Shown here piece after piece: positions 1 through 64,000 of a stretch of DNA of 64,000 bases. Under the pieces are notes generated by a model. The model ran no database searches. It had not been told where the DNA came from and was given only the letters and a program-made list of their open reading frames with translations. The stretch is from positions 5,369 to 69,368 of the forward strand of contig JBDRPX010000019.1 of assembly GCA_043826565.1 (NCBI GenBank), in the 5' to 3' direction. The DNA is from Candidatus Omnitrophota bacterium. Lineage in GTDB: Bacteria; Omnitrophota; Gorgyraeia; B26-G9. The number at the start of each line of letters is the position of its first letter. Position 1 is the first letter of the stretch. A program made the position numbers and the translations under genes.

Positions 1-1343
1 TAAAAGGGGCGGTTATCTGCGGCTTGGCCCGGTCATTGAATAAAGATATTGAAGCTGCCGGAGCGGCTTTAAAGCCGGCAAAACGCCGGCGCATTCATGT
101 ATTTTTGGCAACATCAAAAATTCACATGAAATATAAGCTTAAAAAAGCCGAAAGTGAAATTGTAAAAATCGCTCAGTCCGCGGTTAAATACGCGAGTAAA
201 TTTACCGATGATATCCAATTTTCTCCGGAAGATGCATCGCGTACGGAAAGAGATTTTCTCTTTCGGGTAATTGAGAGTGTGATCAAAGCCGGAGCAACTA
301 CGGTAAATATTCCGGATACTGTCGGCTATGCTCAGCCGGCTGAGTTTGGTGATCTGATCGCTTCAATTGGTAATAATGTGCCCAATATTAATAAAGCGAT
401 AATTGCCGTACACTGTCATAATGACTTAGGTCTGGCAGTGGCTAATTCTTTGGCGGCGATTAAAAACGGAGCCGGGCAGGTTGAATGTACGATCAACGGG
501 ATTGGTGAGCGGGCCGGAAATGCGGCTTTAGAAGAAATTGTTATGAGTTTACTTACCCGCAAGGATTTCTTTGCGGGAAAATCAACCCGGATAAAAACTA
601 AAGAGATTTATAAGATAAGCCGCCTGGTTAGTAAGTTAACCGGGTTTACGGTTGCTCCGAACAAGTCGATTGTCGGGGGAAATGCATTTCGGCATGAATC
701 AGGCATTCATCAGGATGGTGTGCTTAAAAAAAGACAGACATATGAAATCATCAGCCCGGAAACAGTTGGTTTTTACGGAGAAGGTTTAGTTTTAGGTAAA
801 CATTCCGGCCGGCACGCTTTATCCGAACGGCTGAAAGGTTTGGGTTTTACCTTGAATAAAAAGCAGCTCGAATCTGCTTTTGCCAGATTTAAAGACTTAG
901 CGGATAAGAAAAAAGAGGTATTTGAAGAGGATTTGATTTCTATTGTTGAAGAGCAGATGAAAGGTTTGCCGGAAGTCTGGAGTCTGGTGGGTTTTGAGTT
1001 CTGCGGGGGTATGCAGGTGAACCCAAAGGCGACCGTGACCCTGAAAATGAAAGATAAAACCTTTGAAGCAACCTCTTGCGGCGATGGACCGGTAGATGCC
1101 AGTTATAAAGCGATCGAAAAGATAACTAAAATAGATGCCCGGCTCAGAGATTATTCTATCCAGGCGATAACCCGGGGCAAAGATGCTTTAGGTGAGGTAA
1201 ATTTGAAACTTGAAATTAAAAAAGCGGAAGTTCCCGGACGGGGGGCAAGTACAGATATTATCGAAGCATCGGCTAAAGCTTATCTTAATGCTATTAACCG
1301 GTTTTTATTTAAGACAAAGAAAGCGCATAAAGTGAGGTTGTAA
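1..1343 (+). CDS. 2-isopropylmalate synthase / citramalate synthase family (LeuA/CimA), 5'-partial; the reading frame is open to the window edge
   Basis: HCHNDLGLAVANSL motif of the HMGL-like aldolase family. C-terminal LeuA-dimerisation-type regulatory domain. No in-frame stop upstream of position 24, so the N-terminus lies outside the window. Confidence 0.75.
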   Translation, partial: KGAVICGLARSLNKDIEAAGAALKPAKRRRIHVFLATSKIHMKYKLKKAESEIVKIAQSAVKYASKFTDDIQFSPEDASRTERDFLFRVIESVIKAGATTVNIPDTVGYAQPAEFGDLIASIGNNVPNINKAIIAVHCHNDLGLAVANSLAAIKNGAGQVECTINGIGERAGNAALEEIVMSLLTRKDFFAGKSTRIKTKEIYKISRLVSKLTGFTVAPNKSIVGGNAFRHESGIHQDGVLKKRQTYEIISPETVGFYGEGLVLGKHSGRHALSERLKGLGFTLNKKQLESAFARFKDLADKKKEVFEEDLISIVEEQMKGLPEVWSLVGFEFCGGMQVNPKATVTLKMKDKTFEATSCGDGPVDASYKAIEKITKIDARLRDYSIQAITRGKDALGEVNLKLEIKKAEVPGRGASTDIIEASAKAYLNAINRFLFKTKKAHKVRL

Positions 1344-1346
1344 TAC

Positions 1347-2204
1347 ATGGATCATGGGGGAGTTAAGCAGCGATACGGACTTATCGGATATCCGGTTAAA
1401 CACAGTTTCTCAGCGGCAATGCATAATGCCGCTTTTGCTCATTTAGGCATGAACGCGCAATATGAATTATTTGAAGTTAAGCCTTATGAATTACATGATT
1501 TTTTGATTTCTTTACGCGATCAGGGGGTTTTAGGAGTTAATATTACGATTCCTTATAAAGAAAAGGTCGTTACTTTTTTGGATGATGCGTCTATCGAGGT
1601 TAATGAAATAGGAGCAACTAATACTCTTGTGGTTGATAATAATGGAAAACTCAAAGGGTTTAATACCGATAGTGCCGGGTTTGCTTTCCATATCGCAAAG
1701 TTAGGGGTAAAGGTCAGCCATACGGCAATTATCGGTGCCGGCGGCGCGGCAAAAGCAGTGGCCATGGCTTTATTAAAAAACGGCGCCCGGGAAATCGCGA
1801 TTTATGATATAGATCAAAAAAAGAGCCTGGAATTAGTTAATAGAGTTAAGAGAATAAATTTTCAATGCAATGCTTATATGGTGGAGTCCATTCAGGAGTT
1901 ACAGATAAAAGATAAAAATTTCGTGGTAAATACAACTCCGGTGGGCATGAAGAAGGAAGATCCGTGTCTTCTGGAAAAAAATATGATTCATCCGGAGCTT
2001 TTTATCTATGATGTGATTTATAATCCTCCGGTTACTAAGATGTTAGAGCTTGCTAAAAATAATGGCGTGCAGTTTAGTAATGGGTTAAGGATGCTTTTAT
2101 ACCAGGGGATGCTGGCTTTTGAGCAATGGACCGGTAAGCCGGCTCCGGAAAAAGTAATGTTTGAAGCATTACAGAAAGAAGTCGGAAAATGCCAGAATTC
2201 TTAA
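1347..2204 (+). CDS. aroE: shikimate dehydrogenase
   Basis: N-terminal 'GYPVKHSFSAAMHNAAF' shikimate-binding motif. Rossmann 'IIGAGGAAKAV'. About 285 aa. Confidence 0.85.
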   Translation: MDHGGVKQRYGLIGYPVKHSFSAAMHNAAFAHLGMNAQYELFEVKPYELHDFLISLRDQGVLGVNITIPYKEKVVTFLDDASIEVNEIGATNTLVVDNNGKLKGFNTDSAGFAFHIAKLGVKVSHTAIIGAGGAAKAVAMALLKNGAREIAIYDIDQKKSLELVNRVKRINFQCNAYMVESIQELQIKDKNFVVNTTPVGMKKEDPCLLEKNMIHPELFIYDVIYNPPVTKMLELAKNNGVQFSNGLRMLLYQGMLAFEQWTGKPAPEKVMFEALQKEVGKCQNS

Positions 2205-2977
2205 TTAAGGTTTGTGTGTTTATCTTCGGTTCGATAATCGGAAGTTTTTTGAATGTTTGTATCTATCGGATGCCGCGGGAGCTTTCGGTAAATAAACCAA
2301 AGCGTTCTTTTTGTCCGAATTGCAATAAGCAGATCGTCTGGTATGATAATATTCCGTTTTTAAGTTATTTGCTGCTTGGCGGCAAATGCCGGTTTTGCAA
2401 AAAACATATCTCTTTTAATTATTTTTTTGTAGAATTTCTTACGGCGATCCTTTTAGTTTTTTTATATGGTTTTTTCGGAATGTCGGTCAAGTTTTTTGTT
2501 TACGGAGTTTTAAGCTGCGCATTAGTTGTCGCGACGTTTATTGATTTTGATTTTCAGATTATTCCTGATGAAATAACCCTTGGGGGTTTGGTTATCGGGA
2601 TTGTTTTAAGTATTATATTCCCGGTTTTACATGGGGCGGAATCGCGTATTGCGGCATTATTTCAGTCTGTTCTCGGAGTGCTGGCCGGAGGCGGCAGTAT
2701 TTATATGATCGGCAAAGTCGGAGAGATGACTTTTAAGAAAGAGAGTATGGGTGGCGGGGATGTTAAATTTCTGGCTATGATCGGTTCTATTCTGGGCTGG
2801 AAAATGGCTTTACTGATATTCTTTATTGCTCCGTTTTTCGGAGCTATTGTCGGAATAATTATGAAATTAAAAAAAGGCGCGGAAGTTATTCCCTATGGGC
2901 CCTATTTGTCTTTAGCAACGTTTTTAGTGATTTTATGGGGAAAAGAGATATTAAAATATCTATTCCCTATTTACTAG
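2189..2977 (+). CDS. pilD: type IV prepilin leader peptidase (A24 family)
   Basis: Zinc-binding CPNC...CRFC tetracysteine motif. Polytopic membrane protein with the conserved Asp-containing loops. Overlaps the aroE stop by 16 nt. Confidence 0.8.
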   Translation: MPEFLIKVCVFIFGSIIGSFLNVCIYRMPRELSVNKPKRSFCPNCNKQIVWYDNIPFLSYLLLGGKCRFCKKHISFNYFFVEFLTAILLVFLYGFFGMSVKFFVYGVLSCALVVATFIDFDFQIIPDEITLGGLVIGIVLSIIFPVLHGAESRIAALFQSVLGVLAGGGSIYMIGKVGEMTFKKESMGGGDVKFLAMIGSILGWKMALLIFFIAPFFGAIVGIIMKLKKGAEVIPYGPYLSLATFLVILWGKEILKYLFPIY

Positions 2978-2990
2978 CGGAGGTAGAGAA

Positions 2991-4013
2991 ATGTTAAGAT
3001 TTATAAGTGCGGGAGAGTCTCACGGAGAATGTATTATGGCTATTCTGGAAGGACTGCCTGCGGGATTGAGGGTAAAAGAAGATGTGATTAATAAAGATCT
3101 TTATCGTCGTCAGCAGGGATATGGCCGCGGCGGGAGAATGAAGATTGAGACAGACAAAGTAAAGATACTTTCCGGGATAAAAGGCGGGTTGACCCTCGGC
3201 AGTCCGGTAGCCTTAATGGTCAAAAACAAGGATTTTAAAATTAATGAATTGCCTCCGATCACGGAGCCTCGTCCCGGGCACGCGGATTTGGCCGGTGCGA
3301 TTAAGTATGGATTTTCGGATATCCGGTGTGTTTTAGAAAGAGCTTCCGCCCGCGAAACAGTTATTCGGGTGGCTGCCGGAGCCTTATGTAAAATTTTTCT
3401 AAATGAATTCAATATAAATATAAACAGTAAGGTAATTAGTGTCGGCGGGCAGACAAGCAATAAAAAAATTAAAGAATTGATTGATCAAGCTAAGAAAAAG
3501 GGAGATACCTTAGGCGGGGTATTTGAAGTCATTGCGGATAATGTGCCTGTAGGCCTGGGCACTCATGTTCATTATGACCGCCGTTTGGACGCGCGTCTTG
3601 CCGGGGCGTTGATGTCTATCCAGGGTATCAAGGGAGTTGAATTTGGTCTGGGTTTTGAAGCTGCTGACCGGCCGGGTTCAAAAGTGCATGACCAGATTTT
3701 TTATTCGCAGGAAAAAAGGTTTTTTAGAAAAACAAATAATGCCGGCGGATTAGAAGGCGGAATGAGTAACGGCGAGCCGATCATTGCGCGCTGCGCGATG
3801 AAGCCGATCGCGACACTGCAAAAACCGCTGCCGACTATTGATATGAAGACCAAAAAGGAAGTTCTTGCGTCGATACAGCGCTCGGACATATCTGCGGTAG
3901 AAGCTGCCGGAGTAGTTGGAGAGGCAATGACCGCGATTGTGCTTACGGATGTGTTTTTGGAAAGATTCGGACAGGATGATTTAAGGAAAATCAAAAAAGC
4001 GTATAAGTTATAA
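2991..4013 (+). CDS. aroC: chorismate synthase
   Basis: 'GESHG' and 'RPGHAD' chorismate synthase signatures. 340 aa. Confidence 0.9.
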   Translation: MLRFISAGESHGECIMAILEGLPAGLRVKEDVINKDLYRRQQGYGRGGRMKIETDKVKILSGIKGGLTLGSPVALMVKNKDFKINELPPITEPRPGHADLAGAIKYGFSDIRCVLERASARETVIRVAAGALCKIFLNEFNININSKVISVGGQTSNKKIKELIDQAKKKGDTLGGVFEVIADNVPVGLGTHVHYDRRLDARLAGALMSIQGIKGVEFGLGFEAADRPGSKVHDQIFYSQEKRFFRKTNNAGGLEGGMSNGEPIIARCAMKPIATLQKPLPTIDMKTKKEVLASIQRSDISAVEAAGVVGEAMTAIVLTDVFLERFGQDDLRKIKKAYKL

Positions 4014-4081
4014 TTGAAAATTTAAAAATAATTTATATTTTGTATTTTAACAAAGTAATACTGAAATAATAAAACATGATC

Positions 4082-4218
4082 TTTGATATCACAAAAACAC
4101 GTCTTTGAACTAAGTCCGCTGCGGCATCGTGCCTTGCGGCCGCGCGTTCTTACTATTTTGACATCCTTGTCAAAATTACGTTCGAAAGCGCCGTTCAAAG
4201 AGAATTTTTGTGTTATCT
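4082..4218. ncRNA. candidate structured RNA / repeat element, copy 1 (homologous to 63331-63466)
   Basis: About 85% identity to the second copy. Compensatory changes preserve three stems (GGCAtcgTGCC vs GTCATccATGAC; TTTTGACAtcctTGTCAAAA vs TTTTTGCAtcgTGCAAAAA; a closing stem gatatcAcaaaaa/tttttgTgttatc vs gatatcGcaaaaa/tttttgCgctatc). GC-rich relative to its surroundings. Confidence 0.4.
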
Positions 4219-4266
4219 ATAGGGTATTGTTTGTAATTTGTCTATTGTATATTGGAATTTACAATT

Positions 4267-4779
4267 ATGGGTATTCCGTTAAAGCATGAAAAAGTTAGAC
4301 TGATAATCGGACTTATTGGCAAAGAGTCTTTGTTTGATGATGTAAAAAAAGTTCTTATTAAAAAATTCGGTTCAATTGATTATGAAAGCGAATGTCTGAA
4401 CTTTAATTTCACGGATTACTATAATGCGGAAATTGGTACTGATCTTAAACGAAAATTCCTGAGTTTTAAAAAATATTTCCTGCCTGAAGAACTTTCCGAC
4501 ATTAAACTTTTCACGAATAAAGTTGAGGAAAAATTTCAAGAAATGCCGGGAAAACGCCGGGTAAATATTGACCCCGGATACCTTAATTTATCCAAACTGG
4601 TTTTAGCGACCACAAAAGATCATCAGCATCGTTTATATGTGGGTAAAGGTATATTTGCCGAAGTGACCCTGCGCTACCGGGGGAAGACTTTTATGGGCTG
4701 GGATTGGACCTATCCTGATTACCAAAGCGTTGAATATATAAAAATATTTAATCATATACGCAATAATTTATTAAAGTAA
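4267..4779 (+). CDS. DUF4416-family hypothetical protein
   Basis: About 170 aa with the 'IGLIG...LFD....L...FG.ID..S....F..TDYY..E.G' pattern typical of DUF4416. The ORF-track start at 4252 is a TTG; the ATG at 4267 is more likely. Confidence 0.5.
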   Translation: MGIPLKHEKVRLIIGLIGKESLFDDVKKVLIKKFGSIDYESECLNFNFTDYYNAEIGTDLKRKFLSFKKYFLPEELSDIKLFTNKVEEKFQEMPGKRRVNIDPGYLNLSKLVLATTKDHQHRLYVGKGIFAEVTLRYRGKTFMGWDWTYPDYQSVEYIKIFNHIRNNLLK

Positions 4780-4794
4780 AGAGTGATAAATGGT

Positions 4795-4950
4795 AAAAAA
4801 TAAACAATATACAATGGACAAATTACAACCAAATTCCAATATACAAATCAACAAACTGAAATAATGCTGTGAAGTGAAATAAGTAAATTTTTTGAGTATT
4901 GGGAATTGTATATTGTTTGTAATTTGGATTTTGTTTATTGTAATTTAATA
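4795..4950. repeat. ~150-bp intergenic element with internal inverted symmetry, copy 1 (paralog of 34388-34553)
   Basis: Shares the blocks 'caaattccaatatacaaat' and 'ttgggaattgtatattgYttgtaatttggattttgtttattgtaa' with the second copy. It ends 5-10 bp before the start codon of the M48 protease gene. Confidence 0.5.
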
Positions 4951-4954
4951 AAAT

Positions 4955-6151
4955 ATGGCAGGGCAAGAAAAATGGTTAACTGTTGAAAAAGAGGTAAATA
5001 AAGTGAAGGATGACACTCGAGCGTATTACTCCAAGAAAAAAAATAACTTATTGTTTGTGAAAGCTGGGCTTACTTTTCTGTTTTTACTGTTAATGGTGTT
5101 TAGTTTTGCAATTCCACTGCGTAATTTTATTACGGCATTCACGGAGAATTCAGTTATTGTTATTACGGTATACTCATTATTGGTTTGCTTGTTTTATGTT
5201 GTTTTTACCGGCGGAGTAAAATATTACGAAGAATTTTTTCTAAAAACTAAACTAGATCTTTCCGACCAATCCCTGACCGAATGGTTAAGGCAGGCTGCTA
5301 TTGACGAAACAATTTTTTTCAGCATTTTTTTTGTCAGCGCTCAAATGATATATTTTTTAATGGAAACACATTCCCGCTGGTGGTGGCTCTCGGCAGCGGT
5401 AATCTGGGTGTTTTTTAGAATTATCATGGTTAAGCTGGTGCCGGAATTTATCACGCCTTTATTTGCGCGGTTTCTTCCGATTAGTGATGAGGGATTAAAA
5501 AAAAGGCTTATTTTTTTAGCGGATTCTGTTAATATAAAAATTGATGATGTTTATATTATAAAAAGAGAAAAAAATGATCCGCAGGAACAAACGGTTTTTG
5601 TTGACCCCGGGGTTAAACGCCGGATCGTTTTAGGGGAGGGTGTATTAGGATATGCGCCGGAAGAAATTGAGGTTATGGCAGCGCATGAGTTAGCCCATCA
5701 TTATTATGGCCATGTTTGGAAGAAGTTAATGATAAAAGGGCTGGGAGTAGTTGTGATCTTTTTTCTTGTCGGAGTATTGTTCGGTCCGATAGCCAGGGCA
5801 TTAGGGTATGTACCGGTTACCAGTGTGGCAACACTACCGCTTTTGGCAGCTTTATTTTTTATTTTTAGTTTTCTGGCCATGCCTGTATTTAATATGTTTA
5901 GCCGGGATATGGATGCTGAGGCGGATAGTTTCGCGCTGCAATTAACCAAATCTCCGGATGCTTTTGTTTCGGTAATGATCAGAATAAGTCAGCAGGGATT
6001 TGTTGATCCAAATCCGAATCGCTTTATTGAGATGTTCTTATTTGCCGAGCCGTCGATAAATAAACGTATATTTATGGCTGAAGACTATGCTCAGGAATTA
6101 ACCTTTCATCAGAAGCGCAATCAAACTTTGGGTGAAGGTGGTCTATTATAG
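4955..6151 (+). CDS. M48-family integral-membrane zinc metalloprotease (HtpX/Ste24-like)
   Basis: HExxH motif 'HELAHHYYGH' plus a downstream 'EADSFAL' third ligand. Multiple TM helices. Confidence 0.75.
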   Translation: MAGQEKWLTVEKEVNKVKDDTRAYYSKKKNNLLFVKAGLTFLFLLLMVFSFAIPLRNFITAFTENSVIVITVYSLLVCLFYVVFTGGVKYYEEFFLKTKLDLSDQSLTEWLRQAAIDETIFFSIFFVSAQMIYFLMETHSRWWWLSAAVIWVFFRIIMVKLVPEFITPLFARFLPISDEGLKKRLIFLADSVNIKIDDVYIIKREKNDPQEQTVFVDPGVKRRIVLGEGVLGYAPEEIEVMAAHELAHHYYGHVWKKLMIKGLGVVVIFFLVGVLFGPIARALGYVPVTSVATLPLLAALFFIFSFLAMPVFNMFSRDMDAEADSFALQLTKSPDAFVSVMIRISQQGFVDPNPNRFIEMFLFAEPSINKRIFMAEDYAQELTFHQKRNQTLGEGGLL

Positions 6152-6271
6152 GATGTCTTTGGTGATGCAAAGACCTTGACAGAAAAATATTTAATATGAT
6201 ACACTGCATTTATAGTTAAAATCACAAAACAATGAAAATTTTAGATATAAAATATATTAATAATTTTTGGG

Positions 6272-6301
6272 ATAAAGACGCTTTATCCCTTTTTTATTAG
6301 T
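6272..6301 (+). terminator. rho-independent terminator
   Basis: Stem gggataaag/ctttatccc followed by TTTTTTATT. Confidence 0.5.
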
Positions 6302-6370
6302 AATTTTAAGCATATATTAAGTATATATTAAGAAGACAAAATTGCGTAACTGATTGTGTTGTAAAATGAT

Positions 6371-7417
6371 ATGGGGGCGGGGTTGAAAATAGCACTTATT
6401 TATAATTTAAAGCGCAAAGTTGAAGACGGGATAGCTATTGATTATTTCTCCGAATTTGACAGCAAAAATACAGTAGATTCTTTATTTAATGCTCTTTGTT
6501 CTTTAGGGCATGAAGTGTCTCTTGTGGAAGCTGATAGAAATATGTTGTCCTGGCTGGGAGCGAATAAAGTTGATATTGTTTTTAATATTGCGGAATGTTT
6601 TGGCCGGGACAGGGAAGCTCAAGTTCCGGCAATCTGTGATTTTTTAAAAATTCCTTGTGTCGGCTCCGGAGCTTTAGGTCAGGCATTATCTTTGGATAAG
6701 GCCATGACGAAAAAAATATTATCTTATGAAAACATTCCTACTCCAAAATTTCAATTGTTTAAGTCTGCTCAAGAAAGCCTTAATGCTGACTTTAAATTCC
6801 CCCTGATTGTTAAGCCTAATGCGGAAGGTTCGGCAAAAGGAATAAATGTTTGTAATCTCGTAAATAACCGGGATGATCTGTTCCGGGAAATTGCCCGGAT
6901 AATCAGCCGATACAGACAGCCTGCGCTGGTCGAGGAATTTATTAACGGCCGGGAATTGACGGTTGGGGTTATCGGAAATAATGAATTAACCGTGCTGCCT
7001 ATTTTAGAAATTGATTTTAAAGGCTGCCAAAAAAGCGGTGAGCATTTTTATTCCTGGCGGATGAAAGAGTATCAGGGAAATGTTGAATTAGGACTTAATC
7101 CGGCTTTTTATTGTCCGGCGGTATTGGATCTTGAACTTAAGGCAGAAATTGAGAATATTGCCCGGCGTGTGCATGAGGTGATTAATTGCTGCGATTTTTC
7201 GCGGGTGGATATCCGTTTGCAGGAGCACACAAATATTCCCTATGTTTTAGAAACTAATTCATTGCCGGGACTGGATCCGGTAGAAAGCAATCTGACGATG
7301 ATGGCGCAAGCGGCGGGGATAGGATATTCTTCGCTGATCAGAATGATTTTAGAAAGTGCTTTAAGCCGATATCAATCAGAAAATATATATGTGCAGGCAG
7401 GGAGGGAAAACCAGTAA
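6371..7417 (+). CDS. ATP-grasp ligase of the D-alanine--D-alanine ligase family
   Basis: Ddl-like N- and C-domains (KIALIYN...; ELTVGVIGN; LETNSLPG). The stop lies 1 nt before the likely start of the downstream kamA-like gene. Confidence 0.7.
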   Translation: MGAGLKIALIYNLKRKVEDGIAIDYFSEFDSKNTVDSLFNALCSLGHEVSLVEADRNMLSWLGANKVDIVFNIAECFGRDREAQVPAICDFLKIPCVGSGALGQALSLDKAMTKKILSYENIPTPKFQLFKSAQESLNADFKFPLIVKPNAEGSAKGINVCNLVNNRDDLFREIARIISRYRQPALVEEFINGRELTVGVIGNNELTVLPILEIDFKGCQKSGEHFYSWRMKEYQGNVELGLNPAFYCPAVLDLELKAEIENIARRVHEVINCCDFSRVDIRLQEHTNIPYVLETNSLPGLDPVESNLTMMAQAAGIGYSSLIRMILESALSRYQSENIYVQAGRENQ

Positions 7418-7418
7418 A

Positions 7419-8588
7419 ATGAGAACTGATCATAGCTGGCGAAAGATGGATCTGTGGAATAATGTAGCGGAAAAAGATTGGCAAAACTGGCGCTGGCAGA
7501 TCCAAAACAGAATTACCACTAAAGAGCAGCTTAAAAAAGTTATTTGCCTTACCCCGGAAGAGGAATCGGGAGTTGATGTTTTAAGCGGCCGGCTTTCTAT
7601 GGCGATCACGCCTTATTTTTCTCAGTTAATGGATCCGGAAAAAAATTATTGCGCGATAAGAAGGCAGGCGGTTCCTTTAATTGATGAGACTTTTGCCAGT
7701 TCGAATGAAAGTATTGATCCTTTGGCTGAAGACAGATATTCTCCCATACCCGGGCTTGTCCATCGTTATCCGGACAGAGTATTGCTTTTGGTCACGGACC
7801 AGTGCGCGGCATACTGCCGTCATTGTACGCGCCGGCGTTTAGTAGGGACAGAAGAAGCGGTAATAAAAGGGAAAAATTTAATCAGAGCTTATGATTATAT
7901 TCGTTCGCATAAAAATATCCGGGATGTTTTGATCTCCGGAGGGGATCCCTTATTACTTGATGATGAACGCTTAGAAGAAATTCTTATCGCGGTTCGTTCA
8001 ATTCCCCATGTTGAATTTTTGCGGATCGGGACCCGTGTTCCGGTTACTTTGCCGCAGCGCATTACTCCGGAACTTGTTGCGGTATTAAAAAAATATACTC
8101 CGTGGATATCCATACATTTTAATCATCCTAAAGAGATAACCAAAAGCTGTCAAAAAGCCTGCGGCATGCTTGCTGATGCCGGACTTCCTTTAGGCAGTCA
8201 GACGGTATTATTAAAAGGGATAAATGATCGTTTGTATATTGTAAAAAAACTTATGCATGAACTATTGAAAATCAGAGTAAGGCCTTACTATATTTATCAT
8301 TGTGATCTGGTTAAAGGTATTAGTCATTTTCGTACTCCGCTTGCTGTGGGAATTTCAATTATGGAAAAATTGAGAGGATATACTTCCGGGTATGCTGTTC
8401 CCACTTATGTATTGGATTCCCCGGGCGGCGGCGGTAAAATACCCATAGTGCCTAACTGTATAATTCGCCAGGAAAAAGGAATTTTTGTTTTACGCAACTA
8501 TGAGGGGAAAATATTTACTTACGATGATACTGCCAGCTGTAGTGAGCGAATTAATGTAAAGCCGGATATTATTTCAGAAATGGATTAA
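7419..8588 (+). CDS. lysine 2,3-aminomutase family radical-SAM protein (KamA/EpmB-like)
   Basis: 'CAAYCRHCTRRR' CxxxCxxC motif and overall KamA-family layout. RBS 'gggaggg' about 10 nt upstream of the ATG at 7419; the alternative track start is 7389. Confidence 0.8.
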   Translation: MRTDHSWRKMDLWNNVAEKDWQNWRWQIQNRITTKEQLKKVICLTPEEESGVDVLSGRLSMAITPYFSQLMDPEKNYCAIRRQAVPLIDETFASSNESIDPLAEDRYSPIPGLVHRYPDRVLLLVTDQCAAYCRHCTRRRLVGTEEAVIKGKNLIRAYDYIRSHKNIRDVLISGGDPLLLDDERLEEILIAVRSIPHVEFLRIGTRVPVTLPQRITPELVAVLKKYTPWISIHFNHPKEITKSCQKACGMLADAGLPLGSQTVLLKGINDRLYIVKKLMHELLKIRVRPYYIYHCDLVKGISHFRTPLAVGISIMEKLRGYTSGYAVPTYVLDSPGGGGKIPIVPNCIIRQEKGIFVLRNYEGKIFTYDDTASCSERINVKPDIISEMD

Positions 8589-8665
8589 TCCTGAGCCTGC
8601 CGCGGCTTTACTTAAAAAAGAAGGAATTCGGGTTTTAAATGTTGAGGAATTTCTCGGGATAAAAA

Positions 8666-9901
8666 ATGACTAAGATGAATATCACGGATTTCTTAATTAA
8701 AAAAGCAGAGCTTAATGATCAGGATATAAATGATCCGCAGATACGCGCGCGTTACGGAAGCTTGGAGGGCTGGGTTAGCGTGCTGGCTAATCTGGTGCTT
8801 TTTATTACTAAACTTAGCGTGGGTCTTTTTAGCGGAAGTATCAGTATTATTGCCGATGCTATACATACTCTCTCTGATGTTGCTACATCAGCAGTGGTTA
8901 TTTGGGGTTTTAAAGTAGCCCGAAAACCGGCAGACAAAGAACATCCTTTCGGGCACGGCCGCATGGAAGATATAACTACTTTGATCATTGCTGTTCTTTT
9001 ATGTGTTGTCGGAGTGGAAATATTATTACAATGTGTGGAAAGGATTTCCCAGCCTCCGGAAGTTAAAGCTAATATTTTTATATTCATTGTTCTGGCGGGG
9101 TCGGCAGTGGTAAAAGAGTGGATGGCCCGGTTTTCGTTTTCACTCGGAGGAAAAATAGATTCCTCGGCGCTTAATGCCGACGGATGGCATCACCGAAGTG
9201 ATGCTATATCAACTATTTTAGTAATTATTGCGGTTATTTGTTCGATGTTTAAGCTGTTTATTTTTGATGCGCTGCTTGGCGGTGTAGTTGCCGCTTATAT
9301 AATATATACCGGGATAAGATTGGTTAAAGAGGCAAGTACTCATCTTTTGGGTAAAGGTATTGATGAGAGTCTGCGGGATAAGATCAGGACTATTGCGGTG
9401 TCTGTAGACGGAGTTGAAGGAGTCCATGATATTGTGGCCCATGATTATGGTACGCATAAAGCGATTTCTTTGCATGTGGAAGTAGCGCGTTCTTTAAATT
9501 CTGTAGCCGCGCATCGCATCGCGGCTACTGTGGAAACCCGGCTGGCAAAAAATATAGTATCGAGTCCGATCGTGCATATTGACTTAAAGCGTAAAAAAGG
9601 AAAAAATGTTACCTCGGAAATGATGACTTTAAAGTCGGTTATTAAGAAATATCCGAAAATAATTCATTATCACGGAGTGCAGATGTCCAGCACCGAAAGC
9701 GGGGATTTTCTAAACTTACATATTGTTATTCCCCGGGATATGAATATTGAACAATCCCATGAACTGGAGCATCAGGTAAGAGAGTCTTTACAGCCGTATT
9801 TTAAAGATTTTACTATTAACATGCATGTAGAGCCTTGTAATGCAAAATGCGCTTTGTGCTCTCAGTCGTGTAAACAGTCAGTCAGAGAGCAGAGGGCATA
9901 A
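8666..9901 (+). CDS. cation diffusion facilitator (CDF) family metal efflux transporter with a Cys-rich C-terminal extension
   Basis: Six TM helices. 'HTLSDV...HPFGHGRME' CDF signature. The C-terminus carries 'CNAKCALCSQSCKQS'. Confidence 0.8.
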   Translation: MTKMNITDFLIKKAELNDQDINDPQIRARYGSLEGWVSVLANLVLFITKLSVGLFSGSISIIADAIHTLSDVATSAVVIWGFKVARKPADKEHPFGHGRMEDITTLIIAVLLCVVGVEILLQCVERISQPPEVKANIFIFIVLAGSAVVKEWMARFSFSLGGKIDSSALNADGWHHRSDAISTILVIIAVICSMFKLFIFDALLGGVVAAYIIYTGIRLVKEASTHLLGKGIDESLRDKIRTIAVSVDGVEGVHDIVAHDYGTHKAISLHVEVARSLNSVAAHRIAATVETRLAKNIVSSPIVHIDLKRKKGKNVTSEMMTLKSVIKKYPKIIHYHGVQMSSTESGDFLNLHIVIPRDMNIEQSHELEHQVRESLQPYFKDFTINMHVEPCNAKCALCSQSCKQSVREQRA

Positions 9902-9903
9902 TT

Positions 9904-10824
9904 GTGAAAAAAAAGTTTAAATCAGGGTATGTGGCTTTTCTTGGTAAGCCTAATGTCGGCAAATCAACGCTTTTGAACCATTTTTTAAAAGAAAAGCTTT
10001 GCATAATATCTCCCAAGCCTCAGACGACCCGGGACAGTATTCAGGGAATACTCTCAGAACCCGGATATCAGATCATTTTTGTCGATACTCCGGGTATACA
10101 CCAGCCTAAAACCGCGCTGGGAAAGCATATGAATGATTTGGCCCAGGACGCGGGTATTGACGCGGATGTGATGATCTTAATTGTCGATGCCTCAACCGGC
10201 ATAACCTATGAGGACCGGCAGATATTTAACTGGTTAAAGTCAAAGTATAAAGCCATTGAAAATAAAAGAGTTATGATTTTGATTAATAAGATTGACCTTA
10301 TTGAAAAGAACGAAGTTTTGCCGATAATTGCCAAATGCCAGAGAGAATTAGCCCAGATCAAGATAAGTGATTATATCCCGGTTTCCGCAATAGACGGAGA
10401 TAATCTTGACCTGATATTCGGGAAAATGCTGGAATATTTGCCTTTTGGCCCGGTTTATTACCCCGAAGACCAGCTTACCGATAAAAATGAGCGGTATGTG
10501 GTCGCGGAATTGATCCGGGAGCAGGTATTGGGCTGCTGCCGGGAAGAAGTTCCTCATTCTGTGGCTGTTCTGGTGCAGGCCATGCAGGATAATCCCGGGC
10601 GTAAGACCTTGATCCAGGCCACAGTGTATGTCGAGAAAAAAACCCAGAAAGGTATTATAATCGGAGAAAAAGGCCAAATGCTTAAAACCATCGGCAGTTT
10701 GGCCCGGGAGCAGATCGAGGGATTTTTGGGCCGAAAAGTATATCTTGAGCTTTGGGTTAGGGTGCAGGATAATTGGCGTAAGGACGAGGCTTTCTTAAAA
10801 AAGCTGGGTTACGGAGATAAATAG
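9904..10824 (+). CDS. era: GTPase Era
   Basis: G1 'GKPNVGKSTLLN', G3 'DTPG', G4 'NKID', and a C-terminal KH domain. Confidence 0.9.
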   Translation: MKKKFKSGYVAFLGKPNVGKSTLLNHFLKEKLCIISPKPQTTRDSIQGILSEPGYQIIFVDTPGIHQPKTALGKHMNDLAQDAGIDADVMILIVDASTGITYEDRQIFNWLKSKYKAIENKRVMILINKIDLIEKNEVLPIIAKCQRELAQIKISDYIPVSAIDGDNLDLIFGKMLEYLPFGPVYYPEDQLTDKNERYVVAELIREQVLGCCREEVPHSVAVLVQAMQDNPGRKTLIQATVYVEKKTQKGIIIGEKGQMLKTIGSLAREQIEGFLGRKVYLELWVRVQDNWRKDEAFLKKLGYGDK

Positions 10825-10865
10825 TCAAAGCCTCATGTCTCAAGCCGCAAGTCTCAAGTTAAGAA

Positions 10866-10912
10866 GAATACAGAAGGCAGAAAACAGAGGACAGATAGAA
10901 AACTAGAAGATA
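10866..10912 (+). repeat. purine-rich 'ACAGAAGRCAGAAAACAGAGGACAGA' dispersed repeat, copy at the era 3' end
   Basis: Near-identical to the minus-strand sequence at 58030-58072. Related to the AGAAGAC x4 array at 51817-51850. Confidence 0.5.
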
Positions 10913-11064
10913 AAAGCAAAACAGATGCTCGACAACTGATCCCATATCTGAAGGGCAAACGCGCCGCTCAAACCTCAAGGGTTCCACGAGCATAGCGAAG
11001 TGCAAGAGAATTTCTGATCTTTCTAATTTAAAGTTTATATATGGACGAAGATTTGAAATTCTTA

Positions 11065-11092
11065 TTGACATTACATTTTGGTATAGTATAAT
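11065..11092 (+). promoter_or_regulatory. consensus sigma70-type promoter (TTGACA-16-TATAAT)
   Basis: Perfect -35 at 11065-11070 and perfect -10 at 11087-11092, about 410 nt upstream of the major OMP gene. Confidence 0.4.
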
Positions 11093-11503
11093 AAGCATCA
11101 GGGAAGAAAACTGGTAAAATTGTATAATTTTGCCGGGCTAAGGGGGCGGGAAAATATGTTGATTTCAGACGATAACACCATCCAGCTAGCCTCTTAATAA
11201 AAAGATTTCCCCATAAAATATTATTGACAAGAAAAGCGGTTTATGCTAGTCTGGTCATAGTATAAAATTCACAAAGATTTTGCAATTGTGAATAGGTGAT
11301 TTGATATATTCATCATAAATAACTTCAAATCCGGCACAAAAGGAGGTGGTGGAAAAGATTGCCAGAGGTTATGACAATTATGGTGATAATTGCAGTACAT
11401 AAAAAGGTAACTTCTGGGTAACTATAGGAACACTAATTTCTATAGCCCTGGTTTAAAGAATAAAGAGAAAATAGTTTTACAATTTACTAGGAGGTAAAAG
11501 ATT

Positions 11504-12811
11504 ATGAGACGTTTGTTAACAATAGTATGTGCCTTAAGCATAGTTGCTTTAATGGCAATGCCTGCGCTTGCTGAAGTGCAGAACATTAAGATAAGTGGTG
11601 GAATTGATATTAGAGCTATTGCCCGTGATAATATGGCTCCGTCAGATTCTGGTGCGGGAAGAGCATTAGGAACTTTCGCGGAAACAACAACACAGGACCT
11701 TTATAACAGCGTAGTTACTTTAAATGTTGACGCGGACCTTACAGACAATGTAGCTGCTCACATTGGATTATTCAATGAAAGAGATTGGGGAGTAACTGGT
11801 GCTGGTATTTGGTCAAATTCTGCATACATCACTTTAAAAGAAATGATGTATTCTCCGTTGACCGTAGTTGCCGGTAGAACTTCTGTTGTTATTGCTGACG
11901 GATTAGTAGTTGGTGATGGAGTTACCAATGAAAATACTGGTGGTTTATTGGCCGCAGCAGAGCTTTCTCCGCAGAATGAATTTGACACAATTCACGCGAT
12001 TTTGGATTATGATCCATTAACATTGATCATCGGAACTTTAAAGCTTGCTGAAGGTTTAGCCGGTACATTTGGTGACGATATTGATGGATACTTAGTTGAT
12101 GGTATTTACAAATTCGAAGATTACAATGCTGTATTAGATACTTATTTAGTTGCTGCTCATTATGCTTCTCCGGGAGTTGGTTTAACCGGGCCTGATGGCA
12201 CCAGTAATAAAACTTGTGATGTTTATGCATTAGCTACCAGATTGACCATGGAACCAACAGAAGGCTTAATGCTTGATGCCGGTATTGCTATTCAGAGTGG
12301 TGACTATATGACCTCAAGAACTGTTGGTGTTGCCGACAGAGGTCTTGATGCCATGGCGTTCAATGTTGGCTTAGACTATGCTGTTGACGCGGAATATTCT
12401 CCAAAAGTTGGTGTGAAATACATCTATCGTTCTGGAGATAGTGGAGATGGCGTTGGCGATTTCGAAGGATGGTTACCGTTGGCCGAAGGCCAGGTGCTGA
12501 GTGTTATTGTTGATCCAAATACCAATACCAATTCTTTTAATTTGAATGCCAGCATTGTTCCGGCAGACAGATTGACTCTTGGCGTTGATGTATGGTTCTT
12601 CAACTTAGCAAAAGCATTAGCTACTCAGACAGCAGCAATGTCAACAAAGAAAGATGTTGGTACAGAAATTGACCTTGCTCTGAAGTATGCTTATACAGAA
12701 GATGTTAGCATGGGTTTAACTTTAGCTTATTTCATGCCTGGCGATTATTACAGAAACGGGTTTGATAAGACAGCAACAGAAATTATTGGTTCTGTAGGCG
12801 TAAAGTTCTAA
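11504..12811 (+). CDS. secreted outer-membrane protein (putative major porin / β-barrel OMP)
   Basis: Signal peptide 'MRRLLTIVCALSIVALMAMPALA'. No Cys; Gly/Asp/Thr-rich with alternating β-strand pattern. C-terminal '...GVKF' aromatic terminus. Strong RBS 'aggaggt'. Strong terminator immediately downstream. Confidence 0.6.
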   Translation: MRRLLTIVCALSIVALMAMPALAEVQNIKISGGIDIRAIARDNMAPSDSGAGRALGTFAETTTQDLYNSVVTLNVDADLTDNVAAHIGLFNERDWGVTGAGIWSNSAYITLKEMMYSPLTVVAGRTSVVIADGLVVGDGVTNENTGGLLAAAELSPQNEFDTIHAILDYDPLTLIIGTLKLAEGLAGTFGDDIDGYLVDGIYKFEDYNAVLDTYLVAAHYASPGVGLTGPDGTSNKTCDVYALATRLTMEPTEGLMLDAGIAIQSGDYMTSRTVGVADRGLDAMAFNVGLDYAVDAEYSPKVGVKYIYRSGDSGDGVGDFEGWLPLAEGQVLSVIVDPNTNTNSFNLNASIVPADRLTLGVDVWFFNLAKALATQTAAMSTKKDVGTEIDLALKYAYTEDVSMGLTLAYFMPGDYYRNGFDKTATEIIGSVGVKF

Positions 12812-12827
12812 TCAAGTCTTAAGCGTT

Positions 12828-12871
12828 AAAAAAGCCCTTACCCTTTTTGGGTAAGGGCTTTTCTTTTTTCT
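12828..12871 (+). terminator. rho-independent terminator
   Basis: gcccttaccc-ttttt-gggtaagggc stem followed by TTTTCTTTTTT. Confidence 0.7.
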
Positions 12872-13141
12872 AGGGACTTTTGCAAAACGTCCATCTGCGG
12901 CGTTTTCTCCTCATTCGCTTGTGCGACGTCCTAGGAGAAGGACGCCTCCGCACTCATTCGTCAAGGCCTTGCATCTGTAATCAGGGACTGTTGTTCCATT
13001 TTCTACTTGACAGTTTAGGGTTTTTTTTGTAGTATAGAATAAAACTGTAAATGTAGTTTTATCAGGTTGTTCAGTTAAATATCCTATGGGTTCCCGTGGG
13101 GGGGATTTAATTTATCCAATACATTATGGGGGTAATCGGAA

Positions 13142-13657
13142 ATGCCGGAAGAACACAGTGTTAAAGAAGAAGTTCAGATGGTAATATTCAGGATCCAGGA
13201 TGAGGAGTTCGGGGTAGAGATAAGCCAGGTAAAAGAAATTCTAAAACTCGTTCCCATAACGCGAATGCCTAAAGCTCCGGTATTTATTGAAGGAGTAATA
13301 AATTTAAGAGGGCAGATAATCACAGTTGTTGATCTGGCAAAAAGATTTGATCTGGATTCTCTGGGGAGAACGGAAACAACCCGGATAATGGTTGTGGAAG
13401 TCGGAGAGAATACCGTAGGGATGATTGTTGATTCGGTTTCGGAAGTTATCAGGCTTTCAGCGAATAATATTGAAAAAACTCCCGCTCTTATTCAAAGCGG
13501 AATTCATGAACGGTATTTAAGAGGGGTGGGGAAAATTGCCGACCGTTTGTTGATATTACTGGATTTAAATGAAGTTCTTAGTACCGAGGAGCTGCATAAT
13601 ATCAATAAGCATATTGAGTCGGCAAGCGAAATAACAGAAAAAGACGAGATAAGTTAA
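13142..13657 (+). CDS. cheW: chemotaxis coupling protein CheW
   Basis: CheW-like domain: 'FRIQDEEFGVEISQVKEI...INLRGQIITVVDL'. Confidence 0.85.
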   Translation: MPEEHSVKEEVQMVIFRIQDEEFGVEISQVKEILKLVPITRMPKAPVFIEGVINLRGQIITVVDLAKRFDLDSLGRTETTRIMVVEVGENTVGMIVDSVSEVIRLSANNIEKTPALIQSGIHERYLRGVGKIADRLLILLDLNEVLSTEELHNINKHIESASEITEKDEIS

Positions 13658-13680
13658 GCGGAAAGGAAGGAGCGTAGATT

Positions 13681-14055
13681 ATGGCAGTAAAAGTGCTGGT
13701 GGTTGACGATGCGGTTTTTATGCGCAAGATGATCGGAGATATTCTCAAAAAAGAGGGGTATGAGATCATCGGTGAGGCAGAAAACGGGCAGGAGGCAGTT
13801 GATAAATATGGAGAGCTTGCTCCTGATCTGGTGACCATGGATATCGTTATGCCTAAGGTAAACGACATGGATGGTATCGGAGCAGTGAAACAGATAATGG
13901 AAAAAGACGGCGAGGCCAAGATTCTTATGGTAAGTGCTATGGGTCAGCACGCGTTAGTTGTCGAAGCTATTCAGGCTGGGGCAAAAGATTTTGTTACTAA
14001 ACCTTTTCAGCCATCTCGTGTACTGGAAGCGGCAAAGAGAGTTTTAGAAAGCTGA
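13681..14055 (+). CDS. cheY: chemotaxis response regulator CheY
   Basis: Single REC domain, 124 aa, with the DD...D...T...K pattern. Confidence 0.85.
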   Translation: MAVKVLVVDDAVFMRKMIGDILKKEGYEIIGEAENGQEAVDKYGELAPDLVTMDIVMPKVNDMDGIGAVKQIMEKDGEAKILMVSAMGQHALVVEAIQAGAKDFVTKPFQPSRVLEAAKRVLES

Positions 14056-14113
14056 GTAATAGATTAAGCAGTGTTTTGTTTTAAATTGATTTTTAAAACA
14101 GAGGCTTTGAAAT

Positions 14114-14734
14114 TTGCTAAAAAAAATAATTGTTTTAACTGCCCAGCAGGAGGATGTATTAAAAGAGCTGGGGAATATATGTGCGGGTAATGCTGCCACC
14201 GCACTTTCTCAATTACTTAATAAAAAAATTATAGTCAATATTCCACATGTGCATCTGGTGCGTATTAAAGAGGTGCCCGCAATTGTGGGCGGTCCCCAAA
14301 AAATAATGGCTGGGGTTGTTTCTCAGGTGTTTGGAGATGCGCAGGGAATTATACTTTTATTATTTCCGCAACAGAGTGCTCATGTTTTATCAGAAATGTT
14401 CCATGGCCGGCAGGATGAGAGAGGGATCTTTACAGAAACTGATCAGTGGGCAATAAGAGAGACGGGCAGTTTATTATCTGCGGTGTATCTCAATACGCTT
14501 ACCAAATTTACAAGATTAAATCTTATCCCATCTACCCCGGGAATCATAATTGATATGGCCGGTGCGCTTATAGATTATCTGCTTATTGAACTTTCAGCTG
14601 TTACAGAATATGCTTTATTAATTGATTCTGAATTTAATGATGCCGGAAGGCTTCTTCAGGGGCATTTTTTATTATTACCTAATGCCGGAAGCCTGGAAGC
14701 CATCTTGGATACAATAAAGGAATATAATGGATAA
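14114..14734 (+). CDS. cheC: CheC-family CheY-P phosphatase
   Basis: 'ELGNICAGNAATALSQLL' CheC signature. The track start is TTG. Confidence 0.75.
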   Translation: MLKKIIVLTAQQEDVLKELGNICAGNAATALSQLLNKKIIVNIPHVHLVRIKEVPAIVGGPQKIMAGVVSQVFGDAQGIILLLFPQQSAHVLSEMFHGRQDERGIFTETDQWAIRETGSLLSAVYLNTLTKFTRLNLIPSTPGIIIDMAGALIDYLLIELSAVTEYALLIDSEFNDAGRLLQGHFLLLPNAGSLEAILDTIKEYNG

Positions 14735-15215
14735 GCCAGAAATTCATATTGGAATCGCGGATATGAAGGTTGCCAAAGCTCCGGCGGTATTAACTTCTTT
14801 AGGTATTGGTTCATGTGTAGGAATTATATTATTTGATAAGCATTCCAAAATCGGCGGGATGGCTCATATCATGCTTCCCGATCAGGATATTGTTAGAAAT
14901 AAAACAAATCGTGCTAAATTCGCGAATACGGCAATCCCGGATATGGTCGAGGATATGGTTAAAAAAGGAGCGGACCGGAAATTTATTAAAGCTAAAATCA
15001 TGGGCGGGGCACATATGTTTAAGTTTTCCCGGGAAACCGCGATCTCCAATATTGGCAAACGGAATGTGGAAGAAGTAAAGAAAGTTTTAGGTGAAATGAA
15101 AATAAAAATTATTGCTGAAGATACCGGCAAGGATTACGGCCGTTCATTATTTTTTGATTTAGATACCGGAGAAGTTAAAATAAGAACTACAACTCATGGA
15201 GTAATGATATTATGA
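14727..15215 (+). CDS. cheD: chemoreceptor glutamine deamidase CheD
   Basis: 'GIADMKVAKAPAVLTSLGIGSCVGIILFD' CheD motif with catalytic Cys. Confidence 0.85.
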   Translation: MDKPEIHIGIADMKVAKAPAVLTSLGIGSCVGIILFDKHSKIGGMAHIMLPDQDIVRNKTNRAKFANTAIPDMVEDMVKKGADRKFIKAKIMGGAHMFKFSRETAISNIGKRNVEEVKKVLGEMKIKIIAEDTGKDYGRSLFFDLDTGEVKIRTTTHGVMIL

Positions 15216-16264
15216 TAAGAGCGCTGGTTGTTGATGATTCCGCATTAATGCGTAAGCGTATAAGTGATATTCTTAATTCCGATAAGGATATTGAAGTTAT
15301 TGATACCGCAAAAACCGGGGCTAGTGCTATGGAAAAAGTAGCGGCTTTGCGTCCGGATGTTGTGACTATGGATCTGGTAATGCCGGATGTGGATGGATTG
15401 ACAGCACTTAATTATATTATGCATGAAGTGCCGACTCCGGTGGTAGTTATCAGTGCCAACGCCTCTCCGAATAGCCGAAATGCTATAAGAGCTTTGAAAT
15501 TAGGCGCGGTTGATGTTATTGCTAAACCGGGAGGGGAGATATCGATTAATATCAGCATAATTGATCATCAAATTATCAATAAGGTAAAGGCGGCGAGTAA
15601 GGTTGATGTAAAGCATATCCAGTCAGTATTGCGCAAAATCGGCGGCAAAGGCCCTAATTTAGCCCGCAAACCGAAAGTAGGGGTTACCCAGGTTATTGCG
15701 ATCGGGGCTTCTACCGGAGGACCTAAAGCGATCAAGGAAATTTTACCGTATTTTGCCCCGGATATCCATGCGGCGTTTTTAATTGTCCAGCATATGCCGG
15801 CGGTTTTTACTAAAGCCATGGCGGAGCGTATTAATTCTGATTCTAAAATTGCCATAAAAGAAGCTGAGGATGGAGATGTTCTCTGTGATGGATGCGGATA
15901 TGTCGCGCCCGGCGGTTATCATATGGTAGTTGTAAAACACGGCGATGATATGTTAATTAGGCTTACAAAAGATCCGCCGGTGAACAGTGTTCGTCCGTCA
16001 ATTACGGTGATGATGAATTCCGCGGCTAAGGAATTTGGTGCAAAATGTACTGGTGTTTTATTAACCGGTATGGGCCAGGATGGTGTTGAGGGTATGAGGA
16101 GTATCCATGATGCCGGAGGAAAAACATTAGCGGAAGATGAATCTACTTGTGTGGTTTTCGGTATGCCGAAAGTAGCAATTAAAGAAGGTGTAGTTGATAA
16201 AGTTGTTCCATTACACCATATGGGCATTGAATTAATGAAGATTATCCGGGATAGGGGACTGTAA
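15212..16264 (+). CDS. cheB: protein-glutamate methylesterase CheB (REC + methylesterase domains)
   Basis: N-terminal receiver domain. C-terminal 'IAIGASTGGPKAI' methylesterase motif. Confidence 0.85.
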   Translation: MIRALVVDDSALMRKRISDILNSDKDIEVIDTAKTGASAMEKVAALRPDVVTMDLVMPDVDGLTALNYIMHEVPTPVVVISANASPNSRNAIRALKLGAVDVIAKPGGEISINISIIDHQIINKVKAASKVDVKHIQSVLRKIGGKGPNLARKPKVGVTQVIAIGASTGGPKAIKEILPYFAPDIHAAFLIVQHMPAVFTKAMAERINSDSKIAIKEAEDGDVLCDGCGYVAPGGYHMVVVKHGDDMLIRLTKDPPVNSVRPSITVMMNSAAKEFGAKCTGVLLTGMGQDGVEGMRSIHDAGGKTLAEDESTCVVFGMPKVAIKEGVVDKVVPLHHMGIELMKIIRDRGL

Positions 16265-16266
16265 AT

Positions 16267-18285
16267 ATGAGTATGGAGCAGTATCGAACTTTATTTGTGG
16301 CTGAATCAGAAGAGCACTTGCAGTTTATCAGCAATGCGATACTGCGTCTGGAAAAAGATCCGGAAGATACGGAGACTTTAAATACGATCTTTCGCAGCGC
16401 GCATACATTAAAGGGTATGGCGGCAACAATGGGGTTTAAGAAGTTTACGGAATTGACCCATAAGATGGAAGATATGCTGGAAACATTCCGGACAGAAAAA
16501 ATCCCGGTTACTTCGGAAATGATCGATCGTTTGTTTAAATGTATGGATATGTTGGAGATGCTTTTAGAAGAGGTAAGATCCCGGAAAGATCTGAATCTGG
16601 ACGTAGATGTGCTTATTGCAGAACTGGAAACAATCTCTCCGGCATCAGTATCCGAAGAAAGCGCTGTAAAAAAAATAAAGAAGGCAAAACCAATAGCTCT
16701 GAGTAAGCTTGAAAAGCACAATTTATCCAATGTGATAAGTGCTCGGGGATTATCTGTCTATCAGATTGATGTTTGTCTGTCGGAAGATTGCCAATTAAAA
16801 TCAGTCCGTGTATATATGATATTTAATAAATTAGAAGAGTTTGGCGAGGTGGTTAAGTCGGTGCCGTCTCCGGAAGATTTAGAGCAGAACAGAGTTGACC
16901 GCATTGTTTCGTTATTGTTTTTAACAAAGACATCGAAAAAGAAAATTGAAGATATTTTAAGTATCATCTTAGAAATAGACAGCATTGAGTTCAAGGAAAT
17001 AACTGATATTGACAGCTTGCCGGAAGGGCAGACTATTGAATCGGCAAGGAATATTAATGAGGGAAAGACAAAAGAAGGAAAAGAACAATCCGGGGAAGCT
17101 GCCCGCCAGAGTACGGAAATACGAAAAATAAAGAATATCAGGATTAGTACTAAACGCCTTGATAAATTAATGAATCTGGTCGGAGAATTAGTTATTGCTA
17201 AAATCAGATTGATGCAGGTCGCTCAGATACAGAAAATTCAGTCTCTGCATGAAGTTTTAACGATTATTGACCGGCTTACCGGGGAATTGCAGGATGAGGT
17301 AATGCAGGCCCGATTAGTGCCGATTTCGCATGTATTTGACCGTTTTCCGCGGATGGTCAGGGACTTGGCTCGTAAAGAGAATAAACAGGTGTTTTTGGAG
17401 CTTTCCGGTGGAGAAATCGAATTAGATCGTACTATCCTCGATGAGATCGCTGATCCTTTAGTCCATCTTTTGCGTAATAGTGTGGATCATGGAATAGAAT
17501 TGCCTAAAGAAAGAAAAAACTATGGGAAAAATCCCAGCGGAACTATAAAATTGCGGGCGGAAAGGGAAAGAACCCATATTTTAATTGAGGTTTCTGATGA
17601 CGGAAAAGGAATAAATCCGGACATGTTGAGGCAGAAGGCATTAGAAAAAGGCTTTTTAACCGAGGAAGAGATAAATAAAAGCAGTGATAAAGATATATTG
17701 AAAGTAATAACTCTTCCCGGATTTAGTTCGGCAAATGTTGTTACCGATACGTCGGGACGCGGTGTCGGGATGGATGTCGTAAAAATGAAGATAGAATCAT
17801 TAGGCGGTTTTCTTTCTTTTGATTCTCAGCTTGGTGCCGGCAGTAAGTTTAGTTTAAGACTGCCGGTTTCGGTAGCGATTATCCGCGCTATGCTTGTCGA
17901 GGTCAGCGGGGAAATCTACGCGGCGCCGATCGCGAATATAGCCGAAACTGTAAAAGTAGCGCAAAGTCAGATAAAGCATATTGAAAAATTTGAAGTTATT
18001 AATTTAAGAGATGAGGTTCTTCCGCTGGTAAGGTTAAGCCAGGCTTTGGAAAGCCGCTTGGAGATAGAGCTTAAACCTAAAAAAAGTAAAGAAATTTCAA
18101 TTTTGGTTGTCGAAGGAAACGGGAAGAAAGCCGGATTGATTGTGGATAGATTTTTGGGACAGCAGGAAGTGGTTATTAAGTCTATAGGCAGTTTATTAAA
18201 AGGGATTAAAGGATTTTCCGGCGCAACGATATTAGGAGACGGACGCGTAGCGCTTATTTTAGATGTGGTAAGTATGGTCGGATGA
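16267..18285 (+). CDS. cheA: chemotaxis histidine kinase CheA
   Basis: Hpt 'HTLKGMAATMGF', dimerisation domain, HATPase_c, and C-terminal CheW-like domain. Confidence 0.9.
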   Translation: MSMEQYRTLFVAESEEHLQFISNAILRLEKDPEDTETLNTIFRSAHTLKGMAATMGFKKFTELTHKMEDMLETFRTEKIPVTSEMIDRLFKCMDMLEMLLEEVRSRKDLNLDVDVLIAELETISPASVSEESAVKKIKKAKPIALSKLEKHNLSNVISARGLSVYQIDVCLSEDCQLKSVRVYMIFNKLEEFGEVVKSVPSPEDLEQNRVDRIVSLLFLTKTSKKKIEDILSIILEIDSIEFKEITDIDSLPEGQTIESARNINEGKTKEGKEQSGEAARQSTEIRKIKNIRISTKRLDKLMNLVGELVIAKIRLMQVAQIQKIQSLHEVLTIIDRLTGELQDEVMQARLVPISHVFDRFPRMVRDLARKENKQVFLELSGGEIELDRTILDEIADPLVHLLRNSVDHGIELPKERKNYGKNPSGTIKLRAERERTHILIEVSDDGKGINPDMLRQKALEKGFLTEEEINKSSDKDILKVITLPGFSSANVVTDTSGRGVGMDVVKMKIESLGGFLSFDSQLGAGSKFSLRLPVSVAIIRAMLVEVSGEIYAAPIANIAETVKVAQSQIKHIEKFEVINLRDEVLPLVRLSQALESRLEIELKPKKSKEISILVVEGNGKKAGLIVDRFLGQQEVVIKSIGSLLKGIKGFSGATILGDGRVALILDVVSMVG

Positions 18286-18319
18286 TATCGCAAGCAATAC
18301 TGTCCTAAGGAGGAAAAAT

Positions 18320-18916
18320 ATGGCAGACTTGAGTGATGCTCAACTCGATGCACTGAAAGAAATGGGGAATATTGGTTCCGGTAACGCGGCTACCGCACTT
18401 TCCCAATTAATATCTTCACAAATAGATATTAGTGTCCCTTCTGTAAACTTTTTGCCTTTAGAAAATGTGGCAGATGTTCTGGGAGGCCCGGAAAAAATTG
18501 TTTATGTTATTTATCTTGAAGTTATGAGCCGAATGAACGGAACAATGGTTACAATTATTACTCCGGAGAGTGCGGAATTTTTGGTCAGTAAACTTATTAC
18601 AAATGAGAAGCTGGATAAGGATTCCGAGTTATATCAATCGGCATTAAAAGAAGTAGGATCGATTCTCTGTGGTTCTTATTTAAGTGCTTTAAGTCAGGTT
18701 GTCGGTGAAACTTTTATTGCTTCAGTTCCGGCAATGGCCTGCGATATGATGGGCGCGCTTCTCGACTTTGTTCTCACTGAGATCGGCCAGGTTGCCGAGG
18801 AAGCTCTCTTGATAGAGACAGAGTTATTTGTTTCGGATACTAAGGTGGAATGCTCGCAATTGTTTCTTCCTAAGCCCGGCTCTCTGGAAACATTGCTCGC
18901 TGCAGTTGGCATGTAA
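18320..18916 (+). CDS. second CheC/CheX-family phosphatase
   Basis: 'LKEMGNIGSGNAATALSQLI' CheC-type motif. 198 aa. Confidence 0.7.
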   Translation: MADLSDAQLDALKEMGNIGSGNAATALSQLISSQIDISVPSVNFLPLENVADVLGGPEKIVYVIYLEVMSRMNGTMVTIITPESAEFLVSKLITNEKLDKDSELYQSALKEVGSILCGSYLSALSQVVGETFIASVPAMACDMMGALLDFVLTEIGQVAEEALLIETELFVSDTKVECSQLFLPKPGSLETLLAAVGM

Positions 18917-18924
18917 TTTGTTAA

Positions 18925-19100
18925 AAAGTTAAAATGCAAAAATCAAAACTCAAAAATACAAGTCAAAAATCAGAATTGATAAAAAATTATTATAAAGAAA
19001 TGATTTTTAAATATTTTATAACACATAATAATAGATTAATTAATGAGTTTTAAATTTTGAATTGCAATTTTGACTTTTGAATTTTAAGTTTTGACATAAG
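18925..19100. repeat. inverted pair of A-rich 'TCAAAA/TTTTGA' heptamer arrays flanking an AT-rich core
   Basis: Left arm 'gcaaaaatcaaaactcaaaaatacaagtcaaaaatcag', right arm 'caattttgacttttgaattttaagttttgac'. Confidence 0.5.
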
Positions 19101-19153
19101 GTTGAATTTATTAAAAATATTGTTTAACATTAGATAGTTTCGGGAGATAGTTA

Positions 19154-21301
19154 ATGTTTGATAAAAAAGATCTCATATTTTCGTTAGATATCGGAACCCG
19201 CAAAGTAGTCGGTATTGTTGCGCAAAAAAATGAAAGCTCTATTCAGGTAATTGATGTGGAAGTCGTAGAGCATTCTTCCCGGACAATGCTTGACGGACAA
19301 ATACATAATATTAATGAAGTTGCCAAGATCGTCGATATTATTAAGGGAAGATTGGAAAAGAGACTGGATATCTCTTTGCACAAGGTCGGAGTTGCTGTTG
19401 CCGGCCGCGCCTTACGTACAGTGCATGCGAAAATTGCCAAAGATCTTTCCTTGGATGAAGAAATAACCGAAGACGCGGTGCGCAATCTTGAATTAGAGGC
19501 AGTAAGCAGTGTCCTTCATGAAGCGAATCATGATTTTGGCCAGGGGGATTATTATTGTGTGGGATATAGTGTGGTGTATTATGAGCTTGATTCGGCGGTT
19601 ATGGGAAATCTGGTCGGGCATTTTGGCCGGAATATGGCGGTTGAAGTTATTGCTACTTTTCTGCCCCGGGTTGTTTTAGACAGTATGTTAAGCGTATTGC
19701 GTAAGACCGGACTGGAAGTGATTAATCTTACCTTAGAGCCGATCGCGGCAATTAATATTATGATTCCGCAGGATATGCGGCGCTTGAACCTGGTGCTTGT
19801 TGATATCGGCGCCGGGACTTCTGATATAGCCTTGACCCGGGGGGGCAGTGTTGTTGCTTATGGTATGGTCCCGGAAGCCGGAGATGAAATCACCGAGCTG
19901 ATTTGTGAGAAATTCATTCTGGATTTTACTTCCGCGGAAAAAATAAAAAGATTAGTTTCCAGCCAGGCCAAAGTGGAATTCCAGGATATTTTGGGGAAAT
20001 CCTATAGGCTTGATTCTCAGGATATTATCGAGGTTATCCATGATCGTGTGCAGGCATTGGCGCGTTCTATATCAGATTGTATCCTGGAACTTAACCAGAA
20101 TGTGCCGCATGCGGTTATTTTAGTCGGAGGGGGCAGCCTTACTCCTCTATTAAATAAAGCTATTGCCTGTGCTTTGCCATTGGATGAGAATAAAGTCGGG
20201 ATTCGTATGCCGGAAATGATCCAAGGAGTGCAGGATAAAACCGGAAAGTTAAAAGGTCCGGATATGGTTACTCCGATAGGGATAAGTGTTATGACCGCCC
20301 AGTCTCGCGGTTTAAAATTTATTGATTTGTATGTAAATGAAAAGCGGATCCACGTTTTGGACATGCAGCAAAATATGGATATTATAAGTGCGCTGGTTGC
20401 TGCCGGGGTAGACAAATATAAATTATATGGAAAAATAGGAAAAGCTATTTGTGTTGAACTTAATGGCCAATTAAAGATAATTAAAGGCAAGACGGGAAGA
20501 CCCGCCCGGTTTAAGCTTAATGATAAACCGGCAGAACTAACCGATAGTGTAAAAAATCAAGACCGGATTACTTTTGAAGGAGCCCAAGACGGTGAAGATG
20601 CGATGGCGAAAGTTAAAGATATTATTGATGTTACAACTATTAGGGTTATGGTCAATGAAGAGCCTGTGGAAATCAAGCCCAGAATATTTATTAATGATGT
20701 TTTAGTAACCGAAGAAGAGGATTTAGTTGACCGGGCTTGTATTGAATTTGATCCGGAATTTGAAGTAAGAGAAGTTTTGGAAAAAGCCGGGATTAATACC
20801 CTGTCTTTAGAGGATAGAGAGATTGTTGTCCGGGTTAATAAAGAGCCGCGGATTTTAACCCAAAGCAACTATAATTTAATGATCGAGGGTAAGCGCGCTA
20901 CTTTAAACTCAAAAGTTATCGATGGAAGTGTTATTGAATTTGATAAAGAGCATGCTCAGTTCTACCGGGTAAAGGATGTCGTGGAAGTCCCGGAGAATGG
21001 CCGGAATATAAGGGTTGTATTTAATGACAAGCAATGTATGTTAGATGGAAATCACGGGAAGATTTTTATGAACGGACAGAAGGTCGATGCCGATGAATTT
21101 CTTATTGACCGGGCGGAGATTATTACCAAGCCTGGAGGAAATATGCTGCCGACTGTATCTCATTTGTTAAAATATTTCCCGGTTGATTCTGATGAATATA
21201 AGGGGAAAATCCTAAAGATTGCTGTCAACGGAGAGCCGGGAGGTTTTACAACACAGCTTTCCGAAGGAGCAGAAGTAACGATTTGTTTTGTCCACAGATA
21301 A
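19154..21301 (+). CDS. FtsA-like actin-fold (ASKHA) ATPase with a ~330-aa C-terminal extension of tandem ~60-aa repeats
   Basis: 'LDIGTRKVVGIVA', 'LVLVDIGAGTSDIALTRGGSVVAYGMVPEAGDEIT' and 'ILVGGGSLTP' align to the FtsA phosphate-1, phosphate-2 and adenosine motifs. The C-terminal half contains repeated 'V.VN.EP' units (IRVMVNEEPV / VVRVNKEPR / IRVVFNDKQ / IAVNGEPGG). Confidence 0.65.
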   Translation: MFDKKDLIFSLDIGTRKVVGIVAQKNESSIQVIDVEVVEHSSRTMLDGQIHNINEVAKIVDIIKGRLEKRLDISLHKVGVAVAGRALRTVHAKIAKDLSLDEEITEDAVRNLELEAVSSVLHEANHDFGQGDYYCVGYSVVYYELDSAVMGNLVGHFGRNMAVEVIATFLPRVVLDSMLSVLRKTGLEVINLTLEPIAAINIMIPQDMRRLNLVLVDIGAGTSDIALTRGGSVVAYGMVPEAGDEITELICEKFILDFTSAEKIKRLVSSQAKVEFQDILGKSYRLDSQDIIEVIHDRVQALARSISDCILELNQNVPHAVILVGGGSLTPLLNKAIACALPLDENKVGIRMPEMIQGVQDKTGKLKGPDMVTPIGISVMTAQSRGLKFIDLYVNEKRIHVLDMQQNMDIISALVAAGVDKYKLYGKIGKAICVELNGQLKIIKGKTGRPARFKLNDKPAELTDSVKNQDRITFEGAQDGEDAMAKVKDIIDVTTIRVMVNEEPVEIKPRIFINDVLVTEEEDLVDRACIEFDPEFEVREVLEKAGINTLSLEDREIVVRVNKEPRILTQSNYNLMIEGKRATLNSKVIDGSVIEFDKEHAQFYRVKDVVEVPENGRNIRVVFNDKQCMLDGNHGKIFMNGQKVDADEFLIDRAEIITKPGGNMLPTVSHLLKYFPVDSDEYKGKILKIAVNGEPGGFTTQLSEGAEVTICFVHR

Positions 21302-21334
21302 TCCGCCAAGTGGCCGCTGAAAGCGGACAATGGC

Positions 21335-21395
21335 GAGACCTCCCGCCTAGCCATCTTTAGAATGAGCTTCTTGGGCGGCGAGGCTGGCGCCGAGG
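21335..21395. repeat. GC-rich hairpin motif 'CCCGCCTAGC...TGAGCT...GGCGAGGCTGGC' (second copy at 28085-28125)
   Basis: Shared 10-12-nt arms in two intergenic regions with a variable loop. Embedded in a ~120-nt GC-rich island (21300-21420). Confidence 0.35.
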
Positions 21396-21546
21396 GCAAC
21401 TTCGGAGAAGTATCCCGGCGGGAAAATAATTAGAGGGGATCTAACCTGATAGATAGTGGTCTGATCCCTTGATTTTTAGTAAAAAGGTTGACGCCTGGAT
21501 TTAAATACGATATTATATCTGCAATCATTACACAGGATATGTTATT

Positions 21547-23559
21547 ATGAAAAAATTAGTTATTGTTGAATCTCCCACAAAGGCCAGAACCATTGGAAGA
21601 ATTTTGGGCAAGGATTATGTTGTTTATTCCTCCATGGGGCATGTTATTGATCTTCCGCGCCGAAAAATCGGGGTAGATATAGAACAGGATTTTAAGCCGA
21701 CCTATTCCATAATTACCGGGAAAAAGAAAATTCTCACCCAACTTAAGAAAGAGGCAAAAAACACAGATGTTGTTTATCTGGCCACAGACCCTGATCGCGA
21801 GGGAGAGGCGATAAGCTGGCATCTTAAGGATCAATTGCGTGATAAAGCTAATAATCGCAGCTTCTTGCGTGTTGTTTTTCATGAGATTACTCCGCAGGCG
21901 ATTGAAGAGGCGTTTAACCATCCTCATGAGGTAGATCAGAGTAAAGTATATGCGCAGCAGGCCCGGAGGATCTTAGACCGGATCGTCGGTTACTTTTTAA
22001 GCCCGCTGCTTTGGAAAAAGGTGGCAAAGGGGTTAAGTGCCGGTAGAGTGCAATCTGTAGCTTTAAAGATAATTGTTCAAAGAGAAAGACAAATAGAGGA
22101 GTTTAATCCGGAGGAATACTGGAAGGTTGAGGCTGAGCTAAAAAGAAGAGAAGGTAATAAAGAGATTTTTACTGCCGAACTGATAAAGTGCGGCCAGGAA
22201 AAAATAAAGGTTCAAAAGCAGGAAGAAGCGGATAAAATCATCGAAGAACTTAAAGTTCAAAGCTATGCTGTTTCCGCAGTCAATAAAAGAGAGAAAAAAA
22301 GAAACCCCTATCCGCCGTTTATTACCAGTACGCTTCAGCAGGACGCGTTTAATAAGCTTAAATTTACTGCCCGCAAGACCATGATGATCGCTCAACAGCT
22401 TTATGAAGGGATAGAACTCGGGGAAGAAGGCCCGATAGGGCTGATTACTTATATGAGAACTGATTCGGTTAAGATTGCTGATTCAGCTTTGGCAAAGGTC
22501 AGAAAGTTTATCCAGGATGAATACGGTAAACAATATTTACCAGCTAAACCTAATGTGTATCGCTCTAAAGGATCGGCGCAGGAAGCTCATGAAGCGATCC
22601 GGCCGACTGCGGTAGAACGTATTCCGGCGCAGGTAATGGGGTATCTAAGCGATGACCAATATAAGCTATATGAATTGATCTGGAAAAGAACAGTGGCCAG
22701 CCAGATGCTGCCGGCGCGTTATTTAGCCATTACTATTGAGATTGCCGCGGGCCGGTTTTTATTTTCTACCAGCGGGGCTGTGCCATTATTCGATGGTTTT
22801 TTAAAGATATATAATCGGGAAGATATTAAAGAGAAAGAAAATTCTTTGCCGGAGTTTAATCAGGGCGAGGGGCTTGATCTTCTGAACCTTTTACCTTCTC
22901 AGCATTTCACGCGTCCTCCGGCCAGGTATTCGGAAGCATCTCTGGTAAAAGCACTGGAAGAAAAAGGGATTGGCCGGCCGAGTACTTATGCGCCGATTAT
23001 CCATACCCTGGTATTGCGCAACTATGTGCGTCGTGAAAAGGGATATTTAATGTGTACAGAACTGGGAATGAAAGTCAGCGATATTTTAACCGAATATTTT
23101 CCGAAAATTATTAATGTGACGTTTACGGCGACAATGGAAACCGAACTTGACAAGGTCGAAGAAGGAGAACTTGACTGGGTAACTGTTTTAAGGGATTTTT
23201 ATACGCCGTTTGAAAAAAAGCTTAGTTTTGCCCAGGATAATATCAAGAAAGAGGTTATCGAGACTGACGAGGTATGTACTTTATGCGGCCGGCCCATGGT
23301 GATCAAGTGGTCCCGCAGAGGTAAGTTTTTAAGTTGTTCCGGGTTTCCGGAATGCCGCCATGCTAAGTCTATTTCCAGCGGAGTGAAGTGTCCGAATGAA
23401 GGCTGTGACGGTGAGTTGATTCAGCGCAGTTCAAAAAGAGGAATGCGTTTTTACGGATGCAGTAAATATCCGGAATGCCGTTATGTGTCAAGATATCTGC
23501 CGAAAGAGGGCAAAGAAGGGCCGCAAGAGGATGAAGAGCAATCAGAAACCAGTGACTAA
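21547..23559 (+). CDS. topA: DNA topoisomerase I
   Basis: TOPRIM N-terminus 'LVIVESPTKARTI'. Active-site Tyr region. C-terminal C4 zinc ribbons (CTLCGRPM..C..C; CPNEGCDG..C..C). Confidence 0.9.
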   Translation: MKKLVIVESPTKARTIGRILGKDYVVYSSMGHVIDLPRRKIGVDIEQDFKPTYSIITGKKKILTQLKKEAKNTDVVYLATDPDREGEAISWHLKDQLRDKANNRSFLRVVFHEITPQAIEEAFNHPHEVDQSKVYAQQARRILDRIVGYFLSPLLWKKVAKGLSAGRVQSVALKIIVQRERQIEEFNPEEYWKVEAELKRREGNKEIFTAELIKCGQEKIKVQKQEEADKIIEELKVQSYAVSAVNKREKKRNPYPPFITSTLQQDAFNKLKFTARKTMMIAQQLYEGIELGEEGPIGLITYMRTDSVKIADSALAKVRKFIQDEYGKQYLPAKPNVYRSKGSAQEAHEAIRPTAVERIPAQVMGYLSDDQYKLYELIWKRTVASQMLPARYLAITIEIAAGRFLFSTSGAVPLFDGFLKIYNREDIKEKENSLPEFNQGEGLDLLNLLPSQHFTRPPARYSEASLVKALEEKGIGRPSTYAPIIHTLVLRNYVRREKGYLMCTELGMKVSDILTEYFPKIINVTFTATMETELDKVEEGELDWVTVLRDFYTPFEKKLSFAQDNIKKEVIETDEVCTLCGRPMVIKWSRRGKFLSCSGFPECRHAKSISSGVKCPNEGCDGELIQRSSKRGMRFYGCSKYPECRYVSRYLPKEGKEGPQEDEEQSETSD

Positions 23560-23611
23560 CTTGTCCCTCTAAGGGGGATCTGGTTTTTGGCAACTGGTAG
23601 CTGGTGTTATA

Positions 23612-24484
23612 ATGGAACGTTATATAGATAAGTTTTTGAGTTATTTAAAAGTAGAAAAAGATTCTTCTATCCATACTGTAATAAACTATAGTGTGGATTT
23701 AAAAGATTTTGCTTCCTTTATCCAGGATAAAGATATCAATGATATCGATGTCCTGGATGTCCGAAAATTTTTAGTTTCTTTACGCCAAAAGAATTTCAAG
23801 AAAGTAAGTATCGCCCGGAAGATGGCTTGTTTGCGTTCATTTTTTAAGTTCTTATGCCGGGAAGGTCATTGTAAATCCAATCCGATGGTGGGGTTAGTCG
23901 GACCTAAACTGGATAAAAAACTGCCGATTTTCTTAGGTGAAGATGATGTCAGCAAGCTTTTGGATACTCCGGTAGAAAAGGATTTGCCGGGGTTAAGGGA
24001 TAAAGCGATATTGGAAACATTATACAGTACCGGGATCCGGGTTAGTGAGCTGGTGGGGCTGAATATTGAAAATGTGGATTTTATCGGAGGAGTTATTAAA
24101 GTATTCGGCAAGGGCCGGAAAGAACGGCTTGCTCCGATCGGAGATAAGGCTTTGCGGGCGATTAAAAATTATATTGATAAGCGCAACAAGGCTGCTCCTT
24201 CATCCGGCCGGGCTTTATTTTTGAATAAAGATAAAAAACGCCTTACAGATAGAAGTATCCGGAATATAGTCGAGAAATATATAAAAGTTGCCAGTCTGAG
24301 AAATGATATTTCGCCGCATAGCTTGAGACATTCTTTTGCTACGCATCTTCTGAACCGGGGAGCAGATTTGCGTGCGGTTCAGGAGTTGCTGGGACACGCT
24401 AATTTATCCACAACTCAGATATACACGCATCTTTCCACGGAAAAATTAAAGAATGTTTATGAAAAAACACATCCGAGGGCATAG
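23612..24484 (+). CDS. tyrosine site-specific recombinase XerC/XerD
   Basis: 'LRHSFATHLLNRGADLRAVQELLGHANLSTTQIYTHL' catalytic R-H-R-Y region. Confidence 0.85.
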   Translation: MERYIDKFLSYLKVEKDSSIHTVINYSVDLKDFASFIQDKDINDIDVLDVRKFLVSLRQKNFKKVSIARKMACLRSFFKFLCREGHCKSNPMVGLVGPKLDKKLPIFLGEDDVSKLLDTPVEKDLPGLRDKAILETLYSTGIRVSELVGLNIENVDFIGGVIKVFGKGRKERLAPIGDKALRAIKNYIDKRNKAAPSSGRALFLNKDKKRLTDRSIRNIVEKYIKVASLRNDISPHSLRHSFATHLLNRGADLRAVQELLGHANLSTTQIYTHLSTEKLKNVYEKTHPRA

Positions 24485-24494
24485 CCTAAAGTTA

Positions 24495-24550
24495 AAAATC
24501 AAAAATCAAAAGTCAAAAGTCAAAATGACAAATCAAAATTCAAAAATAAT
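24495..24550. repeat. 'AAAATCAAAAGTCAAAAGTCAAAATGACAAATCAAAATTCAAAA' heptamer array
   Basis: Tandem (A/G)TCAAAA units between xerC and the likely waaA start. Confidence 0.5.
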
Positions 24551-25859
24551 AGAGAAAAACAATCCGGTAGGTATCCCTCGTGCTGGAGCCGTTATTCTGG
24601 ATATATTATATGTAATACTTTCGGTTTTTTACTTGCCTACTTTTCTGTTTAACGGTAAGCATCGTCCGGGAATCGTTGAGCGTTGCGGAATTTATCCACA
24701 TGATGTGCTAAGGTTTTTAGCTAATAGCCGTCAGGTTATTTGGCTGCATGCAGTCAGTGTGGGTGAAATAAGAGCAGCGGTTCCTTTAATTGAAGCCCTT
24801 AGAGAAAAATATCCCGAAGCTCAGTTATTAATCTCGACAATTACTCCTACGGGGAATGCTGTTGCCCGGCAAATTGCCGTAGAGGGGGAACTTGTTATAT
24901 ATTTTCCGTTTGATTTAAGTCCGATTGTGCGAAAAGCAATTTCGATTATTAGGCCTAAAATGATTTTGATTATGGAAACAGAACTATGGCCAAATTTTAT
25001 TACCGAAGCATTCCGACAAGATATTCCCATAGCGATCATTAACGGACGCATTTCGGACAATGCTTTTTTGCGTTACAAAAAGGCCGGGTGGTTTTTTCGG
25101 CCGATCTTGAAAAACATAGATTTGTTTTGCATGCAGACACCGACTGACGCAAAAAGGATAGAGGCGATCGGTGCCCGGAAAAATAATATCCGGGTTACGG
25201 GGAACCTGAAATTTGACCAAATTATCCAGCCGGGAGAGGAAAATACCCTGGATCTTGGCCTGACCAAGAACCAACGTCTTATTGTTGCCGGAAGCACTCA
25301 TGATCAGGAGGAGCAGATTATTACGCAGGTGTTCATAAAATTAAAAGCTAAATATCCGGATATCCGTCTTTTGATTGCTCCCCGGCATCCGCATCGGGCC
25401 AAGGCCGTAGAGCAGGTCATTAAAGACTGTGGACTGACGGCTTTTTGTCTTAGTCAGATCAAACAGCAGGAAACAGCACCGGGTAATCAGGAAGTGCTTA
25501 TTCTTGATACGATGGGTATGCTTAATAATATTTACGCATTAGCGGATATTGTATTTATCGGCGGAAGCCTGGTCCCTCATGGCGGGCATAATCCTATTGA
25601 ACCGGCGGTTTGCGGTAAGCCGGTTGTTTTTGGTAAGCATATGTTTAACTTTGCGGAAATTGCCGGTATTTTTCTAAGCAACCAGGCGGCTGTTAGCGTT
25701 AAAGATGAGCAGGAACTGTATGATACTTTGCATAGTTTGCTTAAAGACGCAGATAAAAGAAGGGATCTTGCCCGGCGGGCACAGAAAGTTATTTCCGATA
25801 ATCGGGGCAGTGTGAAAAGGGTGATGGATATTATTACAGAGCAGTTTAAAATTGACTAG
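24525..25859 (+). CDS. waaA: 3-deoxy-D-manno-octulosonic acid (Kdo) transferase
   Basis: N-terminal TM helix, then 'VIWLHAVSVGEIRAAVPLIEAL' matching the WaaA/KdtA N-domain. The track start at 24453 lies inside the repeat array; the ATG at 24525 is preferred. Confidence 0.8.
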   Translation: MTNQNSKIIEKNNPVGIPRAGAVILDILYVILSVFYLPTFLFNGKHRPGIVERCGIYPHDVLRFLANSRQVIWLHAVSVGEIRAAVPLIEALREKYPEAQLLISTITPTGNAVARQIAVEGELVIYFPFDLSPIVRKAISIIRPKMILIMETELWPNFITEAFRQDIPIAIINGRISDNAFLRYKKAGWFFRPILKNIDLFCMQTPTDAKRIEAIGARKNNIRVTGNLKFDQIIQPGEENTLDLGLTKNQRLIVAGSTHDQEEQIITQVFIKLKAKYPDIRLLIAPRHPHRAKAVEQVIKDCGLTAFCLSQIKQQETAPGNQEVLILDTMGMLNNIYALADIVFIGGSLVPHGGHNPIEPAVCGKPVVFGKHMFNFAEIAGIFLSNQAAVSVKDEQELYDTLHSLLKDADKRRDLARRAQKVISDNRGSVKRVMDIITEQFKID

Positions 25860-25994
25860 AAAATTTTTTTAGTATAATGTTAACCATAAAGCAATAATAG
25901 GTTGACAATGATATAAAATAGCGTATAGCGGGCAGCGTTTAGTGTGTAGGGGCGGATCTCCGTATCCGCCCGAAATAGAAATGAAAGGATAACA

Positions 25995-27821
25995 ATGTTT
26001 AATTCTAATAATGGGTTAAGGGTAACCTGGTTAATAATTTTAAGCGTAATGATTATTGTTGTTCCGGCTCAGGCAGAGACAGAGGTTTATGACCTAGACC
26101 CGGTATTTGTGCGTCCGGCTTTGCTTGATAGCGCTTATGATGATTCGTTTCTTCGGACAGAATATATTGTAAATCCGGAGCGGGAATATGAGCAGGCGCT
26201 TACAGAAGTTATCCAAAATAATTCTTTGATAGATATGCAGCGGCGCGGCTCCTTTGGTACTCAAGCTGATGTTCAGATAAGAGGAGGAAGCTTTGAGCAA
26301 ACCGATGTTCTGATTGACGGGGTAAAGGTTAATGACCCGCAAACCGGGCATTTTAATATGGATATACCTTTATTTATCTCTGATATCGATAGAGTTGTTA
26401 TTGTGTCCGGATCAGCAGCAAGTGCTTATGGTGCCGGCAGACAGGGGGGCTCTATTCATATTGTTACCAAGAGGCCCGAAGAAAAGGCAATTAAAGCACA
26501 GGCAATCTTTGGTGCCAACTCTTTTTCCAGCCAATCGGTATCCTCCAGTTATGCGTTGGGCGAAGCTAATTTCAGAAGCTCTCTTGGCAGGGCCTCTTCC
26601 GGCGGATATCGTCATAATACCGGATTTGAGAGTCTGCAGTTTTCTCAGAGCGCTTTTTGGAAAAGCGGATATGGAGATGTGGATTTTACTTTGGGAGTAC
26701 TGGATAAAGAATTCGGGGCCAATGGATTTTATTCAGAATTTTTCCCCGAGCAGTTTGAACAGACCAAGACATTATTCAGCAGTATGGGAATTAAATCCCA
26801 AGCAGGTGATTTGCAGTTTAATCCGAAAGTATATGTAAGACGTCATAAAGACCGTTTTTTACTTGATCAGACAAGACCGAATTGGTATGAAAATCGGCAT
26901 ACTAGTTATGTGACCGGAGCAAAGATAGATTGCTTAAGGGATTTATCTAAAGGAAAGTTATTTTTCGGTACAGATACCGCCCAGGAGAGTATTAAAAGTA
27001 CTAATCTGGGGAAGCAAAAACGATTGAAAAATACAGTTTATTCAGAATATAGTCTTTCGCAAGACCGGGTTATTTTTGCTATTGGTTTAACCGGATGTTT
27101 TTATGAGGATTACAAAGATTATGTCTCCCCGGATATTAGTGCGGGATATTGGTTGAACGATGATTTTAAAGCAAGAGCATCATTTAATCGTTCATTCAGA
27201 GTCCCAACGTTTACTGAACTTTATTACGTGAGTCCGGCAAATATGGGTAATGCTAATCTTGTTCCAGAGCGTTCAAGTAACTATGAAGCCGGAATTGATT
27301 ATATTCGTCATGATTTTTCTTCCTCAGTAACCGCTTTTACACGAAGAGGGAAAAATTTAATTGATTGGGTCAGAGCTCCGGCAGCAACTGTTTATCAGAT
27401 CCAGAATGTAGCTGATGTTGATACTGAAGGTATTGAAGTAAAGTTAACTGTTTATCCGGAAAAAAAGAATAGTTGTTTGCCCGGGTGTCAGGAGTTATTT
27501 TTTGGGTATTCTTATTTGGATAAACAAAGAAAAGAGAACGGGCTTGTTTCTAAATACGTATTTGATTATTTAAAACATAAATTTGTATTGGGAACAGAGG
27601 TCAAGTTGCCGGCGGATATGACGGCGGGTTTAAATCTTAATTATTTGCAGAGAATATATCAGGCGGGTGATTTTGTATTAAACGCAAAGCTGTCCAAAAA
27701 ATTTGAAGAATATAATGTGTTTTTAAAAGCAGACAATATATTAAACCACGGATATTCCGAAAGAAGTAATATTCCGATGCCCGGCAGATGGCTGTTTTTA
27801 GGTGTAGAAACGCAGTGGTGA
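25995..27821 (+). CDS. TonB-dependent outer-membrane receptor (small, BtuB-like size)
   Basis: Signal peptide. Plug domain. C-terminal '...LGVETQW' aromatic terminus. 608 aa. Confidence 0.75.
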   Translation: MFNSNNGLRVTWLIILSVMIIVVPAQAETEVYDLDPVFVRPALLDSAYDDSFLRTEYIVNPEREYEQALTEVIQNNSLIDMQRRGSFGTQADVQIRGGSFEQTDVLIDGVKVNDPQTGHFNMDIPLFISDIDRVVIVSGSAASAYGAGRQGGSIHIVTKRPEEKAIKAQAIFGANSFSSQSVSSSYALGEANFRSSLGRASSGGYRHNTGFESLQFSQSAFWKSGYGDVDFTLGVLDKEFGANGFYSEFFPEQFEQTKTLFSSMGIKSQAGDLQFNPKVYVRRHKDRFLLDQTRPNWYENRHTSYVTGAKIDCLRDLSKGKLFFGTDTAQESIKSTNLGKQKRLKNTVYSEYSLSQDRVIFAIGLTGCFYEDYKDYVSPDISAGYWLNDDFKARASFNRSFRVPTFTELYYVSPANMGNANLVPERSSNYEAGIDYIRHDFSSSVTAFTRRGKNLIDWVRAPAATVYQIQNVADVDTEGIEVKLTVYPEKKNSCLPGCQELFFGYSYLDKQRKENGLVSKYVFDYLKHKFVLGTEVKLPADMTAGLNLNYLQRIYQAGDFVLNAKLSKKFEEYNVFLKADNILNHGYSERSNIPMPGRWLFLGVETQW

Positions 27822-27924
27822 AAAATAAAGCGTATAGCGTTTAGCGGATAGGGAAAATCGGTAAGGGGAAAGATTGAGTCTTTTTTGAAAAATGTGATTG
27901 CAGACATATTAACATATTAAATAT

Positions 27925-28165
27925 CAAGAAGTTACAGATAGCTCAAAAGTTAAAATTCAAAATTCAAAATTGCAATTAAAAAATCAAAAGTTTAAAGATA
28001 CAATTGTTGAATATTATTGCGTATAAAATTATTGAAAACAAGAATGCTAAGTGTAAAAATGACATTAAGATGAATAACTTTTTAATTTTGCCTTGCCCGC
28101 CTAGCTGAGCTGGCGAGGCTGGCATTTTTGACATTTGCCTTTTGAGTTTTGATTTGGCAACTGGT
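27925..28165. repeat. inverted 'TCAAAA' heptamer arrays plus an embedded GC-rich hairpin motif (28085-28125)
   Basis: 'ctcaaaagttaaaattcaaaattcaaaattgcaattaaaaaatcaaaag' ... 'ttttgacatttgccttttgagttttgatttggc'. The core 'cccgcctagctgagctggcgaggctggc' matches 21335-21395. Confidence 0.5.
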
Positions 28166-28441
28166 TATAAAATAAAAACAAAGAAAATATTACAAAGTCT
28201 GAGAAAGAACCGAAAGATTTATAGAAAAAGCGAACCGTAGCGGTGCGCTTTTTTGTTATAGGATTTTAACTGTAGTAATATTAATGAGTTACAAAAATAA
28301 ATTTTTTGCAGAAATTTTTGCAAAAAATAATAATATGTGGTAAACTTTAAAGATTTTTTATAACTTAGCAAAGACAATTTTAAAAGTTAATTAAAAAAAG
28401 TTTTAATTTTTGATACAACTATAGGAAAAGGGTATTTACAG

Positions 28442-31400
28442 ATGTTTAAATCAAGAAAAATTACAAAGGTAATTGCTGGCATTGTTCTGCAGGTGTTTTT
28501 CTTTTCAAATTTTGCTTTGTGCGGGGATATGAATATGTCTCCTGATAGGGTGCGGAAATCAGATACCCTTGCCCCCCATATCGCGATAGGAATATCTTCG
28601 ATGCAGCAGATGTTTGCAGATACAGTATATCCTAGATGGTCAGCCGGCCGGCAGCAGCTTTCCGTAAATACCGGTGCTAGCGAGAAAGTTTCAACAATAC
28701 ATACCATAGATAATTTAAAACAAAAAGTTAAAGCCGGTAAATCAAAAGGAGTTATTTTGGTAGCCGGAGGCGCCGGATATATCGGAGGGCATACTGACCG
28801 TGCTTTAATGCAATCCGGTTATGATATTGTAATTTTGGATAACCTGGTAAATGGCCGGCGTTTTGTAGTTGAGCGTAATCAGGCTTATGCTCAGGATAAT
28901 GATAAAATTTGTGTTTTTGAACAAGCAGATTTAAAAAATAGTGAAGATGTTCTCAAAAAATATAAAGAAGCGGGAATACCGATTGTCGGAACAATTCATT
29001 TTGCGGCATACATTGAAGTGGGAGTGTCCGTAGAGCGTCCGTGTGTTTATGCTTTAAATAATATTATTAATACTCTCCGGCTGCTTTATGCCGCAAAGAA
29101 ATATGGAGTTAAAAATATTGTATTTTCTTCGTCAGCCGCTGTATATGGGACTCAGAAGAAAATGCCTCTAGAGGAAGGCCGAAGAAAGCACCCCACCAGC
29201 CCTTATGGATTTAATAAATGGGTTATGGAATTAATGATTAAATCATTCCAGAAGCTGGGTATGTCTTGGATTGCCTTGCGTTATTTTAATGCTGCCGGGG
29301 CTGCTTCCGACGGAGCTTTAGGAGAATCTCATCCTCTTCCGGATTCACATGTAATCAGAGCGGTTTTTCGTAGATTTTTAGATGGATTGGCCGCGGCAAT
29401 ATTCGGCCGGGATTATCCCACGGCTGACGGTACTTGTGAACGTGATTATATCCATGTTGAGGATTTGGCAGACGCGCATGTCCGGGCAATTGAAGCTTTA
29501 ATTAACGGAAAAAACCAGGAAGCAATTAACCGAGCATATAATGTCGGAACCGGTGAAGGTCTTTCTGTGTTGGAGATGATTGGTCTGATTACTAAACTAA
29601 TGGGTAAGGTAGTTAAAAAATTCTTTGTCCGGGAAGAAGCCCGTCGAGCTGGTGATCCGCCGGCTTTGGTCGCCGATTCCAGTGATATTCAAAGGAACCT
29701 GGGATGGAAAGCAATGCGTGATCCGCAGGTAATTGTAAAATCAGCGATTAAATGGGATATTTCTCCCCGTCAGCCGGAAGAAATTTATGAACCAAAGCCG
29801 CTTCCGAATATCTCAGAGTATGATGCTTATCAGGAAATCAAAAAAGTTTTAGCAGAAGATAAATTGCTGCCTTTGGGAGTAAAACTTTATATTAAGTGGA
29901 AACTTTTATGGGAGATTAGAACGGCATTAAAGCAGCGTTATGCTAAGGCGGTTAAGTTACTTAAGGCCAAACAGAAAATATATGCGGATAATTCTGACCT
30001 GCAGAAGATGATCAGTGCAAATCTTTTCTTGTTAGAAAAATATAAATGGATTAGCATTGCTGACTTAAGTTTGTTTGGTAAAGGATCAGCTTTTGAAAGA
30101 ATGGATTCTCTGCTTCGTTTTATCGAAAAAGTTCAATGGCCTAAATTAGATAAACTTCCGGAAGATAAAGCTGAGCGTGAGCAATATATTCTTCAAGATC
30201 CGATAGTTGCTGATTGTAAAGCCCAAGAAGCTGTAAAAAATACTTTTTCTTATGATCAGGGGCATGTATTTGATTATTGGCTTCAGTTAAGCAGTGAGGG
30301 AAAAAAGGAATTGTTGGGTTGTCTTACGGTGATTAATTTTGAAGAAGCGTTTAGGCTTTATCAGGAAAACGTAAAAAATAAACAGGATATTAAAGTTGAT
30401 TTCGAATCATTGCATGCGCCGTCAAATATGATGACTGCCGAAGAGGCATTGGCAAGTAATCAGCATTTAATGGCAAATGCTTTACGCATGGGTAAAGTCG
30501 CGGTTTATTTACTTGCCGGAGGCAGCGGAACGCGTTTAGATTATGACCATCCTAAAGGGATGTTTGAGTCCAGCCCATTAAGCGGAGCTTCTTTATATCA
30601 GCAGTTTGCGGATGAGGTTAGGGAGTTGGGTAATCGTTACGAAGCAAAAATACCTTTACTTGTGCAGACTAGTGAAGGCACGGATGAAGAAACAAAAGTA
30701 TTCTTTGCCAATAATAATGATTTTGGGATCCAGGATTCTACCCGGTTTGAACAGCAGCGGAGTTTTCCGGTATTTGATAAAGACGGAAAATTTATTCTGA
30801 CGACAAAGAGTTCTATTCAGATCGGCGGTTTTGGTCATGGAGATGTTACGGATTTTGTTTTACGGAAAAACGACGTGCGCGGCTGGCTGCAGGATAATTT
30901 TGGGACAAAATATGTACTCATGGTTCAGGTGGATAATCCGCTTGCGGTTAAGCAATTAGAGGCAATGTTAGCGGCGCATTTAAAGGATGAACAGCAGCGC
31001 GCATATAATGCTCCGGAAAATGCCGCACATATCAGTTATGGGCTTATTGAAAAACTGGCCCCGGATGACCGGTTGGGAAATCTGGCGGAAACTGAAGAGG
31101 GTTTGTGGCAGATGGTTGAGTATTCGGAAGTCGATCAGCTAAGTGAAGCGGCAAAAAAGAAGATTGTTTCTGATGTGGGCAGTCCGAATATTTTAATGAT
31201 AAGTTTAGACGGTTTAGATAAATTGCCGGCACTTTCAGTGCATGTTGACCGCGGCAAAAAAGTTTTTTCAATGCAGGCCGAGGGAAAGGTTCCCGGAGAT
31301 AAAATGGAAACATTTGTTTTTGATACCCGGGCTTATGGCGCGGCAGTGGTCTTACCTAGATACAGCTCGTTTGCTCCGACTAAGAAAAGAGAGCGTGATG

Positions 31401-33169
31401 CTGCCGGTGTTTTAGCTGATGAAAGCAGGCTTACTGCTGTGGCGGTGCAGTCATATCATCATGCTAAGCAGTTAGAGAAAAAAGGCTGGATAATGCCTGA
31501 TATAGTGGTAGAAGAGGTAGAGGGTAAGTTTGTCCAAAGATATTCGGCACTTGTAGAAATGACTCCGGAGTTTTCCATTGGACAGATTGGCAGTAACGGA
31601 TTTTTAAATCCAGATGGAGGAACTCTTTTCTTAAGCGGAAACAGAACACATATTGGAGATAATTGTCGGATAGAGGGTGGATTATATATTGATGTAAAAA
31701 AGACCGGGGGGCCGCTGGTTGGCGGCGTAGTAAATATCGGTGATAATGTAACTTTTAAAGGTAATGTAAAAATTACTGTGCATGGACATGGAGTAATTCA
31801 TATCCCTGCCGGAGTAACTGTTGATCATGATATTACGGTTTTTGACGGAGAAGTTGTAACCTTATTTAATGAGTCTTTTGAGGGAAGACGGAATAAGGAA
31901 GCGCTGCAGTTTGCCGAGATGATGTTTAAAGACAGCGCGTCTAGTCAGGCAGCGTATGAATTCTTAAAAACCAATAAAACCATTATTAATACTTTTGCCG
32001 GAACATTAAAGGTAGAGTTAGTTCCGGATACTGATCGTATTTCCTATTCCGTGATTATTTCCGCCCGGAATAAAAACAATGACGGCTGGCAAAGAGTCGG
32101 CAATCTGCCGTTTACTTATTTTAGTTCTTTTGAAAATGGCCGGCAAATGGTTACTTTTCCTGATGCAAATGATATTGTTGATGAAAAATGGGTGGGAGTG
32201 GTCGAAGATTATTTGATGATGTTTGCGCTTACTTTTGGAGCGTTTAACGGGGTGAGGTCGCAGGATATTGTTAATGACAGTATTGATCGTAATTTTCTTA
32301 TGCGTTTAGGCTATGATCAGGCAAATAAAATATCTAAGGCCGGAGAAAAGATTGAAGTGATCAGATTTAATCTGCGCGAATTTTCCGCGCTTATGGATCG
32401 AGAACGTTTAACCGAAAGCTCTGTACTGCCTCAACAGAAAAAACTAGGCAGAGTCGATGATGGTTTTGAGGTAGTCGATGAGGTAAAAGCAGTATTTATT
32501 GATATCGGCGGTGTTTTAATCGCGCATGATTTCAGGAAACAGGCAAAAAATCTTAAACAGGCAGCGGGAGATACTAAATATTCGGTTGAGTGGATTGAAG
32601 AACAGTTAAGAGATGAGAGATTTTTAGCGCCTTATGAAAGCGGGGTTATAGACACTCAGGAGTTTTATCGTAGAGTAAAAGCTTTGTTTGGTTGGAATAA
32701 GTTGAGCTATGAAGATTTTGTTAAAGCTTATTTGGATATATATAGTCCGAATCGGGATAATATTGCTGCCTTGCGCAGATTAAAATACGCAGGTTATGAA
32801 ATTTATCTGGTGACCAATGCTGGCCCTTTGGTAAAAGAATTTTGGATGGAAACTTTTCCGGAGATGCATAACTTAGCCGACGGTGTTATTGCTTCCTGTG
32901 AGGTCGGGGTAATGAAGCCGGTTAGAGCGATTTATAAAGGAGCATTAAGAGTTGCCGGAATAGCCGATCCCCGACAGGTTATTTATATTGATGATGTCTA
33001 TGCTAATATTATCGGTGCTGAATTAGAGAAGATGAATGCACTTAAGTATAATCGAGGAAGTGACCTGGGAAATCTGATAAACACTGAGTTTACGAGAATA
33101 ATAACGCATAGTACTGTGGCCCTGCAGCGTATTAAGCTGGCGGTCCAGCTGATCAGCCAGTCAATTTAA
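28442..33169 (+). CDS. 1575-aa multidomain protein: signal/anchor peptide + NAD-dependent UDP-sugar 4-epimerase (GalE-like) + eukaryotic-type UDP-sugar pyrophosphorylase (UAP1/AGX family) + left-handed β-helix + HAD-like hydrolase domain
   Basis: GalE region: 'VAGGAGYIGGHT' Rossmann motif and the 'YGFNKW' YxxxK catalytic motif. UAP1 region: 'VAVYLLAGGSGTRLDYDHPKGMFE' matches the UAP1/UGP 'L(L/N)GG(Q/L)GTRLG..PKG' signature. β-helix region: imperfect hexapeptide repeats around 'IGDNCRIEGG...VNIGDNVTFKGNVKI'. HAD region: 'VFIDIGGVLI', 'YLVTNAG', 'IYIDDV' HAD-like motifs. Confidence 0.75.
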   Translation: MFKSRKITKVIAGIVLQVFFFSNFALCGDMNMSPDRVRKSDTLAPHIAIGISSMQQMFADTVYPRWSAGRQQLSVNTGASEKVSTIHTIDNLKQKVKAGKSKGVILVAGGAGYIGGHTDRALMQSGYDIVILDNLVNGRRFVVERNQAYAQDNDKICVFEQADLKNSEDVLKKYKEAGIPIVGTIHFAAYIEVGVSVERPCVYALNNIINTLRLLYAAKKYGVKNIVFSSSAAVYGTQKKMPLEEGRRKHPTSPYGFNKWVMELMIKSFQKLGMSWIALRYFNAAGAASDGALGESHPLPDSHVIRAVFRRFLDGLAAAIFGRDYPTADGTCERDYIHVEDLADAHVRAIEALINGKNQEAINRAYNVGTGEGLSVLEMIGLITKLMGKVVKKFFVREEARRAGDPPALVADSSDIQRNLGWKAMRDPQVIVKSAIKWDISPRQPEEIYEPKPLPNISEYDAYQEIKKVLAEDKLLPLGVKLYIKWKLLWEIRTALKQRYAKAVKLLKAKQKIYADNSDLQKMISANLFLLEKYKWISIADLSLFGKGSAFERMDSLLRFIEKVQWPKLDKLPEDKAEREQYILQDPIVADCKAQEAVKNTFSYDQGHVFDYWLQLSSEGKKELLGCLTVINFEEAFRLYQENVKNKQDIKVDFESLHAPSNMMTAEEALASNQHLMANALRMGKVAVYLLAGGSGTRLDYDHPKGMFESSPLSGASLYQQFADEVRELGNRYEAKIPLLVQTSEGTDEETKVFFANNNDFGIQDSTRFEQQRSFPVFDKDGKFILTTKSSIQIGGFGHGDVTDFVLRKNDVRGWLQDNFGTKYVLMVQVDNPLAVKQLEAMLAAHLKDEQQRAYNAPENAAHISYGLIEKLAPDDRLGNLAETEEGLWQMVEYSEVDQLSEAAKKKIVSDVGSPNILMISLDGLDKLPALSVHVDRGKKVFSMQAEGKVPGDKMETFVFDTRAYGAAVVLPRYSSFAPTKKRERDAAGVLADESRLTAVAVQSYHHAKQLEKKGWIMPDIVVEEVEGKFVQRYSALVEMTPEFSIGQIGSNGFLNPDGGTLFLSGNRTHIGDNCRIEGGLYIDVKKTGGPLVGGVVNIGDNVTFKGNVKITVHGHGVIHIPAGVTVDHDITVFDGEVVTLFNESFEGRRNKEALQFAEMMFKDSASSQAAYEFLKTNKTIINTFAGTLKVELVPDTDRISYSVIISARNKNNDGWQRVGNLPFTYFSSFENGRQMVTFPDANDIVDEKWVGVVEDYLMMFALTFGAFNGVRSQDIVNDSIDRNFLMRLGYDQANKISKAGEKIEVIRFNLREFSALMDRERLTESSVLPQQKKLGRVDDGFEVVDEVKAVFIDIGGVLIAHDFRKQAKNLKQAAGDTKYSVEWIEEQLRDERFLAPYESGVIDTQEFYRRVKALFGWNKLSYEDFVKAYLDIYSPNRDNIAALRRLKYAGYEIYLVTNAGPLVKEFWMETFPEMHNLADGVIASCEVGVMKPVRAIYKGALRVAGIADPRQVIYIDDVYANIIGAELEKMNALKYNRGSDLGNLINTEFTRIITHSTVALQRIKLAVQLISQSI

Positions 33170-33352
33170 TTAAATAGAGAGAAAAAATAAGAAAAGTTTT
33201 ACTGATTTTTGATCGCTGTCTTCTGATTTTTGGAGTTTGACATATCCGGGGGATTTTGGGATAATCAGAAGGGGGACAGCACCTTTAAATTCACCGCTCC
33301 CGTTTTGGTTGATTACTAGTCGAGGAGCGGTTTTCTTATTTCTGAGGATAAT

Positions 33353-34384
33353 ATGAAAGAAGCGATAACAGGTTTTTTATTAGATGATTTAAAACAGCGC
33401 ATTATTGGTCTGGGACAGCCGGGGTACCGGGCTAAGCAGGTCTTAGAATGGGTATATAAGAAGAATGTGATTTCTTTTTCCCAAATGAAAAATATTCCTG
33501 CTGACTTAAAGCAGTTAATGGATGAAAAGTTTTGTGTAACCGATCTGATCACACAGGAGAAACTTGTTTCTAAAGACAAGACAGCAAAGTATCTTTTTCG
33601 GACGCATGATGGAGAACTTATTGAAGCAGTACTAATCCCTACGCAAAAAAGAACAACAGTGTGTATTTCTACACAAGCCGGCTGCGGGTACGGATGTACG
33701 TTTTGTGCCAGCGGTATCGGCGGTTTAAAACGTAATCTTTTTGTATCGGAGATTGTCAGTCAGGTGCTTTTAATAGAGCAGGATAATCCTCACCGGTCAA
33801 TTACCAATATTGTGATTATGGGTATGGGAGAGCCTTTGGCAAATTATGAGAATACGCTTAAGGCAGTGAGGATTATGAATAGCCCGGACGGGATAGGGAT
33901 CGCCGCGCGTAAAATAACTATCTCCACTTGCGGATTGCCGGAACAAATACTGCATCTTGCGCAGGAAGGGATTCAGGTGGAGTTATCGGTTTCTTTACAT
34001 GCGGCAAATGATGCTTTAAGAGATGACTTAATGCCGATAAATAAAAAATACAATATCGCGAAATTAATAAAGACTGTAAAAGAATACACCAAGCTTACGC
34101 ATCGGATAGTAACCTTTGAATATATAGTAATCGGCGGGGTTAATGACAGTAAAATAGATGCCCAGGGATTAGCCTCATTATTAAAGGGGGTTAGATGTAA
34201 GGTCAATCTTATTCCGTTTAACCCGGTTGAGGGATTAGCTTTCGATCCGCCGCGTCCGCTTAACATCGCGCAAATCGACCAGATGCTTAAAGACAGTTTA
34301 ATAAATGTAACGATAAGGCGTTCCCGCGGAGTAGATATTAAAGGTGCCTGCGGGCAATTACGAGCCGAAGTAGAGAGTAGATAG
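33353..34384 (+). CDS. rlmN: 23S rRNA m2A2503 methyltransferase (radical SAM)
   Basis: 'CISTQAGCGYGCTFCASG' radical-SAM motif and RlmN/Cfr family layout. Confidence 0.85.
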   Translation: MKEAITGFLLDDLKQRIIGLGQPGYRAKQVLEWVYKKNVISFSQMKNIPADLKQLMDEKFCVTDLITQEKLVSKDKTAKYLFRTHDGELIEAVLIPTQKRTTVCISTQAGCGYGCTFCASGIGGLKRNLFVSEIVSQVLLIEQDNPHRSITNIVIMGMGEPLANYENTLKAVRIMNSPDGIGIAARKITISTCGLPEQILHLAQEGIQVELSVSLHAANDALRDDLMPINKKYNIAKLIKTVKEYTKLTHRIVTFEYIVIGGVNDSKIDAQGLASLLKGVRCKVNLIPFNPVEGLAFDPPRPLNIAQIDQMLKDSLINVTIRRSRGVDIKGACGQLRAEVESR

Positions 34385-34387
34385 AAT

Positions 34388-34553
34388 ATATGAAAATTAT
34401 AAATTACAAATTACAACTGCCAAATTACAAACAAATTCCAATATACAAATAACAATAAACAAAAATATTTTGTGTTTTGAAATTTGGGAATTGTATATTG
34501 CTTGTAATTTGGATTTTGTTTATTGTAAATTAACAATTGCACTATTTATGAGG
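34388..34553. repeat. ~150-bp intergenic element, copy 2 (paralog of 4795-4950)
   Basis: Near-identical 45-nt block 'ttgggaattgtatattgcttgtaatttggattttgtttattgtaa', ending about 25 nt before the start codon of the NYN/YacP-like gene. Confidence 0.5.
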
Positions 34554-34558
34554 TTTTT

Positions 34559-35050
34559 ATGTCCCTCCACTATATAATTGATGGATATAATGTTATCAAG
34601 CAGGTTACTTTTTTAACCGGTAAAAAACTTAGAGACGGAAGAGACGGGCTGGTAAGATTTATTGAGAAATACCGTCCTCAGGGAAGCGCGAAGAATGAAG
34701 TAACGATTGTTTTTGACGGTAAAGCGGAGATCAGCAGCCCGGCGATACAATCATCCGTACAGGTTATCTTTAGTAAGAATGAGACCGCGGATGATAAGAT
34801 AAAAAGGATGGTAGAGTCTGCCGGTAATTCCCGGCAGATGGTTATTGTCAGTGATGATAAGGAAATCATGTTTTACTGCCGTTCTTTAGGGGCGAATGTA
34901 AAATCCGTAAAGGAGTTTTTAGATAGTTCTTTTGCGGCTAAGAACAGGCTCAAACCTGCGGAAAAAATAGAGAAGGCAGAATTAAGCAGTGATATAGCGG
35001 ATAAAATTACTGAAGATCTAAAAAAACTTTGGCTGAATAAAGAAAATTGA
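34559..35050 (+). CDS. NYN/YacP-like (PIN-related) putative ribonuclease
   Basis: 'LHYIIDGYNVI' N-terminal motif typical of the YacP/NYN domain. 163 aa. Confidence 0.6.
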   Translation: MSLHYIIDGYNVIKQVTFLTGKKLRDGRDGLVRFIEKYRPQGSAKNEVTIVFDGKAEISSPAIQSSVQVIFSKNETADDKIKRMVESAGNSRQMVIVSDDKEIMFYCRSLGANVKSVKEFLDSSFAAKNRLKPAEKIEKAELSSDIADKITEDLKKLWLNKEN

Positions 35051-35180
35051 AAGTTGAATATTGAAAGTAGATAGGCGAAAAAATATTTTTTTAATTTTAC
35101 AATTTTCAATGTTTAATTTTCTATAGTCAGTTTTTATTTTTTTACAATTCTCAACTTTCAACTGTCAATATTCATATTAT
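35050..35180. repeat. inverted 'TTGAAAGTTGA' repeat pair
   Basis: 'ttgaaagttgaatattgaaagt' ... 'caattctcaactttcaactgtcaatattc'. Confidence 0.45.
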
Positions 35181-36429
35181 GAATAAAACATATGACGTTA
35201 TTGTTGTTGGCGCTGGAGCATCCGGGATGATGGCTGCGGTACAGGCCGCGGAAAACGGTAATCGGGTTTTACTGTTGGAGAGAAATAAATCTCTGGGAAA
35301 AAAAGTTTTACTTACCGGGAACGGCCGCTGTAATCTTACCAATACCGCAGAACTTGGGGGATTTATTGAGCAAATCCCGGATTCCGGGAAGTTTCTTTAT
35401 AATGTTTTCAGCCAATTTTTTTCTGATGATCTTATTGGTTTTTTAAATAAATTCGGCCTAAAAACAAAAGTAGAAAATAATGGGAGAGTATTTCCGGTTA
35501 CGGATAATGCCGGGGATGTCGTTGATGTTTTTAAAGCTTCTCTTAAAAAAAATAATGTAACAATTAAGTTTAGCCGGCATGTAAGCGGCCTGATAATCGC
35601 GGATGGTTGTGCGCAGGGAGTTAAAACGGATTCCGGAGAAATATTTTCCGCACCGAGTGTAATAATTGCTGTTGGAGGGATGAGTTACCCGGAAACCGGT
35701 TCAACAGGTGATGGCTATGTTCTGGCTAAACAGGCACAGCATAAAATTATCCCGCCGTATCCGGGTTTAGTCGGATTGGATATAAAAGAATCATTTGTTA
35801 AGGAAGTGCAGGGAATCAGTCTGGATAAGGTGCAAATAACTCTAGTGGTAAAGGGAAAAAAGAAAGTTAGTAAATTTGGAGAGATGATCTTTACCCATTT
35901 TGGTGTTTCCGGGCCAATGATTTTGGATATTAGCACGTATATTCTAAAGGATGATTGCCCGGAACTGGTAATTGATTTTATGCCGGGATTTTCCCGGGAA
36001 GAGCTGTCTGCGTATATTGATGCGGCGATAAAAATTTCGCCGATTCAATTTTGCCGGAATTGTTTTAAGGAATTATTGCCGAAAAAATTTATTTACGCTT
36101 TAACTGATTATTTGGGGATTGCTGAAAGCAGAAAATTAAATCAGCTTACTAAAAAAGAAAAAACTTGCTTGATAAGTTCTTTGAAAGCGTTACAATTAAC
36201 AGTGAGAAGAACTCGCCCCTTAAAATATGCCATGGTTACCCGGGGAGGAGTATGTGTAAAAGAGATTGATCCGAAAACCATGGAATCAAAGAAGGTAAAA
36301 GGTTTATATTTTTGCGGCGAAGTGCTGGATATTGCCGGTTTGACCGGAGGGTATAACCTTCAGGCAGCTTTTTCAACAGGATATGCCGCGGGTAATGCCC
36401 AACTTAGGAGAGAATATAATGGGAAATAA
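35179..36429 (+). CDS. HI0933/BaiN-family NAD(FAD)-utilising flavoprotein
   Basis: 'YDVIVVGAGASGMMAA' dinucleotide fold and the 'GNGRCNLTN' family motif. Confidence 0.75.
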   Translation: MNKTYDVIVVGAGASGMMAAVQAAENGNRVLLLERNKSLGKKVLLTGNGRCNLTNTAELGGFIEQIPDSGKFLYNVFSQFFSDDLIGFLNKFGLKTKVENNGRVFPVTDNAGDVVDVFKASLKKNNVTIKFSRHVSGLIIADGCAQGVKTDSGEIFSAPSVIIAVGGMSYPETGSTGDGYVLAKQAQHKIIPPYPGLVGLDIKESFVKEVQGISLDKVQITLVVKGKKKVSKFGEMIFTHFGVSGPMILDISTYILKDDCPELVIDFMPGFSREELSAYIDAAIKISPIQFCRNCFKELLPKKFIYALTDYLGIAESRKLNQLTKKEKTCLISSLKALQLTVRRTRPLKYAMVTRGGVCVKEIDPKTMESKKVKGLYFCGEVLDIAGLTGGYNLQAAFSTGYAAGNAQLRREYNGK

Positions 36430-36700
36430 TTTTAATTCATTGATGATTGTAGGTAAGTTGACCCGTTTTTTCTGGTCTTTATTTACTTTTAATTTCTTTT
36501 TTGGCTGGATACTGTTTGGTTTTGTGCGCTGGATTATGTTCGGAGGAATTTTGCTGGGATTATTGATGATCCCGATGTTACTGGGAAAAAACATTATTTT
36601 TAAATCGGCTCAGAGCCGGCCGGAACAGCCATATCAACACCGGCGTAATAAAACGACAAGTGATATTATCGATGTAGAAGCGGAAGTTGTCGACGAATAA
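36419..36700 (+). CDS. small hydrophobic membrane protein (hypothetical)
   Basis: Two predicted TM helices. Start ATG overlaps the upstream stop (ATGGGAAATAA). Confidence 0.35.
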   Translation: MGNNFNSLMIVGKLTRFFWSLFTFNFFFGWILFGFVRWIMFGGILLGLLMIPMLLGKNIIFKSAQSRPEQPYQHRRNKTTSDIIDVEAEVVDE

Positions 36701-36799
36701 ATATTATCCTGTAGGGGCCGGGCTTGCCTCGGCCCGTTAAGAGGATTGACAAATATCCAATCTGCGTATACTATAGAGAAAAAAAGGAACTTTTTATCC

Positions 36800-37483
36800 A
36801 TGGGACGGACTTTAGCACTTATTATTGCCGCGCTGTTTTTATTAAGTAATTCTGTTTTTGCTATTCCTGCTGAAGGAGAATTCCTGCCGATAGCACATAA
36901 GAGTATATGGGGTGTGCAATTTAACAATATCTTTGCGCGTGATTTTAATAAAGTTGAAGGCAAAGCCGGAACCACGCAGTATTTTGTTAAGGCAAGTTAT
37001 GGTCTGAGTGAACGCCTGTTTATCGATGGTAAAATCGGTCTGGGCAAGGTGGTATTTAAGCGTAATGACGGCCTGAAATTAAATTTTCCCACGGGGTTTG
37101 CCGGAGGTTATGGATTCCGTTACTTATGCTATGACGATGCTCAAAAGAAAATAAAAGTTATTGCCGGGTTTCAGCATATCAGCTGTCATCCGTTTAAAGA
37201 TATCATAAGCAATATTAATCACCGGGTGATTTGGGATGAATGGCAGGGAACATTGTTATTAAAAAAAGATTTTGGTAAAACCGCAGTATATGCGGGGCCG
37301 CAATTAAGCTTAGCGCAGTTAAAATATAAGGTGGATGATTTTCGCCGGAGATTAAAGTCTGAAGATTCTCTCGGAGCGCTTTTAGGAATTGATTATCAGA
37401 TCGCGGAAAATGCCAGTGTGAATTTAGAATCCCGGATGTTTGATGAATGGGCGGTCAATATGGGTATGAGTTATCGGTTCTAG
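36800..37483 (+). CDS. small outer-membrane β-barrel protein (hypothetical)
   Basis: Signal peptide 'MGRTLALIIAALFLLSNSVFA'. Alternating amphipathic strands. C-terminal '...MSYRF'. Confidence 0.5.
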   Translation: MGRTLALIIAALFLLSNSVFAIPAEGEFLPIAHKSIWGVQFNNIFARDFNKVEGKAGTTQYFVKASYGLSERLFIDGKIGLGKVVFKRNDGLKLNFPTGFAGGYGFRYLCYDDAQKKIKVIAGFQHISCHPFKDIISNINHRVIWDEWQGTLLLKKDFGKTAVYAGPQLSLAQLKYKVDDFRRRLKSEDSLGALLGIDYQIAENASVNLESRMFDEWAVNMGMSYRF

Positions 37484-37524
37484 AGGGAGAACTTATTGTG
37501 AACAGTATATTTAGGTTTAAAAAA

Positions 37525-38154
37525 ATGCGTTTATATGCGGCATATCCGTTTGCGGCAATATATCTTTTTCTGGGGTATTGGTATGGAATGAGTTTTAGTA
37601 TCGGGGTATGGTGTATTATTTTAGGATTGATTATCCGTCTTTGGGCGGCCGGGTTTATTAAGAAGAAAAGAGAGCTGGCTGTTGCCGGGCCTTATGCAAT
37701 GGTGCGTAACCCTTTATATCTGGGGAATTTTTTGATGGGATTGGGGTTTTGTTTTTTTATCAGTAATCTGCTTGTTTCGCTGATTTATATAGCGTTATTT
37801 TTTGTTTTTTATACGGGAACGATACGGGATGAAGAGCTTCTTTTGACCCAGCTTTTTGGACAGGAATATCTTGATTATAAAGATAAAGTTCCTTCTTTAT
37901 TTCCGATGTTTAAGTCATATAAATCAAATCAGCCGGCGGCATATAGTGTTGCTCAGGTCGTGCGGAATGGGGAATTTATCCGGGTGGCGGCGACAGCGGT
38001 TGTGTTTTTCGCTCTTTATTTGCTGGAGTATTGCTGGCGCGGAGCGATCGTAAAAGATAAGTTGATAATACTTTGTTTGATGTTTGCGGCTGTTTTTGGA
38101 TTGCTGGTTCTAAGTATAATCCATCGCAAGAAATTTTCGAACAACCAACAATAG
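37525..38154 (+). CDS. isoprenylcysteine carboxyl methyltransferase (ICMT/PEMT) family membrane methyltransferase
   Basis: 'PYAMVRNPLYLGNFL' matches the RHPxYxG family motif. Polytopic. Start uncertain: ATG 37525 or GTG 37498. Confidence 0.55.
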   Translation: MRLYAAYPFAAIYLFLGYWYGMSFSIGVWCIILGLIIRLWAAGFIKKKRELAVAGPYAMVRNPLYLGNFLMGLGFCFFISNLLVSLIYIALFFVFYTGTIRDEELLLTQLFGQEYLDYKDKVPSLFPMFKSYKSNQPAAYSVAQVVRNGEFIRVAATAVVFFALYLLEYCWRGAIVKDKLIILCLMFAAVFGLLVLSIIHRKKFSNNQQ

Positions 38155-38173
38155 TAATAGTCGAAATGAGATC

Positions 38174-39859
38174 ATGCAGAAAATTTGGAATTTCCGGGAA
38201 TTAGATTTACAAAAACAAAAAACCCTGGCAGCTCAGCTGGGGATATCTCCGATAATTGCTCAGATCCTGATCAATCGCGGGATAACTGACGCGGAAGCTG
38301 CGGCGGCTTTTCTTGACTGTGATATGGGAAATTGCCATGATCCTTTTCTGCTTAAAGATATGAGTAAAGCTGTCGAGAGAATAAAAAAGGCGATTGCTTA
38401 TAAAGAAAAGATTGTTGTTTACGGGGATTATGATGTTGATGGGTTGACCAGCTGCTCGCTTTTATTTTATGCGCTTTCGGCATTAGGCGCGGATGTGTCC
38501 TGTTATATCCCGCATCGAATAGAAGAGGGGTATGGAGTAAATCTCCAGGCCTGTGCCGGATTAAAAGAGCAAAAGACAGCTTTAGTGATAACTGTCGATT
38601 GCGGAATAAGTAGTTTTCAGGAAGTAGAATATCTGAATGCTTCCGGAATAGATATTATTATTACCGACCATCATCAGCCTTTAGATGATAAAGTTCCTCA
38701 GGCTCTATGTGTGATTAATCCTCAGCAGAAAGACTGCAAATATCCCTATAAAGAATTAGCCGGGGTCGGCATAGCGTATAAGTTGGCTCAGGGGATTTCC
38801 CGCGGCAGTTTGGATGTCTCGGAACATTTGGACCTGGTTGCCTTAGGAACAATTAGTGATGTTGCGCAATTAACCGGAGAAAACAGGATTTTGGTTAAAC
38901 ACGGATTAAAAGTACTTAGCCAGACAAAGAAAATCGGGCTGAGGGCTTTAATGGATGTAACCGGAATAAAAAAAGGAGCATTGTCTACTTATCATGTTGG
39001 TTTTATCCTGGGGCCGCGTTTAAATGCGATGGGACGGATGGGGTCAGCAGAAAAATCATTGCATCTTTTGCTAAGTAACAGCTATAAACAATCCTATGAA
39101 TTAGCTCTGGCTCTTGATCTTGAGAACAAGCAGCGTCAGAAGACAGAACAGAGGATTTTAAAAGAAGCTATGGCCATGGTCGATACAGAGATCAATTTTA
39201 AACATCACCGGACAGTGGTCTTACACAAGGATACCTGGCATCCCGGAGTTATCGGAATTGTTGCTTCCCGTATCGCGGAAAGATTTTACCGGCCGACTAT
39301 TTTAATTGCCACACAAGAGGGTGTAGGTAAAGGATCGGGCCGGTCTATCCGGGATTTTCACCTTTTTGACACTTTATCAAAATGTAATCATTTACTTGAA
39401 GAATTCGGCGGGCATGAAAATGCTGCCGGTATTAGTATTTTAGAAAAAAACCTGCAAAACTTTAAAGATATTTTTAATCAGGAAGCCTGCAAAGTGCTTA
39501 CTCCGGAAAAATTGCGTCCGGTGGTGGATATTGATATGGAAATTACTTTGGGTGCGCTTTCAGAAAAGCTGATCGAAGAATTAGAAAAATGCGCACCGTT
39601 CGGTATGGGGAATCCCCGTCCGGTATTTGCTTCCCGTAACTTGAAACTTAAACAAAAACCCCGTGTTCTTCGCAATAGTACATTCAAACTTTGGCTGACC
39701 GATGAAACGGTTACCTGTGAAGCTTTGGGAAGCCGTATGGGTGATATTGATGTTGCGTCTATTACCGACGGTCTTTCCATTGTCTATTCGCCCTCAATCA
39801 ATAATTGGCAGGGTATTTCCACTATCCAGCTGCAATTAAAAGACATACAGCTAATTTAA
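38174..39859 (+). CDS. recJ: single-stranded-DNA-specific exonuclease RecJ
   Basis: DHH motifs 'VYGDYDVDGLTS' and 'ITDHHQP', plus the DHHA1 domain. Confidence 0.85.
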   Translation: MQKIWNFRELDLQKQKTLAAQLGISPIIAQILINRGITDAEAAAAFLDCDMGNCHDPFLLKDMSKAVERIKKAIAYKEKIVVYGDYDVDGLTSCSLLFYALSALGADVSCYIPHRIEEGYGVNLQACAGLKEQKTALVITVDCGISSFQEVEYLNASGIDIIITDHHQPLDDKVPQALCVINPQQKDCKYPYKELAGVGIAYKLAQGISRGSLDVSEHLDLVALGTISDVAQLTGENRILVKHGLKVLSQTKKIGLRALMDVTGIKKGALSTYHVGFILGPRLNAMGRMGSAEKSLHLLLSNSYKQSYELALALDLENKQRQKTEQRILKEAMAMVDTEINFKHHRTVVLHKDTWHPGVIGIVASRIAERFYRPTILIATQEGVGKGSGRSIRDFHLFDTLSKCNHLLEEFGGHENAAGISILEKNLQNFKDIFNQEACKVLTPEKLRPVVDIDMEITLGALSEKLIEELEKCAPFGMGNPRPVFASRNLKLKQKPRVLRNSTFKLWLTDETVTCEALGSRMGDIDVASITDGLSIVYSPSINNWQGISTIQLQLKDIQLI

Positions 39860-39943
39860 AGATCTTCCCGCGACTTGCATCAGCCCATCTATTATGGTAT
39901 ACTTTATTACTTTTTGTAACTGAAAGGAAAGTAGTGAAGCCGA

Positions 39944-42030
39944 AACGATCATACTTTTTCATAATATTTATTCTGGCCCAAATATTAATTGTAAGTCCTT
40001 TGCGCGGGGAGACCGGATGTTTATCTCCCGCGCTTAGCCTCAAAGATATATCAAATTGGGTTGCCTATTCTGTTGATAATCATCTTATTCCCAAAGATAC
40101 TGCTGCCGGAGAGCAAGATAGATTTAACGCAATAGCCCGGAATCCTCAGGAACTGCTGGCTTTGGTAAAACAGGAGATGGCTTTTTCCGGCAGTGCGGAA
40201 TTGCCGAAAGTTGTCGTCATGTCTGATTTTCACGGAGCAATAAAAATATTTTTAGATTACATCAGCGATGCCTTATCCCGTAAACTGGGAGTTCCGGTGG
40301 TGCTTGACCATACGGAATTTCCGCGGAAGTCAATACAGCAGCAGCTTGCGGAACAGGGAATTGATATCCGTTCGATAAAGAATTTCCAATTTTATCTGCT
40401 GGGAGATTTCATGGATCGGGGTGAATACGGAGTCAAATGTTTTCTGGCCGCGGAAGAACTTGATTCTCTGGGGCTGGCCAAAATTGTTTTTGGTAATCAT
40501 GATGTTTTTTCTATACTTGCCTGTGTGGGATATCATCTGCCTATATATAAAGGATATAATTTTTACGGACATTATGAATCCGAACAGCTGGTGTTTTCCG
40601 AACACTGGGATGATTTGGAAATCAGCCCAGACCGTTTTGGCTGGTGGCAGGAAAAACTTGTTGAATATATTACGGAGCAAAAAAAACTGCAGGATAACTT
40701 TATTATAGTAAATAACACTCAGGTATCATTCGGGCAGATTCGCGAACAATTAAAAGACATTTGTAAACAGGTGCAGTCCCAGGGAGGGATACCCCAGGAA
40801 CAGATGGAAGTTCTGGGTGATTTAGCGGGATTTTATTTCGGCACGACAGATGTTTATACCGGGTTTAATGCGGTCGGGATGATGTCGGTCCAGTGGTGGG
40901 AAGAACGGCTTGCCAGTGTGGATAAATTTTGTTCTGAAGCGATAGATAAGGAACTTATGCATCAGTTATCCATCTGGGGGCATATTAAACAGTGTATTGA
41001 AGAGGTGATCCCGGTTGTCGGCAGACAATTGCAGGAGAAAAAAGCTCAAGGTAAGTGGTGGTGGCAGGTTTTTAATGATATTAATGATCAGGCTTATAGT
41101 TCTCCGGAATGGTACGCGCAGGACTGGATTTTTCATAACGGATGGGGAGGAAGCGTGTTTAAAGAATTAAATGAGCTTGACTCTGATTTAGAAGATCAAA
41201 AATGGAATGCTTCGAATTTCTTTCGTAATCCTTATCTTAAAAAGTTTACTCGTTTTGGGCATGATAAATTTACTCTTGCCCGGGAAGACCCCTACGGGTT
41301 TTTTTATTCTCATGGATGGTTTCCGGTTAATCGGCAAAGCGGGGTTCCGGGGTTTGTTTATCAAAACACCATATATTCCGGGGAGTATTTATTTTCCGGG
41401 CTGCAAATAGTTGAACAAGATTTTCGTTCGGTTCTGGCGATGCGGATGGATGATAGGCAGGATGATGCGGAAGTTACCCGTCAGCTTAGAGACTCGGTTA
41501 GCCTGGTTATTTCCTGGTACGCGGATAAGACCATTCGTATCAAGCCGGCGCACATTCGTGCTTATTTGGACGGGTTTGGATTAGAAGCTATTCAAAAATC
41601 AATCGGCCGGCATGTCTGGTTTACTTGTCATAATCCGTTGAATACTTTAATTCCCCTGGGAATAGGCTTTAGTATGCAGGAAGGTGATTATGTCCATATT
41701 TCTGTTGATAAAGGGATGAGCTGGGAAAAATTCCGAGATGTCGGCGGATATGTGGAAGTCGATGCCTCTTCCGGAATTGTTTTACGCGGCTATAGCGGCA
41801 ATGATTTTACTCAGATTATTGATACCCCTCCGGCAATGGTTATGTCAAAGGATCAATATGGCCAATGGTACCATGAGTCGCTTTGGGAAAATAAATCAGT
41901 TAGCCGGGAGACTCTTTTACCGATAGCTGCTGCCCAGCTTGCTGAAAAATTGTATGCTCCGGAAGTTGCCGGTTCAGTAGAGGCTAAAAACCTGCCGCCG
42001 GCTTTATCCCTTATTGAGCAGGCAATTTAG
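39944..42030 (+). CDS. fbp: fructose-1,6-bisphosphatase class 3 (metallophosphoesterase-type, Firmicutes Fbp/YydE-like) with an N-terminal signal/anchor peptide
   Basis: 'VMSDFHG', 'LLGDFMDRGEYG' and 'VFGNHDVFSILACVG' align with B. subtilis Fbp 'FVSDLHG', 'VVGDIYDRGPQP' and 'QWGNHDVLWIGAYSG'. C-terminal matches include 'NTIYSGEYLFSG' vs 'WTGEYSSLFG'. Likely GTG start at 39944 (RBS 'aggaaag'), giving 'MKPKRSYFFIIFILAQILIVSPLRGETGCLSP'. Confidence 0.7.
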
Positions 42031-42263
42031 CGTGTTTTGCCCCCAAGCTTAAATATTAGTAATTTTAAAATGAGTTGATTTTCTAATACCTTCCTACACA
42101 ATAAGTTACATCTGCGAAAAAAATCAAAGCCACCTTGCGAGATTTTATTTTATATGGTATACTTTTAGGAATTTTGTAAACTTTTTAAAGCTGATTTTTA
42201 AACATTACTAAAATAAGTTTGGCAAATTAAGCGATTTTGTAACTATGAAAGGAGTAGCGCCAT

Positions 42264-45200
42264 ATGTTTATGTCTTCAAAAACCAACCTGTTTTTCAAAG
42301 TCATTTCTTTTATTATCATGCAGTCGTTTTTAATCACTAATATTTCCTTTGCTGCGGGAGGTAATTTTTTTGTTAATTCAGAAGAAAGGGGTTGTTTGTC
42401 ACCAGAGATGCAGATACCTAACCAAATAATGATGAGAGATTTTAAAAACCAGACGATTATTAAAGGAGATTTATCCCAACTTACTTCTATTTTACCTAAA
42501 GCTATCATTGGTGAAGATGAGGCATATGAACAGTTAAAACGTTTAGCTTTAACTACTCCTGAAACTTTGATCGAATATTTTGAAGCTCAGTTACCTGAGG
42601 CTATTGAAGCGATGACAGAATCTATGTTTGGTAAGGGATTTGGTTATGATGTGCGCGGAAATGCCTGGGAAGTAGCTTCCGGTGAAGTAGATTTAACTCC
42701 TTTGAGTTGTTATTTGATCGGAAAAGCGCTGGCCACAAGATATGCCGAACAGGGAGAAGGTGTCGAATTTACCGGAGACCAGAGAATACATACGCCGATG
42801 TTAAGACTGGCATTATCTCTCGGAGCGCAGTCTGCCGGAGCAAAGCTGTTTTTTAGTGATGAGATTGTCGGTACCGGTGAACATGGGATATTATCCGGAG
42901 AGAATCCTAATAATGTTAAGGTTATGGGGCAGGTTTCCGGATCTCACGGTATTCCGGCAAAGAATGGTTTTAAACTAAAAGTAATAGATCCTAAAACCGG
43001 CCAGTTAGAACCGCTGTATGGGAAAGAATTAGCTAATCTGTATACTTTGATTAAAAGCGGGAATTTAAGAACAGTAGAAAGTTTTATTCCGCTGACAGAG
43101 CAGAATGATCTTATTGAAAAAGCAGTAGATGCTTATGATAAGACATTACCCCAGGTGTCAGTTGATCAGCCGGTAGTTTTTGATTGCCGTAATTCAGCAT
43201 TAACTACAGTATTAAAAAAGATAGTTGAAAAAAGAGGATTGAAGAATGTATTCTGGCTGAATGATACCCCGGATGGAAGAATGCCGGGTGGAATTTGGGA
43301 CCCTTCTAAACCGGAAGCTTTGGTTGCTTGCCAGAATAAAGTTCTGGAGATTAATGCTTCAGGACAGTTTAAGAAAAAAGCCATAGGATTTGTGTTTGAT
43401 GGAGATGGAGACCGGGCGGCAGCGATTTTAGAGGATGGAAGAGCAGTTCCTTCTTTTGAAATGACCCTTCCTTTTTATCAGAGATTGTTCTCTGATCCGA
43501 TTAATCAGGAAGTAATGAATACACTGATTAATGCCGGATTTGATAAGATATGGGCAATAACCGATATTCGCGCTAATTCCCGTTTAAAAAATATGTTTCG
43601 CAGGTATTCTGACTGGATAACCGGTAAATATATTACTACGGGATATCCGCCGCAAAGAGCGGTTGTACGTCATATATTTAGTGAAATAGAAAAATATGTT
43701 GCCGCCAACCCAAGCAAGTTTGATGCTGGTTTTGCGGAAAAGCTTAGACATTTTAAGACCACATATTTTACGGCAGAAGCATCCGGCCATCAGTTTTTTC
43801 ATATTTGTCCAAATTATCCGGAAAAAGTAATTGATGCGGGTATCGCCGTAGCTTTTAATTTATTGCATATTAAAGAAACAATTCAGGATGTAGAAGCTAA
43901 GGATGAAAAAGTCGGATTATCGGCAGGACAAGATTCTTATTTACTGACAGAACTTTTTGATCATTTTCCTCCGGCGATCAGTTCCGGAGAAGTCAGGATC
44001 GTTGTGCCGAATTCAATTAAGTTTGAAGTAACCGATGCGATGATTGTTAAATTAAAAGAAAAATATGCGGATGATTTTTTACCGACCCCTCTGGGAACAG
44101 TTGATATGGGGGATTACTTATTGCAGGATATGGATGAAGGAAAAGTAGAAGTTGCCGGATTTTTGGGGTTACTTAAGACCGGCGGCAGCTTTTTGTTTCG
44201 CGTATCAAATACCGGTGAGCAGTGTACATTGATATTTGAAGGCGGAGATATTCAGGAGCTTATTAGGCTGATGGAAGAAATGAAACAGTTGGTTTTAGAT
44301 ACTAAAGCTGAATTTGAAGCAGACGCATCAACTGCGGAAGCGGCAAAAAATATTAAAGTCGATGATTTGGAAAAGGAAATTCAAATGACAATTGAAGCGG
44401 CTGAAGAAATAACTCCGGCAGCTCCGATAGTTATTAATACTGCTACTCTACAGGCTGATTCTTTAGGTGCTTTAAGCCTGAGTAATGGCGAAATTGCCGA
44501 TGTTAATAGGACGATGGAAGGTATCCAAAGAACAATGCAATTTGAAGATAATGATGTGACTACCGAGCTTGGCCGTCAGAGGTTGTTAAAGAACTGGCGC
44601 GGTTGGGTGTTTGGAGAACAGGAATGGGCAAACCAGGGAATTGAAGATACTGTTACGGTAGCTCAGAAAGTTCGTGATGATAATCCTGAGGCATTTGTGG
44701 TTGTTGGTGTCGGCGGATCAGATCAGACAACAAAGGGAATTGTTAATGCCAATATCAGTACTCAGCATAATCTGCTTTCTAAAGAAGCTAGAGGCGGGGC
44801 TCCGATGTTATTCTACACCGGTGATGGTTTTGATCCGAATAGTACCTATGATACATTACAGGTTCTTGATGAAAAAGGGATTTTGTTTAAAACAAAATTC
44901 AATATAATTTCTAAATCCGGAACTACCGGGGAAACAGCGCATGCTTTCCTGGTTATTAAAAGTTATCTTGAAGTTAGATTAGAACAGCTTGCTGTGCAAT
45001 ACGCGGCACGTCAGATAAAGGACAAAGACTTAGAAGCTATGGGTTTAACTGCTAAAGATCTAGAGAAAGTAACATTGAATTATACAGTAAAATTAGATGC
45101 CGGAGAAGAAGCTGTCACAGAAGAAACTTTCCGTACCGGGCGTTTCTTTGTCTTTACCACAGGCTTAAATGATAAGAGCGCATTGTATAATTATGTTCAG

Positions 45201-46103
45201 CTTATTCGTGAACAGGCAGGTGATGATGTGTTTGGATTATTGCCGGTTCCGGATGGTACCGGAGGAAGATACTCTTTTGGTACAGCCGTGGGTATGCTGG
45301 CGATGGGAGTAATGGCAAATACAAGCAAGGGAGAAACTCCGGAAAGCAGAATAAGACAGGTATTAGAGGCGATAAAAGATGTGCGTAACGAAATTTTAAA
45401 CGGTAGTGTTGAAGGTGATAATGTTCCTTCATTTGCTATTGCCCGGGCTAATTATTTAGCAGAAAAACACGGCTTAGGAACAGTGGCGATATATCCGTTT
45501 GCAAATATGTTACAGGAATTTGCTAATCTGATGATGCAGCTTTCTACAGAATCAATTCGGGAAAAGGGTCAGGGACAGAATATTCTTCCGTTGGTTGGTC
45601 CTTCACGTAACCACTCTGTAGTGAATGGAATTATTAATGGGCCCAGAGATACCATCATATGTTTTATTGAAGTTGCTGCTTTTGACCCGGCAAAAGATGC
45701 AACTATTACTGGTGGAAAAGTACTTGGCGGAAGCTTAATGCAGCTGGAGCAATTAAAACAGTCTGATATCCAGAAGGCATCTTTGGATGGGACTCTTAAG
45801 GATGCGATTGAAAAGGGTGTGCCGGCTTACAAGATTACAATTCCGGCTTTAACTCCGTATTATGTAGCTAAGTTAATTGCTTATTTTGAGCATGAAGTAG
45901 CTATTGAAGGAATGCTTAGAGGACTTAGAGAGCCTTCGAATGCAGAAGGTGTTTATGTTGATTTAACCTATTTGCAGTCTAGTGTTGAAGGATATAAGGC
46001 TCAGACCCGTGCTATCTTAAGTGAGATAAGAGCAGCTAAGTTTGGACCTGTCCAGACATCAGCTAATCGTGACATGGTTAGTGTAGTCGGTAGTTCCATA
46101 TAA
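42264..46103 (+). CDS. 1279-aa fusion: signal peptide + α-D-phosphohexomutase (PGM/PMM/AGM family) + glucose-6-phosphate isomerase (PGI)
   Basis: Phosphohexomutase region: active-site-loop-like 'VSGSHGIPAKNGFK' and Mg-binding 'FDGDGDRAA'. PGI region: SIS 'VVVGVGGSDQT' and signature 'PDGTGGRYSFGTAVGM'. N-terminal 'MFMSSKTNLFFKVISFIIMQSFLITNISFA|AGG...ERGCLSPEM'. Confidence 0.75.
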   Translation: MFMSSKTNLFFKVISFIIMQSFLITNISFAAGGNFFVNSEERGCLSPEMQIPNQIMMRDFKNQTIIKGDLSQLTSILPKAIIGEDEAYEQLKRLALTTPETLIEYFEAQLPEAIEAMTESMFGKGFGYDVRGNAWEVASGEVDLTPLSCYLIGKALATRYAEQGEGVEFTGDQRIHTPMLRLALSLGAQSAGAKLFFSDEIVGTGEHGILSGENPNNVKVMGQVSGSHGIPAKNGFKLKVIDPKTGQLEPLYGKELANLYTLIKSGNLRTVESFIPLTEQNDLIEKAVDAYDKTLPQVSVDQPVVFDCRNSALTTVLKKIVEKRGLKNVFWLNDTPDGRMPGGIWDPSKPEALVACQNKVLEINASGQFKKKAIGFVFDGDGDRAAAILEDGRAVPSFEMTLPFYQRLFSDPINQEVMNTLINAGFDKIWAITDIRANSRLKNMFRRYSDWITGKYITTGYPPQRAVVRHIFSEIEKYVAANPSKFDAGFAEKLRHFKTTYFTAEASGHQFFHICPNYPEKVIDAGIAVAFNLLHIKETIQDVEAKDEKVGLSAGQDSYLLTELFDHFPPAISSGEVRIVVPNSIKFEVTDAMIVKLKEKYADDFLPTPLGTVDMGDYLLQDMDEGKVEVAGFLGLLKTGGSFLFRVSNTGEQCTLIFEGGDIQELIRLMEEMKQLVLDTKAEFEADASTAEAAKNIKVDDLEKEIQMTIEAAEEITPAAPIVINTATLQADSLGALSLSNGEIADVNRTMEGIQRTMQFEDNDVTTELGRQRLLKNWRGWVFGEQEWANQGIEDTVTVAQKVRDDNPEAFVVVGVGGSDQTTKGIVNANISTQHNLLSKEARGGAPMLFYTGDGFDPNSTYDTLQVLDEKGILFKTKFNIISKSGTTGETAHAFLVIKSYLEVRLEQLAVQYAARQIKDKDLEAMGLTAKDLEKVTLNYTVKLDAGEEAVTEETFRTGRFFVFTTGLNDKSALYNYVQLIREQAGDDVFGLLPVPDGTGGRYSFGTAVGMLAMGVMANTSKGETPESRIRQVLEAIKDVRNEILNGSVEGDNVPSFAIARANYLAEKHGLGTVAIYPFANMLQEFANLMMQLSTESIREKGQGQNILPLVGPSRNHSVVNGIINGPRDTIICFIEVAAFDPAKDATITGGKVLGGSLMQLEQLKQSDIQKASLDGTLKDAIEKGVPAYKITIPALTPYYVAKLIAYFEHEVAIEGMLRGLREPSNAEGVYVDLTYLQSSVEGYKAQTRAILSEIRAAKFGPVQTSANRDMVSVVGSSI

Positions 46104-46124
46104 GCACTAAATTACGAATTAAAA

Positions 46125-46165
46125 CCCCGTTAGGCTAGGTCCCTGGCGGGGTTTTTTTATTACCC
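46125..46165 (+). terminator. rho-independent terminator
   Basis: aaccccg...cggggtt stem followed by TTTTTTATT. Confidence 0.65.
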
Positions 46166-46343
46166 GGATATTTAATTCTATGATCTACTTTGAATCCAAA
46201 TTGCTACCCAACTGCTTCGTTATGCTCGGTCGGATTTCCTCGACGTGCCTCAGAGGGCACGCCTGTGGAATCCTTGGTCGCAAGCCTTGCATTTGGGCAA
46301 CACTTTGAATTCTCGCTACGATAATAGTATTAAATATCCGGGT
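46163..46343. other. GC-rich structured element bounded by 14-bp perfect inverted repeats (candidate ncRNA or MITE)
   Basis: 'cccggatatttaat' at 46163 and 'attaaatatccggg' at 46330. The interior has nested hairpins (ggatttcc.../ggaatcc; gtgcc-tcagag-ggcac) and far higher GC than the flanks. Confidence 0.35.
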
Positions 46344-46436
46344 TAAAACAATTGATTTTTCGACTTAATAAGGATATACTAACTGGAAAAGGGTTATATT
46401 CCCGGATGCGGGATTTAAAAGGTATAAGTTTAAGCT

Positions 46437-46742
46437 ATGTTTGTTATTATATATATTTTGGAAGGCTTGGCTGTAGTCGTGGGCATGGGATTAACCATTT
46501 TATATTGGTTGATCTTGATCCGGGTTTTGATCTCCTGGGTAAGCCCGGATCCGAGAAATCCGCTGGTGCAGTTTTTAAGAGCAGCAACAGATCCGATACT
46601 GGAGCCTTTTAGACAGCTGTTAATGCCGTTAACATATAAGATCCGGGTAGACTTATCACCGATACTTGCGTTTTTTCTTATTTCTTTTTTACGCCGGGAG
46701 TTAGTCAGCATATTATTACATTTAGCAGATACATTTAAATAG
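46437..46742 (+). CDS. yggT: YggT-family small membrane protein
   Basis: 'LISWVSPDPRNPLVQFL...TDPILEPFRQL' YggT/Ycf19 motif. Confidence 0.6.
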   Translation: MFVIIYILEGLAVVVGMGLTILYWLILIRVLISWVSPDPRNPLVQFLRAATDPILEPFRQLLMPLTYKIRVDLSPILAFFLISFLRRELVSILLHLADTFK

Positions 46743-46830
46743 TAAGAAGTAAATAAAGTAGCGAGTAGCAAGTAGAGAGTAGCGAGATAAAAAATAATAA
46801 GAAGCCCGAGAAAAGAGGTAGAGAAGAAAA

Positions 46831-48531
46831 ATGGCTTTTAAGAGAGAAGTGTTTGATAAGTTTTTAGATGCGATAATTAAAATTGCGGCCAGTGTATCTT
46901 TTATCCTATTGGTTTTCCAGTGGGGAGTGCATGTTAATGAGATGCCTTTGGAGCTGTTTAATAGAGTAGATACAATTGTGCTGTATACTTTTTTGACTAC
47001 AGTGGCCTTAAGATTTTTATTATCTCCGTCGAAACTGCAGCATTTTAAGAAAAACTGGCTGGATCTTATTGTGATTATCCCGGCAGTGCAGTTTTTTGCG
47101 CATGGGTTAAGAACCGCGTGTCTTTTTATTGTTATTCGTCAGAGTTTTCTGCTTTTTAAAAGGCTATTCCGCAGCGGTATGCTCCAGAAATTAATCAACT
47201 TATTAGGTTTAAAACCGGCACAGCTGCTGGTTGTGAGTTTTGGCATGACCATACTTGTGGGAGCATTTTTACTTACCTTACCCATTGCCACGCAAGACGG
47301 CAGCGGAGCTGATTTTATCGACGCGCTGTTTACCGCGACTTCCGCGACCTGTGTTACCGGTTTGATCGTTCAGGATACCGGAACTTTTTTCTCTACTTTT
47401 GGACAGATAGTAATTCTGGCCTTGATCCAGGTCGGAGCTTTGGGGATCATGACCTTTTCGGTAACTTTATTTTTAGCTGTGGGCCGTCAGGTTTCCAGCA
47501 AAGAGAGAATGGCCATGCAGGAAGTACTGGATCAGGATAGCGCGGCGGATATTTTGGGACTGGTTAAGTTTATTGTTGGAATGACCATATCGGTTGAACT
47601 TATCGGTGCGGCTTTTTTGTACTTCTCATTTACCCCGTATATTTCTGATCCGCTAAACAGATTATATGCAGCGGTATTTCATTCGATATCCGCGTTTTGT
47701 AATGCGGGATTTTCCGTATTTTCGGATAATCTGATGGCTTATGTAACTGATCCAAAAATCAATCTGTGTATTTGTTTTTTGATTATCTTCGGCGGGATCG
47801 GATTTATCGTTGTTAAAGATCTTTGGGATAAATACATAATACGTAAACGTTCCCGGGCCTTACGCTTGAAACTGCATACAAAACTGGTTTTGACCATGAG
47901 TCTGGCATTACTGATCATCGGTACGGTTTGTATTTATTTTGCCGAAAGTAATGCCGCGTTAAAAGGCATGCCGTTAAAAGACCAAATATTGGTCAGCTTT
48001 TTCCAGTCGACATCGGCAAGAACTGCCGGATTTAATACCATTGATATCGGAAAGATGACTAATTCCAGTGTGTTTATTATGATTGTGCTGATGTTTATCG
48101 GAGCGTCTGCCGGTTCTACAGGCGGCGGTATTAAAACCACGACATTTTGGATCATCCTCAAGGCATTTACCAGTCATATGAAAAATAAAGAAGATATCAG
48201 CGCGTTTAAGCGCAAAATCCCGGATGTGATCCTGGGCAAGGCAATTACGGTTGTGGTATTATCTACCGGCCTGGTGATTTTATTTACTTATCTTTTGGGA
48301 GTATTTGAGCAGTTACCTTTTCGTGATCTGGTATTTGAAGTAGTTTCGGCTTTCGGTACCGTAGGCTTATCCTGCGGTATAACCTTTGACCTTAATCTGG
48401 CCGGGAAAGTCTTGATTACGATATTGATGTTTTTAGGCAGGCTGGGGCCGTTAACTGTGGTACTGGCATTTTCACGTTATACCCGTAAGATAAATTATAC
48501 ATATGCGGAAGAAAAAATTATGGTAGGATAA
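46831..48531 (+). CDS. trkH: TrkH/KtrB-family potassium transporter with an N-terminal two-helix extension
   Basis: Repeated M-P-M units with selectivity-filter-like 'TATSATCVTGL' and 'TARTAGFNT' loops. 566 aa. Confidence 0.75.
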   Translation: MAFKREVFDKFLDAIIKIAASVSFILLVFQWGVHVNEMPLELFNRVDTIVLYTFLTTVALRFLLSPSKLQHFKKNWLDLIVIIPAVQFFAHGLRTACLFIVIRQSFLLFKRLFRSGMLQKLINLLGLKPAQLLVVSFGMTILVGAFLLTLPIATQDGSGADFIDALFTATSATCVTGLIVQDTGTFFSTFGQIVILALIQVGALGIMTFSVTLFLAVGRQVSSKERMAMQEVLDQDSAADILGLVKFIVGMTISVELIGAAFLYFSFTPYISDPLNRLYAAVFHSISAFCNAGFSVFSDNLMAYVTDPKINLCICFLIIFGGIGFIVVKDLWDKYIIRKRSRALRLKLHTKLVLTMSLALLIIGTVCIYFAESNAALKGMPLKDQILVSFFQSTSARTAGFNTIDIGKMTNSSVFIMIVLMFIGASAGSTGGGIKTTTFWIILKAFTSHMKNKEDISAFKRKIPDVILGKAITVVVLSTGLVILFTYLLGVFEQLPFRDLVFEVVSAFGTVGLSCGITFDLNLAGKVLITILMFLGRLGPLTVVLAFSRYTRKINYTYAEEKIMVG

Positions 48532-48534
48532 ATA

Positions 48535-48732
48535 AATTAAAAGTCAAAAATCAAAGGTCAAAAGGCAAAAGTGCAACTCAAAATTCAAAACTAGTTAAAC
48601 AGTAGGAAAGATAACTGAGATTAGTGAAATATTGAGGATGCTTACTGCAGGAAGATTACAATCGAAGAACAAAAAGTTTTTATTTTTAAATTATATTTTT
48701 GAGTTTTGAATTCTAAATTTTGAGTTTTAACA
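48535..48732. repeat. inverted pair of 'TCAAAA' heptamer arrays
   Basis: 'aaagtcaaaaatcaaaggtcaaaaggcaaaagtgcaactcaaaattcaaaac' ... 'tttgagttttgaattctaaattttgagttttaac'. Confidence 0.5.
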
Positions 48733-48743
48733 GGAGGTTTATA

Positions 48744-49796
48744 ATGCAATATCCCATAACAAGATTAAGGCGGCTGCGCAAAAGCCAGGTATTAAGGAAC
48801 ATGTTTCAGGAAACGGAATTAAATGTAAAATCGCTTATTTATCCGGTATTTGTCGTCGAAGGCAAAGAGGTTAAAGATCCGATTGAATCAATGCCGGGTC
48901 ATTACCGGATGTCTGTAGATGTATTATTAAAAGAACTAAAAGAAATTAGTGATTTGCGTGTTCCGGGAATAATGTTATTCGGGCTTCCGGAGAAAAAAGA
49001 CGAGCGGGCAACAACAGCATATGCTAAAAACGGGATTGTTCAGACAGCAATTCGGGCGATAAAAGAAAAATTTCCCAGTTTAATGGTTATTACGGATGTC
49101 TGTTTATGCGCGTATACTCCTTCCGGACATTGCGGTATTGTTAAAAACTGGGGTGTGGGGAATAAGGAAGAGGCGCAGTCGGAACAGGCAAATGACGAGT
49201 CCCGGGCCCAGGAAATGGTTATCTATAACGATGCCAGCTGTGAATTATTAGCTAAGACAGCGCTTTCCCATGCTGAAGCCGGAGCAGATATGGTTGCGCC
49301 CAGCAGTATGATGGACGGACAGGTAAATGCCATACGTACAGCTTTAGACGCGAATAATTTTAAGCATATTCCGATTATGTCGTACAGCGTGAAATATGCG
49401 TCGGCTTTTTACGGGCCTTTTCGGGAAGCGGCACAATCTGCGCCGGAATTTGGGGACCGGACGACATATCAGCTGAACCCGGGAAATTCCGAAGAAGCCA
49501 TGCGGGAGATTGAATTAGATATCCAGGAAGGCGCGGATATTGTTATGGTTAAACCTGGACTGGCGTATTTAGATATCGTGGTTCGGGCCAAACAGCGTTT
49601 TAACCGGCCGGTTGCCGCGTATAATGTCAGCGGTGAGTTTTCCATGGTTAAAGCAGCAGCGGCACAGGAATGGATAGATGAAAAACAGGTTGTATTGGAA
49701 ATTTTGACCAGTATGAAACGGGCGGGAGCGGATGTGATTATTACTTACCATGCTAAAGATGTCGCCCGGTGGCTGAGTGGGAAGTTTCTTTTGTAG
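48744..49796 (+). CDS. hemB: porphobilinogen synthase (ALA dehydratase)
   Basis: 'RLRRLRKSQVLRNMFQET' N-terminus, Zn-binding Cys cluster 'CLCAYTPSGHCG', and the Schiff-base Lys region. RBS 'aggagg' upstream of ATG 48744. Confidence 0.85.
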   Translation: MQYPITRLRRLRKSQVLRNMFQETELNVKSLIYPVFVVEGKEVKDPIESMPGHYRMSVDVLLKELKEISDLRVPGIMLFGLPEKKDERATTAYAKNGIVQTAIRAIKEKFPSLMVITDVCLCAYTPSGHCGIVKNWGVGNKEEAQSEQANDESRAQEMVIYNDASCELLAKTALSHAEAGADMVAPSSMMDGQVNAIRTALDANNFKHIPIMSYSVKYASAFYGPFREAAQSAPEFGDRTTYQLNPGNSEEAMREIELDIQEGADIVMVKPGLAYLDIVVRAKQRFNRPVAAYNVSGEFSMVKAAAAQEWIDEKQVVLEILTSMKRAGADVIITYHAKDVARWLSGKFLL

Positions 49797-49894
49797 CACT
49801 TCATAGGAGAGTTCCAGGTTTCATGTCCCAGGTAGCAGGAAAAACCTGAGACATGCGGCTTGTGACCTGTAACTAACTTTAAAAGGGAACATTA

Positions 49895-50911
49895 ATGCTC
49901 ATCTCTTGGAATATTACTAAAGCATGTAATTTAAAGTGTCAGCATTGTTATCGTGATGCCGGAGACTGCGCGCAAAATGAATTAACGCTTGAAGAAGGGA
50001 AGAAGCTTTTAACTGATCTTAAATCTCTTAATTTCAGATTAGTGATCTTTTCCGGGGGAGAGCCGCTACTGCGCAATGAATTATATGATTGGATACGTTT
50101 TGCCGGGAATCTCGGCCTGATCAGTGTCTTAGGCTCTAATGGTACACTTATTGATAAAGAGACTGCTCTAAAGCTGAAACAGACCGGCCTTAAACGCGCG
50201 GGCATAAGCCTTGACTCAGTTGATCCGGAAACTCACGATATATTCCGCTGTGCGGGAGGTTCCTGGGAGAAAGCTGTCGCCGGAATGAACAATTGTACGG
50301 CGGCCGGACTTGAATTTCAAATACATACTACGGTTACGAAAAAGAATATTGATGAAGTATTGAAGATCTCGGATTTTGCGGAAAGTATCGGTGCTTGTGC
50401 GCATCATATATTTTTCTTAGTCCCGACGGGCCGGGGTAAGGATATCGACGGAGTTACTCCTTCTGCGGCTGAATATGAAGAGCTTCTGGGAAAAATACTG
50501 GAAAAACAAAAGACTTTAAGTATTGAATTAAAACCGGTGTGTGCGCCTCATTTTATGAGAATTGCCCGGCAAAAGCAGATAAATATGCGCTTTGATAAAG
50601 GCTGCTTAGCGGGAGTAAGTTACTGTTGTATCCTGCCGGACGGCACCGTGCATCCGTGTCCGTATCTGCCGATTGATTTGGGGAATGTAAGAGAAGAGGG
50701 GTTTGTTAAAATCTGGCAGGAGAATAAGGTGTTTAATGATTTGCGCGCTTTAGACCTAAAAGGCAAGTGCGGGATTTGTGAATTTAAAAAGATTTGCTCC
50801 GGCTGTCGTGCAGCGGCGTTTTACACTTCAGACGGAGATTATTTAGCGGAGGATCTGAATTGCAGTTATGAACCAAAAAGAAAAACAGCTCTTAGAGATA
50901 CTTCAATCTGA
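49895..50911 (+). CDS. radical-SAM/SPASM enzyme of the alternative heme biosynthesis pathway (AhbC/AhbD, NirJ-like)
   Basis: 'KACNLKCQHCY' CxxxCxxC motif. C-terminal SPASM Cys cluster 'GKCGICEFKKICSGCRAAA'. Sits between hemB and the ahbA/ahbB-like genes. Confidence 0.7.
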   Translation: MLISWNITKACNLKCQHCYRDAGDCAQNELTLEEGKKLLTDLKSLNFRLVIFSGGEPLLRNELYDWIRFAGNLGLISVLGSNGTLIDKETALKLKQTGLKRAGISLDSVDPETHDIFRCAGGSWEKAVAGMNNCTAAGLEFQIHTTVTKKNIDEVLKISDFAESIGACAHHIFFLVPTGRGKDIDGVTPSAAEYEELLGKILEKQKTLSIELKPVCAPHFMRIARQKQINMRFDKGCLAGVSYCCILPDGTVHPCPYLPIDLGNVREEGFVKIWQENKVFNDLRALDLKGKCGICEFKKICSGCRAAAFYTSDGDYLAEDLNCSYEPKRKTALRDTSI

Positions 50912-51314
50912 TTTTCCTGAAGGTCAGCGCCCCTTTCGGGTGATTGCCGAGCGGCTTCGGATAAGTGAAGCTGCTTTATTAAAAAAGATCGGGGAGTTAA
51001 AGCGCAGCGGTGTTATCCGCCGCATCGGAGCGACGATCAATTCCCAGAGCATTGGTTATAAAAGTATTCTTATCGCGGCCTGTGTTGATTTAAAAAACCT
51101 GGAGTCAATAGTCTCATTCATTAATGCTTCCGAGAGTGTTTCACATAATTACTTACGCGACTGCGAATATAATATATGGTTTACTTTAAGTAAGCGGACA
51201 AAAAAAGAGATTACTGATTTTATCCGGAAATTTAAAAATAAAAAAGGCGTGCGGAAAGTTTTAGAATTGCCTGCGGAAAAAACAATTAAAATAAAAGCGG
51301 AATTTGTCTTATGA
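50868..51314 (+). CDS. siroheme decarboxylase subunit (AhbA/NirD-L family, AsnC-like HTH)
   Basis: N-terminal HTH 'KQLLEILQSDFPEGQRPFRVIAERLRISEAALLKKIGELKRSGVIRRIGA' typical of NirD/NirL/AhbA/B. Confidence 0.65.
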   Translation: MNQKEKQLLEILQSDFPEGQRPFRVIAERLRISEAALLKKIGELKRSGVIRRIGATINSQSIGYKSILIAACVDLKNLESIVSFINASESVSHNYLRDCEYNIWFTLSKRTKKEITDFIRKFKNKKGVRKVLELPAEKTIKIKAEFVL

Positions 51315-51820
51315 AAAAGTCTCCGGTCACAGGTCACAAGTCACAAGTAAAAAAAATAAACAAAATACAAAAAGAGATTATTTGTTTCTTGCAAGGGGAT
51401 ATTCCCCTAAAGCCTAATCCGTATACTGGCTTAGCAAAAAAACTTGATATTGCCGAGGATGAAATTATCCGGCAGATAAAAGTATTAAAAAAACAAGGAT
51501 ATATCCGGAGGTTTGGCGCGATTTTAAGTCATCACAAGGTCGGCTTAAACAGCAATTGTATGTGTGTCTGGAATGTGCCTAAGCTTAAGATAAACAAAAT
51601 ATCAAAAGGCGCATTCGGAAGACCGGAAATTAGCCATTGTTATCTAAGAAAGACTACCCCGGATTGGCCGTATAATTTTTATACCATGATACACGCTGGT
51701 TCACCGAAGCAGTGTATGCAGATAATCAATGAACTTAGTAAACAGAATGGTGTTAGTGATTATAAGATGCTGTTTACAAAAAAACAATTTAAAAAAACCA
51801 GTCCGGTGTATAAAATATAG
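51311..51820 (+). CDS. siroheme decarboxylase second subunit (AhbB/NirG-H family)
   Basis: 'ICFLQGDIPLKPNPYTGLAKKLDIAEDEIIRQIKVLKKQGYIRRFGAIL' paralogous HTH + ligand-domain layout. ATGA overlap with the upstream gene. Confidence 0.65.
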   Translation: MKKSPVTGHKSQVKKINKIQKEIICFLQGDIPLKPNPYTGLAKKLDIAEDEIIRQIKVLKKQGYIRRFGAILSHHKVGLNSNCMCVWNVPKLKINKISKGAFGRPEISHCYLRKTTPDWPYNFYTMIHAGSPKQCMQIINELSKQNGVSDYKMLFTKKQFKKTSPVYKI

Positions 51821-51905
51821 AAGACAGAAGACAGAAGACAGAAGACAGAAAGAATACTAGATACTAAAATTTTTTAAATTTCTGACCTCTGTTTTCTGAT
51901 ATCTG
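51817..51905. repeat. AGAAGAC x4 tandem heptamer array followed by an inverted copy of the 'CAGAAAACAGAGGNCAGA' motif
   Basis: 'agaagacagaagacagaagacagaagacagaaag' ... 'tctgacctctgttttctgatatctg' (reverse complement 'cagatatcagaaaacagaggtcaga'). Confidence 0.5.
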
Positions 51906-51935
51906 ATTTCTTTAGATTGAAAGGAAGAGAAAGTT

Positions 51936-53222
51936 GTGAACAAAAGATCAAATTCGGCAGAATACTATAAGCAGGCGTTAAAGCTTATGCCCGGCGGAGT
52001 AAATAGCCCGGTACGTGCTTTTGGCGCGGTGGGCGGTAACCCGGTATTTATTAAAAGAGGTAAGGGCTCCCGCATATATGATGTTGACGGGAACGCGTAT
52101 ATTGATTATGTCTTAAGCTGGGGGCCGCTGATCTTAGGACATGCTCATAAAGAGGTTGTTGCCGAGGTAAAGAAGAGTTTATTTTATGGGTTAAGTTTCG
52201 GAGCTCCGACAAAAGCTGAAGTAGATTTTGCTAAAATAATTACCCAGGCAATTCCGAGCATGCAGATGCTTCGGCTGGTTAATTCCGGAACCGAAGCGAC
52301 CATGAGCGCGATCAGATTAGCGCGCGGGTTTACTAAAAAGAATAAAATAATTAAGTTTAGCGGTTGTTATCACGGGCACAATGACGGATTATTAGTAAAA
52401 GCCGGCAGTGGAACTGCTACTTTTGGGATTCCCTCAAGCAAAGGAGTGCCGCGTGATTTTACTAAAAATACGATCGTTGTTCCGTATAATGACATTGCGG
52501 CTATAAAGAAGGTAATTACTGCGCAGCATAAAGATATTGCCGCGGTTATTTTAGAGCCTGTAGCCGGAAATATGGGTGTTGTAAAACCAAAGAATGAATT
52601 TTTGGCAGAGCTTAGAAAGCTTACGGAAAAAAATAATATATTATTGATCTTTGACGAAGTTATTACCGGATTTAGGTTTTGTTTCGGCGGAGCGCAGAAG
52701 CTGTTTAAGATCAAACCGGATATTACTTGTTTGGGCAAGATAATCGGAGGAGGACTGCCTATTGGCGCTTATGGAGCAAGTAAAGAAATAATGAGCAGTA
52801 TTTGTCCTTTAGGCGAGGTGTATCAGGCCGGGACTTTATCGGGAAATCCGATTGCGGTTAGTTCCGGGTTAAAAACATTACAGATTTTACGCAAATTGGA
52901 CTATAATAGAATTAATAAACTGGCTAAGGTCTTATGTGAACAGATTGAAGAAATATGCCGGGAGCACAAGGTAAAAGCAAAGATTAATCGGATGGGCTCG
53001 ATGTTTACGCTCTTTTTTACAGAAAAGCAAGTTGTTGATTATCGCAGTGCGTCTTTAGCTGATTCTAAGCAATACGCGAAGTTTTTTAATGCCATGCTTG
53101 ACGCCGGGATTTATATGGCGCCTTCACAATTTGAAGCTAATTTTTTATCTTTCGCGCATACGAAACAGGATATCGAAAAAACAGTAAAAGCAGTAGAAAA
53201 AGCTGTAAGCTCTAAGCTGTAA
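51936..53222 (+). CDS. hemL: glutamate-1-semialdehyde 2,1-aminomutase
   Basis: 'YKQALKLMPGGVNSPVRAF' N-terminus and a class-III aminotransferase fold with PLP-Lys region. GTG start. Confidence 0.85.
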   Translation: MNKRSNSAEYYKQALKLMPGGVNSPVRAFGAVGGNPVFIKRGKGSRIYDVDGNAYIDYVLSWGPLILGHAHKEVVAEVKKSLFYGLSFGAPTKAEVDFAKIITQAIPSMQMLRLVNSGTEATMSAIRLARGFTKKNKIIKFSGCYHGHNDGLLVKAGSGTATFGIPSSKGVPRDFTKNTIVVPYNDIAAIKKVITAQHKDIAAVILEPVAGNMGVVKPKNEFLAELRKLTEKNNILLIFDEVITGFRFCFGGAQKLFKIKPDITCLGKIIGGGLPIGAYGASKEIMSSICPLGEVYQAGTLSGNPIAVSSGLKTLQILRKLDYNRINKLAKVLCEQIEEICREHKVKAKINRMGSMFTLFFTEKQVVDYRSASLADSKQYAKFFNAMLDAGIYMAPSQFEANFLSFAHTKQDIEKTVKAVEKAVSSKL

Positions 53223-53374
53223 GCTATAAGGATTAAGAAAAAGTTACGAGTAACAGTTTAAAAGATAAAAGCAGTTTAATCTCAGGATATGCTTTTAAAA
53301 AATTGTTTTTATGTCTTGGATGTTGAGATTTGTTTGTCTGCCGGGAAGCGAGATCTCGCCAAGGGCGGATAATT

Positions 53375-53510
53375 CGGGAATTGCAAATATCAAAATGACA
53401 GAGAAAAATGAAAAAAGAAGTTAAAAAGTACTATAATCAATGTTAATGTTTTTTATTTTTGACTTTTAACTTGTCATTTTGCATTTTGACTTTTGATTTT
53501 TGAGTTAATA
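53375..53510. repeat. inverted pair of 'TCAAAA/ATGACA' A-rich arrays upstream of tatA
   Basis: 'caaatatcaaaatgacagagaaaaatgaaaaaag' ... 'tttttgacttttaacttgtcattttgcattttgacttttgatttttgag'. Confidence 0.5.
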
Positions 53511-53524
53511 ATAGGAGATATTAT

Positions 53525-53773
53525 ATGTTTAGTGTAGGAATGCCGGAGTTAATCTTAGTATTTGTCGTGGCCCTGCTTATCTTCGGTCCGCGAAAACTTC
53601 CTGAAATAGGCAGGACTATGGGCAAAGCCATGCGTGAGTTTAAACGGGCGGCGGAAGATTTTAAAGACGCGATTAATCAGGAGCCTCCGGAAGAGCTGGT
53701 TAAAGATGTAGAAGAAAAGCTTAAGAAAAATGAAGAAAATCTGACCAAAGAAGGGAAGAGTCTTAGTGGATAA
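53525..53773 (+). CDS. tatA: twin-arginine translocase subunit TatA/E
   Basis: '[35 protein letters not shown]'. Confidence 0.8.
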
Positions 53774-54515
53774 AATTTACGATGATGTAGATAAGCCTCT
53801 TTCGATCCTTAAGCATCTGGAAGAATTAAGAAACCGGCTTTTATTTTCGTTATTATTGATCGTTGCGTGTATGTCTATCGGCTATAGTTTTATTCCGCAG
53901 ATAATGGATGTCATCATCAAGCCGATCGGAAAACTATATTTTATGAGTCCGACTGAGGCGTTTTGGGTGCAGATAAAAGTCGCTTTTTTTGTCGGGATTT
54001 ATTTCTCCCTGCCGTTTATTTTTTATCAGATCTGGAAATTCGTGGAAATCGGATTAAAACGCCGGGAAAAACATTTTCTTGTTCCGCTAAGTTTGTGTTC
54101 ATTCCTGCTTTTTACCCTCGGCGGAAGTTTTTGTTATATTATTGTGATCCCGGTAGCGATTAAGTTCCTGCTTTCCTATGGATCGGCTACTTTAGTGCCG
54201 ATTATTTCTGTAAGCAAGTATATCTCGTTCTTAGGAGGTCTGATCTTTGCCTTTGGCATAACCTTTCAGCTTCCTCTGGTTATGATGTTTCTCGCGCGTA
54301 TGGGGGTGGTGAATAATCTGGCCTTGCGCAAGGCCAGGCGGTTTGCTATCCTGGGAGCGTTTATTGTTGCCGCGGCTTTAACCCCGACCCCGGATATGGT
54401 CAATCAAACGCTTTTGGCTTTGCCGATTATTGTTTTATATGAGATAAGTATTTGGTTAGTAAAGATATTTGAAAAGAAGTCCGAAGTTTATGGAGAGGAT
54501 AGTTCTGAGGGCTAA
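53766..54515 (+). CDS. tatC: twin-arginine translocase subunit TatC
   Basis: Six TM helices and TatC family motifs (HLEELRNRL...; FYQIWKFV). Confidence 0.85.
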
Positions 54516-54579
54516 ATAAAGACCTCTCACCTTTACAGGTTCGAGGTTAATTTGCTGTCGCAAATTAAGGAGGATTATT

Positions 54580-54759
54580 ATGGGTAGATTTGGGGTGCCG
54601 GAACTGGCGTTGATTTTAATTATTTTGTTATTACTTTTTGGGGCGAGTAAATTACCGCAGATGGCGCGTGCTCTTGGCGAAAGTATTAAAGAATTTAAAA
54701 AGTCGGTCAATAGTAAAGCTGAGGAACCTCAGGAAGAAAAAAAGGAAGGATCCGAGTAG
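54580..54759 (+). CDS. second TatA/TatB-family subunit (59 aa, below the ORF-track size cutoff)
   Basis: 'MGRFGVPELALILIILLLLFGASKLPQMARALGESIKEFKKS' with an RBS 'aaggagg' 7 nt upstream. Confidence 0.65.
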   Translation: MGRFGVPELALILIILLLLFGASKLPQMARALGESIKEFKKSVNSKAEEPQEEKKEGSE

Positions 54760-54762
54760 GGT

Positions 54763-55941
54763 ATGGCCACAGTTATTCTTAAACCTGATCAAGGACAACG
54801 GATTTACTCCGGATATCCCCGGGTATTTAATTATCAGATTAGCCAGATAAAAGGTGATTTTAAGCCGGGAGATATTGTTTCGGTGACAAATTCCCGCAGT
54901 GAATTTGTCGGCCGGGGATATATAAATCCCGGGTCTAATATTCCGGTACGTATTTTAACTCATGATGATGAGCCGATAAATAAAGAATTCCTGACCCGCC
55001 GGATAAAACAGGCGATTGATTTCCGCAAGAATATTATTTCTGAAGATACAAATGCTTACCGCCTGATTTTTTCCGAATCTGATTTTCTTTCCGGGCTTAT
55101 TGTGGATGTCTACGGAGACTGCTTAGTCATCCAGATGCTCACTTTGGGTATGGAGAATCAAAAGCAGGATATTATTGATATCTTAAAAGAGTTTATCAAG
55201 CCTAAAGGTATTTATTTGCGTAATGATACGCCGCTGCGTTTACAGGAGAATTTATCTTTAGAAAAAAAAGTTGTTTGCGGAAGATTTGGGACCAAGCTGG
55301 AAATAAGAGAGAACGGCGTGCCTTTTGTCGTGGATATCGAAAACGGACAAAGGACAGGATTTTATATTGACCGCCGCGATAACCGTCTTTTACTAAAAGA
55401 GATAACTAAAGGGAAAACAGTACTTGATTGTTTTTGCTATAGCGGAGCATTTTCTGTATATGCCAGCCGCTACGGCGCGTCTAAGGTTGTGGGTATTGAT
55501 ATTTCCGCGCATGCCTTGAAATTCGCTAAAACAAATATGAAGCTTAACCGAATTAACTCCCGGCGTTATGAATTTAAAGAAGATGATGTTTTTAATGCTT
55601 TAAGGGATCTTTGTGACCGCCGGGCTAAATTCGATGTGGTAATGCTTGACCCGCCCAGTTTAGTAAGCTCTAAAAATAAAATTGATAGCGGATTGCGCGG
55701 ATACCGGGAACTGAATTTAAGGGCTTTAACTCTTTTAAATAGAGGAGGCATTTTGGTAACATCAAGCTGTTCTTACCCTGTGCATGACCAGCTTTTTAAA
55801 CAGGTTTTGCAGGAAGTCGCGGATAAAGAAGGCCGGATGCTGCGGGTGATAAAATCCGGAAGCCAGTCTCCGGATCATCCCAAGTTCTTGAATATAAAGG
55901 AAAATTCTTACCTTAAATGCTTGGTCTTAGAGGTGTTGTAA
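54763..55941 (+). CDS. rlmI: 23S rRNA m5C1962 methyltransferase RlmI-like (PUA + class I SAM-MTase)
   Basis: 'RTGFYIDRRDNR', 'FDVVMLDPP' and 'RGGILVTSSCS' align with E. coli RlmI 'KTGYYLDQRDSR', 'FDVIVMDPP' and 'EGGILLTFSCS'. Confidence 0.8.
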   Translation: MATVILKPDQGQRIYSGYPRVFNYQISQIKGDFKPGDIVSVTNSRSEFVGRGYINPGSNIPVRILTHDDEPINKEFLTRRIKQAIDFRKNIISEDTNAYRLIFSESDFLSGLIVDVYGDCLVIQMLTLGMENQKQDIIDILKEFIKPKGIYLRNDTPLRLQENLSLEKKVVCGRFGTKLEIRENGVPFVVDIENGQRTGFYIDRRDNRLLLKEITKGKTVLDCFCYSGAFSVYASRYGASKVVGIDISAHALKFAKTNMKLNRINSRRYEFKEDDVFNALRDLCDRRAKFDVVMLDPPSLVSSKNKIDSGLRGYRELNLRALTLLNRGGILVTSSCSYPVHDQLFKQVLQEVADKEGRMLRVIKSGSQSPDHPKFLNIKENSYLKCLVLEVL

Positions 55942-55946
55942 TTTGC

Positions 55947-56474
55947 TTACCAGTTGAAGTTTTTCGGTTCGGAAGTCAAATCGCTTTTTTTCTTTGTTTC
56001 TTTTTGAATGATTTTTTTTGTTTTTTTTACGTTCTTATATTCCAGTTCTGTTTTGAGGTCCCGGATTTCATTCTGCAAACGCAAAATATTTTCTTTTTCT
56101 CTGGTAAGTTCCTCGCCTAAAGATTTATTTGTATTTTTGAAAATCCGTAATTCTTTTTCTATATTATTATACTTCTGTTCAAAAGCAGTGAGCTTTTTCT
56201 CAAGGGCAAGGCTTTTTCCCTGTGCCGCGGCTAAGTCCTGCTGCGCTTTTTTGGTTGTTTTTTTTAAGTCAGCACATTCATTTGTTGTTTTTTTTAAGTC
56301 GGAAGTAATCACAGTATTTGCTTTAGTTAAGGATTTTAACTTATCGTACAGATCACTGCTTTTATCCAATTCAACTTTCTTCCTGGATGTTGAGCCGATT
56401 GCCCAAAGAAGACTGATTATGCTGATGACAAAAAACACCGCAAGAATCTTTTTTAAAGAAGACTCGTTCATCAT
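55947..56474 (-). CDS. membrane-anchored coiled-coil protein (hypothetical)
   Basis: N-terminal TM helix followed by heptad-rich K/E/L sequence. Confidence 0.4.
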   Translation of the reverse strand: MMNESSLKKILAVFFVISIISLLWAIGSTSRKKVELDKSSDLYDKLKSLTKANTVITSDLKKTTNECADLKKTTKKAQQDLAAAQGKSLALEKKLTAFEQKYNNIEKELRIFKNTNKSLGEELTREKENILRLQNEIRDLKTELEYKNVKKTKKIIQKETKKKSDLTSEPKNFNW

Positions 56475-56504
56475 TGTTTTACTCTTGGTTTAGCAGCAAC
56501 TAGG

Positions 56505-57173
56505 CTATTTCATTTCACTGCTTTTGGGTGTAAGCCTGTCTGCACCTGGTTTTTGTTTAATGATCTTTTCCGGCAAGATCGTAATTTCTACACGCCTGTT
56601 TTGCTGACGGCCTTCCGCAGTATCATTGGACGCAACAGGGTGGTACTCGCCGTATCCTACAGCAGATAACCGCCGAGGATCTGTTCCTTTGTTATCAACC
56701 AGGTAATGCAGTACGCTTGTGGCCCGTGTGGTGGAAAGTTCCCAGTTGGATTTCCAATTAGAACGAGTGATCGGTTGATCATCGGTGTGCCCTTCAATAG
56801 CTATATCGCGGTCTACAACTTGATTATTTAATACCGAAGCTACGCGGTCTAAGACAGAAAAAGCTTTGTCTTTCAAAACTGCTTTCCCGGAATCAAAAAG
56901 AACTTCCGCAACAAAGGTGATCACCAGCCCCCGGTTAAGCATTTCCACGCGGATATCTTTTTCTTCAATTTCTTTTTGAAGCTGCAGCTCGAGTTCTTTC
57001 TTTGCGCGCAATAATTCTTCGCGTGCTCTTTGTTCTGCTTCTAATCTAGTGCTAAGGTCATCAATTTGGTCTAGATCTTTAGGACTTCTTTTTTGCAGAA
57101 TTATCGAACATCCGCAAAGTCCTATAATTACCGGAATAACAACTAAAAATTTTAATTTACCGAACATAGGCAC
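56505..57173 (-). CDS. OmpA/MotB-family peptidoglycan-associated (lipo)protein with a coiled-coil linker
   Basis: N-terminal 'VIIGLCGCS' signal/lipobox-like segment. Coiled coil. C-terminal OmpA-like domain 'IEGHTDDQPI...NWELSTTRA...NRRVEI'. Confidence 0.7.
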   Translation of the reverse strand: MPMFGKLKFLVVIPVIIGLCGCSIILQKRSPKDLDQIDDLSTRLEAEQRAREELLRAKKELELQLQKEIEEKDIRVEMLNRGLVITFVAEVLFDSGKAVLKDKAFSVLDRVASVLNNQVVDRDIAIEGHTDDQPITRSNWKSNWELSTTRATSVLHYLVDNKGTDPRRLSAVGYGEYHPVASNDTAEGRQQNRRVEITILPEKIIKQKPGADRLTPKSSEMK

Positions 57174-57190
57174 CTCCTTAAGTAGGCTGT

Positions 57191-57682
57191 TTACTGATTT
57201 TTACCGGTATCTTTTGATACGAGAAGATACGGCTTTAATATTTCCCAGGTCTTTGGACCAACTACACCATCTATAGTTAATTCATTTACTCTCTGGAATT
57301 CGCGAATAGCCTTTTTTGTTTTATCGCCCAGTCTCCCGTCGATAGGACCGGGGCTTAATCCGGCCGCGCTTAAAGCTTTCTGGATATCCGCGGTACGGAC
57401 CTTCTTAGCTATATCCGCAGAATCTTTTCCTATTGTCGGCAGTACTTCTCTCGGAGATACCCCAACAGAAGGCTTGCGTCTCTGCTTTTTGTCAGAGAGT
57501 AGATCTATATCTTTCTCCGGCTTACTGATGATCTCAATTTCCGGAGAAACAAATTCTTTATGTCCTGTGTTCTTTTGAGTATTTGGACGTTTTCCCATTG
57601 CCATTGCCAAGGGGAGTGACGGCGGGTTTCCTATTGCTGTGTATAACAAAATTACTGCCAGAAAAAAAATAATTCTTTTCAA
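57191..57682 (-). CDS. secreted protein with a C-terminal peptidoglycan-binding (PG_binding_1) domain
   Basis: 'KALSAAGLSPGPIDGRLGDKTKKAIREFQRVNELTIDGVVGPKTWEIL'. Likely TTG start giving the signal peptide 'MKRIIFFLAVILLYTAIG'. Confidence 0.55.
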   Translation of the reverse strand: MKRIIFFLAVILLYTAIGNPPSLPLAMAMGKRPNTQKNTGHKEFVSPEIEIISKPEKDIDLLSDKKQRRKPSVGVSPREVLPTIGKDSADIAKKVRTADIQKALSAAGLSPGPIDGRLGDKTKKAIREFQRVNELTIDGVVGPKTWEILKPYLLVSKDTGKNQ

Positions 57683-57770
57683 TTTGAGGTACCCCTTATA
57701 TAATGAGCGATGAAAATCATCCCTAATATTACCATTTTTAGTTTTTAAAGTCAAGCCTCGACCTGTACCC

Positions 57771-57854
57771 CTAATTACCTCTGGTAGGCTTACTTCCGTG
57801 GTTAGCCTTCTTTGATTTCCATTTCAACTTGCCTTTTCTTGTTCTTTTGGCCAT
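57771..57854 (-). CDS. 27-aa highly basic peptide, ribosomal protein bTHX-like (not in the ORF track)
   Basis: 'MAKRTRKGKLKWKSKKANHGSKPTRGN' resembles the Thermus/Bacteroidetes THX pattern '..RRTRRGKIWRG..'. RBS 'gaggtga' 8 nt upstream. Confidence 0.4.
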   Translation of the reverse strand: MAKRTRKGKLKWKSKKANHGSKPTRGN

Positions 57855-57999
57855 GTTACTTTTCACCTCTTTTCGTGTGTAAAAATTGAAGCTTTTGCTA
57901 ACTGCTAACACTAATCTTTGTTGGATATTATACTATTTTGCCAAAAAATACGGTTTTGTCAATCCCTTTTATAAAACATCTGTTTTCGAGAATATTTAT

Positions 58000-59049
58000 C
58001 TATATTTTATTTTTTGTTTTTTTGTTCTGTTTTCTGTCCTCTGAATTCTGTCTTCTGTGTTTAACTGTAGCCTGGGCGGTAAGTTTATAGTTGGATTTTT
58101 TACCTTTTTTATATAGATGGTAACCTAAAACACCGATCATCGCGGCATTGTCTACGCAAAACTGAGGTTCGGCGAGCAAAACTTTGATATTTTCTTTTTT
58201 TGCCTGGGCCCAGAGAGTTTCTCTTAATAAATTATTGCAGGCTACGCCGCCGCCTACAGATAAGGTATTTACTTTGAGTTTTTTGCACGCGGCAATACTT
58301 TTTGATACCAGGGAATTGATTACTTCCTGTTGAAAAGAATAGGCTAGCTGAGCTTTTTCCTTGGGACTTTTAACTTTTAATTTTTGACTTTTATAGAGGA
58401 CATCTGTTTTAATCCCGCTGAAACTGAAATCAAGCGTATCTTTAAGCTGTGCGCAGTTTAATTTAAAAGGGGAATCACTTACCTGCCGGGACAATTTATC
58501 AATTGCCGGGCCGCCGGGATAACCCAGCCCTAATATTTTTGCGGCTTTATCAAAAGCTTCTCCGGCAGCGTCATCTCTGGTTCTGCCGACAAATTTTATT
58601 TTATCAAAATCACGCACATAAGCTAAGCTGGTATGTCCTCCGGATACAACCAGCCCGATAAACGGAAAAGTGAAGTTTTTCTCTTTTAGAAAAGGGGAGA
58701 ATAAGTGCGCGTTGATATGATTTACTCCGATCAAAGGGATCTTAGATGAAAAACTTAATGCCTTGGCAAAGGAAATCCCCACTAGTAGAGATCCGACTAA
58801 GCCGGGGGTATAGGTTACCGCAATCAGGCTGATATCGGAAATTTTTACTTTGGCTTTTTTTAACGCGGTTTTTACTACCGGCATTATATATTCTAAGTGA
58901 AACCGGGAAGCTATCTCCGGAACAATGCCGCCGAATTTGCTGTGCAGATGAACGCTGGAACTTACCGAAGAGGAAAGTACGGTATTTCCGTTTTCTATGA
59001 CCGCGGCAGCTGTTTCATCACATGAAGTTTCAATGCCTAAAGTTAACAT
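58000..59049 (-). CDS. tsaD: tRNA N6-adenosine threonylcarbamoyltransferase TsaD (Kae1/Gcp family) with a basic C-terminal tail
   Basis: 'LGIETSCDETAAAV' N-terminus and His-His metal site. C-terminal '...RRQNSEDRKQNKKTKNKI' is encoded by the CAGAAGACAGAA-type repeat. Confidence 0.85.
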   Translation of the reverse strand: MLTLGIETSCDETAAAVIENGNTVLSSSVSSSVHLHSKFGGIVPEIASRFHLEYIMPVVKTALKKAKVKISDISLIAVTYTPGLVGSLLVGISFAKALSFSSKIPLIGVNHINAHLFSPFLKEKNFTFPFIGLVVSGGHTSLAYVRDFDKIKFVGRTRDDAAGEAFDKAAKILGLGYPGGPAIDKLSRQVSDSPFKLNCAQLKDTLDFSFSGIKTDVLYKSQKLKVKSPKEKAQLAYSFQQEVINSLVSKSIAACKKLKVNTLSVGGGVACNNLLRETLWAQAKKENIKVLLAEPQFCVDNAAMIGVLGYHLYKKGKKSNYKLTAQATVKHRRQNSEDRKQNKKTKNKI

Positions 59050-59235
59050 ATTAATTCCTAAGCTAAGTTTACTTGTGTTAAAATTCATATTTTTCCACTC
59101 AGGCACAATTTTGCTTATCAGCCGCAAAAAATGGCTAAAAATAGTCTCCCGGCCTAGCGGGCTCGACGATTTTATTAACGCCATTTTTTACTAAAATTGT
59201 GAGTCGTTCCAAAATATGTATTTCAACACTCATTT

Positions 59236-60336
59236 TTAGTCTATGGTTTCTGATTTTTTGTTTGTTGTCTTCTTAAGGAGATCCGATACATACACGAATT
59301 CAATACCGTTCTGTTTAAAGCGCGGAATAACTTCGGCTAATACTTCCAGCGTGCTTTTTTTCGCGTGGCCGATAGCAATAGCTGAGCCGTGTTTTTCCGC
59401 GATATTTTTTGCTTTTTCCAATTCTTTTAAAATTAATTCCTTGTCGTTTTTATCATCTAAGAAAATATCACGTTTTAAAAAAGGGATGTTTATTCCCGCC
59501 GCGACTTTTTCTCCGACGGATTCTGTGCTGACATAACTGTCTAAAAAGAAAAGGCTGTGATTTTTTAGTTCCCGGAGGACTATTTTTAAAGTGGGCTCAT
59601 CGCCGGTTACTTTTGAACCCATATGATTGTTAACACCTTTTATGCCCGGCAGGCTTTTTATGGCCGCGCGCACAGTGTCAATAATTTGTTCTTCGGTCAT
59701 TGAAGTTAAAATTGTTGTTTTTTCTAAAGCGGCGCTGCTGTCATTAGGTTCTAAAGGCAGATGCAGCATATATTCATAGCCCTGTTCTTTTAATTTTTCC
59801 GCGATATTAGAAGAATATGTAAGATGAGGAAGTATGGAGCAGGTTATCGCCGTTTTTAAGGCAATAAATTCATCGAGAACAGCCATGCTGTATCCCCAGT
59901 CATCCAGGATAATCGCCAGCTTCGCTTTGGGTAATTTTTTCTTTAGGATCATTCTGTAGAGCATCAGTTTTTTGTAACTGAATTCCATGGACAGCCGGTG
60001 TTCGGTATTGTTTTTTTGGAATTCAATTTTACTGATCGGGAATTTTTTTAAAAAGTCACTTTCTGTAATATCTTTTTTGATTTCTTCTAAATCCTGTTCG
60101 GCCGGGACCTGGAATTCTTTTTCAACGAATTTTGTTTTGGCCAGAAATTTGCTGTTTTCCCGGGGAGTTTCGCGGGCTATATTTTCGGGTTTAATCCCAT
60201 CTTTCTCTAAAACCTCGCAAACCTTCTTTTCGCATTCTCCGGAAAGGGGAGAATAGTCCTTTTTGGTTAAAAGTACTATGGCGATTAAGATAATTAGTAA
60301 AGATATCCCGGCGTATTTTATTTTTGAATTATTCAT
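59236..60336 (-). CDS. divergent polysaccharide deacetylase family protein (YibQ-like)
   Basis: 'LAIILDDWGYS' and 'GVNNHMGS' motifs of the YibQ/DUF610 family. N-terminal TM anchor. Confidence 0.65.
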   Translation of the reverse strand: MNNSKIKYAGISLLIILIAIVLLTKKDYSPLSGECEKKVCEVLEKDGIKPENIARETPRENSKFLAKTKFVEKEFQVPAEQDLEEIKKDITESDFLKKFPISKIEFQKNNTEHRLSMEFSYKKLMLYRMILKKKLPKAKLAIILDDWGYSMAVLDEFIALKTAITCSILPHLTYSSNIAEKLKEQGYEYMLHLPLEPNDSSAALEKTTILTSMTEEQIIDTVRAAIKSLPGIKGVNNHMGSKVTGDEPTLKIVLRELKNHSLFFLDSYVSTESVGEKVAAGINIPFLKRDIFLDDKNDKELILKELEKAKNIAEKHGSAIAIGHAKKSTLEVLAEVIPRFKQNGIEFVYVSDLLKKTTNKKSETID

Positions 60337-60374
60337 TGTATTTATGGGGCGAGATTTTTAATCCGGCTTTGATC

Positions 60375-60486
60375 CCTTAATCTGTTTTTATCATTGCGCT
60401 TCACTTTGTTCGCGGAATGAATTAATTAGTACACATCATTGCGCTTCACTTTGTTCGCGGAATGAATTAATCTGTTTTTATCATTT
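60375..60486. repeat. tandem direct repeat (2 x 35 bp 'cattgcgcttcactttgttcgcggaatgaattaat', separated by 10 bp, flanked by 'taatctgtttttatcatt' on both sides)
   Basis: Read directly from the sequence. The distal flank encodes the last six residues and the stop codon of ctpA. Confidence 0.6.
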
Positions 60487-61798
60487 CACCGTAAATTTTT
60501 ATGCCGTGCATTAAATGCAGTGCCGCTCTCAGCTGGCTGTCATTTTCCAGCCATTCTCTTTGTTCTTTTTCCTTTAATTCTTTTTCTATTTCCTGCTCAT
60601 TTTTTCCCTGAGGGTTTTCCATATCCTTAAAAACATCTTTCTTTTCGTCTTTTTTTTCCTCAGCAGGTTTAGTCGCGATTTCCCGTTCGACAACAACATC
60701 AGGAATAATTCCGGCTTCATTAATTGTTCTGCCGGAAGGAGTGTAATACTTGGCGGTAGTTAAACGCAGCGCGGACCCGTCACGCAAAGGGATGACTGTC
60801 TGTACTGAGCCTTTACCGAATGATTTTGTACCGACAATAATACCTCTTTTATTGTCTTGTATCGCTCCGGCGACGATTTCGGAAGCGGAAGCGGAACCGC
60901 CGTTTATCAGCACAATAAGCGGAATATTTTTAAAGCCTGTTTTTCCTGTGGAATGATATTCTAAGTCATGCTCTTTATAGCGGCCTTTTGTGTAAACAAT
61001 AAGGTCTCCGGTCGGTAAAAATTCACTGGCTGCTTCCACAGAAGAGATCAGCAGTCCTCCGGGATTATTACGCAGATCAAAGATCAGGCTGTCCATACCT
61101 TGTTTTTCCAGCGTGGATAAAGCGGAGTCCAGATCGTGTTTTGTTTTTTCAGAAAAATCAACGAGTTTAATATAGCCGATATTGTTTTCGAGTATTTCCG
61201 CTTTACGTACAGCCTTGATGTTAATGACGGCCCGGATAATCGTAAAATCCTTTAGTTCTTCTTCATTTTCGCGTATTATCGTCAGTGTAACCGGAGTTCC
61301 CGGTTTACCGCGCATCTTTTTTACGGCTTCGCCAAGAGTAATATCCCGGGTAATTTCTCCGTCTATTTTTACAATTCGATCCATTGCTTCGAGCCCGGCT
61401 TCATCTGCCGGAGTTCCGTCGAGAGGAGTGATGATTGTTAAGAGGCTGTCTTTAAGGGTAATCTCAATGCCTAAACCCCCGAATTCTCCTTCGGTTTCCA
61501 CGCGGAGTTCATTATACATTTCCGGATCCATGAATTGGCTATAGGGATCAAGAGTGGAAAGCATGCCTTTTAAAGCTCCGTAAATAACATCTTTCGGAGT
61601 TACCAAATCCACATAATCATGCTGGATCGCGGTGATTACATCGGAGAAGAGCTCTATTTGACCGTATATTTCATCTTTAGCCGGATTCGTGCGTGCAAGC
61701 ACAGTGCTTTGGAATATTAAAACTAAAGATAAACACAAACAAACTAACAAAGAAAATTTTCTTGAAAACATTTTTACCCCCTTTAATGAGTGTTTCAC
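60467..61798 (-). CDS. ctpA: carboxyl-terminal processing protease (S41, PDZ-containing)
   Basis: Signal peptide. PDZ domain. 'GGSASASEIVAGAIQD' S41 active-site region and 'TAKYYTPSGR'. Confidence 0.8.
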   Translation of the reverse strand: MKHSLKGVKMFSRKFSLLVCLCLSLVLIFQSTVLARTNPAKDEIYGQIELFSDVITAIQHDYVDLVTPKDVIYGALKGMLSTLDPYSQFMDPEMYNELRVETEGEFGGLGIEITLKDSLLTIITPLDGTPADEAGLEAMDRIVKIDGEITRDITLGEAVKKMRGKPGTPVTLTIIRENEEELKDFTIIRAVINIKAVRKAEILENNIGYIKLVDFSEKTKHDLDSALSTLEKQGMDSLIFDLRNNPGGLLISSVEAASEFLPTGDLIVYTKGRYKEHDLEYHSTGKTGFKNIPLIVLINGGSASASEIVAGAIQDNKRGIIVGTKSFGKGSVQTVIPLRDGSALRLTTAKYYTPSGRTINEAGIIPDVVVEREIATKPAEEKKDEKKDVFKDMENPQGKNEQEIEKELKEKEQREWLENDSQLRAALHLMHGIKIYGEMIKTD

Positions 61799-61867
61799 TT
61801 ATGGAGCTTTTAGCGACATAAGTGAACAACGCGAATTAAACCTCGCCATTTTTTTGGCGGGTTAACA

Positions 61868-63301
61868 TTATTTACTTTCTACTTTTTTTGCAATAAGTTC
61901 ATTTACCATTTGAGGATTAGCCTGCCCGCGCGTTTTTTTCATTACCTGTCCCACCAAAAACATTAACGCTTTATCAGTTCCGTTTTTATAATCCTCAACA
62001 ACACTTGAGTTTTCTGTTATAACTTCCGCGATTACCGATTCTAATTGGCTTGTATCGGAGATCTGCATAAGGTTCTTTTCTTTAATCAATTGCGGCGCGG
62101 TTTTCTGCGTGGAGATCATTTCCGGTAAAATCTTCTTGGCAATTTTCCCGCTGACTGTTCCCGCGTCAATAAGCTCGAGCATATTAATCAGATTCTTAAC
62201 AGGTAATAATTCACCCAATCCTGAAGCATCGATCTGATTGGTGTTCATATAATTCATTATATCGCCCATAAGCCAATTAGCAATAGTTTTCGGTGATTTA
62301 TACTTTTGTGCGGCCGCCTCAAAATAAAGAGCTAAATGCTTGCTGCTGCTGATAACACTAGCATCATATTCGGTAATTTCAAATTCGGAAACCAGGCGTG
62401 CTTTTTTTGCCTCCGGGAGTTCCGGCAGATCTTTTTTTACGGCTGTAATAGTTTCGTTTGTGATCGTAAAAGGAACCAGGTCCGGTTCCGGGAAATACCG
62501 GTAGTCGTGAGCTTCTTCTTTGGTGCGCATAGAAAATGTTTTTTGTTTATGATCATCCCAAAGCCTTGTTTCCTGAACGATTGTTTCTCCGGAATTAAGT
62601 ACTCTTTCCTGGCGGATTATTTCATATTCTAAGGCATCGCGTACGCCTTTAAATGAATTCATGTTTTTAAGTTCGGTTTTAACGCCTAATTCTGTTTGTC
62701 CGTCCGGGCGCAGAGAAATATTCGCGTCACAGCGCAAACTTCCTTTTTCCATATCGCAGTCAGATACTTCACAATATTCAATAATACTTTTTAATTTAGT
62801 AAGATATTCATAAGCTTCTGCCGGCGAACTAATGTCCGGCTCAGTAACGATTTCCAAAAGCGGCATACCGGTCCGGTTTAAATCAACAAGGCTGGCAGTT
62901 TGGGTATGAATAAGTTTACCGGCATCTTCTTCCATGTGCGCGCGTTTTATCCGGATTTTCTTTTTCCCTTTATCTGTATCGATCTCAATGTATCCGTCTG
63001 CAGCCAAGGGAATGTCATATTGAGATATCTGATAGTTTTTCGGCAGATCCGGATAATAATAATGCTTTCTGTCGAATTTCATGTAATTGGCAACTTTGCA
63101 GTTTAAGGCCAAAGATGCGCGGATAGCATATTGCAAAAAAGTTTCATTTAAAACCGGCAGTACTCCGGGTAAACCCAGGCAGACCGGACAGGTTTGCGTG
63201 TTTGCCGGCTGGCCGAACTGCGTACTACAGCCGCAAAAGGCCTTAGTATTGGTCTTCATCTGTACGTGAACTTCTAATCCGATTACTGTTTCGTAAGTCA
63301 T
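61868..63301 (-). CDS. gatB: aspartyl/glutamyl-tRNA amidotransferase subunit B
   Basis: 'YETVIGLEVHVQMKTNTKAFCGCST' N-terminus and C-terminal GatB/YqeY domain. Start taken at the internal Met (MTYETVIG). Confidence 0.9.
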   Translation of the reverse strand: MTYETVIGLEVHVQMKTNTKAFCGCSTQFGQPANTQTCPVCLGLPGVLPVLNETFLQYAIRASLALNCKVANYMKFDRKHYYYPDLPKNYQISQYDIPLAADGYIEIDTDKGKKKIRIKRAHMEEDAGKLIHTQTASLVDLNRTGMPLLEIVTEPDISSPAEAYEYLTKLKSIIEYCEVSDCDMEKGSLRCDANISLRPDGQTELGVKTELKNMNSFKGVRDALEYEIIRQERVLNSGETIVQETRLWDDHKQKTFSMRTKEEAHDYRYFPEPDLVPFTITNETITAVKKDLPELPEAKKARLVSEFEITEYDASVISSSKHLALYFEAAAQKYKSPKTIANWLMGDIMNYMNTNQIDASGLGELLPVKNLINMLELIDAGTVSGKIAKKILPEMISTQKTAPQLIKEKNLMQISDTSQLESVIAEVITENSSVVEDYKNGTDKALMFLVGQVMKKTRGQANPQMVNELIAKKVESK

Positions 63302-63330
63302 ATGTGTCCTATAATAAATATGTGTTAATT

Positions 63331-63466
63331 TTTGATATCGCAAAAACATGTCTTTTCACTAAGTCCGCTGCGTCATCCATGACTTGCGGCCGCGCGTTGA
63401 ATCTATTTTTGCATCGTGCAAAAATTACGATTCAAAGCGCCGCTCAAAGAAAATTTTTGCGCTATC
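63331..63466. ncRNA. candidate structured RNA / repeat element, copy 2 (homologous to 4082-4218)
   Basis: See copy 1. Located in the 200-bp gatA-gatB intergenic gap, 30 nt from the gatB start. Confidence 0.4.
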
Positions 63467-63508
63467 TTTTGTTTTTGATTTTTCTCTCTACTTGCTACTT
63501 GTGTCTTG

Positions 63509-64000
63509 CTACTCGCAGACCTGTGGTCTGCGTTGATGCCAATCTGTATTCTGCTGATAAGCGTACGCAACATTAAATAACATTTGTTCATCGAACGGCT
63601 TGCCTAAAAGCTGTAAACCGATCGGTAAATTTTCTTTGGTAAATCCGCAGGGGATAGATAAAGCCGGAATGCCGGCTAAGTTAGCCGAAATCGTAAAGAT
63701 ATCGGATAAATACATTGCCAGCGGATCATTTATTTTTTCTCCGATCTTAAACGCTCCGGTAGGGGAGGTCGGAGTAATAATACAATCGAATTTTTTAAAC
63801 GCGTTTTTAAAATCCTCGGATATTTTAGCGCGTACTTTTAAGGCCTTAAGATAATAAGCATCATAATAGCCGCTCGATAAAGCGTATGTTCCCAGAATAA
63901 CGCGGCGGACCGCTTCCTGTCCGAATCCTTCACCGCGTGTTTTCATATACATATCAATGAGCGCGCTATCTTCAGAAGGCTCTTTATCTTTTGTGCGGTG
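63509..64000 (-). CDS. gatA: glutamyl-tRNA(Gln) amidotransferase subunit A, C-terminal part (gene runs off the window edge)
   Basis: Amidase-signature C-terminal region '...[17 protein letters not shown]...[15 protein letters not shown]'. Reading frame is open to position 64000. Confidence 0.85.

What the first reader, a model, noticed from the sequence alone, without database searches (positions are those of the whole stretch)
4082..4218. Two-copy ~136-nt GC-rich element with compensatory base changes: candidate novel structured RNA
The sequences at 4082-4218 and 63331-63466 are about 85% identical. The differences are concentrated in stems and are compensatory. Hairpin 1: GGCAtcgTGCC becomes GTCATccATGAC. 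Hairpin 2: TTTTGACAtcctTGTCAAAA becomes TTTTTGCAtcgTGCAAAAA. The terminal helix gatatcAcaaaaa/tttttgTgttatc becomes gatatcGcaaaaa/tttttgCgctatc. Covariation that preserves pairing is the hallmark of a functional RNA structure rather than a decaying DNA repeat. One copy sits in the aroC-DUF4416 gap. The other sits in the gatA-gatB intergenic gap, which is unusually long at about 200 bp. The ORF-track 68-aa 'protein' at 4083-4289 is most likely a spurious translation of this element.
Basis: seen in the sequence. Interest (0 to 1): 0.75.

Follow-up and report, generated by a model that had tools for sequence, protein, structure and literature searches.

The report
Dispersed Y-shaped structured repeat in Omnitrophota
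The two look-alike 137-base stretches belong to a previously undescribed family of small folded repeats that sit at different intergenic sites in related uncultivated Omnitrophota bacteria. This makes it most likely a new ERIC-, bcr1- or MITE-like mobile repeat rather than a gene-specific regulatory RNA.

Summary
Windows 4082-4218 and 63331-63467 are 82% identical (blastn E 9e-33). Both fold into the same three-way junction, and 12 of the 25 differing columns form 6 compensated pairs.

The host is a Candidatus Omnitrophota MAG. A covariance model built from the two copies found four more copies in two other Omnitrophota genomes. With six copies, 92.6% of pair cells are standard pairs and 22 of 44 pairs change on both sides (0/500 shuffles reach this).

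The copies are not syntenic. They occupy five different spacers: aroC|DUF4416, gatA|gatB, leuA|aroE, CDF|era and aminotransferase|nirD-like. In other genomes the same junctions are only 2-6 nt long, although gene order is conserved. Orientation relative to the flanking genes is mixed (2 same, 4 opposite). G·U pairs and A·C mismatches are equally frequent (7 vs 7), so no strand is favoured.

There is no Rfam match, tRNA, promoter, terminator or transposase nearby.

Best reading: a new family of non-autonomous, structure-constrained dispersed repeats. The means of spread, transcription and any host function are untested. The 68-aa ORF is spurious.

The parts
4082..4218 (+). Copy A of the repeat, in the 253-nt aroC|DUF4416 spacer. 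It lies 48 nt upstream of the DUF4416 start codon (4267), in the same orientation as the flanking genes (model orientation).
   Evidence: (164 bits with R1)
63331..63467 (+). Copy B, in the 207-nt gatA|gatB spacer. The flanking genes are on the minus strand, so the element is inverted relative to them. It lies 29 nt upstream of the gatB start codon (63301).
   Evidence: 165 bits
4085..4097 (+). P1 5' arm of copy A (GATATCACAAAAA). It pairs with 4205-4217 (TTTTTGTGTTATC) to form the terminal inverted repeat / closing helix. Only the inner GCAAAAA/TTTTTGC part is conserved across genomes.
4205..4217 (+). P1 3' arm of copy A.
4102..4110 (+). P2 5' arm of copy A (TCTTTGAAC). It pairs with 4193-4201. 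The inner four pairs are lost on the + strand of copy B.
4110..4117 (+). Junction J2/3, CTAAGTCC. CTAAG is invariant in the five close copies.
4118..4140 (+). P3, the GC-rich hairpin with the conserved apical CAUCGUG. Pair 43-52 is G-C, U-A or A-U in different copies. L051 and L052 carry a differently sequenced but equivalent stem.
4142..4191 (+). P4, a long interrupted hairpin: GCGC/GCGC base, a variable middle, and the apical helix TTTTGACA/TGTCAAAA. Several pairs are compensated.
4083..4289 (+). 68-aa ORF, a spurious translation of the repeat.
1343..1347 (.). Empty site: the leuA|aroE junction has a 3-nt spacer here. It carries the element in two other genomes (L047 6686-6822; L052 6856-6990).
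9901..9904 (.). Empty site: the CDF-transporter|era junction has a 2-nt spacer here. It carries the element in L052 (13503-13640, in a 346-nt spacer).

Best explanation
This is a new family of small (about 125-137 nt) non-coding dispersed repeats in a clade of Candidatus Omnitrophota.

**Shown.**
- Copies sit in different short spacers between co-directional housekeeping genes in different genomes.
- They occur in either orientation and lie 29-52 nt upstream of the next start codon.
- The same junctions are 2-6 nt long in relatives whose gene order is otherwise conserved.
- Every copy folds, on either strand, into the same Y-shaped structure: a closing helix made of short terminal inverted repeats (GCAAAAA / TTTTTGC), a second helix, and a three-way junction carrying a GC-rich hairpin and a long A/T-tipped hairpin.
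- Stems are kept by compensatory substitutions, while junction and loop bases (CTAAG, CATCGTG, CGCGCG, AGCGCCG.TC) stay constant.

**Inferred.**
- The element has moved or been copied between spacers, so it behaves like a non-autonomous mobile element (ERIC-, bcr1-, REPIN- or MITE-like).
- The fold is under selection because the single-stranded form is what is recognised for propagation. Recognition of an internal structured core is more likely than recognition of its ends, since the interior is better conserved than the outermost termini.
- Because it lies inside or between transcription units, it is probably co-transcribed as a stable RNA structure in whichever orientation it landed, and may secondarily affect mRNA processing or stability.
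For: **Two window copies.** E 9e-33; strong folds on both strands.

**Four more copies.** Found by covariance models in two other Omnitrophota genomes:
- L047 6686-6822, 122 bits, E 1.5e-28
- L051 12676-12809, 86 bits, E 5e-22
- L052 13503-13640, 94 bits, E 1.4e-24
- L052 6856-6990, 21.9 bits, E 4e-4, a diverged copy

**Element fragment.** A 17/17-nt fragment lies head-to-head with the L052 6856-6990 copy.

**Filled versus empty junctions** (gene tables; sequences):

| Junction | Filled | Empty or without the element |
|---|---|---|
| gatA\|gatB | 207 nt (window) | 6 and 2 nt (L040, L041) |
| aroC\|DUF4416 | 253 nt (window) | 2 nt (L052) |
| leuA\|aroE | 189 and 361 nt (L047, L052) | 3 nt (window, L048) |
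| CDF\|era | 346 nt (L052) | 2 nt (window) |

**Covariation.**
- MAFFT plus RNAalifold on four copies, not fitted to any model: 14 pairs changed on both sides, on either strand.
- Six copies: 92.6% of cells paired, 22 of 44 pairs with double changes, 0/500 shuffles as high, slid controls 4 or fewer.
- Each copy folds into the same architecture on its own.

**No strand preference.** Orientation relative to neighbours is 2 same and 4 opposite. G·U versus A·C counts in consensus pairs are 7 versus 7.

**No known RNA.** No Rfam family, tRNA, promoter or terminator.

**Precedent.** Compensatory changes occur in mobile repeats: bcr1 and REPINs (PMC3184786, PMC3116915).

**Assembly break.** A Logan contig ends inside copy A, as repeats often cause.
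Against: - Only six copies were seen in about 230 kb sampled from six genomes. Whole-genome copy number is unknown.
- Copies within one genome are only 82-90% identical. That is not the near-identity expected of a recent transposition burst.
- No target-site duplication could be defined in the A/T-rich flanks.
- No transposase or autonomous parent was seen in the window or the loci (and the gene tables).
- The outermost terminal bases are less conserved than the interior, which is atypical of DDE-type MITEs.
- Filled spacers are 50-220 nt longer than element plus empty spacer, so the insertions are not clean.
- Cross-genus conservation of 63-80%, in genomes whose GatB proteins are only 72-77% identical, implies strong purifying selection. 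A host-beneficial RNA would also show this.
Confidence: 0.6

Rival explanations
1. It is a host-functional structured RNA family, either a multi-copy small RNA gene or a cis-acting mRNA element (a processing, stability or translation-insulating signal placed just upstream of genes). On this reading it is kept by the host rather than spreading selfishly.
For: - There are many compensatory pairs and invariant junction and loop nucleotides.
- Conservation across genera exceeds what neutral intergenic DNA would keep.
- All six copies lie 29-52 nt upstream of the next start codon (gene tables, with hits).
- The reverse strand folds 2.6-10.5 kcal/mol better in 6 of 6 copies.
Against: - The neighbouring genes are functionally unrelated: DUF4416, gatB, aroE, era and an aminotransferase.
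- Positions are not syntenic although gene order is.
- Orientation relative to the flanking genes is mixed.
- Flanks are not conserved, and there is no promoter- or terminator-like signal.
- G·U and A·C counts are equal, and z-scores of the two strands are similar, so no strand is singled out.
Confidence: 0.22
2. It is the structured non-coding part of a larger, still unknown mobile system. One possibility is the paired ends of an IS200/IS605- or RAYT-type single-strand transposon (a PATE/REPIN analogue). Another is a mobile RNA with catalytic or guide activity, dispersed as solo copies.
For: - The interior, a structured core with invariant unpaired bases, is better conserved than the termini. 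This is the pattern expected when a protein or ribozyme fold recognises subterminal structure.
- Copies occur clustered and fragmented in one spacer.
- The P4 tip repeats the terminal GCAAAAA/TTTTTGC motif in two copies.
Against: - No HUH/Y1, RAYT, reverse transcriptase or TnpB-like gene lies next to any copy (gene tables).
- There is no match to any Rfam ribozyme or to any other Rfam family.
- By reading the sequence, the junction strands do not fit the hammerhead core.
- There is no GTAG-type REP signature in five of the six copies.
Confidence: 0.13
3. It is a chance similarity or a decaying segmental duplication with no constraint.
For: Only two copies are present in the window itself.
Against: - The similarity has E 9e-33.
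- Four more copies were found in other genera.
- 22 pairs covary and 0/500 shuffles reach the observed value.
- The flanks are unrelated.
Confidence: 0.01

Closest known systems
ERIC / IRU elements of Enterobacteriaceae (about 127 bp; listed as MITEs in PMC3184786)
   Same: - Similar size, an imperfect palindrome that folds stably.
- Intergenic and probably co-transcribed, in either orientation.
- Conserved across genera yet present at different loci in different genomes.
- No coding capacity and no known mobilising enzyme.
- Transcribed ERICs can alter mRNA decay (PMC3184786).
   Different: - No sequence similarity.
- The fold here is a three-way junction rather than one long hairpin.
- The host is a different phylum.
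- Transcription and any effect on mRNA are untested here.
- Only six copies have been seen so far.
bcr1 repeat of the Bacillus cereus group (about 155 bp; PMC3184786)
   Same: - Dispersed at positions that are not conserved between related genomes.
- A cruciform-like multi-helix fold kept by compensatory base changes.
- About the same length.
   Different: - bcr1 has defined 5-bp direct repeats and is shown to be transcribed. Neither could be shown here.
- No sequence similarity.
REPINs / REP-BIME elements mobilised by RAYT transposases (PMC3116915)
   Same: - Inverted-repeat organisation that forms hairpins in ssDNA or mRNA.
- Compensatory changes are common.
- Extragenic, sometimes clustered.
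- Conserved blocks separated by structure-constrained spacers.
   Different: - No REP-type GTAG palindrome doublet.
- No RAYT gene seen in the sampled DNA.
- The conserved part here is a complex core, not two short terminal REPs.
Classical bacterial MITEs (Correia/NEMIS, RUP, Nezha, Chunjie; PMC3184786)
   Same: - Under 200 bp and non-coding, with terminal inverted repeats and a stable fold.
- Intergenic, and present or absent at given loci between genomes.
   Different: - No target-site duplication could be demonstrated, and no parent IS is known.
- The outermost termini vary more than the interior.
- Copies within a genome are only 82-90% identical.

Membership tests
Any Rfam 15 RNA family (including riboswitches, 6S, SRP, Y RNA and self-cleaving ribozymes) | Covariance-model score at or above the family's gathering threshold | tested here: not met
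   There were 0 matches in the window and in L047/L051/L052 at gathering thresholds. Around copy A at E up to 10, only two noise hits appeared, at 11-14 bits against thresholds of 46-47.
MITE | Terminal inverted repeats flanking a short non-coding core | tested here: met
   The window copies carry a 13-nt TIR, GATATCRCAAAAA / TTTTTGYGYTATC. The inner GCAAAAA/TTTTTGC part is shared by five copies. The ORF is spurious.
MITE | Target-site duplication (direct repeats) at the ends | tested here: inconclusive
   The flanks are A/T-rich. Copy B has TTTT on both sides, copy A has TTT and TAT, and the others show nothing consistent. The available empty sites come from genera too distant to define exact junctions.
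MITE | Multiple copies at non-orthologous sites, and presence/absence between genomes | tested here: met
   Six copies and one fragment occupy five different spacers in 3 of 6 sampled genomes. Empty junctions of 2-6 nt occur elsewhere. Whole-genome copy number is not known.
MITE | A related autonomous IS with the same ends, or a transposase acting in trans | tested here: inconclusive
   No transposase domain was found in the window ORFs or in the locus gene tables. No TIR pair brackets a candidate gene. Only about 230 kb was sampled, and the complete genomes could not be searched.
REP / REPIN (RAYT-associated) | Two short inverted REP palindromes (GTAG-type) and a RAYT gene flanked by them | tested here: not met
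   No REP doublet organisation is present, and GTAG occurs near the end of one copy only (L047). No Y1/HUH gene appears in the sampled DNA (gene tables).
Cis-regulatory RNA (riboswitch or leader type) | Fixed orientation and position upstream of a functionally coherent gene set, conserved by synteny | tested here: not met
   The downstream genes are DUF4416, gatB, aroE (twice), era and an aminotransferase. Orientation is 2 same and 4 opposite, and the sites are not syntenic.
Independently transcribed small RNA gene | Own promoter and terminator, and wobble-pair asymmetry favouring one strand | tested here: inconclusive
   No sigma-70-like promoter is shared, there is no intrinsic terminator, and the flanks are unconserved. 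G·U versus A·C counts are 7 versus 7. The reverse strand is more stable in 6 of 6 copies, but z-scores are similar. Expression data are not available.
ERIC-like / bcr1-like structured dispersed repeat (functional class, not a homology family) | About 100-160 nt, intergenic, either orientation, stable fold kept by compensatory changes, non-conserved genomic distribution | tested here: met
   fold and covariation; distribution. Transcription, which is shown for ERIC and bcr1, cannot be tested with these tools.

The most novel reading that the evidence does not exclude
The element is a new kind of mobile structured RNA. On this reading the conserved three-way junction with invariant junction nucleotides is an active entity (a self-cleaving or self-ligating fold, or a guide/recognition RNA for an unidentified mobilising enzyme) that copies itself between operon spacers in Omnitrophota. 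It would not be a passive MITE.
Probability: 0.1. Interest if true: 0.8.

Novelty: new member of a known kind. Interest (0 to 1): 0.42.

Why it matters
- Omnitrophota are uncultivated, and a full-text search for the phylum name with 'intergenic' and 'repeat' returned nothing relevant. This gives a first defined repeat family there, with a working covariance model.
- It shows that covariation alone cannot separate 'functional RNA' from 'mobile repeat'.
- The element splits otherwise tightly coupled housekeeping operons such as gatCAB, so it may affect mRNA processing.
- Practically, it explains a spurious ORF and probably some assembly breaks in these MAGs.
- If the conserved core proves to be catalytic, or to be recognised by a dedicated enzyme, it would become a new mobile-RNA system.

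Tried and rejected
**Searches that found nothing useful**
- Core-pattern scan of genome contigs: 37 hits, all single chance matches in high-GC genomes with no similarity outside the pattern.
- Stricter core pattern in metagenomes: 0 hits.
- Terminal-repeat pattern in metagenomes: 3 loci (L042, L043 and L044; the last two are the same locus read in opposite orientations). They share GATATCACAAAAAC but have unrelated interiors, and in L043/L044 the motif is internal to a longer palindrome. They score 18-22 bits with the model. I treated them as unrelated or chance.
- Viral contig scans: 2 hits without model support for the core pattern and 0 for the terminal-repeat pattern.
- Six-frame pseudo-protein search, meant to catch other copies mis-called as genes: no hit.
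- blastn against plasmids and phages: no match.
- Exact-protein look-ups of window GatB with the long ORF start, and of P0121: not on record.

**Feature checks that came back negative**
- Rfam at gathering and E-value thresholds: nothing.
- tRNA/tmRNA: none.
- Promoter and terminator scans: nothing above shuffles.
- Hammerhead-type core: rejected by reading the junction strands, which are 7-9, 1 and 5 nt long and lack the CUGANGA/GAAA motifs.
- Transposase or RAYT partner: none among the window ORFs, and no terminal-repeat pair brackets a gene.

**Unresolved**
- Strand assignment from folding energies and wobble pairs.
- Target-site duplication.

Full report
**1. The observation**

A MAFFT alignment shows similarity that starts at TTTGATATC and ends at TATCT, with unrelated flanks. 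blastn gives 81.9% identity over 137/138 nt, E 9e-33, and no third copy in the window. A core pattern matches twice against 0.00 expected.

The element is not GC-rich as a whole: 42-43% against 40% for the window. It does have a GC-rich core.

Each copy folds far better than dinucleotide shuffles, and does so on both strands: -50.9 and -53.5 kcal/mol for copy A, -44.9 and -50.9 for copy B, z -4.8 to -7.1.

The shared structure has four helices:
- P1, a closing helix made of the terminal inverted repeats
- P2, a second helix
- P3, a GC-rich hairpin on the three-way junction
- P4, a long interrupted hairpin on the same junction

RNAalifold finds 44 shared pairs. Six have both sides changed and none is broken. 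The other 13 differing columns lie in loops or junctions, or break the inner part of P2 that only copy A forms on the + strand.

**2. Organism and context**

GatB homologues name the host as a Candidatus Omnitrophota MAG. P0001 is 100% identical and sits on a 75.6-kb NCBI contig. The nearest relatives are only 72-77% identical.

Copy A lies between aroC and DUF4416, both on the + strand. It is 68 nt after the aroC stop and 48 nt before the annotated DUF4416 start at 4267.

Copy B lies between gatA and gatB, both on the minus strand. It is 41 nt after the gatA stop and 29 nt before the true gatB start at 63301. Relative to their neighbours, the two copies are therefore in opposite orientations.

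The 68-aa ORF has no Pfam family, has no relative among called proteins, and is interrupted in copy B.

The window is ordinary housekeeping chromosome. It carries chemotaxis, topA, xerC-like, kdtA, heme and tat genes and no transposase.

**3. Looking for more copies**

Direct DNA pattern scans were mostly unproductive. Details are in the tried-and-rejected section, as is a six-frame pseudo-protein search.

What worked was fetching orthologous loci of relatives through GatB and DUF4416 homologues and searching them with covariance models built from the window copies.

| Copy | Genome | Score | Location |
|---|---|---|---|
| L047 6686-6822 (+) | GCA_024231215.1 | 122 bits, E 1.5e-28 | leuA\|aroE spacer |
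| L051 12676-12809 (+) | GCA_018817585.1 | 86 bits, E 5e-22 | between an aminotransferase gene and a nirD-like gene, both on the minus strand |
| L052 13503-13640 (-) | GCA_018817585.1 | 94 bits, E 1.4e-24 | CDF\|era spacer |
| L052 6856-6990 (-) | GCA_018817585.1 | 21.9 bits, E 4e-4 | leuA\|aroE spacer; a diverged copy |

The diverged L052 copy independently folds into the same architecture. Next to it is a fragment with 17/17 nt identical to copy A.

Full-sensitivity searches found nothing more in the window or in three further genomes. In total there are six copies in about 230 kb, in 3 of 6 genomes. None matches Rfam.

**4. Distribution**

Gene order around these sites is conserved among the genomes (gene tables), but the element is not.

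| Junction | Spacer with the element | Spacer without it |
|---|---|---|
| gatA\|gatB | 207 nt (window) | 6, 2, 101 and 98 nt (L040, L041, L050, L051) |
| aroC\|DUF4416 | 253 nt (window) | 106 nt (L047), 2 nt (L052) |
| leuA\|aroE | 189 nt (L047), 361 nt (L052) | 3 nt (window; L048) |
| CDF\|era | 346 nt (L052) | 2 nt (window) |

So the element has been gained or lost at individual spacers since these genera split. That is the behaviour of a dispersed, at least formerly mobile, repeat.

All six copies lie 29-52 nt upstream of the next start codon, while the distance to the upstream stop varies from 20 to 175 nt. This is suggestive of a target or selective preference, but n = 6.

**5. Structure and covariation with six copies**

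An alignment made without any model (MAFFT plus RNAalifold on four copies) gives 14 pairs with changes on both sides, on either strand.

On the six-copy model alignment, 92.6% of pair cells are standard pairs. 22 of 44 pairs have double changes, and 0 of 500 column shuffles reach this. Sliding the partners by 1-3 columns gives at most 4. That alignment is fitted to the model, so it leans towards the structure.

Pair 43-52 is G-C, U-A or A-U in different copies. P3 of the L051/L052 subfamily has a different sequence but the same hairpin and the same apical CAUCGUG.

Unpaired CTAAG, CGCGCG and AGCGCCG.TC are invariant in the five close copies. The outermost four P1 pairs differ between genomes. 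The interior is thus better conserved than the very ends.

Copy B is closer to the L047 copy (80%) than copy A is to it (75%), and copy A shares its P4 type with L051/L052. Sub-lineages therefore cross genome boundaries.

Copies of one sub-lineage in one genome are about 90% identical in the core. Their flanks share only weak similarity around the downstream start codon.

**6. Which strand**

However, shuffles of that strand also fold better, and z-scores are similar.

Within the consensus pairs, G·U pairs number 7. A·C mismatches, which would be G·U on the other strand, also number 7.

Relative to the flanking genes the model orientation is 2 same and 4 opposite. No promoter-like or terminator-like signal stands out, and the flanks are not conserved.

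I conclude that the constraint is strand-symmetric as far as six copies can show.

**7. Interpretation**

The step from covariation to 'functional RNA rather than DNA repeat' is not valid. bcr1 and REPINs are mobile repeats whose folds are kept by compensatory changes (PMC3184786, PMC3116915).

Several features fit a non-autonomous dispersed repeat of the ERIC/bcr1/REPIN/MITE kind best (confidence about 0.6):
- non-syntenic distribution
- mixed orientation
- unrelated neighbouring genes
- clustering with a fragment
- short terminal inverted repeats

The better-conserved interior argues that a structured single strand, rather than a pair of transposase-binding ends, is what is recognised. This inference is not shown.

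Because the copies lie between co-directional genes, they are probably transcribed by read-through in whichever orientation they sit. ERIC elements in that situation can change mRNA decay (PMC3184786). The same may apply here but is untested.

The main rival is a host-kept RNA element or small RNA gene (about 0.22). The strong cross-genus conservation and the constant distance to start codons speak for it.

A third reading (about 0.13) is that these are solo copies of the structured part of an unidentified single-strand transposon or mobile RNA. Chance or neutral decay is excluded.

**8. Limits**

- Six copies are too few for R-scape-type statistics.
- Complete genomes could not be searched.
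- Target-site duplication, the mobilising enzyme, transcription and any effect on neighbouring genes are all open.

Noticed in passing
window 18924-19101, 24462-24575, 27933-28163, 34391-34541, 48534-48733, 51317-51376, 51813-51850, 53441-53506, 58352-58393: Many spacers begin right after a stop codon with A-rich low-complexity tracts of 6-8 nt period (AAAGTCAAAAATCAAAAGTC, GTCACAGGTCACAAGTCAC, GAAGACAGAAGACAG). These are often followed 50-100 nt later by the T-rich complement, giving long imperfect hairpins. Similar tracts fill spacers in relatives (L051 2941-3040, L052 13330-13420, L049 9675-9700). They may be terminators or another repeat class.
   Followed up: no
window 4804-4951 and 34391-34541; also 4213-4266: These are two copies (87-90% identical) of a palindrome of about 150 nt, made of TTGTAATTTG-type units. 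The right flank of copy A resembles one arm (D5, D11, I2, I9, I11). This is a second intergenic repeat family in the same genome.
   Followed up: no
L052 about 6795-6835 (+), next to L052 6856-6990 (-): A fragment of the element (AAAGCGCCGTTCAAAGA, 17/17 nt identical to copy A) is fused to unrelated hairpins. It lies head-to-head with a diverged full copy inside a 361-nt leuA|aroE spacer, so copies can be nested or clustered.
   Followed up: partly
L038 (= window 428-4168): The Logan contig carrying aroC ends at position 87 of copy A. This may be an assembly break caused by further near-identical copies elsewhere in the genome.
   Followed up: partly
L042 1576-1709: A 128-nt palindromic element in a high-GC metagenome contig shares the 17-nt terminus TTGATATCACAAAAACA with copy A but has an unrelated interior. 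It also sits about 30 nt upstream of a gene start. This could be coincidence or a distant relative sharing only the ends.
   Followed up: partly
L049 9675-10000: The aroC|DUF4416 spacer of GCA_043814605.1 is 326 nt long but contains no copy of this element. It may hold a different insert.
   Followed up: no
window 63405-63425 and 63340-63347 / 63453-63460; L047 6759-6780: In copy B and the L047 copy, the tip of P4 (TTTTTGCA...TGCAAAAA) repeats the terminal P1 motif GCAAAAA/TTTTTGC. The element therefore contains an internal inverted copy of its own ends.
   Followed up: no
window 28442-33169, 42264-46103, 39805-42030: Three unusually large ORFs stand out. One is a 1575-aa fusion of epimerase/dehydratase, UDP-glucose pyrophosphorylase-like and HAD domains. 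One is a 1279-aa protein with only weak PGM and PGI domain hits. One is a 741-aa ORF with no Pfam family.
   Followed up: no

What the first reader, a model, noticed from the sequence alone, without database searches (positions are those of the whole stretch)
4795..4950. Paralogous ~150-bp element sitting directly on start codons of two unrelated genes (plus a motif copy on a third)
4795-4950 lies upstream of the M48 protease and 34388-34553 upstream of the NYN/YacP-like gene. They share a nearly identical 45-nt block (ttgggaattgtatattgYttgtaatttggattttgtttattgtaa) ending 5-25 bp before the ATG, and an upstream block (caaattccaatatacaaat) that partly inverts the first. The core 'ttgtatattggaattt' appears again at 4233-4256, immediately before the DUF4416 gene start. 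Conserved placement at translation starts suggests a shared cis-regulatory module (promoter/operator or 5'-UTR structure) defining a small regulon, or a MITE that carries an outward promoter.
Basis: seen in the sequence. Interest (0 to 1): 0.6.

Follow-up and report, generated by a model that had tools for sequence, protein, structure and literature searches.

The report
Dispersed hairpin repeat, not a regulon signal
The two look-alike 150-bp stretches are copies of a small, mobile-type hairpin repeat that was inserted between formerly abutting genes of an uncultured Omnitrophota bacterium, one of several such repeat families built from 7-base units, and not a shared genetic switch.

Summary
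A 45-nt block (44/45 identical) and a 19-nt upstream block (19/19) occur at both loci, and a half copy abuts the DUF4416 start. None is expected by chance.

The regulon/promoter reading is not supported:
- Neither copy has a conserved sense promoter, and there is no Rfam match.
- The likely M48 start is GTG 5003, 57 nt downstream of the element.
- In distant syntenic relatives, DUF4416/M48 and RlmN/YacP overlap or lie 1-5 nt apart. The elements are therefore lineage-specific insertions.

Each copy is a quasi-palindrome with an A-rich arm, a variable loop and a T-rich arm. Homologous copies in another Omnitrophota MAG carry IS6-like terminal inverted repeats and perfect 8-bp target-site duplications, so there the family is a genuine MITE. 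The window copies lack those ends.

The element is one flavour of a window-wide class. I found 26 degenerate 7-nt-periodic arrays against 0.8 expected. Almost all lie in spacers or on gene 3' ends, and many form inverted pairs. The closest precedent is the heptameric intergenic repeats of Xanthomonas.

Arm mismatches show no RNA-strand signature, and arms match partners from other loci as well as their own. This points to dispersed repeat families, not locus-specific structures. The RNA-level effect is inferred only.

The parts
4785..4950 (.). Family-B hairpin element, copy 1, between DUF4416 (stop 4777-4779) and M48. A-rich left arm about 4795-4858, unique loop about 4859-4898, T-rich right arm 4899-4946.
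   Evidence: D5, D18, I22; nhmmer 4791-4950, E 1e-37
34386..34548 (.). Family-B hairpin element, copy 2, between RlmN (stop 34382-34384) and the YacP/NYN gene (ATG 34559). Arms 34391-34464 and 34468-34541, 3-nt loop.
   Evidence: I2; nhmmer 34392-34548, E 1e-31
4212..4266 (+). Half copy of family B (T-rich right-arm type only), abutting the DUF4416 start codon (ATG 4267).
   Evidence: D5 69%, I10, I12; E 8e-4
5003..6151 (+). M48 protease gene with its probable true start (GTG 5003, AGAGG 8 nt upstream). ATG 4955 adds 16 codons that no homologue has.
18924..19101 (.). Flavour-A heptamer hairpin (CAAAAnT arm / AnTTTTG arm) between the CheC-like and FtsA-like genes. The same junction is 11-22 nt in relatives.
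24481..24561 (+). Flavour-A single A-rich array directly after the XerC-like stop codon.
   Evidence: (I1)
27933..28163 (.). Flavour-A pair with a long loop, preceded by an AGCGTAT array at 27819-27857 just after the stop codon.
35034..35174 (.). Flavour-D hairpin (GAAAGTT arm / TTTCAAC arm) spanning the YacP-to-HI0933-like spacer. The YacP stop codon lies inside the left array.
   Evidence: (I19, D19)
48532..48733 (.). Flavour-A hairpin filling the spacer upstream of the ALAD gene.
51806..51914 (.). Flavour-C hairpin: four perfect AGAAGAC units opposite TTTCTGA-type units.
   Evidence: 100% matches; z -3.3
53384..53512 (.). Flavour-A hairpin ending 13 nt before the TatA-like start. An AAGCTGT array at 53196-53240 overlaps the upstream stop codon.
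   Evidence: (I1, I5)
46753..46788 (+). Single GTAGCGA array at a gene 3' end. Its reverse-complement flavour (CTACTTG) is at 63488-63513, after the stop codon of a minus-strand gene.

Best explanation
The two sequences, plus the half copy at 4212-4266, belong to a dispersed, non-coding, quasi-palindromic repeat family (MITE-like or REPIN-like). Each copy has an A-rich arm, a variable loop and a T-rich arm, and both arms are made of degenerate 7-nt units.

Shown:
- They are lineage-specific insertions into gene junctions inside operons that are overlapping or 1-5 nt apart in relatives.
- Their closeness to stop and start codons follows from that. A repeat survives only in the spacer, so it fills the spacer.
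- The family moves or has moved by transposition. Sister copies in another Omnitrophota MAG are about 270-bp elements with IS6-like 13-14-bp terminal inverted repeats and perfect 8-bp target-site duplications.
- At least five other flavours of the same architecture occupy about half of the longer spacers in this window.

Inferred, not shown:
- The array-bearing spacers lack canonical promoters and terminators, which do occur in other spacers. The elements are therefore probably co-transcribed and fold into long, imperfect AU-rich intercistronic hairpins.
- The likeliest consequence is loss of the former stop/start coupling, with at most a modest, non-specific effect on mRNA processing or stability.
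- They do not co-regulate the unrelated genes downstream of them.
For: - Repeat family: exact or near-exact blocks. An nhmmer profile finds 2 full and 1 half copy in the window, 3 copies in JAHISK01 and 1 partial copy in L003. A short-read assembly contig breaks inside the right arm.
- Transposition signature in JAHISK01: TIR GGTAATGTCAAAA versus GGTTCTGTCAAAA (11/13). The 8-bp duplications AAAGTACA (L002) and GAAATGTT (L004) sit exactly where the similarity between the two copies ends.
- The IS6 family has 14-bp IRs starting GGTTCTGT..., makes 8-bp direct repeats and has known MITEs (PMC7986276, PMC2920175).
- Empty sites: DUF4416/M48 overlap by 8 nt (L009) or are 1 nt apart (L010). RlmN/YacP are 5 nt apart (L006) or overlap (L007).
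- Orientation relative to the downstream gene differs between genomes.
- One copy lies between divergent genes on a contig whose flanking gene has CPR-type (Parcubacteria/Paceibacterota) best named hits, and a relative with a 96% identical flanking protein lacks the block.
- No shared promoter or terminator and no Rfam hit.
- Class-level evidence: intergenic autocorrelation is 0.361 at lag 7 against a baseline of about 0.30. There are 26 period-7 arrays against 0.84 in shuffles, and 14 of 31 spacers of 40 nt or more carry one.
- Left arms complement right arms of other loci of the same flavour as well as their own.
- Arm mismatches are mostly transversions (176), with no excess of sense-strand G-U pairs (40 versus 27).
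Against: - The window copies lack the IS6-like termini (at chance level). Their candidate duplications (ATATATGA/ATTTATGA at copy 2, 7/8) are not significant.
- No transposase was seen.
- The relatives that provide the empty sites are distant (51-67% protein identity). 'Insertion' cannot be told apart from in-situ growth of an array, and nothing can be dated.
- The right arm is better conserved than the left arm or the loop, and a 27-34-nt block is identical in three MAGs. That could reflect constraint and not recent movement.
- A-rich arrays always lie on the stop-codon side and T-rich arrays on the start-codon side, and a similar array (ATAGTTATGAATTAC...) follows the YacP stop codon in two distant genomes. 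Both hint at selection.
- Why the arms are 7-nt periodic is unexplained.
- Co-transcription was not observed.
Confidence: 0.6

Rival explanations
1. Selected intercistronic RNA hairpin. Whatever its origin, the element is kept because the transcribed stem does something: it protects or processes the polycistronic mRNA (like REP/BIME or Correia elements), or it brings the upstream stop codon next to the downstream start codon so that ribosome hand-over survives the long spacer.
For: - Hairpins span whole spacers. Left arms start about 0-14 nt after, or slightly before, the stop codon, and right arms end 0-58 nt before the start codon.
- Array spacers lack canonical promoters and terminators, whereas other spacers have them.
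- Polarity is constant: A-rich 5' arm, U-rich 3' arm.
- The gene pairs concerned overlap or abut in relatives.
- An array of the same flavour follows the YacP stop codon in L005 and L008, although their YacP proteins are only 59% identical.
- Folding z-scores range from about -0.7 to -3.3; the two copies of the finding score -2.6 and -2.7.
Against: - Stems are only about 70% complementary. Mismatches are mostly transversions, with no sense-strand G-U enrichment.
- No locus-specific co-variation: arms pair equally well with partners from other loci.
- The consensus stem of the family is almost invariant, with only 2 compensatory pairs.
- The minus strand folds as well or better for copy 2.
- Many arrays are single arms.
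- Relatives manage without the elements.
- The constant polarity is automatic for any A-arm/T-arm palindrome whichever way it inserts.
Confidence: 0.2
2. Locally generated simple-sequence repeats. Heptamer arrays arise in place by replication slippage (the heptanucleotide bias described for many bacteria), and inverted partners arise or are kept alike by template switching within quasi-palindromes. No transposition is involved.
For: - Strong, specific 7-nt periodicity with many unrelated unit sequences, including four perfect AGAAGAC units.
- Arrays overlap gene 3' ends.
- Precedents: heptameric intergenic repeats in Xanthomonas and Nostoc, on average 28 nt from the upstream ORF, with 70-75 inverted pairs (PMC4692102); TAACTGA repeats next to start codons (PMC4679880).
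- The window copies have no TIR or TSD.
Against: - Local growth does not explain 44/45 identity between loci 30 kb apart.
- It does not explain 27-34-nt identity among three MAGs.
- It does not explain the family block structure of the arm matrix.
- It does not explain the TIR plus perfect TSDs in JAHISK01.
Confidence: 0.13
3. Shared cis-regulatory module (promoter, operator or 5'-UTR structure) that co-regulates M48, YacP and DUF4416 as a small regulon.
For: - A highly conserved right arm lies upstream of three genes.
- One copy (L003) sits upstream of a TGnTATAAT-type -10 box.
Against: - No shared -35/-10 on the sense strand; promoter-like counts equal the shuffled expectation.
- A strong RlmN promoter (TTGACA-17-GATAAT) lies upstream at 33237.
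- The element is absent at the same genes in relatives.
- The M48 start is 57 nt downstream of the element.
- The element is in the opposite orientation in JAHISK01.
- In other genomes the flanking genes are unrelated: a GT4 glycosyltransferase, a zinc-ribbon protein and a DAO-type oxidoreductase.
- No Rfam match.
Confidence: 0.05

Closest known systems
IS6/IS26-family MITEs (ISfinder; Varani et al. 2021, PMC7986276)
   Same: The JAHISK01 homologues are about 270 bp and non-coding. Their 13-14-bp terminal inverted repeats begin GGT(T/A)(C/A)TGT..CAAA (compare the IS6 IR GGTTCTGTTGCAAAGT), and they have perfect 8-bp target duplications. IS6 MITEs of 227 and 336 bp are on record.
   Different: The window copies lack these termini and have no demonstrable duplication. 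No IS6 transposase was seen. The interior is a long quasi-palindrome of 7-nt units, which is not an IS6 feature. The TIR resemblance rests on 8+4 bases.
Heptameric intergenic repeats of Xanthomonas (GGGAATC) and Nostoc (GGGGAYT), Rehm et al. 2015 (PMC4692102); heptanucleotide long SSRs of Mrazek et al. 2007
   Same: Degenerate 7-nt tandem units. About 90% are intergenic, mostly between co-directional genes and close to the upstream ORF. Many occur as convergent pairs able to form stem-loops. They are usually transcribed, and their function is unknown.
   Different: Here the units are AT-rich and cannot form quadruplexes. There are many unit flavours per genome instead of one. Whole hairpins recur as near-identical dispersed copies, and one family shows transposon ends.
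TAACTGA direct repeats of marine Beggiatoaceae, cyanobacteria and Bacteroidetes (MacGregor 2015, PMC4679880); cyanobacterial STRR heptamers
   Same: Short heptamer arrays lying a few nucleotides upstream of start codons of functionally unrelated genes, often without a Shine-Dalgarno sequence. Their patchy distribution across phyla suggests horizontal spread.
   Different: Those repeats use a single unit sequence, are direct repeats only, and have no paired A-rich array at the upstream stop codon.
REP/BIME/REPIN, ERIC and Correia elements (from my own knowledge, not tested here)
   Same: Abundant extragenic palindromes co-transcribed within operons. REPINs are inverted doublets. Correia elements are MITEs cut by RNase III.
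   Different: REPs are GC-rich 20-40-mers tied to a RAYT transposase. None of these has 7-nt-periodic arms. No RAYT or RNase III link was examined.

Membership tests
MITE (IS6-family type) | Small, non-coding, several dispersed near-identical copies | tested here: met
   Elements of 150-166 bp with no ORF. 2 full and 1 half copy in 64 kb. 3 copies in the JAHISK01 loci. An assembly contig breaks inside the element.
MITE (IS6-family type) | Defined terminal inverted repeats matching a transposase family | tested here: not met
   In the window, GGTWMTGTCAAAA with up to 2 mismatches gives 12 hits against 7.2 expected, none at the element ends. The feature is met only in JAHISK01 (L002 688-700/945-957; L004 1059-1071/1316-1328).
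MITE (IS6-family type) | Target-site duplication flanking the element | tested here: inconclusive
   Window: the best candidates are 7/8 matches (34386-34393 versus 34544-34551) and are not significant. JAHISK01: perfect 8-bp duplications at both copies.
MITE (IS6-family type) | Empty sites in related genomes | tested here: met
   DUF4416/M48 and RlmN/YacP overlap or lie 1-5 nt apart in L006, L007, L009 and L010. These relatives are distant.
MITE (IS6-family type) | Cognate autonomous IS with the same ends in the genome | not testable with these tools
   Only one contig of the source MAG is available. No transposase lies in the window or the fetched loci.
Heptameric intergenic simple-sequence repeats (LSSR/STRR/Xanthomonas type) | Tandem units of 7 nt, far above chance | tested here: met
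   Lag-7 autocorrelation peak. 19-26 arrays against 0.15-0.84 expected, while periods 5, 6 and 8-11 give 0-2. TRF period-7/14 rows.
Heptameric intergenic simple-sequence repeats (LSSR/STRR/Xanthomonas type) | Intergenic, near the upstream ORF, often as inverted pairs | tested here: met
   24 of 26 arrays lie in spacers or on gene 3' ends. Stop-proximal arrays start about 0-14 nt after, or slightly before, the stop codon. There are 8 or more inverted pairs.
Heptameric intergenic simple-sequence repeats (LSSR/STRR/Xanthomonas type) | Copy-number variation by slippage between strains | not testable with these tools
   No close relatives or read-level data. The nearest YacP homologue is 67% identical.
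Sigma-70 promoter / operator module | -35/-10 pair or operator conserved in all copies, in one orientation, and at orthologous genes | tested here: not met
   no shared site; opposite orientation; absent in relatives
Intrinsic terminator | GC-rich stem followed by a U tract | tested here: not met
   No terminator-like site in 4000-5000, and none within the elements in 34300-35250. Canonical terminators exist elsewhere, e.g. near 12859, 46152 and 6290.
Known cis-regulatory or structured RNA (Rfam 15) | Match to a covariance model | tested here: not met
   0 hits at gathering threshold over the window. At E<=1 there is only a chance miRNA hit of 19.6 bits against a gathering score of 211.
REP/REPIN | 20-40-nt GC-rich palindrome with a conserved 5' tetranucleotide and an associated RAYT gene | not tested
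   The arms are AT-rich and 45-75 nt long. No RAYT search was possible without the genome.

The most novel reading that the evidence does not exclude
The 7-nt-periodic arrays may be a functional system of Omnitrophota, possibly shared with CPR bacteria. In this reading, purine/A-rich arrays are placed at stop codons and U-rich arrays at start codons. They would be read by an unknown heptad-spaced RNA- or DNA-binding factor, or would act as hairpins that put the upstream stop codon next to the downstream start codon so that translational coupling or ribosome hand-over works across 100-250-nt spacers. The mobile copies would then be only the vehicle.
Probability: 0.1. Interest if true: 0.7.

Novelty: new variant of a known kind. 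Interest (0 to 1): 0.4.

Why it matters
For this finding the practical result is negative. M48, YacP and DUF4416 should not be annotated as a regulon, and the M48 start codon should be moved to GTG 5003.

More broadly, some Omnitrophota lineages carry dense families of hairpin repeats with 7-nt-periodic arms. They reach 0.4 arrays per kb here and in one relative, against 0.05 per kb in three others. These repeats break short-read assemblies, extend or replace gene 3' ends, and pull apart gene pairs that overlap or abut in relatives.

They link two phenomena that have been described separately. One is the unexplained bacterial excess of heptameric intergenic repeats. The other is MITE-type mobile elements. 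If this system could be followed in metagenomic time series or metatranscriptomes, it might show how such repeats arise and whether cells make use of them.

Tried and rejected
- **Metagenome scan.** I used protein homologues plus contig look-ups instead.
- **More of the source contig.** One protein was not on record, and the other returned only a 1.2-kb Logan contig.
- **Promoter hypothesis.** No shared site.
- **Terminator hypothesis.** None found.
- **Known RNA families.** None found.
- **Phage origin.** The 27-mer is absent from viral contigs.
- **Covariation in the family-B stem.** 38 pairs, nearly all invariant, so uninformative.
- **RNA-strand test by wobble spectrum.** No bias.
- **Locus-specific arm co-evolution.** Rejected, because cross-locus pairs score as high as own pairs.
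- **TSD search at the window copies.** Only 7/8-type matches, which are expected by chance.
- **IS6-like TIR in the window.** At chance level.
- **Stop codons in all three frames.** I considered that the arrays exist to supply these. It holds for the GTAGCGA, AAGCTGT and AGCGTAT flavours but not for the AAATTAC, CAAAAGT or AGAAGAC flavours, so I rejected it as a general rule.
- **Rho-loading (YC-dimer) sites.** Considered and rejected, because most flavours lack regularly spaced YC.

Full report
**1. The observation**

The cited sequences are there.
- The 45-nt block TTGGGAATTGTATATTGYTTGTAATTTGGATTTTGTTTATTGTAA occurs at 4899-4943 and 34484-34528 and nowhere else. No match appeared in 100 dinucleotide-preserving shuffles.
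- The upstream 19-mer is exact at 4830-4848 and 34432-34450.
- The 16-mer core is exact at 4245-4260, and as reverse complement inside both upstream blocks.
The right arms are 90% identical over 62 nt and the left arms 87% over 45 nt, while the loops are unrelated (families D5 and D18).
- Both loci are imperfect foldbacks. At the YacP locus the arms are 74 nt, 70% complementary, with a 3-nt loop. At the M48 locus they are 37 nt or more and 76% complementary (I2 and I22).
- As RNA they fold to -32.2 and -32.3 kcal/mol, z -2.6 and -2.7. The opposite strand folds about as well or better.

**2. Corrections to the placement**

ATG 4955 is unlikely to be the M48 start. The public annotation of the same protein is 382 aa, and six homologues align from the residue encoded at GTG 5003, which has AGAGG 8 nt upstream. 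The element therefore ends about 57 nt before that gene. The half copy at 4212-4266 does abut the DUF4416 ATG at 4267. The YacP copy is followed by a GAGG Shine-Dalgarno sequence and ATG 34559.

**3. The organism and the wider pattern**

The window comes from a Candidatus Omnitrophota MAG.

Its intergenic DNA is full of degenerate tandem arrays with a 7-nt unit.
- Base identity at lag 7 is 0.361 and at lag 14 is 0.339, against a baseline of about 0.30. Coding DNA shows only the period of 3.
- A simple scan finds 19 arrays at a strict threshold against 0.15 in shuffles, and 26 at a looser one against 0.84 (maximum 4). Periods 5, 6 and 8-11 give 0-2.
- Tandem Repeats Finder reports the same arrays independently.
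- 24 of the 26 lie in spacers or straddle gene 3' ends, and 14 of 31 spacers of 40 nt or more carry one.

The unit sequence differs by locus: CAAAAnT, AAATTAC (the finding), AGAAGAC, GAAAGTT, GTAGCGA, AGCGTAT, GTCACAG and AAGCTGT.

Many spacers hold an A-rich array just after the upstream stop codon and a complementary T-rich array just before the next start codon. The whole spacer can then fold back. On the sense strand, stop-proximal arrays are A-rich and start-proximal arrays are T-rich almost without exception.

**4. Not a promoter, terminator or known RNA**

- Promoter-like matches in and around both copies equal the shuffled expectation, and none is shared.
- Across the window, spacers with good TTGACA/TATAAT pairs or GC-rich stem-plus-T-run terminators are largely different from those carrying arrays. 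Examples of the former are 6152-6370, 12812-13141, 21302-21546, 33170-33352 and 46104-46429; the long 10825-11503 spacer holds both a strong promoter and arrays.
- RlmN has an 11/12 promoter at 33237, so YacP is most simply co-transcribed with it.
- Rfam gives nothing.

**5. The elements are lineage-specific insertions**

Five syntenic loci from other Omnitrophota, with 51-67% protein identity, were recovered.
- RlmN and YacP are 5 nt apart in L006 and overlap in L007.
- DUF4416 and M48 overlap by 8 nt in L009 and are 1 nt apart in L010.
- The CheC-like/FtsA-like junction is 237 nt with a hairpin here. It is 11-22 nt in L005 and L007.

Array density is 0.41 per kb here and 0.39 per kb in L008. 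It is 0.05 per kb in L005, L006 and L007, and 0 in L009. The elements are not ancestral control regions of these genes.

**6. The family is mobile elsewhere**

The 27-mer core is exact in two contigs of Omnitrophota MAG JAHISK01 and in one contig binned as Saccharibacteria.

The two JAHISK01 copies are about 270 bp and align with the window copies in both orientations. They carry the ends GGTAATGTCAAAA...TTTTGACAGAACC. They are flanked by perfect 8-bp duplications, AAAGTACA and GAAATGTT, exactly where the similarity between the copies stops.

IS6-family elements have 14-bp inverted repeats (an example begins GGTTCTGTTGCAAAGT), make 8-bp duplications and include MITEs. This is a resemblance, not a demonstrated membership.

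In JAHISK01 the 27-mer lies in the arm distal to the downstream gene, the reverse of the window arrangement. The flanking genes there are unrelated to those in the window.

The third contig's flanking gene has Parcubacteria/Paceibacterota-type best named hits. A relative whose flanking protein is 96% identical lacks the exact block. This fits horizontal spread.

The window copies themselves show neither the IS6-like ends nor a significant duplication. Their own mobility is inferred.

**7. Structure under selection, or a repeat family?**

Three tests favour a repeat family.
- (i) Mismatch spectrum. Among 832 aligned arm positions in 13 hairpins, 589 are Watson-Crick, 40 would be G-U on the sense RNA and 27 on the antisense RNA, and 176 are transversions. 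There is no RNA-strand signature.
- (ii) Arm matrix. A left-arm by right-arm score matrix is block-structured by flavour. Within flavours A and B, an arm pairs with partners from other loci as well as with its own.
- (iii) Consensus stem. The family-B consensus stem has 38 pairs, almost all invariant.

The constant A-arm-then-T-arm polarity is automatic for such a palindrome in either insertion orientation. It is therefore not evidence for function.

Some observations still hint at constraint.
- The right arm is conserved at 44/45.
- A 27-34-nt block is identical across three MAGs.
- A similar ATAGTTATGAATTAC... array follows the YacP stop codon in two genomes whose YacP proteins are only 59% identical.

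**8. Comparison with known systems**

- Heptanucleotide repeats are the most over-represented long simple repeats in many bacteria (Mrazek 2007, as summarised in PMC4679880).
- In Xanthomonas, GGGAATC-type arrays are 89-93% intergenic and lie on average 28 nt from the upstream ORF. They form 70-75 inverted pairs per genome (PMC4692102).
- TAACTGA arrays sit just upstream of start codons in Beggiatoaceae.

The present case differs in three ways. It is AT-rich, it has many flavours per genome, and whole hairpins recur as dispersed copies with transposon ends in at least one genome. I found no description for Omnitrophota in the searchable literature.

**9. Verdict**

This is a real repeat, correctly spotted. 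It is best read as a MITE-like hairpin element inserted into operon spacers, and it is part of a lineage-specific bloom of heptamer-armed repeats. It is not a regulon signal. Any RNA-level role is unproven.

Noticed in passing
window 4076-4219 (+) and 63325-63467 (+); L009 159-287 (+); L005 10597-10716 (-); partial copies L007 5596-5653 and 5694-5732: A GC-rich element of about 135-145 nt is conserved across distant Omnitrophota (nhmmer E 1e-22 to 1e-48). Its consensus fold has 44 pairs, 15 of which show compensatory double changes in only 4 sequences; covariation term -5.81. Folding z is -5.2 and -4.0. There is no Rfam match. It occurs in both orientations relative to the flanking genes and in more than one copy per genome. 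It is a candidate new structured RNA or a structured mobile element.
   Followed up: partly
window 4955-5003: The M48 protease start codon is probably GTG 5003 and not ATG 4955. The 16 extra codons have no counterpart in six homologues or in the NCBI model.
   Followed up: yes
window 58000-59184 (-): The TsaD/Kae1-like gene contains a flavour-A-like heptamer array inside its coding region (58358-58395, encoding a K-rich stretch). Its last ~20 codons run into an AGAAGAC-type array (57995-58061). Arrays can therefore supply or replace C-termini. Similar overlaps with stop codons occur at 35035, 46753, 51806 and 53196.
   Followed up: partly
window 12870-13000, 21302-21440, 46190-46320, 28090-28125: Further GC-rich, strongly folding intergenic segments (z -5.6, -2.5 and -4.4 for the spacers containing the first three). 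Short motifs such as CCCGCCTAGC...GGCGAGGCTGGC and GCCTTGCAT recur among them by eye. nhmmer with two of them as single queries found no second copy in the sequence held.
   Followed up: partly
window 60377-60485: A 45-nt tandem repeat, 2.4 copies, 81% matches (TTAATCTGTTTTTATCATTGCGCTTCACTTTGTTCGCGGAATGAA), lies between two minus-strand genes. A Logan short-read contig ends inside it.
   Followed up: no
L008 5656-10001: In one relative, about 4.3 kb of toxin-antitoxin cassettes (ParE, YoeB/Phd, HepT/MNT, CopG-like) lies between RlmN and YacP. A purine-rich array remains after the RlmN stop codon and a pyrimidine-rich array before the YacP Shine-Dalgarno sequence.
   Followed up: no
window 28442-33169 (+): A 1575-aa fusion protein combines an NAD-dependent epimerase/dehydratase, a UDP-glucose pyrophosphorylase-like domain and a HAD hydrolase domain.
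   Followed up: no
L004 3643-3790 and 2168-2180: JAHISK01 carries a third, more diverged family-B copy that ends in a TIR-like TTTTGACAATACC just upstream of a small zinc-ribbon gene. A solo TIR-like GGTAATGTCAAAA lies 1.6 kb away.
   Followed up: partly

What the first reader, a model, noticed from the sequence alone, without database searches (positions are those of the whole stretch)
6371..8588. Translationally coupled ATP-grasp (Ddl-like) ligase and lysine-2,3-aminomutase pair
A KamA-family radical-SAM aminomutase (CAAYCRHCTRRR) starts 1 nt after the stop of a D-Ala-D-Ala-ligase-like ATP-grasp enzyme. Known KamA partners are EpmA (an aaRS paralogue, for EF-P β-lysylation) or AblB (an acetyltransferase, for Nε-acetyl-β-lysine). 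An ATP-grasp partner instead suggests ATP-dependent ligation of β-lysine to an amino acid, peptide or cell-wall precursor. The product could be a β-lysine-containing dipeptide osmolyte or a modified peptidoglycan stem. A CDF metal transporter follows immediately downstream.
Basis: inference. Interest (0 to 1): 0.6.

Follow-up and report, generated by a model that had tools for sequence, protein, structure and literature searches.

The report
Beta-lysine ligase operon, product unknown
A lysine 2,3-aminomutase and a D-Ala-D-Ala-ligase-like ATP-grasp enzyme form a real operon that is the minimal form of an apparently undescribed gene module found in many bacteria and archaea, which most likely joins beta-lysine into a small amide compound whose structure is unknown.

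Summary
An ATP-grasp gene (6371/6383-7417) ends 1 nt before a KamA-family gene (7419-8588) in a Candidatus Omnitrophota contig.

The KamA protein keeps every lysine-binding and cofactor residue of Clostridium lysine 2,3-aminomutase. It scores as AblA/KamA-like, not EpmB-like. The ATP-grasp has the Ddl fold and catalytic residues, but it falls below every Ddl family cut-off and its specificity residues are replaced.

The pairing is not chance:
- All 76 Omnitrophota species loci with enough contig carry ligase-ligase-KamA.
- More than 100 protein clusters are KamA-ligase fusion proteins, in DPANN archaea, Thermoplasmatota, Methanocellales and Spirochaetales.
- Metagenomes mostly carry a four-part module: KamA, ligase A, ligase B and a GNAT acetyltransferase.

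The window holds the minimal core, KamA plus one clade-A ligase. It has lost the second ligase that its closest relative keeps. The CDF transporter is not conserved.

No target protein, transporter or murein gene travels with the module, and it occurs in archaea that lack murein and EF-P. A cytoplasmic small-molecule product, a beta-lysine-containing amide or peptide, is therefore favoured. Its structure and role are unknown. I found no description in the searchable literature and no matching NCBIfam model.

The parts
6371..7417 (+). Ddl-like ATP-grasp ligase of clade A ('grasp2'). The likely true start is the TTG at 6383.
   Evidence: Pfam Dala_Dala_lig_C, E 2e-32. It falls below all NCBIfam Ddl cut-offs. 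The AF2 model has pLDDT 89, and its best PDB fold matches are Ddl at 22-27% identity. The ATP and catalytic residues K110, K148, E188, E195, R278, D280, E294 and N296 are conserved, while the specificity residues are replaced. It falls in clade A in the NJ tree.
7400..7406 (+). SD-like GGGAGGG inside the 3' end of the ligase gene, 12 nt before the KamA ATG
   Evidence: Read directly from the sequence. Function is inferred.
7419..8588 (+). Lysine 2,3-aminomutase (KamA/AblA-like radical SAM, PLP enzyme), short form without the Zn site
   Evidence: NCBIfam AblA 494 bits; the KamA subfamily model is passed. E 4e-140 to PDB 2A5H, with D293, D330 and K337 aligned.
7803..7838 (+). Codes for CAAYCRHCTRRR: the CxxxCxxC [4Fe-4S]/SAM cluster motif plus the Arg equivalent to R134, which binds the substrate carboxylate
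6152..6370 (+). AT-rich intergenic region between the M48 peptidase gene and the operon. It has a terminator-like hairpin at 6269-6289 and occupies the place where the closest relative carries a small ORF and the second ligase gene.
   Evidence: Scan. Comparison with L085. No ligase remnant by tblastn. No Rfam hit.

Best explanation
This is a two-gene operon for a beta-lysine-derived small molecule.

Step 1. The KamA protein converts free L-lysine to beta-lysine (3,6-diaminohexanoate) by radical-SAM/PLP chemistry. This is strongly inferred from conserved residues.

Step 2. The Ddl-like ATP-grasp ligase forms one amide bond through an acyl-phosphate intermediate. Beta-lysine serves as one of its two substrates. 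My preferred version is that the beta-lysine carboxylate is activated and joined to an amino-acid amine, giving a beta-lysyl dipeptide or amide that stays in the cytoplasm. Which partner is used and which atom is joined are both unknown. This step is inferred.

The pair is the minimal core of a much wider module. Most Omnitrophota carry two clade-A ligases plus KamA. Most other lineages carry KamA, ligase A, ligase B and a GNAT acetyltransferase, which should yield a longer, N-acetyl-capped product.

The physiological role is most plausibly that of a compatible-solute-like or cationic cytoplasmic metabolite, by analogy with N-epsilon-acetyl-beta-lysine. That role is the weakest link in the argument.
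For: 1. Lysine signature. R134, D293, D330, K337 and the three cluster cysteines of LAM are invariant in all 74+8 KamAs and 61+21 KamAs that were examined. Because all three lysine contacts are kept (carboxylate, alpha-amine via PLP, epsilon-amine), free lysine is the likely substrate, so the mutase acts before the ligase.
2. Ligase competence. All ATP, Mg and catalytic residues of DdlB are invariant in both Omnitrophota paralogues, and the fold is Ddl-like.
3. Coupling by synteny. In the 80 best genome loci the order is ligase-ligase-KamA in all 76 where the contig reaches far enough. The flanking genes differ between clades.
4. Coupling by fusion. The fusions seen are KamA-ligase (P0265, P0333, P0372, plus more than 100 clusters at 90% identity), ligase-ligase (P0241 and P0317 confirmed by Pfam) and ligase-GNAT (P0384).
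5. Module census. Counts are KGGN 16, GGNK 15, KGG 8, KG 9, GGK 4 and GK 3. There are two deep ligase clades, and clade A is the one adjacent to or fused with KamA. The window's ligase is clade A.
6. Self-contained module. No neighbour family recurs in more than 4 of 63 loci. Pfam scans of the 142 nearest neighbours show no dedicated transporter, target protein or mur gene.
7. Archaeal occurrence. The L096 contig also carries GatD and a Rad51/RadA-type gene. NCBI labels other members Woesearchaeota, Nanoarchaeota, Thermoplasmatota and Methanocellales.
Against: - No product is known and nothing here identifies the second substrate.
- KamA scores just below the AblA equivalog cut-off (494 against 525), so another basic amino acid is not formally excluded.
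- The osmolyte role has no direct support. No Na+ or c-di-AMP riboswitch, nor any other Rfam hit, was found in the window or in 39 module loci.
- Ion-transporter neighbours are anecdotal and not enriched. They are the CDF here, MgtE/Nramp in L003, Na+/H+ exchangers in L094 and MscL/CorA in L096.
- Omnitrophota place the operon among translation and housekeeping genes (EF-G-like, YchF, Era). This is compatible with other roles.
- MAG taxonomic labels can be wrong. L090, a close relative of 'Thermoplasmatota' proteins, sits beside lpx genes.
Confidence: 0.55

Rival explanations
1. Protein modification. Beta-lysine is attached by the ATP-grasp to a protein, either a non-homologous replacement of EpmA acting on EF-P or a RimK-like tailing of a ribosomal protein.
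For: KamA-family enzymes feed EF-P beta-lysylation in gamma-proteobacteria (established knowledge; PMC2821294). ATP-grasp enzymes such as RimK modify proteins. In many Omnitrophota loci the operon lies next to EF-G-like and YchF genes (37 and 49 of about 82 loci), and here it lies two genes upstream of era, with the CDF gene between.
Against: - KamA is far from EpmB (234 against a cut-off of 369).
- No efp was found in the window or in any held locus.
- No candidate target gene co-varies with the module.
- The module is frequent in archaea, which have no EF-P.
- The ligase has the Ddl architecture for small substrates, not the RimK type.
- The translation-gene neighbours are confined to one closely related clade and vanish elsewhere.
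Confidence: 0.1
2. Cell-envelope modification. The ligase adds beta-lysine to a peptidoglycan precursor, as the ATP-grasp D-aspartate ligase adds a branch in Enterococcus, or makes a Ddl-type dipeptide that is built into the stem.
For: The closest homologues and folds are all Ddl/Van ligases. In L090 the module follows lpxD-fabZ-lpxA-lpxI-lpxB.
Against: - No mur/ddl-cluster synteny appears in about 170 loci.
- The Ddl specificity residues H63, E68, Y216 and L282 are replaced.
- The module occurs in archaea without murein.
- A GNAT partner is frequent, and there is no flippase or transferase partner.
Confidence: 0.08
3. Oligomer or polymer synthesis. The ligase condenses beta-lysine with itself, either repeatedly or once, to give oligo-beta-lysine. 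This would be a polycation serving as a polyamine substitute or nitrogen store.
For: - Either single clade-A ligase can be retained alone with KamA: grasp2-type here, grasp1-type in L086 and L092.
- Omnitrophota carry two clade-A copies and no clade B or GNAT.
- No second-substrate pathway gene is linked.
- The N-terminal domain has invariant acidic residues D24, E28 and D30.
Against: There is no primer or export function and no direct evidence. Ddl-type enzymes are not known to act processively. This is really a sub-case of the best explanation.
Confidence: 0.15
4. Chance adjacency. The aminomutase serves lysine fermentation or N-acetyl-beta-lysine synthesis, and the ATP-grasp is an unrelated Ddl paralogue.
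For: None beyond the generic annotations.
Against: Synteny holds in all assessable loci. KamA-ligase fusion proteins exist in more than 100 clusters. No kamDE/kdd/kce genes and no AblB-family GNAT are nearby.
Confidence: 0.02

Closest known systems
[quoted passage not shown]
   Same: The first enzyme is the same, a LAM with the lysine signature, and AblA is the best NCBIfam hit. The operon is compact and self-contained with no transporter. The wider module usually includes a GNAT as well.
   Different: The partner here is an ATP-grasp amide ligase, not an acetyltransferase. The module's GNATs are not of the AblB family (21.7 bits or less against a cut-off of 205). One or two ATP-dependent ligations are added, so the product must be larger than acetyl-beta-lysine.
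EpmB/EpmA (YjeK/PoxA) beta-lysylation of EF-P
   Same: A KamA-family aminomutase is paired with an ATP-dependent enzyme that makes a beta-lysyl amide.
   Different: The mutase is not in the EpmB clade (234 bits against a cut-off of 369). The ligase is an ATP-grasp (acyl-phosphate chemistry), not an aaRS paralogue (adenylate chemistry). No efp is nearby. The module is present in archaea.
D-alanine--D-alanine ligase (Ddl) and Van ligases
   Same: Same three-domain ATP-grasp fold and the same ATP, Mg and catalytic residues. These are the best sequence and structure matches.
   Different: Identity is only 22-27%. It falls below all curated Ddl cut-offs. The specificity residues are replaced. There is no mur synteny. 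It is fused or linked to KamA.
Two-ligase small-peptide pathways that use ATP-grasp enzymes: glutathione (GshB, GshAB C-domain), NAGGN synthase Ngg (GNAT plus ATP-grasp) and carnosine synthase (a beta-amino acid donor)
   Same: The logic is sequential ATP-grasp ligations, with or without an N-acetyl cap, that make a cytoplasmic di- or tripeptide. Carnosine synthase shows that an ATP-grasp enzyme can activate a beta-amino acid. This comparison rests on established knowledge.
   Different: These are different ATP-grasp subfamilies with different substrates. None uses beta-lysine or is linked to a radical SAM mutase.
pboF/pboG in the Pseudomonas syringae Pbo cluster (PMC8473136)
   Same: This is the only literature case I found of a LAM-like radical SAM gene next to an ATP-grasp ligase gene.
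   Different: The ligase there is of the L-amino-acid-ligase (BL00235) type. It is embedded in a 16-gene secondary-metabolite island with NRPS-like, KAS III, dioxygenase and MFS genes. Its product is also unknown.

Membership tests
KamA family radical SAM/PLP aminomutases (TIGR00238) | Passes the curated family score | tested here: met
   349 bits against a cut-off of 199
KamA family radical SAM/PLP aminomutases (TIGR00238) | CxxxCxxC cluster motif and the PLP-binding lysine (K337 of 2A5H) | tested here: met
   C129, C133, C136 and K340 in the window protein. They are invariant in all relatives.
Lysine 2,3-aminomutase proper (AblA/KamA equivalog, TIGR03820) | Passes the equivalog cut-off | tested here: not met
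   494 bits against a cut-off of 525. It is the best-scoring equivalog but falls just below.
Lysine 2,3-aminomutase proper (AblA/KamA equivalog, TIGR03820) | Lysine-binding residues R134, D293 and D330. Glutamate 2,3-aminomutase has Lys and Asn at the last two positions (recalled from Ruzicka and Frey 2007). | tested here: met
   R138, D296 and D333 in the window protein. They are invariant in 61 module KamAs.
Lysine 2,3-aminomutase proper (AblA/KamA equivalog, TIGR03820) | Inter-subunit Zn site (C268 plus the C-terminal CxCxxC of the Clostridium enzyme) | tested here: not met
   C268 is replaced by R, and the C-terminal Cys cluster is absent. This feature is not required in all LAMs.
Lysine 2,3-aminomutase proper (AblA/KamA equivalog, TIGR03820) | Catalytic conversion of L-lysine to beta-lysine | not testable with these tools
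   Needs an enzyme assay
EpmB (EF-P beta-lysylation mutase, TIGR03821) | Passes the equivalog cut-off, with epmA or efp linked | tested here: not met
   234 bits against a cut-off of 369. No efp in the window or in any held locus.
D-alanine--D-alanine ligase (Ddl) | Passes the curated Ddl family scores | tested here: not met
   Best scores are PRK01372 at 175 against 243 and TIGR01205 at 145 against 246. NCBI PGAP names it only 'ATP-grasp domain-containing protein'.
D-alanine--D-alanine ligase (Ddl) | Substrate-site residues of DdlB (H63, E68, Y216, S281/L282; the E15-S150-Y216 triad) | tested here: not met
   H63 becomes E75, E68 becomes R81, Y216 becomes E233 and L282 becomes N307. S150 and S281 are kept. 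The alignment around E15 is uncertain.
D-alanine--D-alanine ligase (Ddl) | Genomic association with mur/ftsQ cell-wall genes | tested here: not met
   None in the window or in about 170 related loci
ATP-grasp superfamily (carboxylate-amine ligases that act through an acyl-phosphate) | ATP-grasp fold with conserved ATP/Mg ligands (K97, K144, E180, E187, D257, E270, N272 and R255 of DdlB) | tested here: met
   All are invariant. AF2 pLDDT is 89. Foldseek gives E about 1e-27 to Ddl structures.
AblA/AblB N-epsilon-acetyl-beta-lysine system | An AblB-family GNAT (TIGR03827) adjacent to the mutase | tested here: not met
   No GNAT lies near the pair in the window. GNATs of the wider module score 21.7 bits or less against a cut-off of 205.

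The most novel reading that the evidence does not exclude
KamA plus the clade-A Ddl-like ligase, with optional ligase B and GNAT, may be a widespread and so far undescribed biosynthetic module. It is found in Omnitrophota, Myxococcota, Spirochaetota, DPANN archaea, Thermoplasmatota and Methanocellales. It would make a new class of beta-lysine-containing di- or tripeptide metabolites, N-acetylated in most lineages. Such a product could be a new compatible solute, a polyamine-like cation or a low-molecular-weight cofactor. The window would carry its minimal two-enzyme form.
Probability: 0.5. Interest if true: 0.7.

Novelty: new variant of a known kind. Interest (0 to 1): 0.6.

Why it matters
Only a few fates of beta-lysine are known: N-epsilon-acetyl-beta-lysine as an osmolyte, EF-P beta-lysylation, lysine fermentation and NRPS antibiotics. 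This would be a further, ATP-grasp-dependent fate.

The module is present in at least several hundred species-level genomes and across both prokaryotic domains. These include ultra-small, uncultured lineages (Omnitrophota, DPANN) whose physiology is largely inferred from annotation. At present the genes are annotated only as 'KamA family radical SAM protein' and 'ATP-grasp domain-containing protein' or 'D-alanine-D-alanine ligase'.

The two-gene form in this window is about 2.2 kb with no other required partner evident. That makes it the simplest construct for finding the product by heterologous expression or in vitro reconstitution. It would also stop these ligases from being counted as peptidoglycan Ddl in metabolic reconstructions.

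Tried and rejected
- Riboswitch or leader upstream of the operon. Rfam gave nothing at gathering level on the whole window, nothing at E<=1 on 6100-6420, and nothing on 39 module loci.
- Conserved accessory genes. Clustering neighbours within 6 kb in 63 module loci gave no family in more than 4 loci. A Pfam census of the 142 nearest neighbours showed only scattered MFS (5), CYTH (4), M24 peptidase (3) and HDAC-type deacetylase (2). I therefore dropped the idea that ion transporters or MscL are enriched, although they do occur next to the module in L094, L096, L003 and the window.
- Neighbours conserved within Omnitrophota (EF-G-like, YchF, PurH, FolC, PAC2, M20, HAD). I judged these to be phylogenetic inertia, because they vanish in divergent lineages.
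- efp linkage. None found.
- Hopanoid link suggested by the HpnA-like SDR and the B12-rSAM gene in L091. The paper found by keyword was irrelevant, and the association is seen in one locus only.
- GNAT as AblB. Rejected.
- Literature. Six keyword searches and several full-text look-ups found no description of a KamA plus Ddl-like ATP-grasp system. Iyer et al. 2009 on amidoligases (PMC3268129) is not held and could not be checked.
Full report
**Observation**

The window is a Candidatus Omnitrophota MAG contig. P0001 and P0121 are 100% identical NCBI proteins on a 75.6-kb contig.

An ORF at 6371-7417 (+) ends with TAA at 7415-7417. After one base, an ATG at 7419 opens a 389-aa ORF that runs to 8588. 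NCBI's 344-aa model implies that the first gene starts at the TTG at 6383. A GGGAGGG at 7400-7406 could serve as the ribosome-binding site for the second gene.

Pfam assigns Dala_Dala_lig_C/ATP-grasp to the first protein and Radical_SAM plus LAM_C to the second. The next gene (8666-9901) is a CDF transporter.

**The aminomutase**

NCBIfam ranks the equivalog models as follows:

| Model | Score (bits) | Cut-off (bits) |
|---|---|---|
| AblA | 494 | 525 |
| Glutamate 2,3-aminomutase | 457 | 650 |
| Arginine 2,3-aminomutase | 404 | 600 |
| EpmB | 234 | 369 |

Only the general KamA subfamily model is passed.

The alignment to Clostridium subterminale LAM (2A5H, E 4e-140) shows the following residues conserved:
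- the three cluster cysteines;
- R134, which binds the substrate carboxylate;
- D293 and D330, which bind the epsilon-ammonium. From memory of Ruzicka and Frey 2007, these are Lys and Asn in glutamate 2,3-aminomutase;
- the PLP lysine K337.

C268 and the C-terminal Zn cysteines are missing.

The same signature is invariant in 74 Omnitrophota homologues, in 8 divergent or fused homologues and in 61 module-linked metagenomic homologues. Because all contacts to free lysine are kept, I infer that the mutase acts on free L-lysine, before any ligation.

**The ligase**

The ligase scores below every curated Ddl/Van model. The best is PRK01372 at 175 bits against a cut-off of 243. Its best PDB sequence hits are Ddl enzymes at E about 1e-28.

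An AlphaFold2 model has pLDDT 89 and pTM 0.88. It matches Ddl structures at 22-27% identity.

Mapping onto E. coli DdlB gives two results (the DdlB sequence was recalled from memory, and it aligns at 27% over 288 residues):
- The ATP, Mg and catalytic residues K97, K144, E180, E187, R255, D257, E270 and N272 are all invariant.
- Substrate-site residues are replaced: H63 to Glu, E68 to Arg, Y216 to Glu and L282 to Asn.

It is therefore a competent ATP-grasp amide ligase of the Ddl architecture, but not a D-Ala-D-Ala ligase.

**Is the pairing functional?**

A scan of one genome per species found at least 574 genomes with a relative of the ligase. The best 80 are all Omnitrophota, some mislabelled as Planctomycetes.

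Mapping by tblastn shows the order ligase('grasp1')-ligase('grasp2')-KamA on one strand in all 76 loci whose contig extends far enough. A second ligase lies upstream in all 78 loci that can be assessed. The flanking genes differ between clades, and the CDF gene never recurs.

An exhaustive profile search of 1.84 billion representative proteins showed that many of the top hits are 650-790-aa proteins. Pfam resolves those examined into three types:
- tandem ligase-ligase fusions;
- KamA-ligase fusions (P0265, P0333, P0372);
- a ligase-GNAT fusion (P0384).

Searching with one KamA-ligase fusion returned more than 100 clusters of such fusions at 90% identity. NCBI labels them Thermoplasmatota, Methanocellales, Woesearchaeota, Nanoarchaeota and Spirochaetales. 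One fusion-bearing contig (L096) is clearly archaeal, because it also carries GatD and a Rad51/RadA-type gene.

Gene fusion in several permutations plus universal synteny is strong evidence for one pathway.

**Architecture of the wider module**

A metagenome scan and domain mapping gave the following counts among 61 non-redundant loci (K = KamA, G = ligase, N = GNAT):

| Order | Loci |
|---|---|
| K-G-G-N | 16 |
| G-G-N-K | 15 |
| K-G (mostly cut by contig ends) | 9 |
| K-G-G | 8 |
| G-G-K | 4 |
| G-K | 3 |

Other examples:
- Myxococcota: KamA, then a fused G-G, then GNAT (L091).
- [K-G][G-N] in L090 and L094.
- [K-G][G] in a Woesearchaeote (L096).

A rough neighbour-joining tree splits the ligases into two deep clades. 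Clade A is always the first ligase and is the one adjacent to or fused with KamA. Clade B is the second ligase and is the one adjacent to or fused with the GNAT.

Both Omnitrophota paralogues fall in clade A. Omnitrophota lack clade B and the GNAT.

**The window's version**

The window's ligase is the grasp2 orthologue (57% identity). No second ligase exists anywhere in the 64 kb.

The closest relative (L085, 65% identity) has the order M48 peptidase, small ORF, grasp1, grasp2, KamA. The window has M48 peptidase (4955-6151), then 219 nt, then grasp2 and KamA. This lineage has therefore lost grasp1.

Other Omnitrophota lineages (L086, L092) kept only grasp1 together with KamA. The window thus carries the minimal core, which is KamA plus one clade-A ligase.

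**What the module does not contain**

Clustering all neighbours within 6 kb of the module in 63 loci found no family present in more than four loci. A Pfam census of the 142 nearest neighbours gave only scattered hits: MFS 5, CYTH 4, M24 peptidase 3 and HDAC-type deacetylase 2.

There is no mur gene and no efp. There is no precursor peptide and no dedicated exporter. No riboswitch was found.

The GNATs are not of the AblB family. NCBIfam has no specific model for any of the ligases.

**Mechanism**

Strongly inferred: L-lysine is converted to beta-lysine by the mutase.

Inferred: the ligase uses ATP to form an acyl-phosphate and then one amide bond, with beta-lysine as one partner.

In lineages with ligase B and a GNAT, a second ligation and an N-acetylation follow. 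This is reminiscent of two-ligase peptide pathways such as glutathione, and of the GNAT plus ATP-grasp osmolyte enzyme Ngg. Carnosine synthase shows that ATP-grasp enzymes can activate beta-amino acids. These three comparisons rest on established knowledge, not on tests done here.

A cytoplasmic small molecule is the most economical reading, for three reasons:
- the module is self-contained;
- it carries no exporter;
- it occurs in archaea that lack both murein and EF-P.

A compatible-solute-like role is suggested only by analogy with N-epsilon-acetyl-beta-lysine (PMC3543383; PMC9337991) and by anecdotal neighbours. Those neighbours are MscL, Na+/H+ and Na+/Ca2+ exchangers and CorA in L096, two Na+/H+ exchangers in L094, MgtE/Nramp in L003 and the CDF here. 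They are not statistically enriched.

**Rivals**

- Protein modification, for example of EF-P, about 0.1.
- Peptidoglycan or envelope modification, about 0.08.
- Oligo-beta-lysine, a sub-case of the main hypothesis, about 0.15.
- Chance adjacency is refuted.

**Novelty**

Keyword searches of 8 million full texts found no paper describing a KamA plus Ddl-like ATP-grasp system.

The only precedent for the adjacency is a table entry for pboF/pboG in a Pseudomonas syringae secondary-metabolite island (PMC8473136). The ligase there is of a different type and the product is unknown.

The key comparative-genomics paper on amidoligases (Iyer et al. 2009) could not be read, so prior mention cannot be excluded.

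I rate this a new variant of a known kind, namely beta-lysine-utilising pathways. It is of moderate to high interest because it is widespread, spans both domains and is directly testable with a 2.2-kb construct.

Noticed in passing
window 6152-6370 compared with L085 1727-3425: The window lineage lacks the small Lys-rich ORF (125 aa) and the grasp1 ligase gene. Its closest relative carries both between the M48 peptidase gene and grasp2. Only a 219-nt AT-rich spacer with a terminator-like hairpin (6269-6289) remains.
   Followed up: partly
L132, L144, L146, L176 (e.g. L146 10725-12470): In four G-G-N-K loci a protein of about 580 aa lies near the module (downstream in three). It has a GNAT-like N-terminal region and an HDAC/acetylpolyamine-amidohydrolase domain (the Hist_deacetyl family matched two of the scanned neighbours, best E 7e-74). 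It could be a deacetylase for turnover of the acetylated product. NCBIfam has no model for it.
   Followed up: partly
L095 7417-8412: A more distant member of the Ddl-like ligase family (275 bits) sits in a phage-like context with terminase, ParB, PAPS reductase, glycosyltransferases and an SDR epimerase. No KamA is present.
   Followed up: no
window 13142-18916: Chemotaxis cluster: CheW, a small ORF, CheC-like, CheD, CheB, CheA and CheC/CheX-like. A 715-aa FtsA/PilM/MreB-like actin-fold protein follows at 19154-21301.
   Followed up: no
window 28442-33169 and 42264-46103: Two unusually large multidomain sugar-metabolism proteins. The first is 1575 aa with NAD-epimerase/dehydratase, UDPGP nucleotidyltransferase and HAD domains. 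The second is 1279 aa with only weak PGM_PMM_II and PGI matches. A 741-aa ORF at 39805-42030 has no Pfam hit.
   Followed up: no
window about 55900-56500: GC skew changes from positive to negative, and gene orientation switches from + to - at about 56 kb. Cumulative skew peaks there. This fits a replication terminus or a large inversion boundary.
   Followed up: no
window 4252-4779 and 11504-12811: A DUF4416 protein lies upstream of the M48 (CAAX-type) peptidase. An Alginate_exp-like outer-membrane beta-barrel lies downstream of era.
   Followed up: no
L003 254-1507 (- strand): A Vint/Hint (intein-like) domain protein lies about 6.5 kb upstream of the ligase-ligase-KamA triad (8001-10376) in one Omnitrophota genome.
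   Followed up: no
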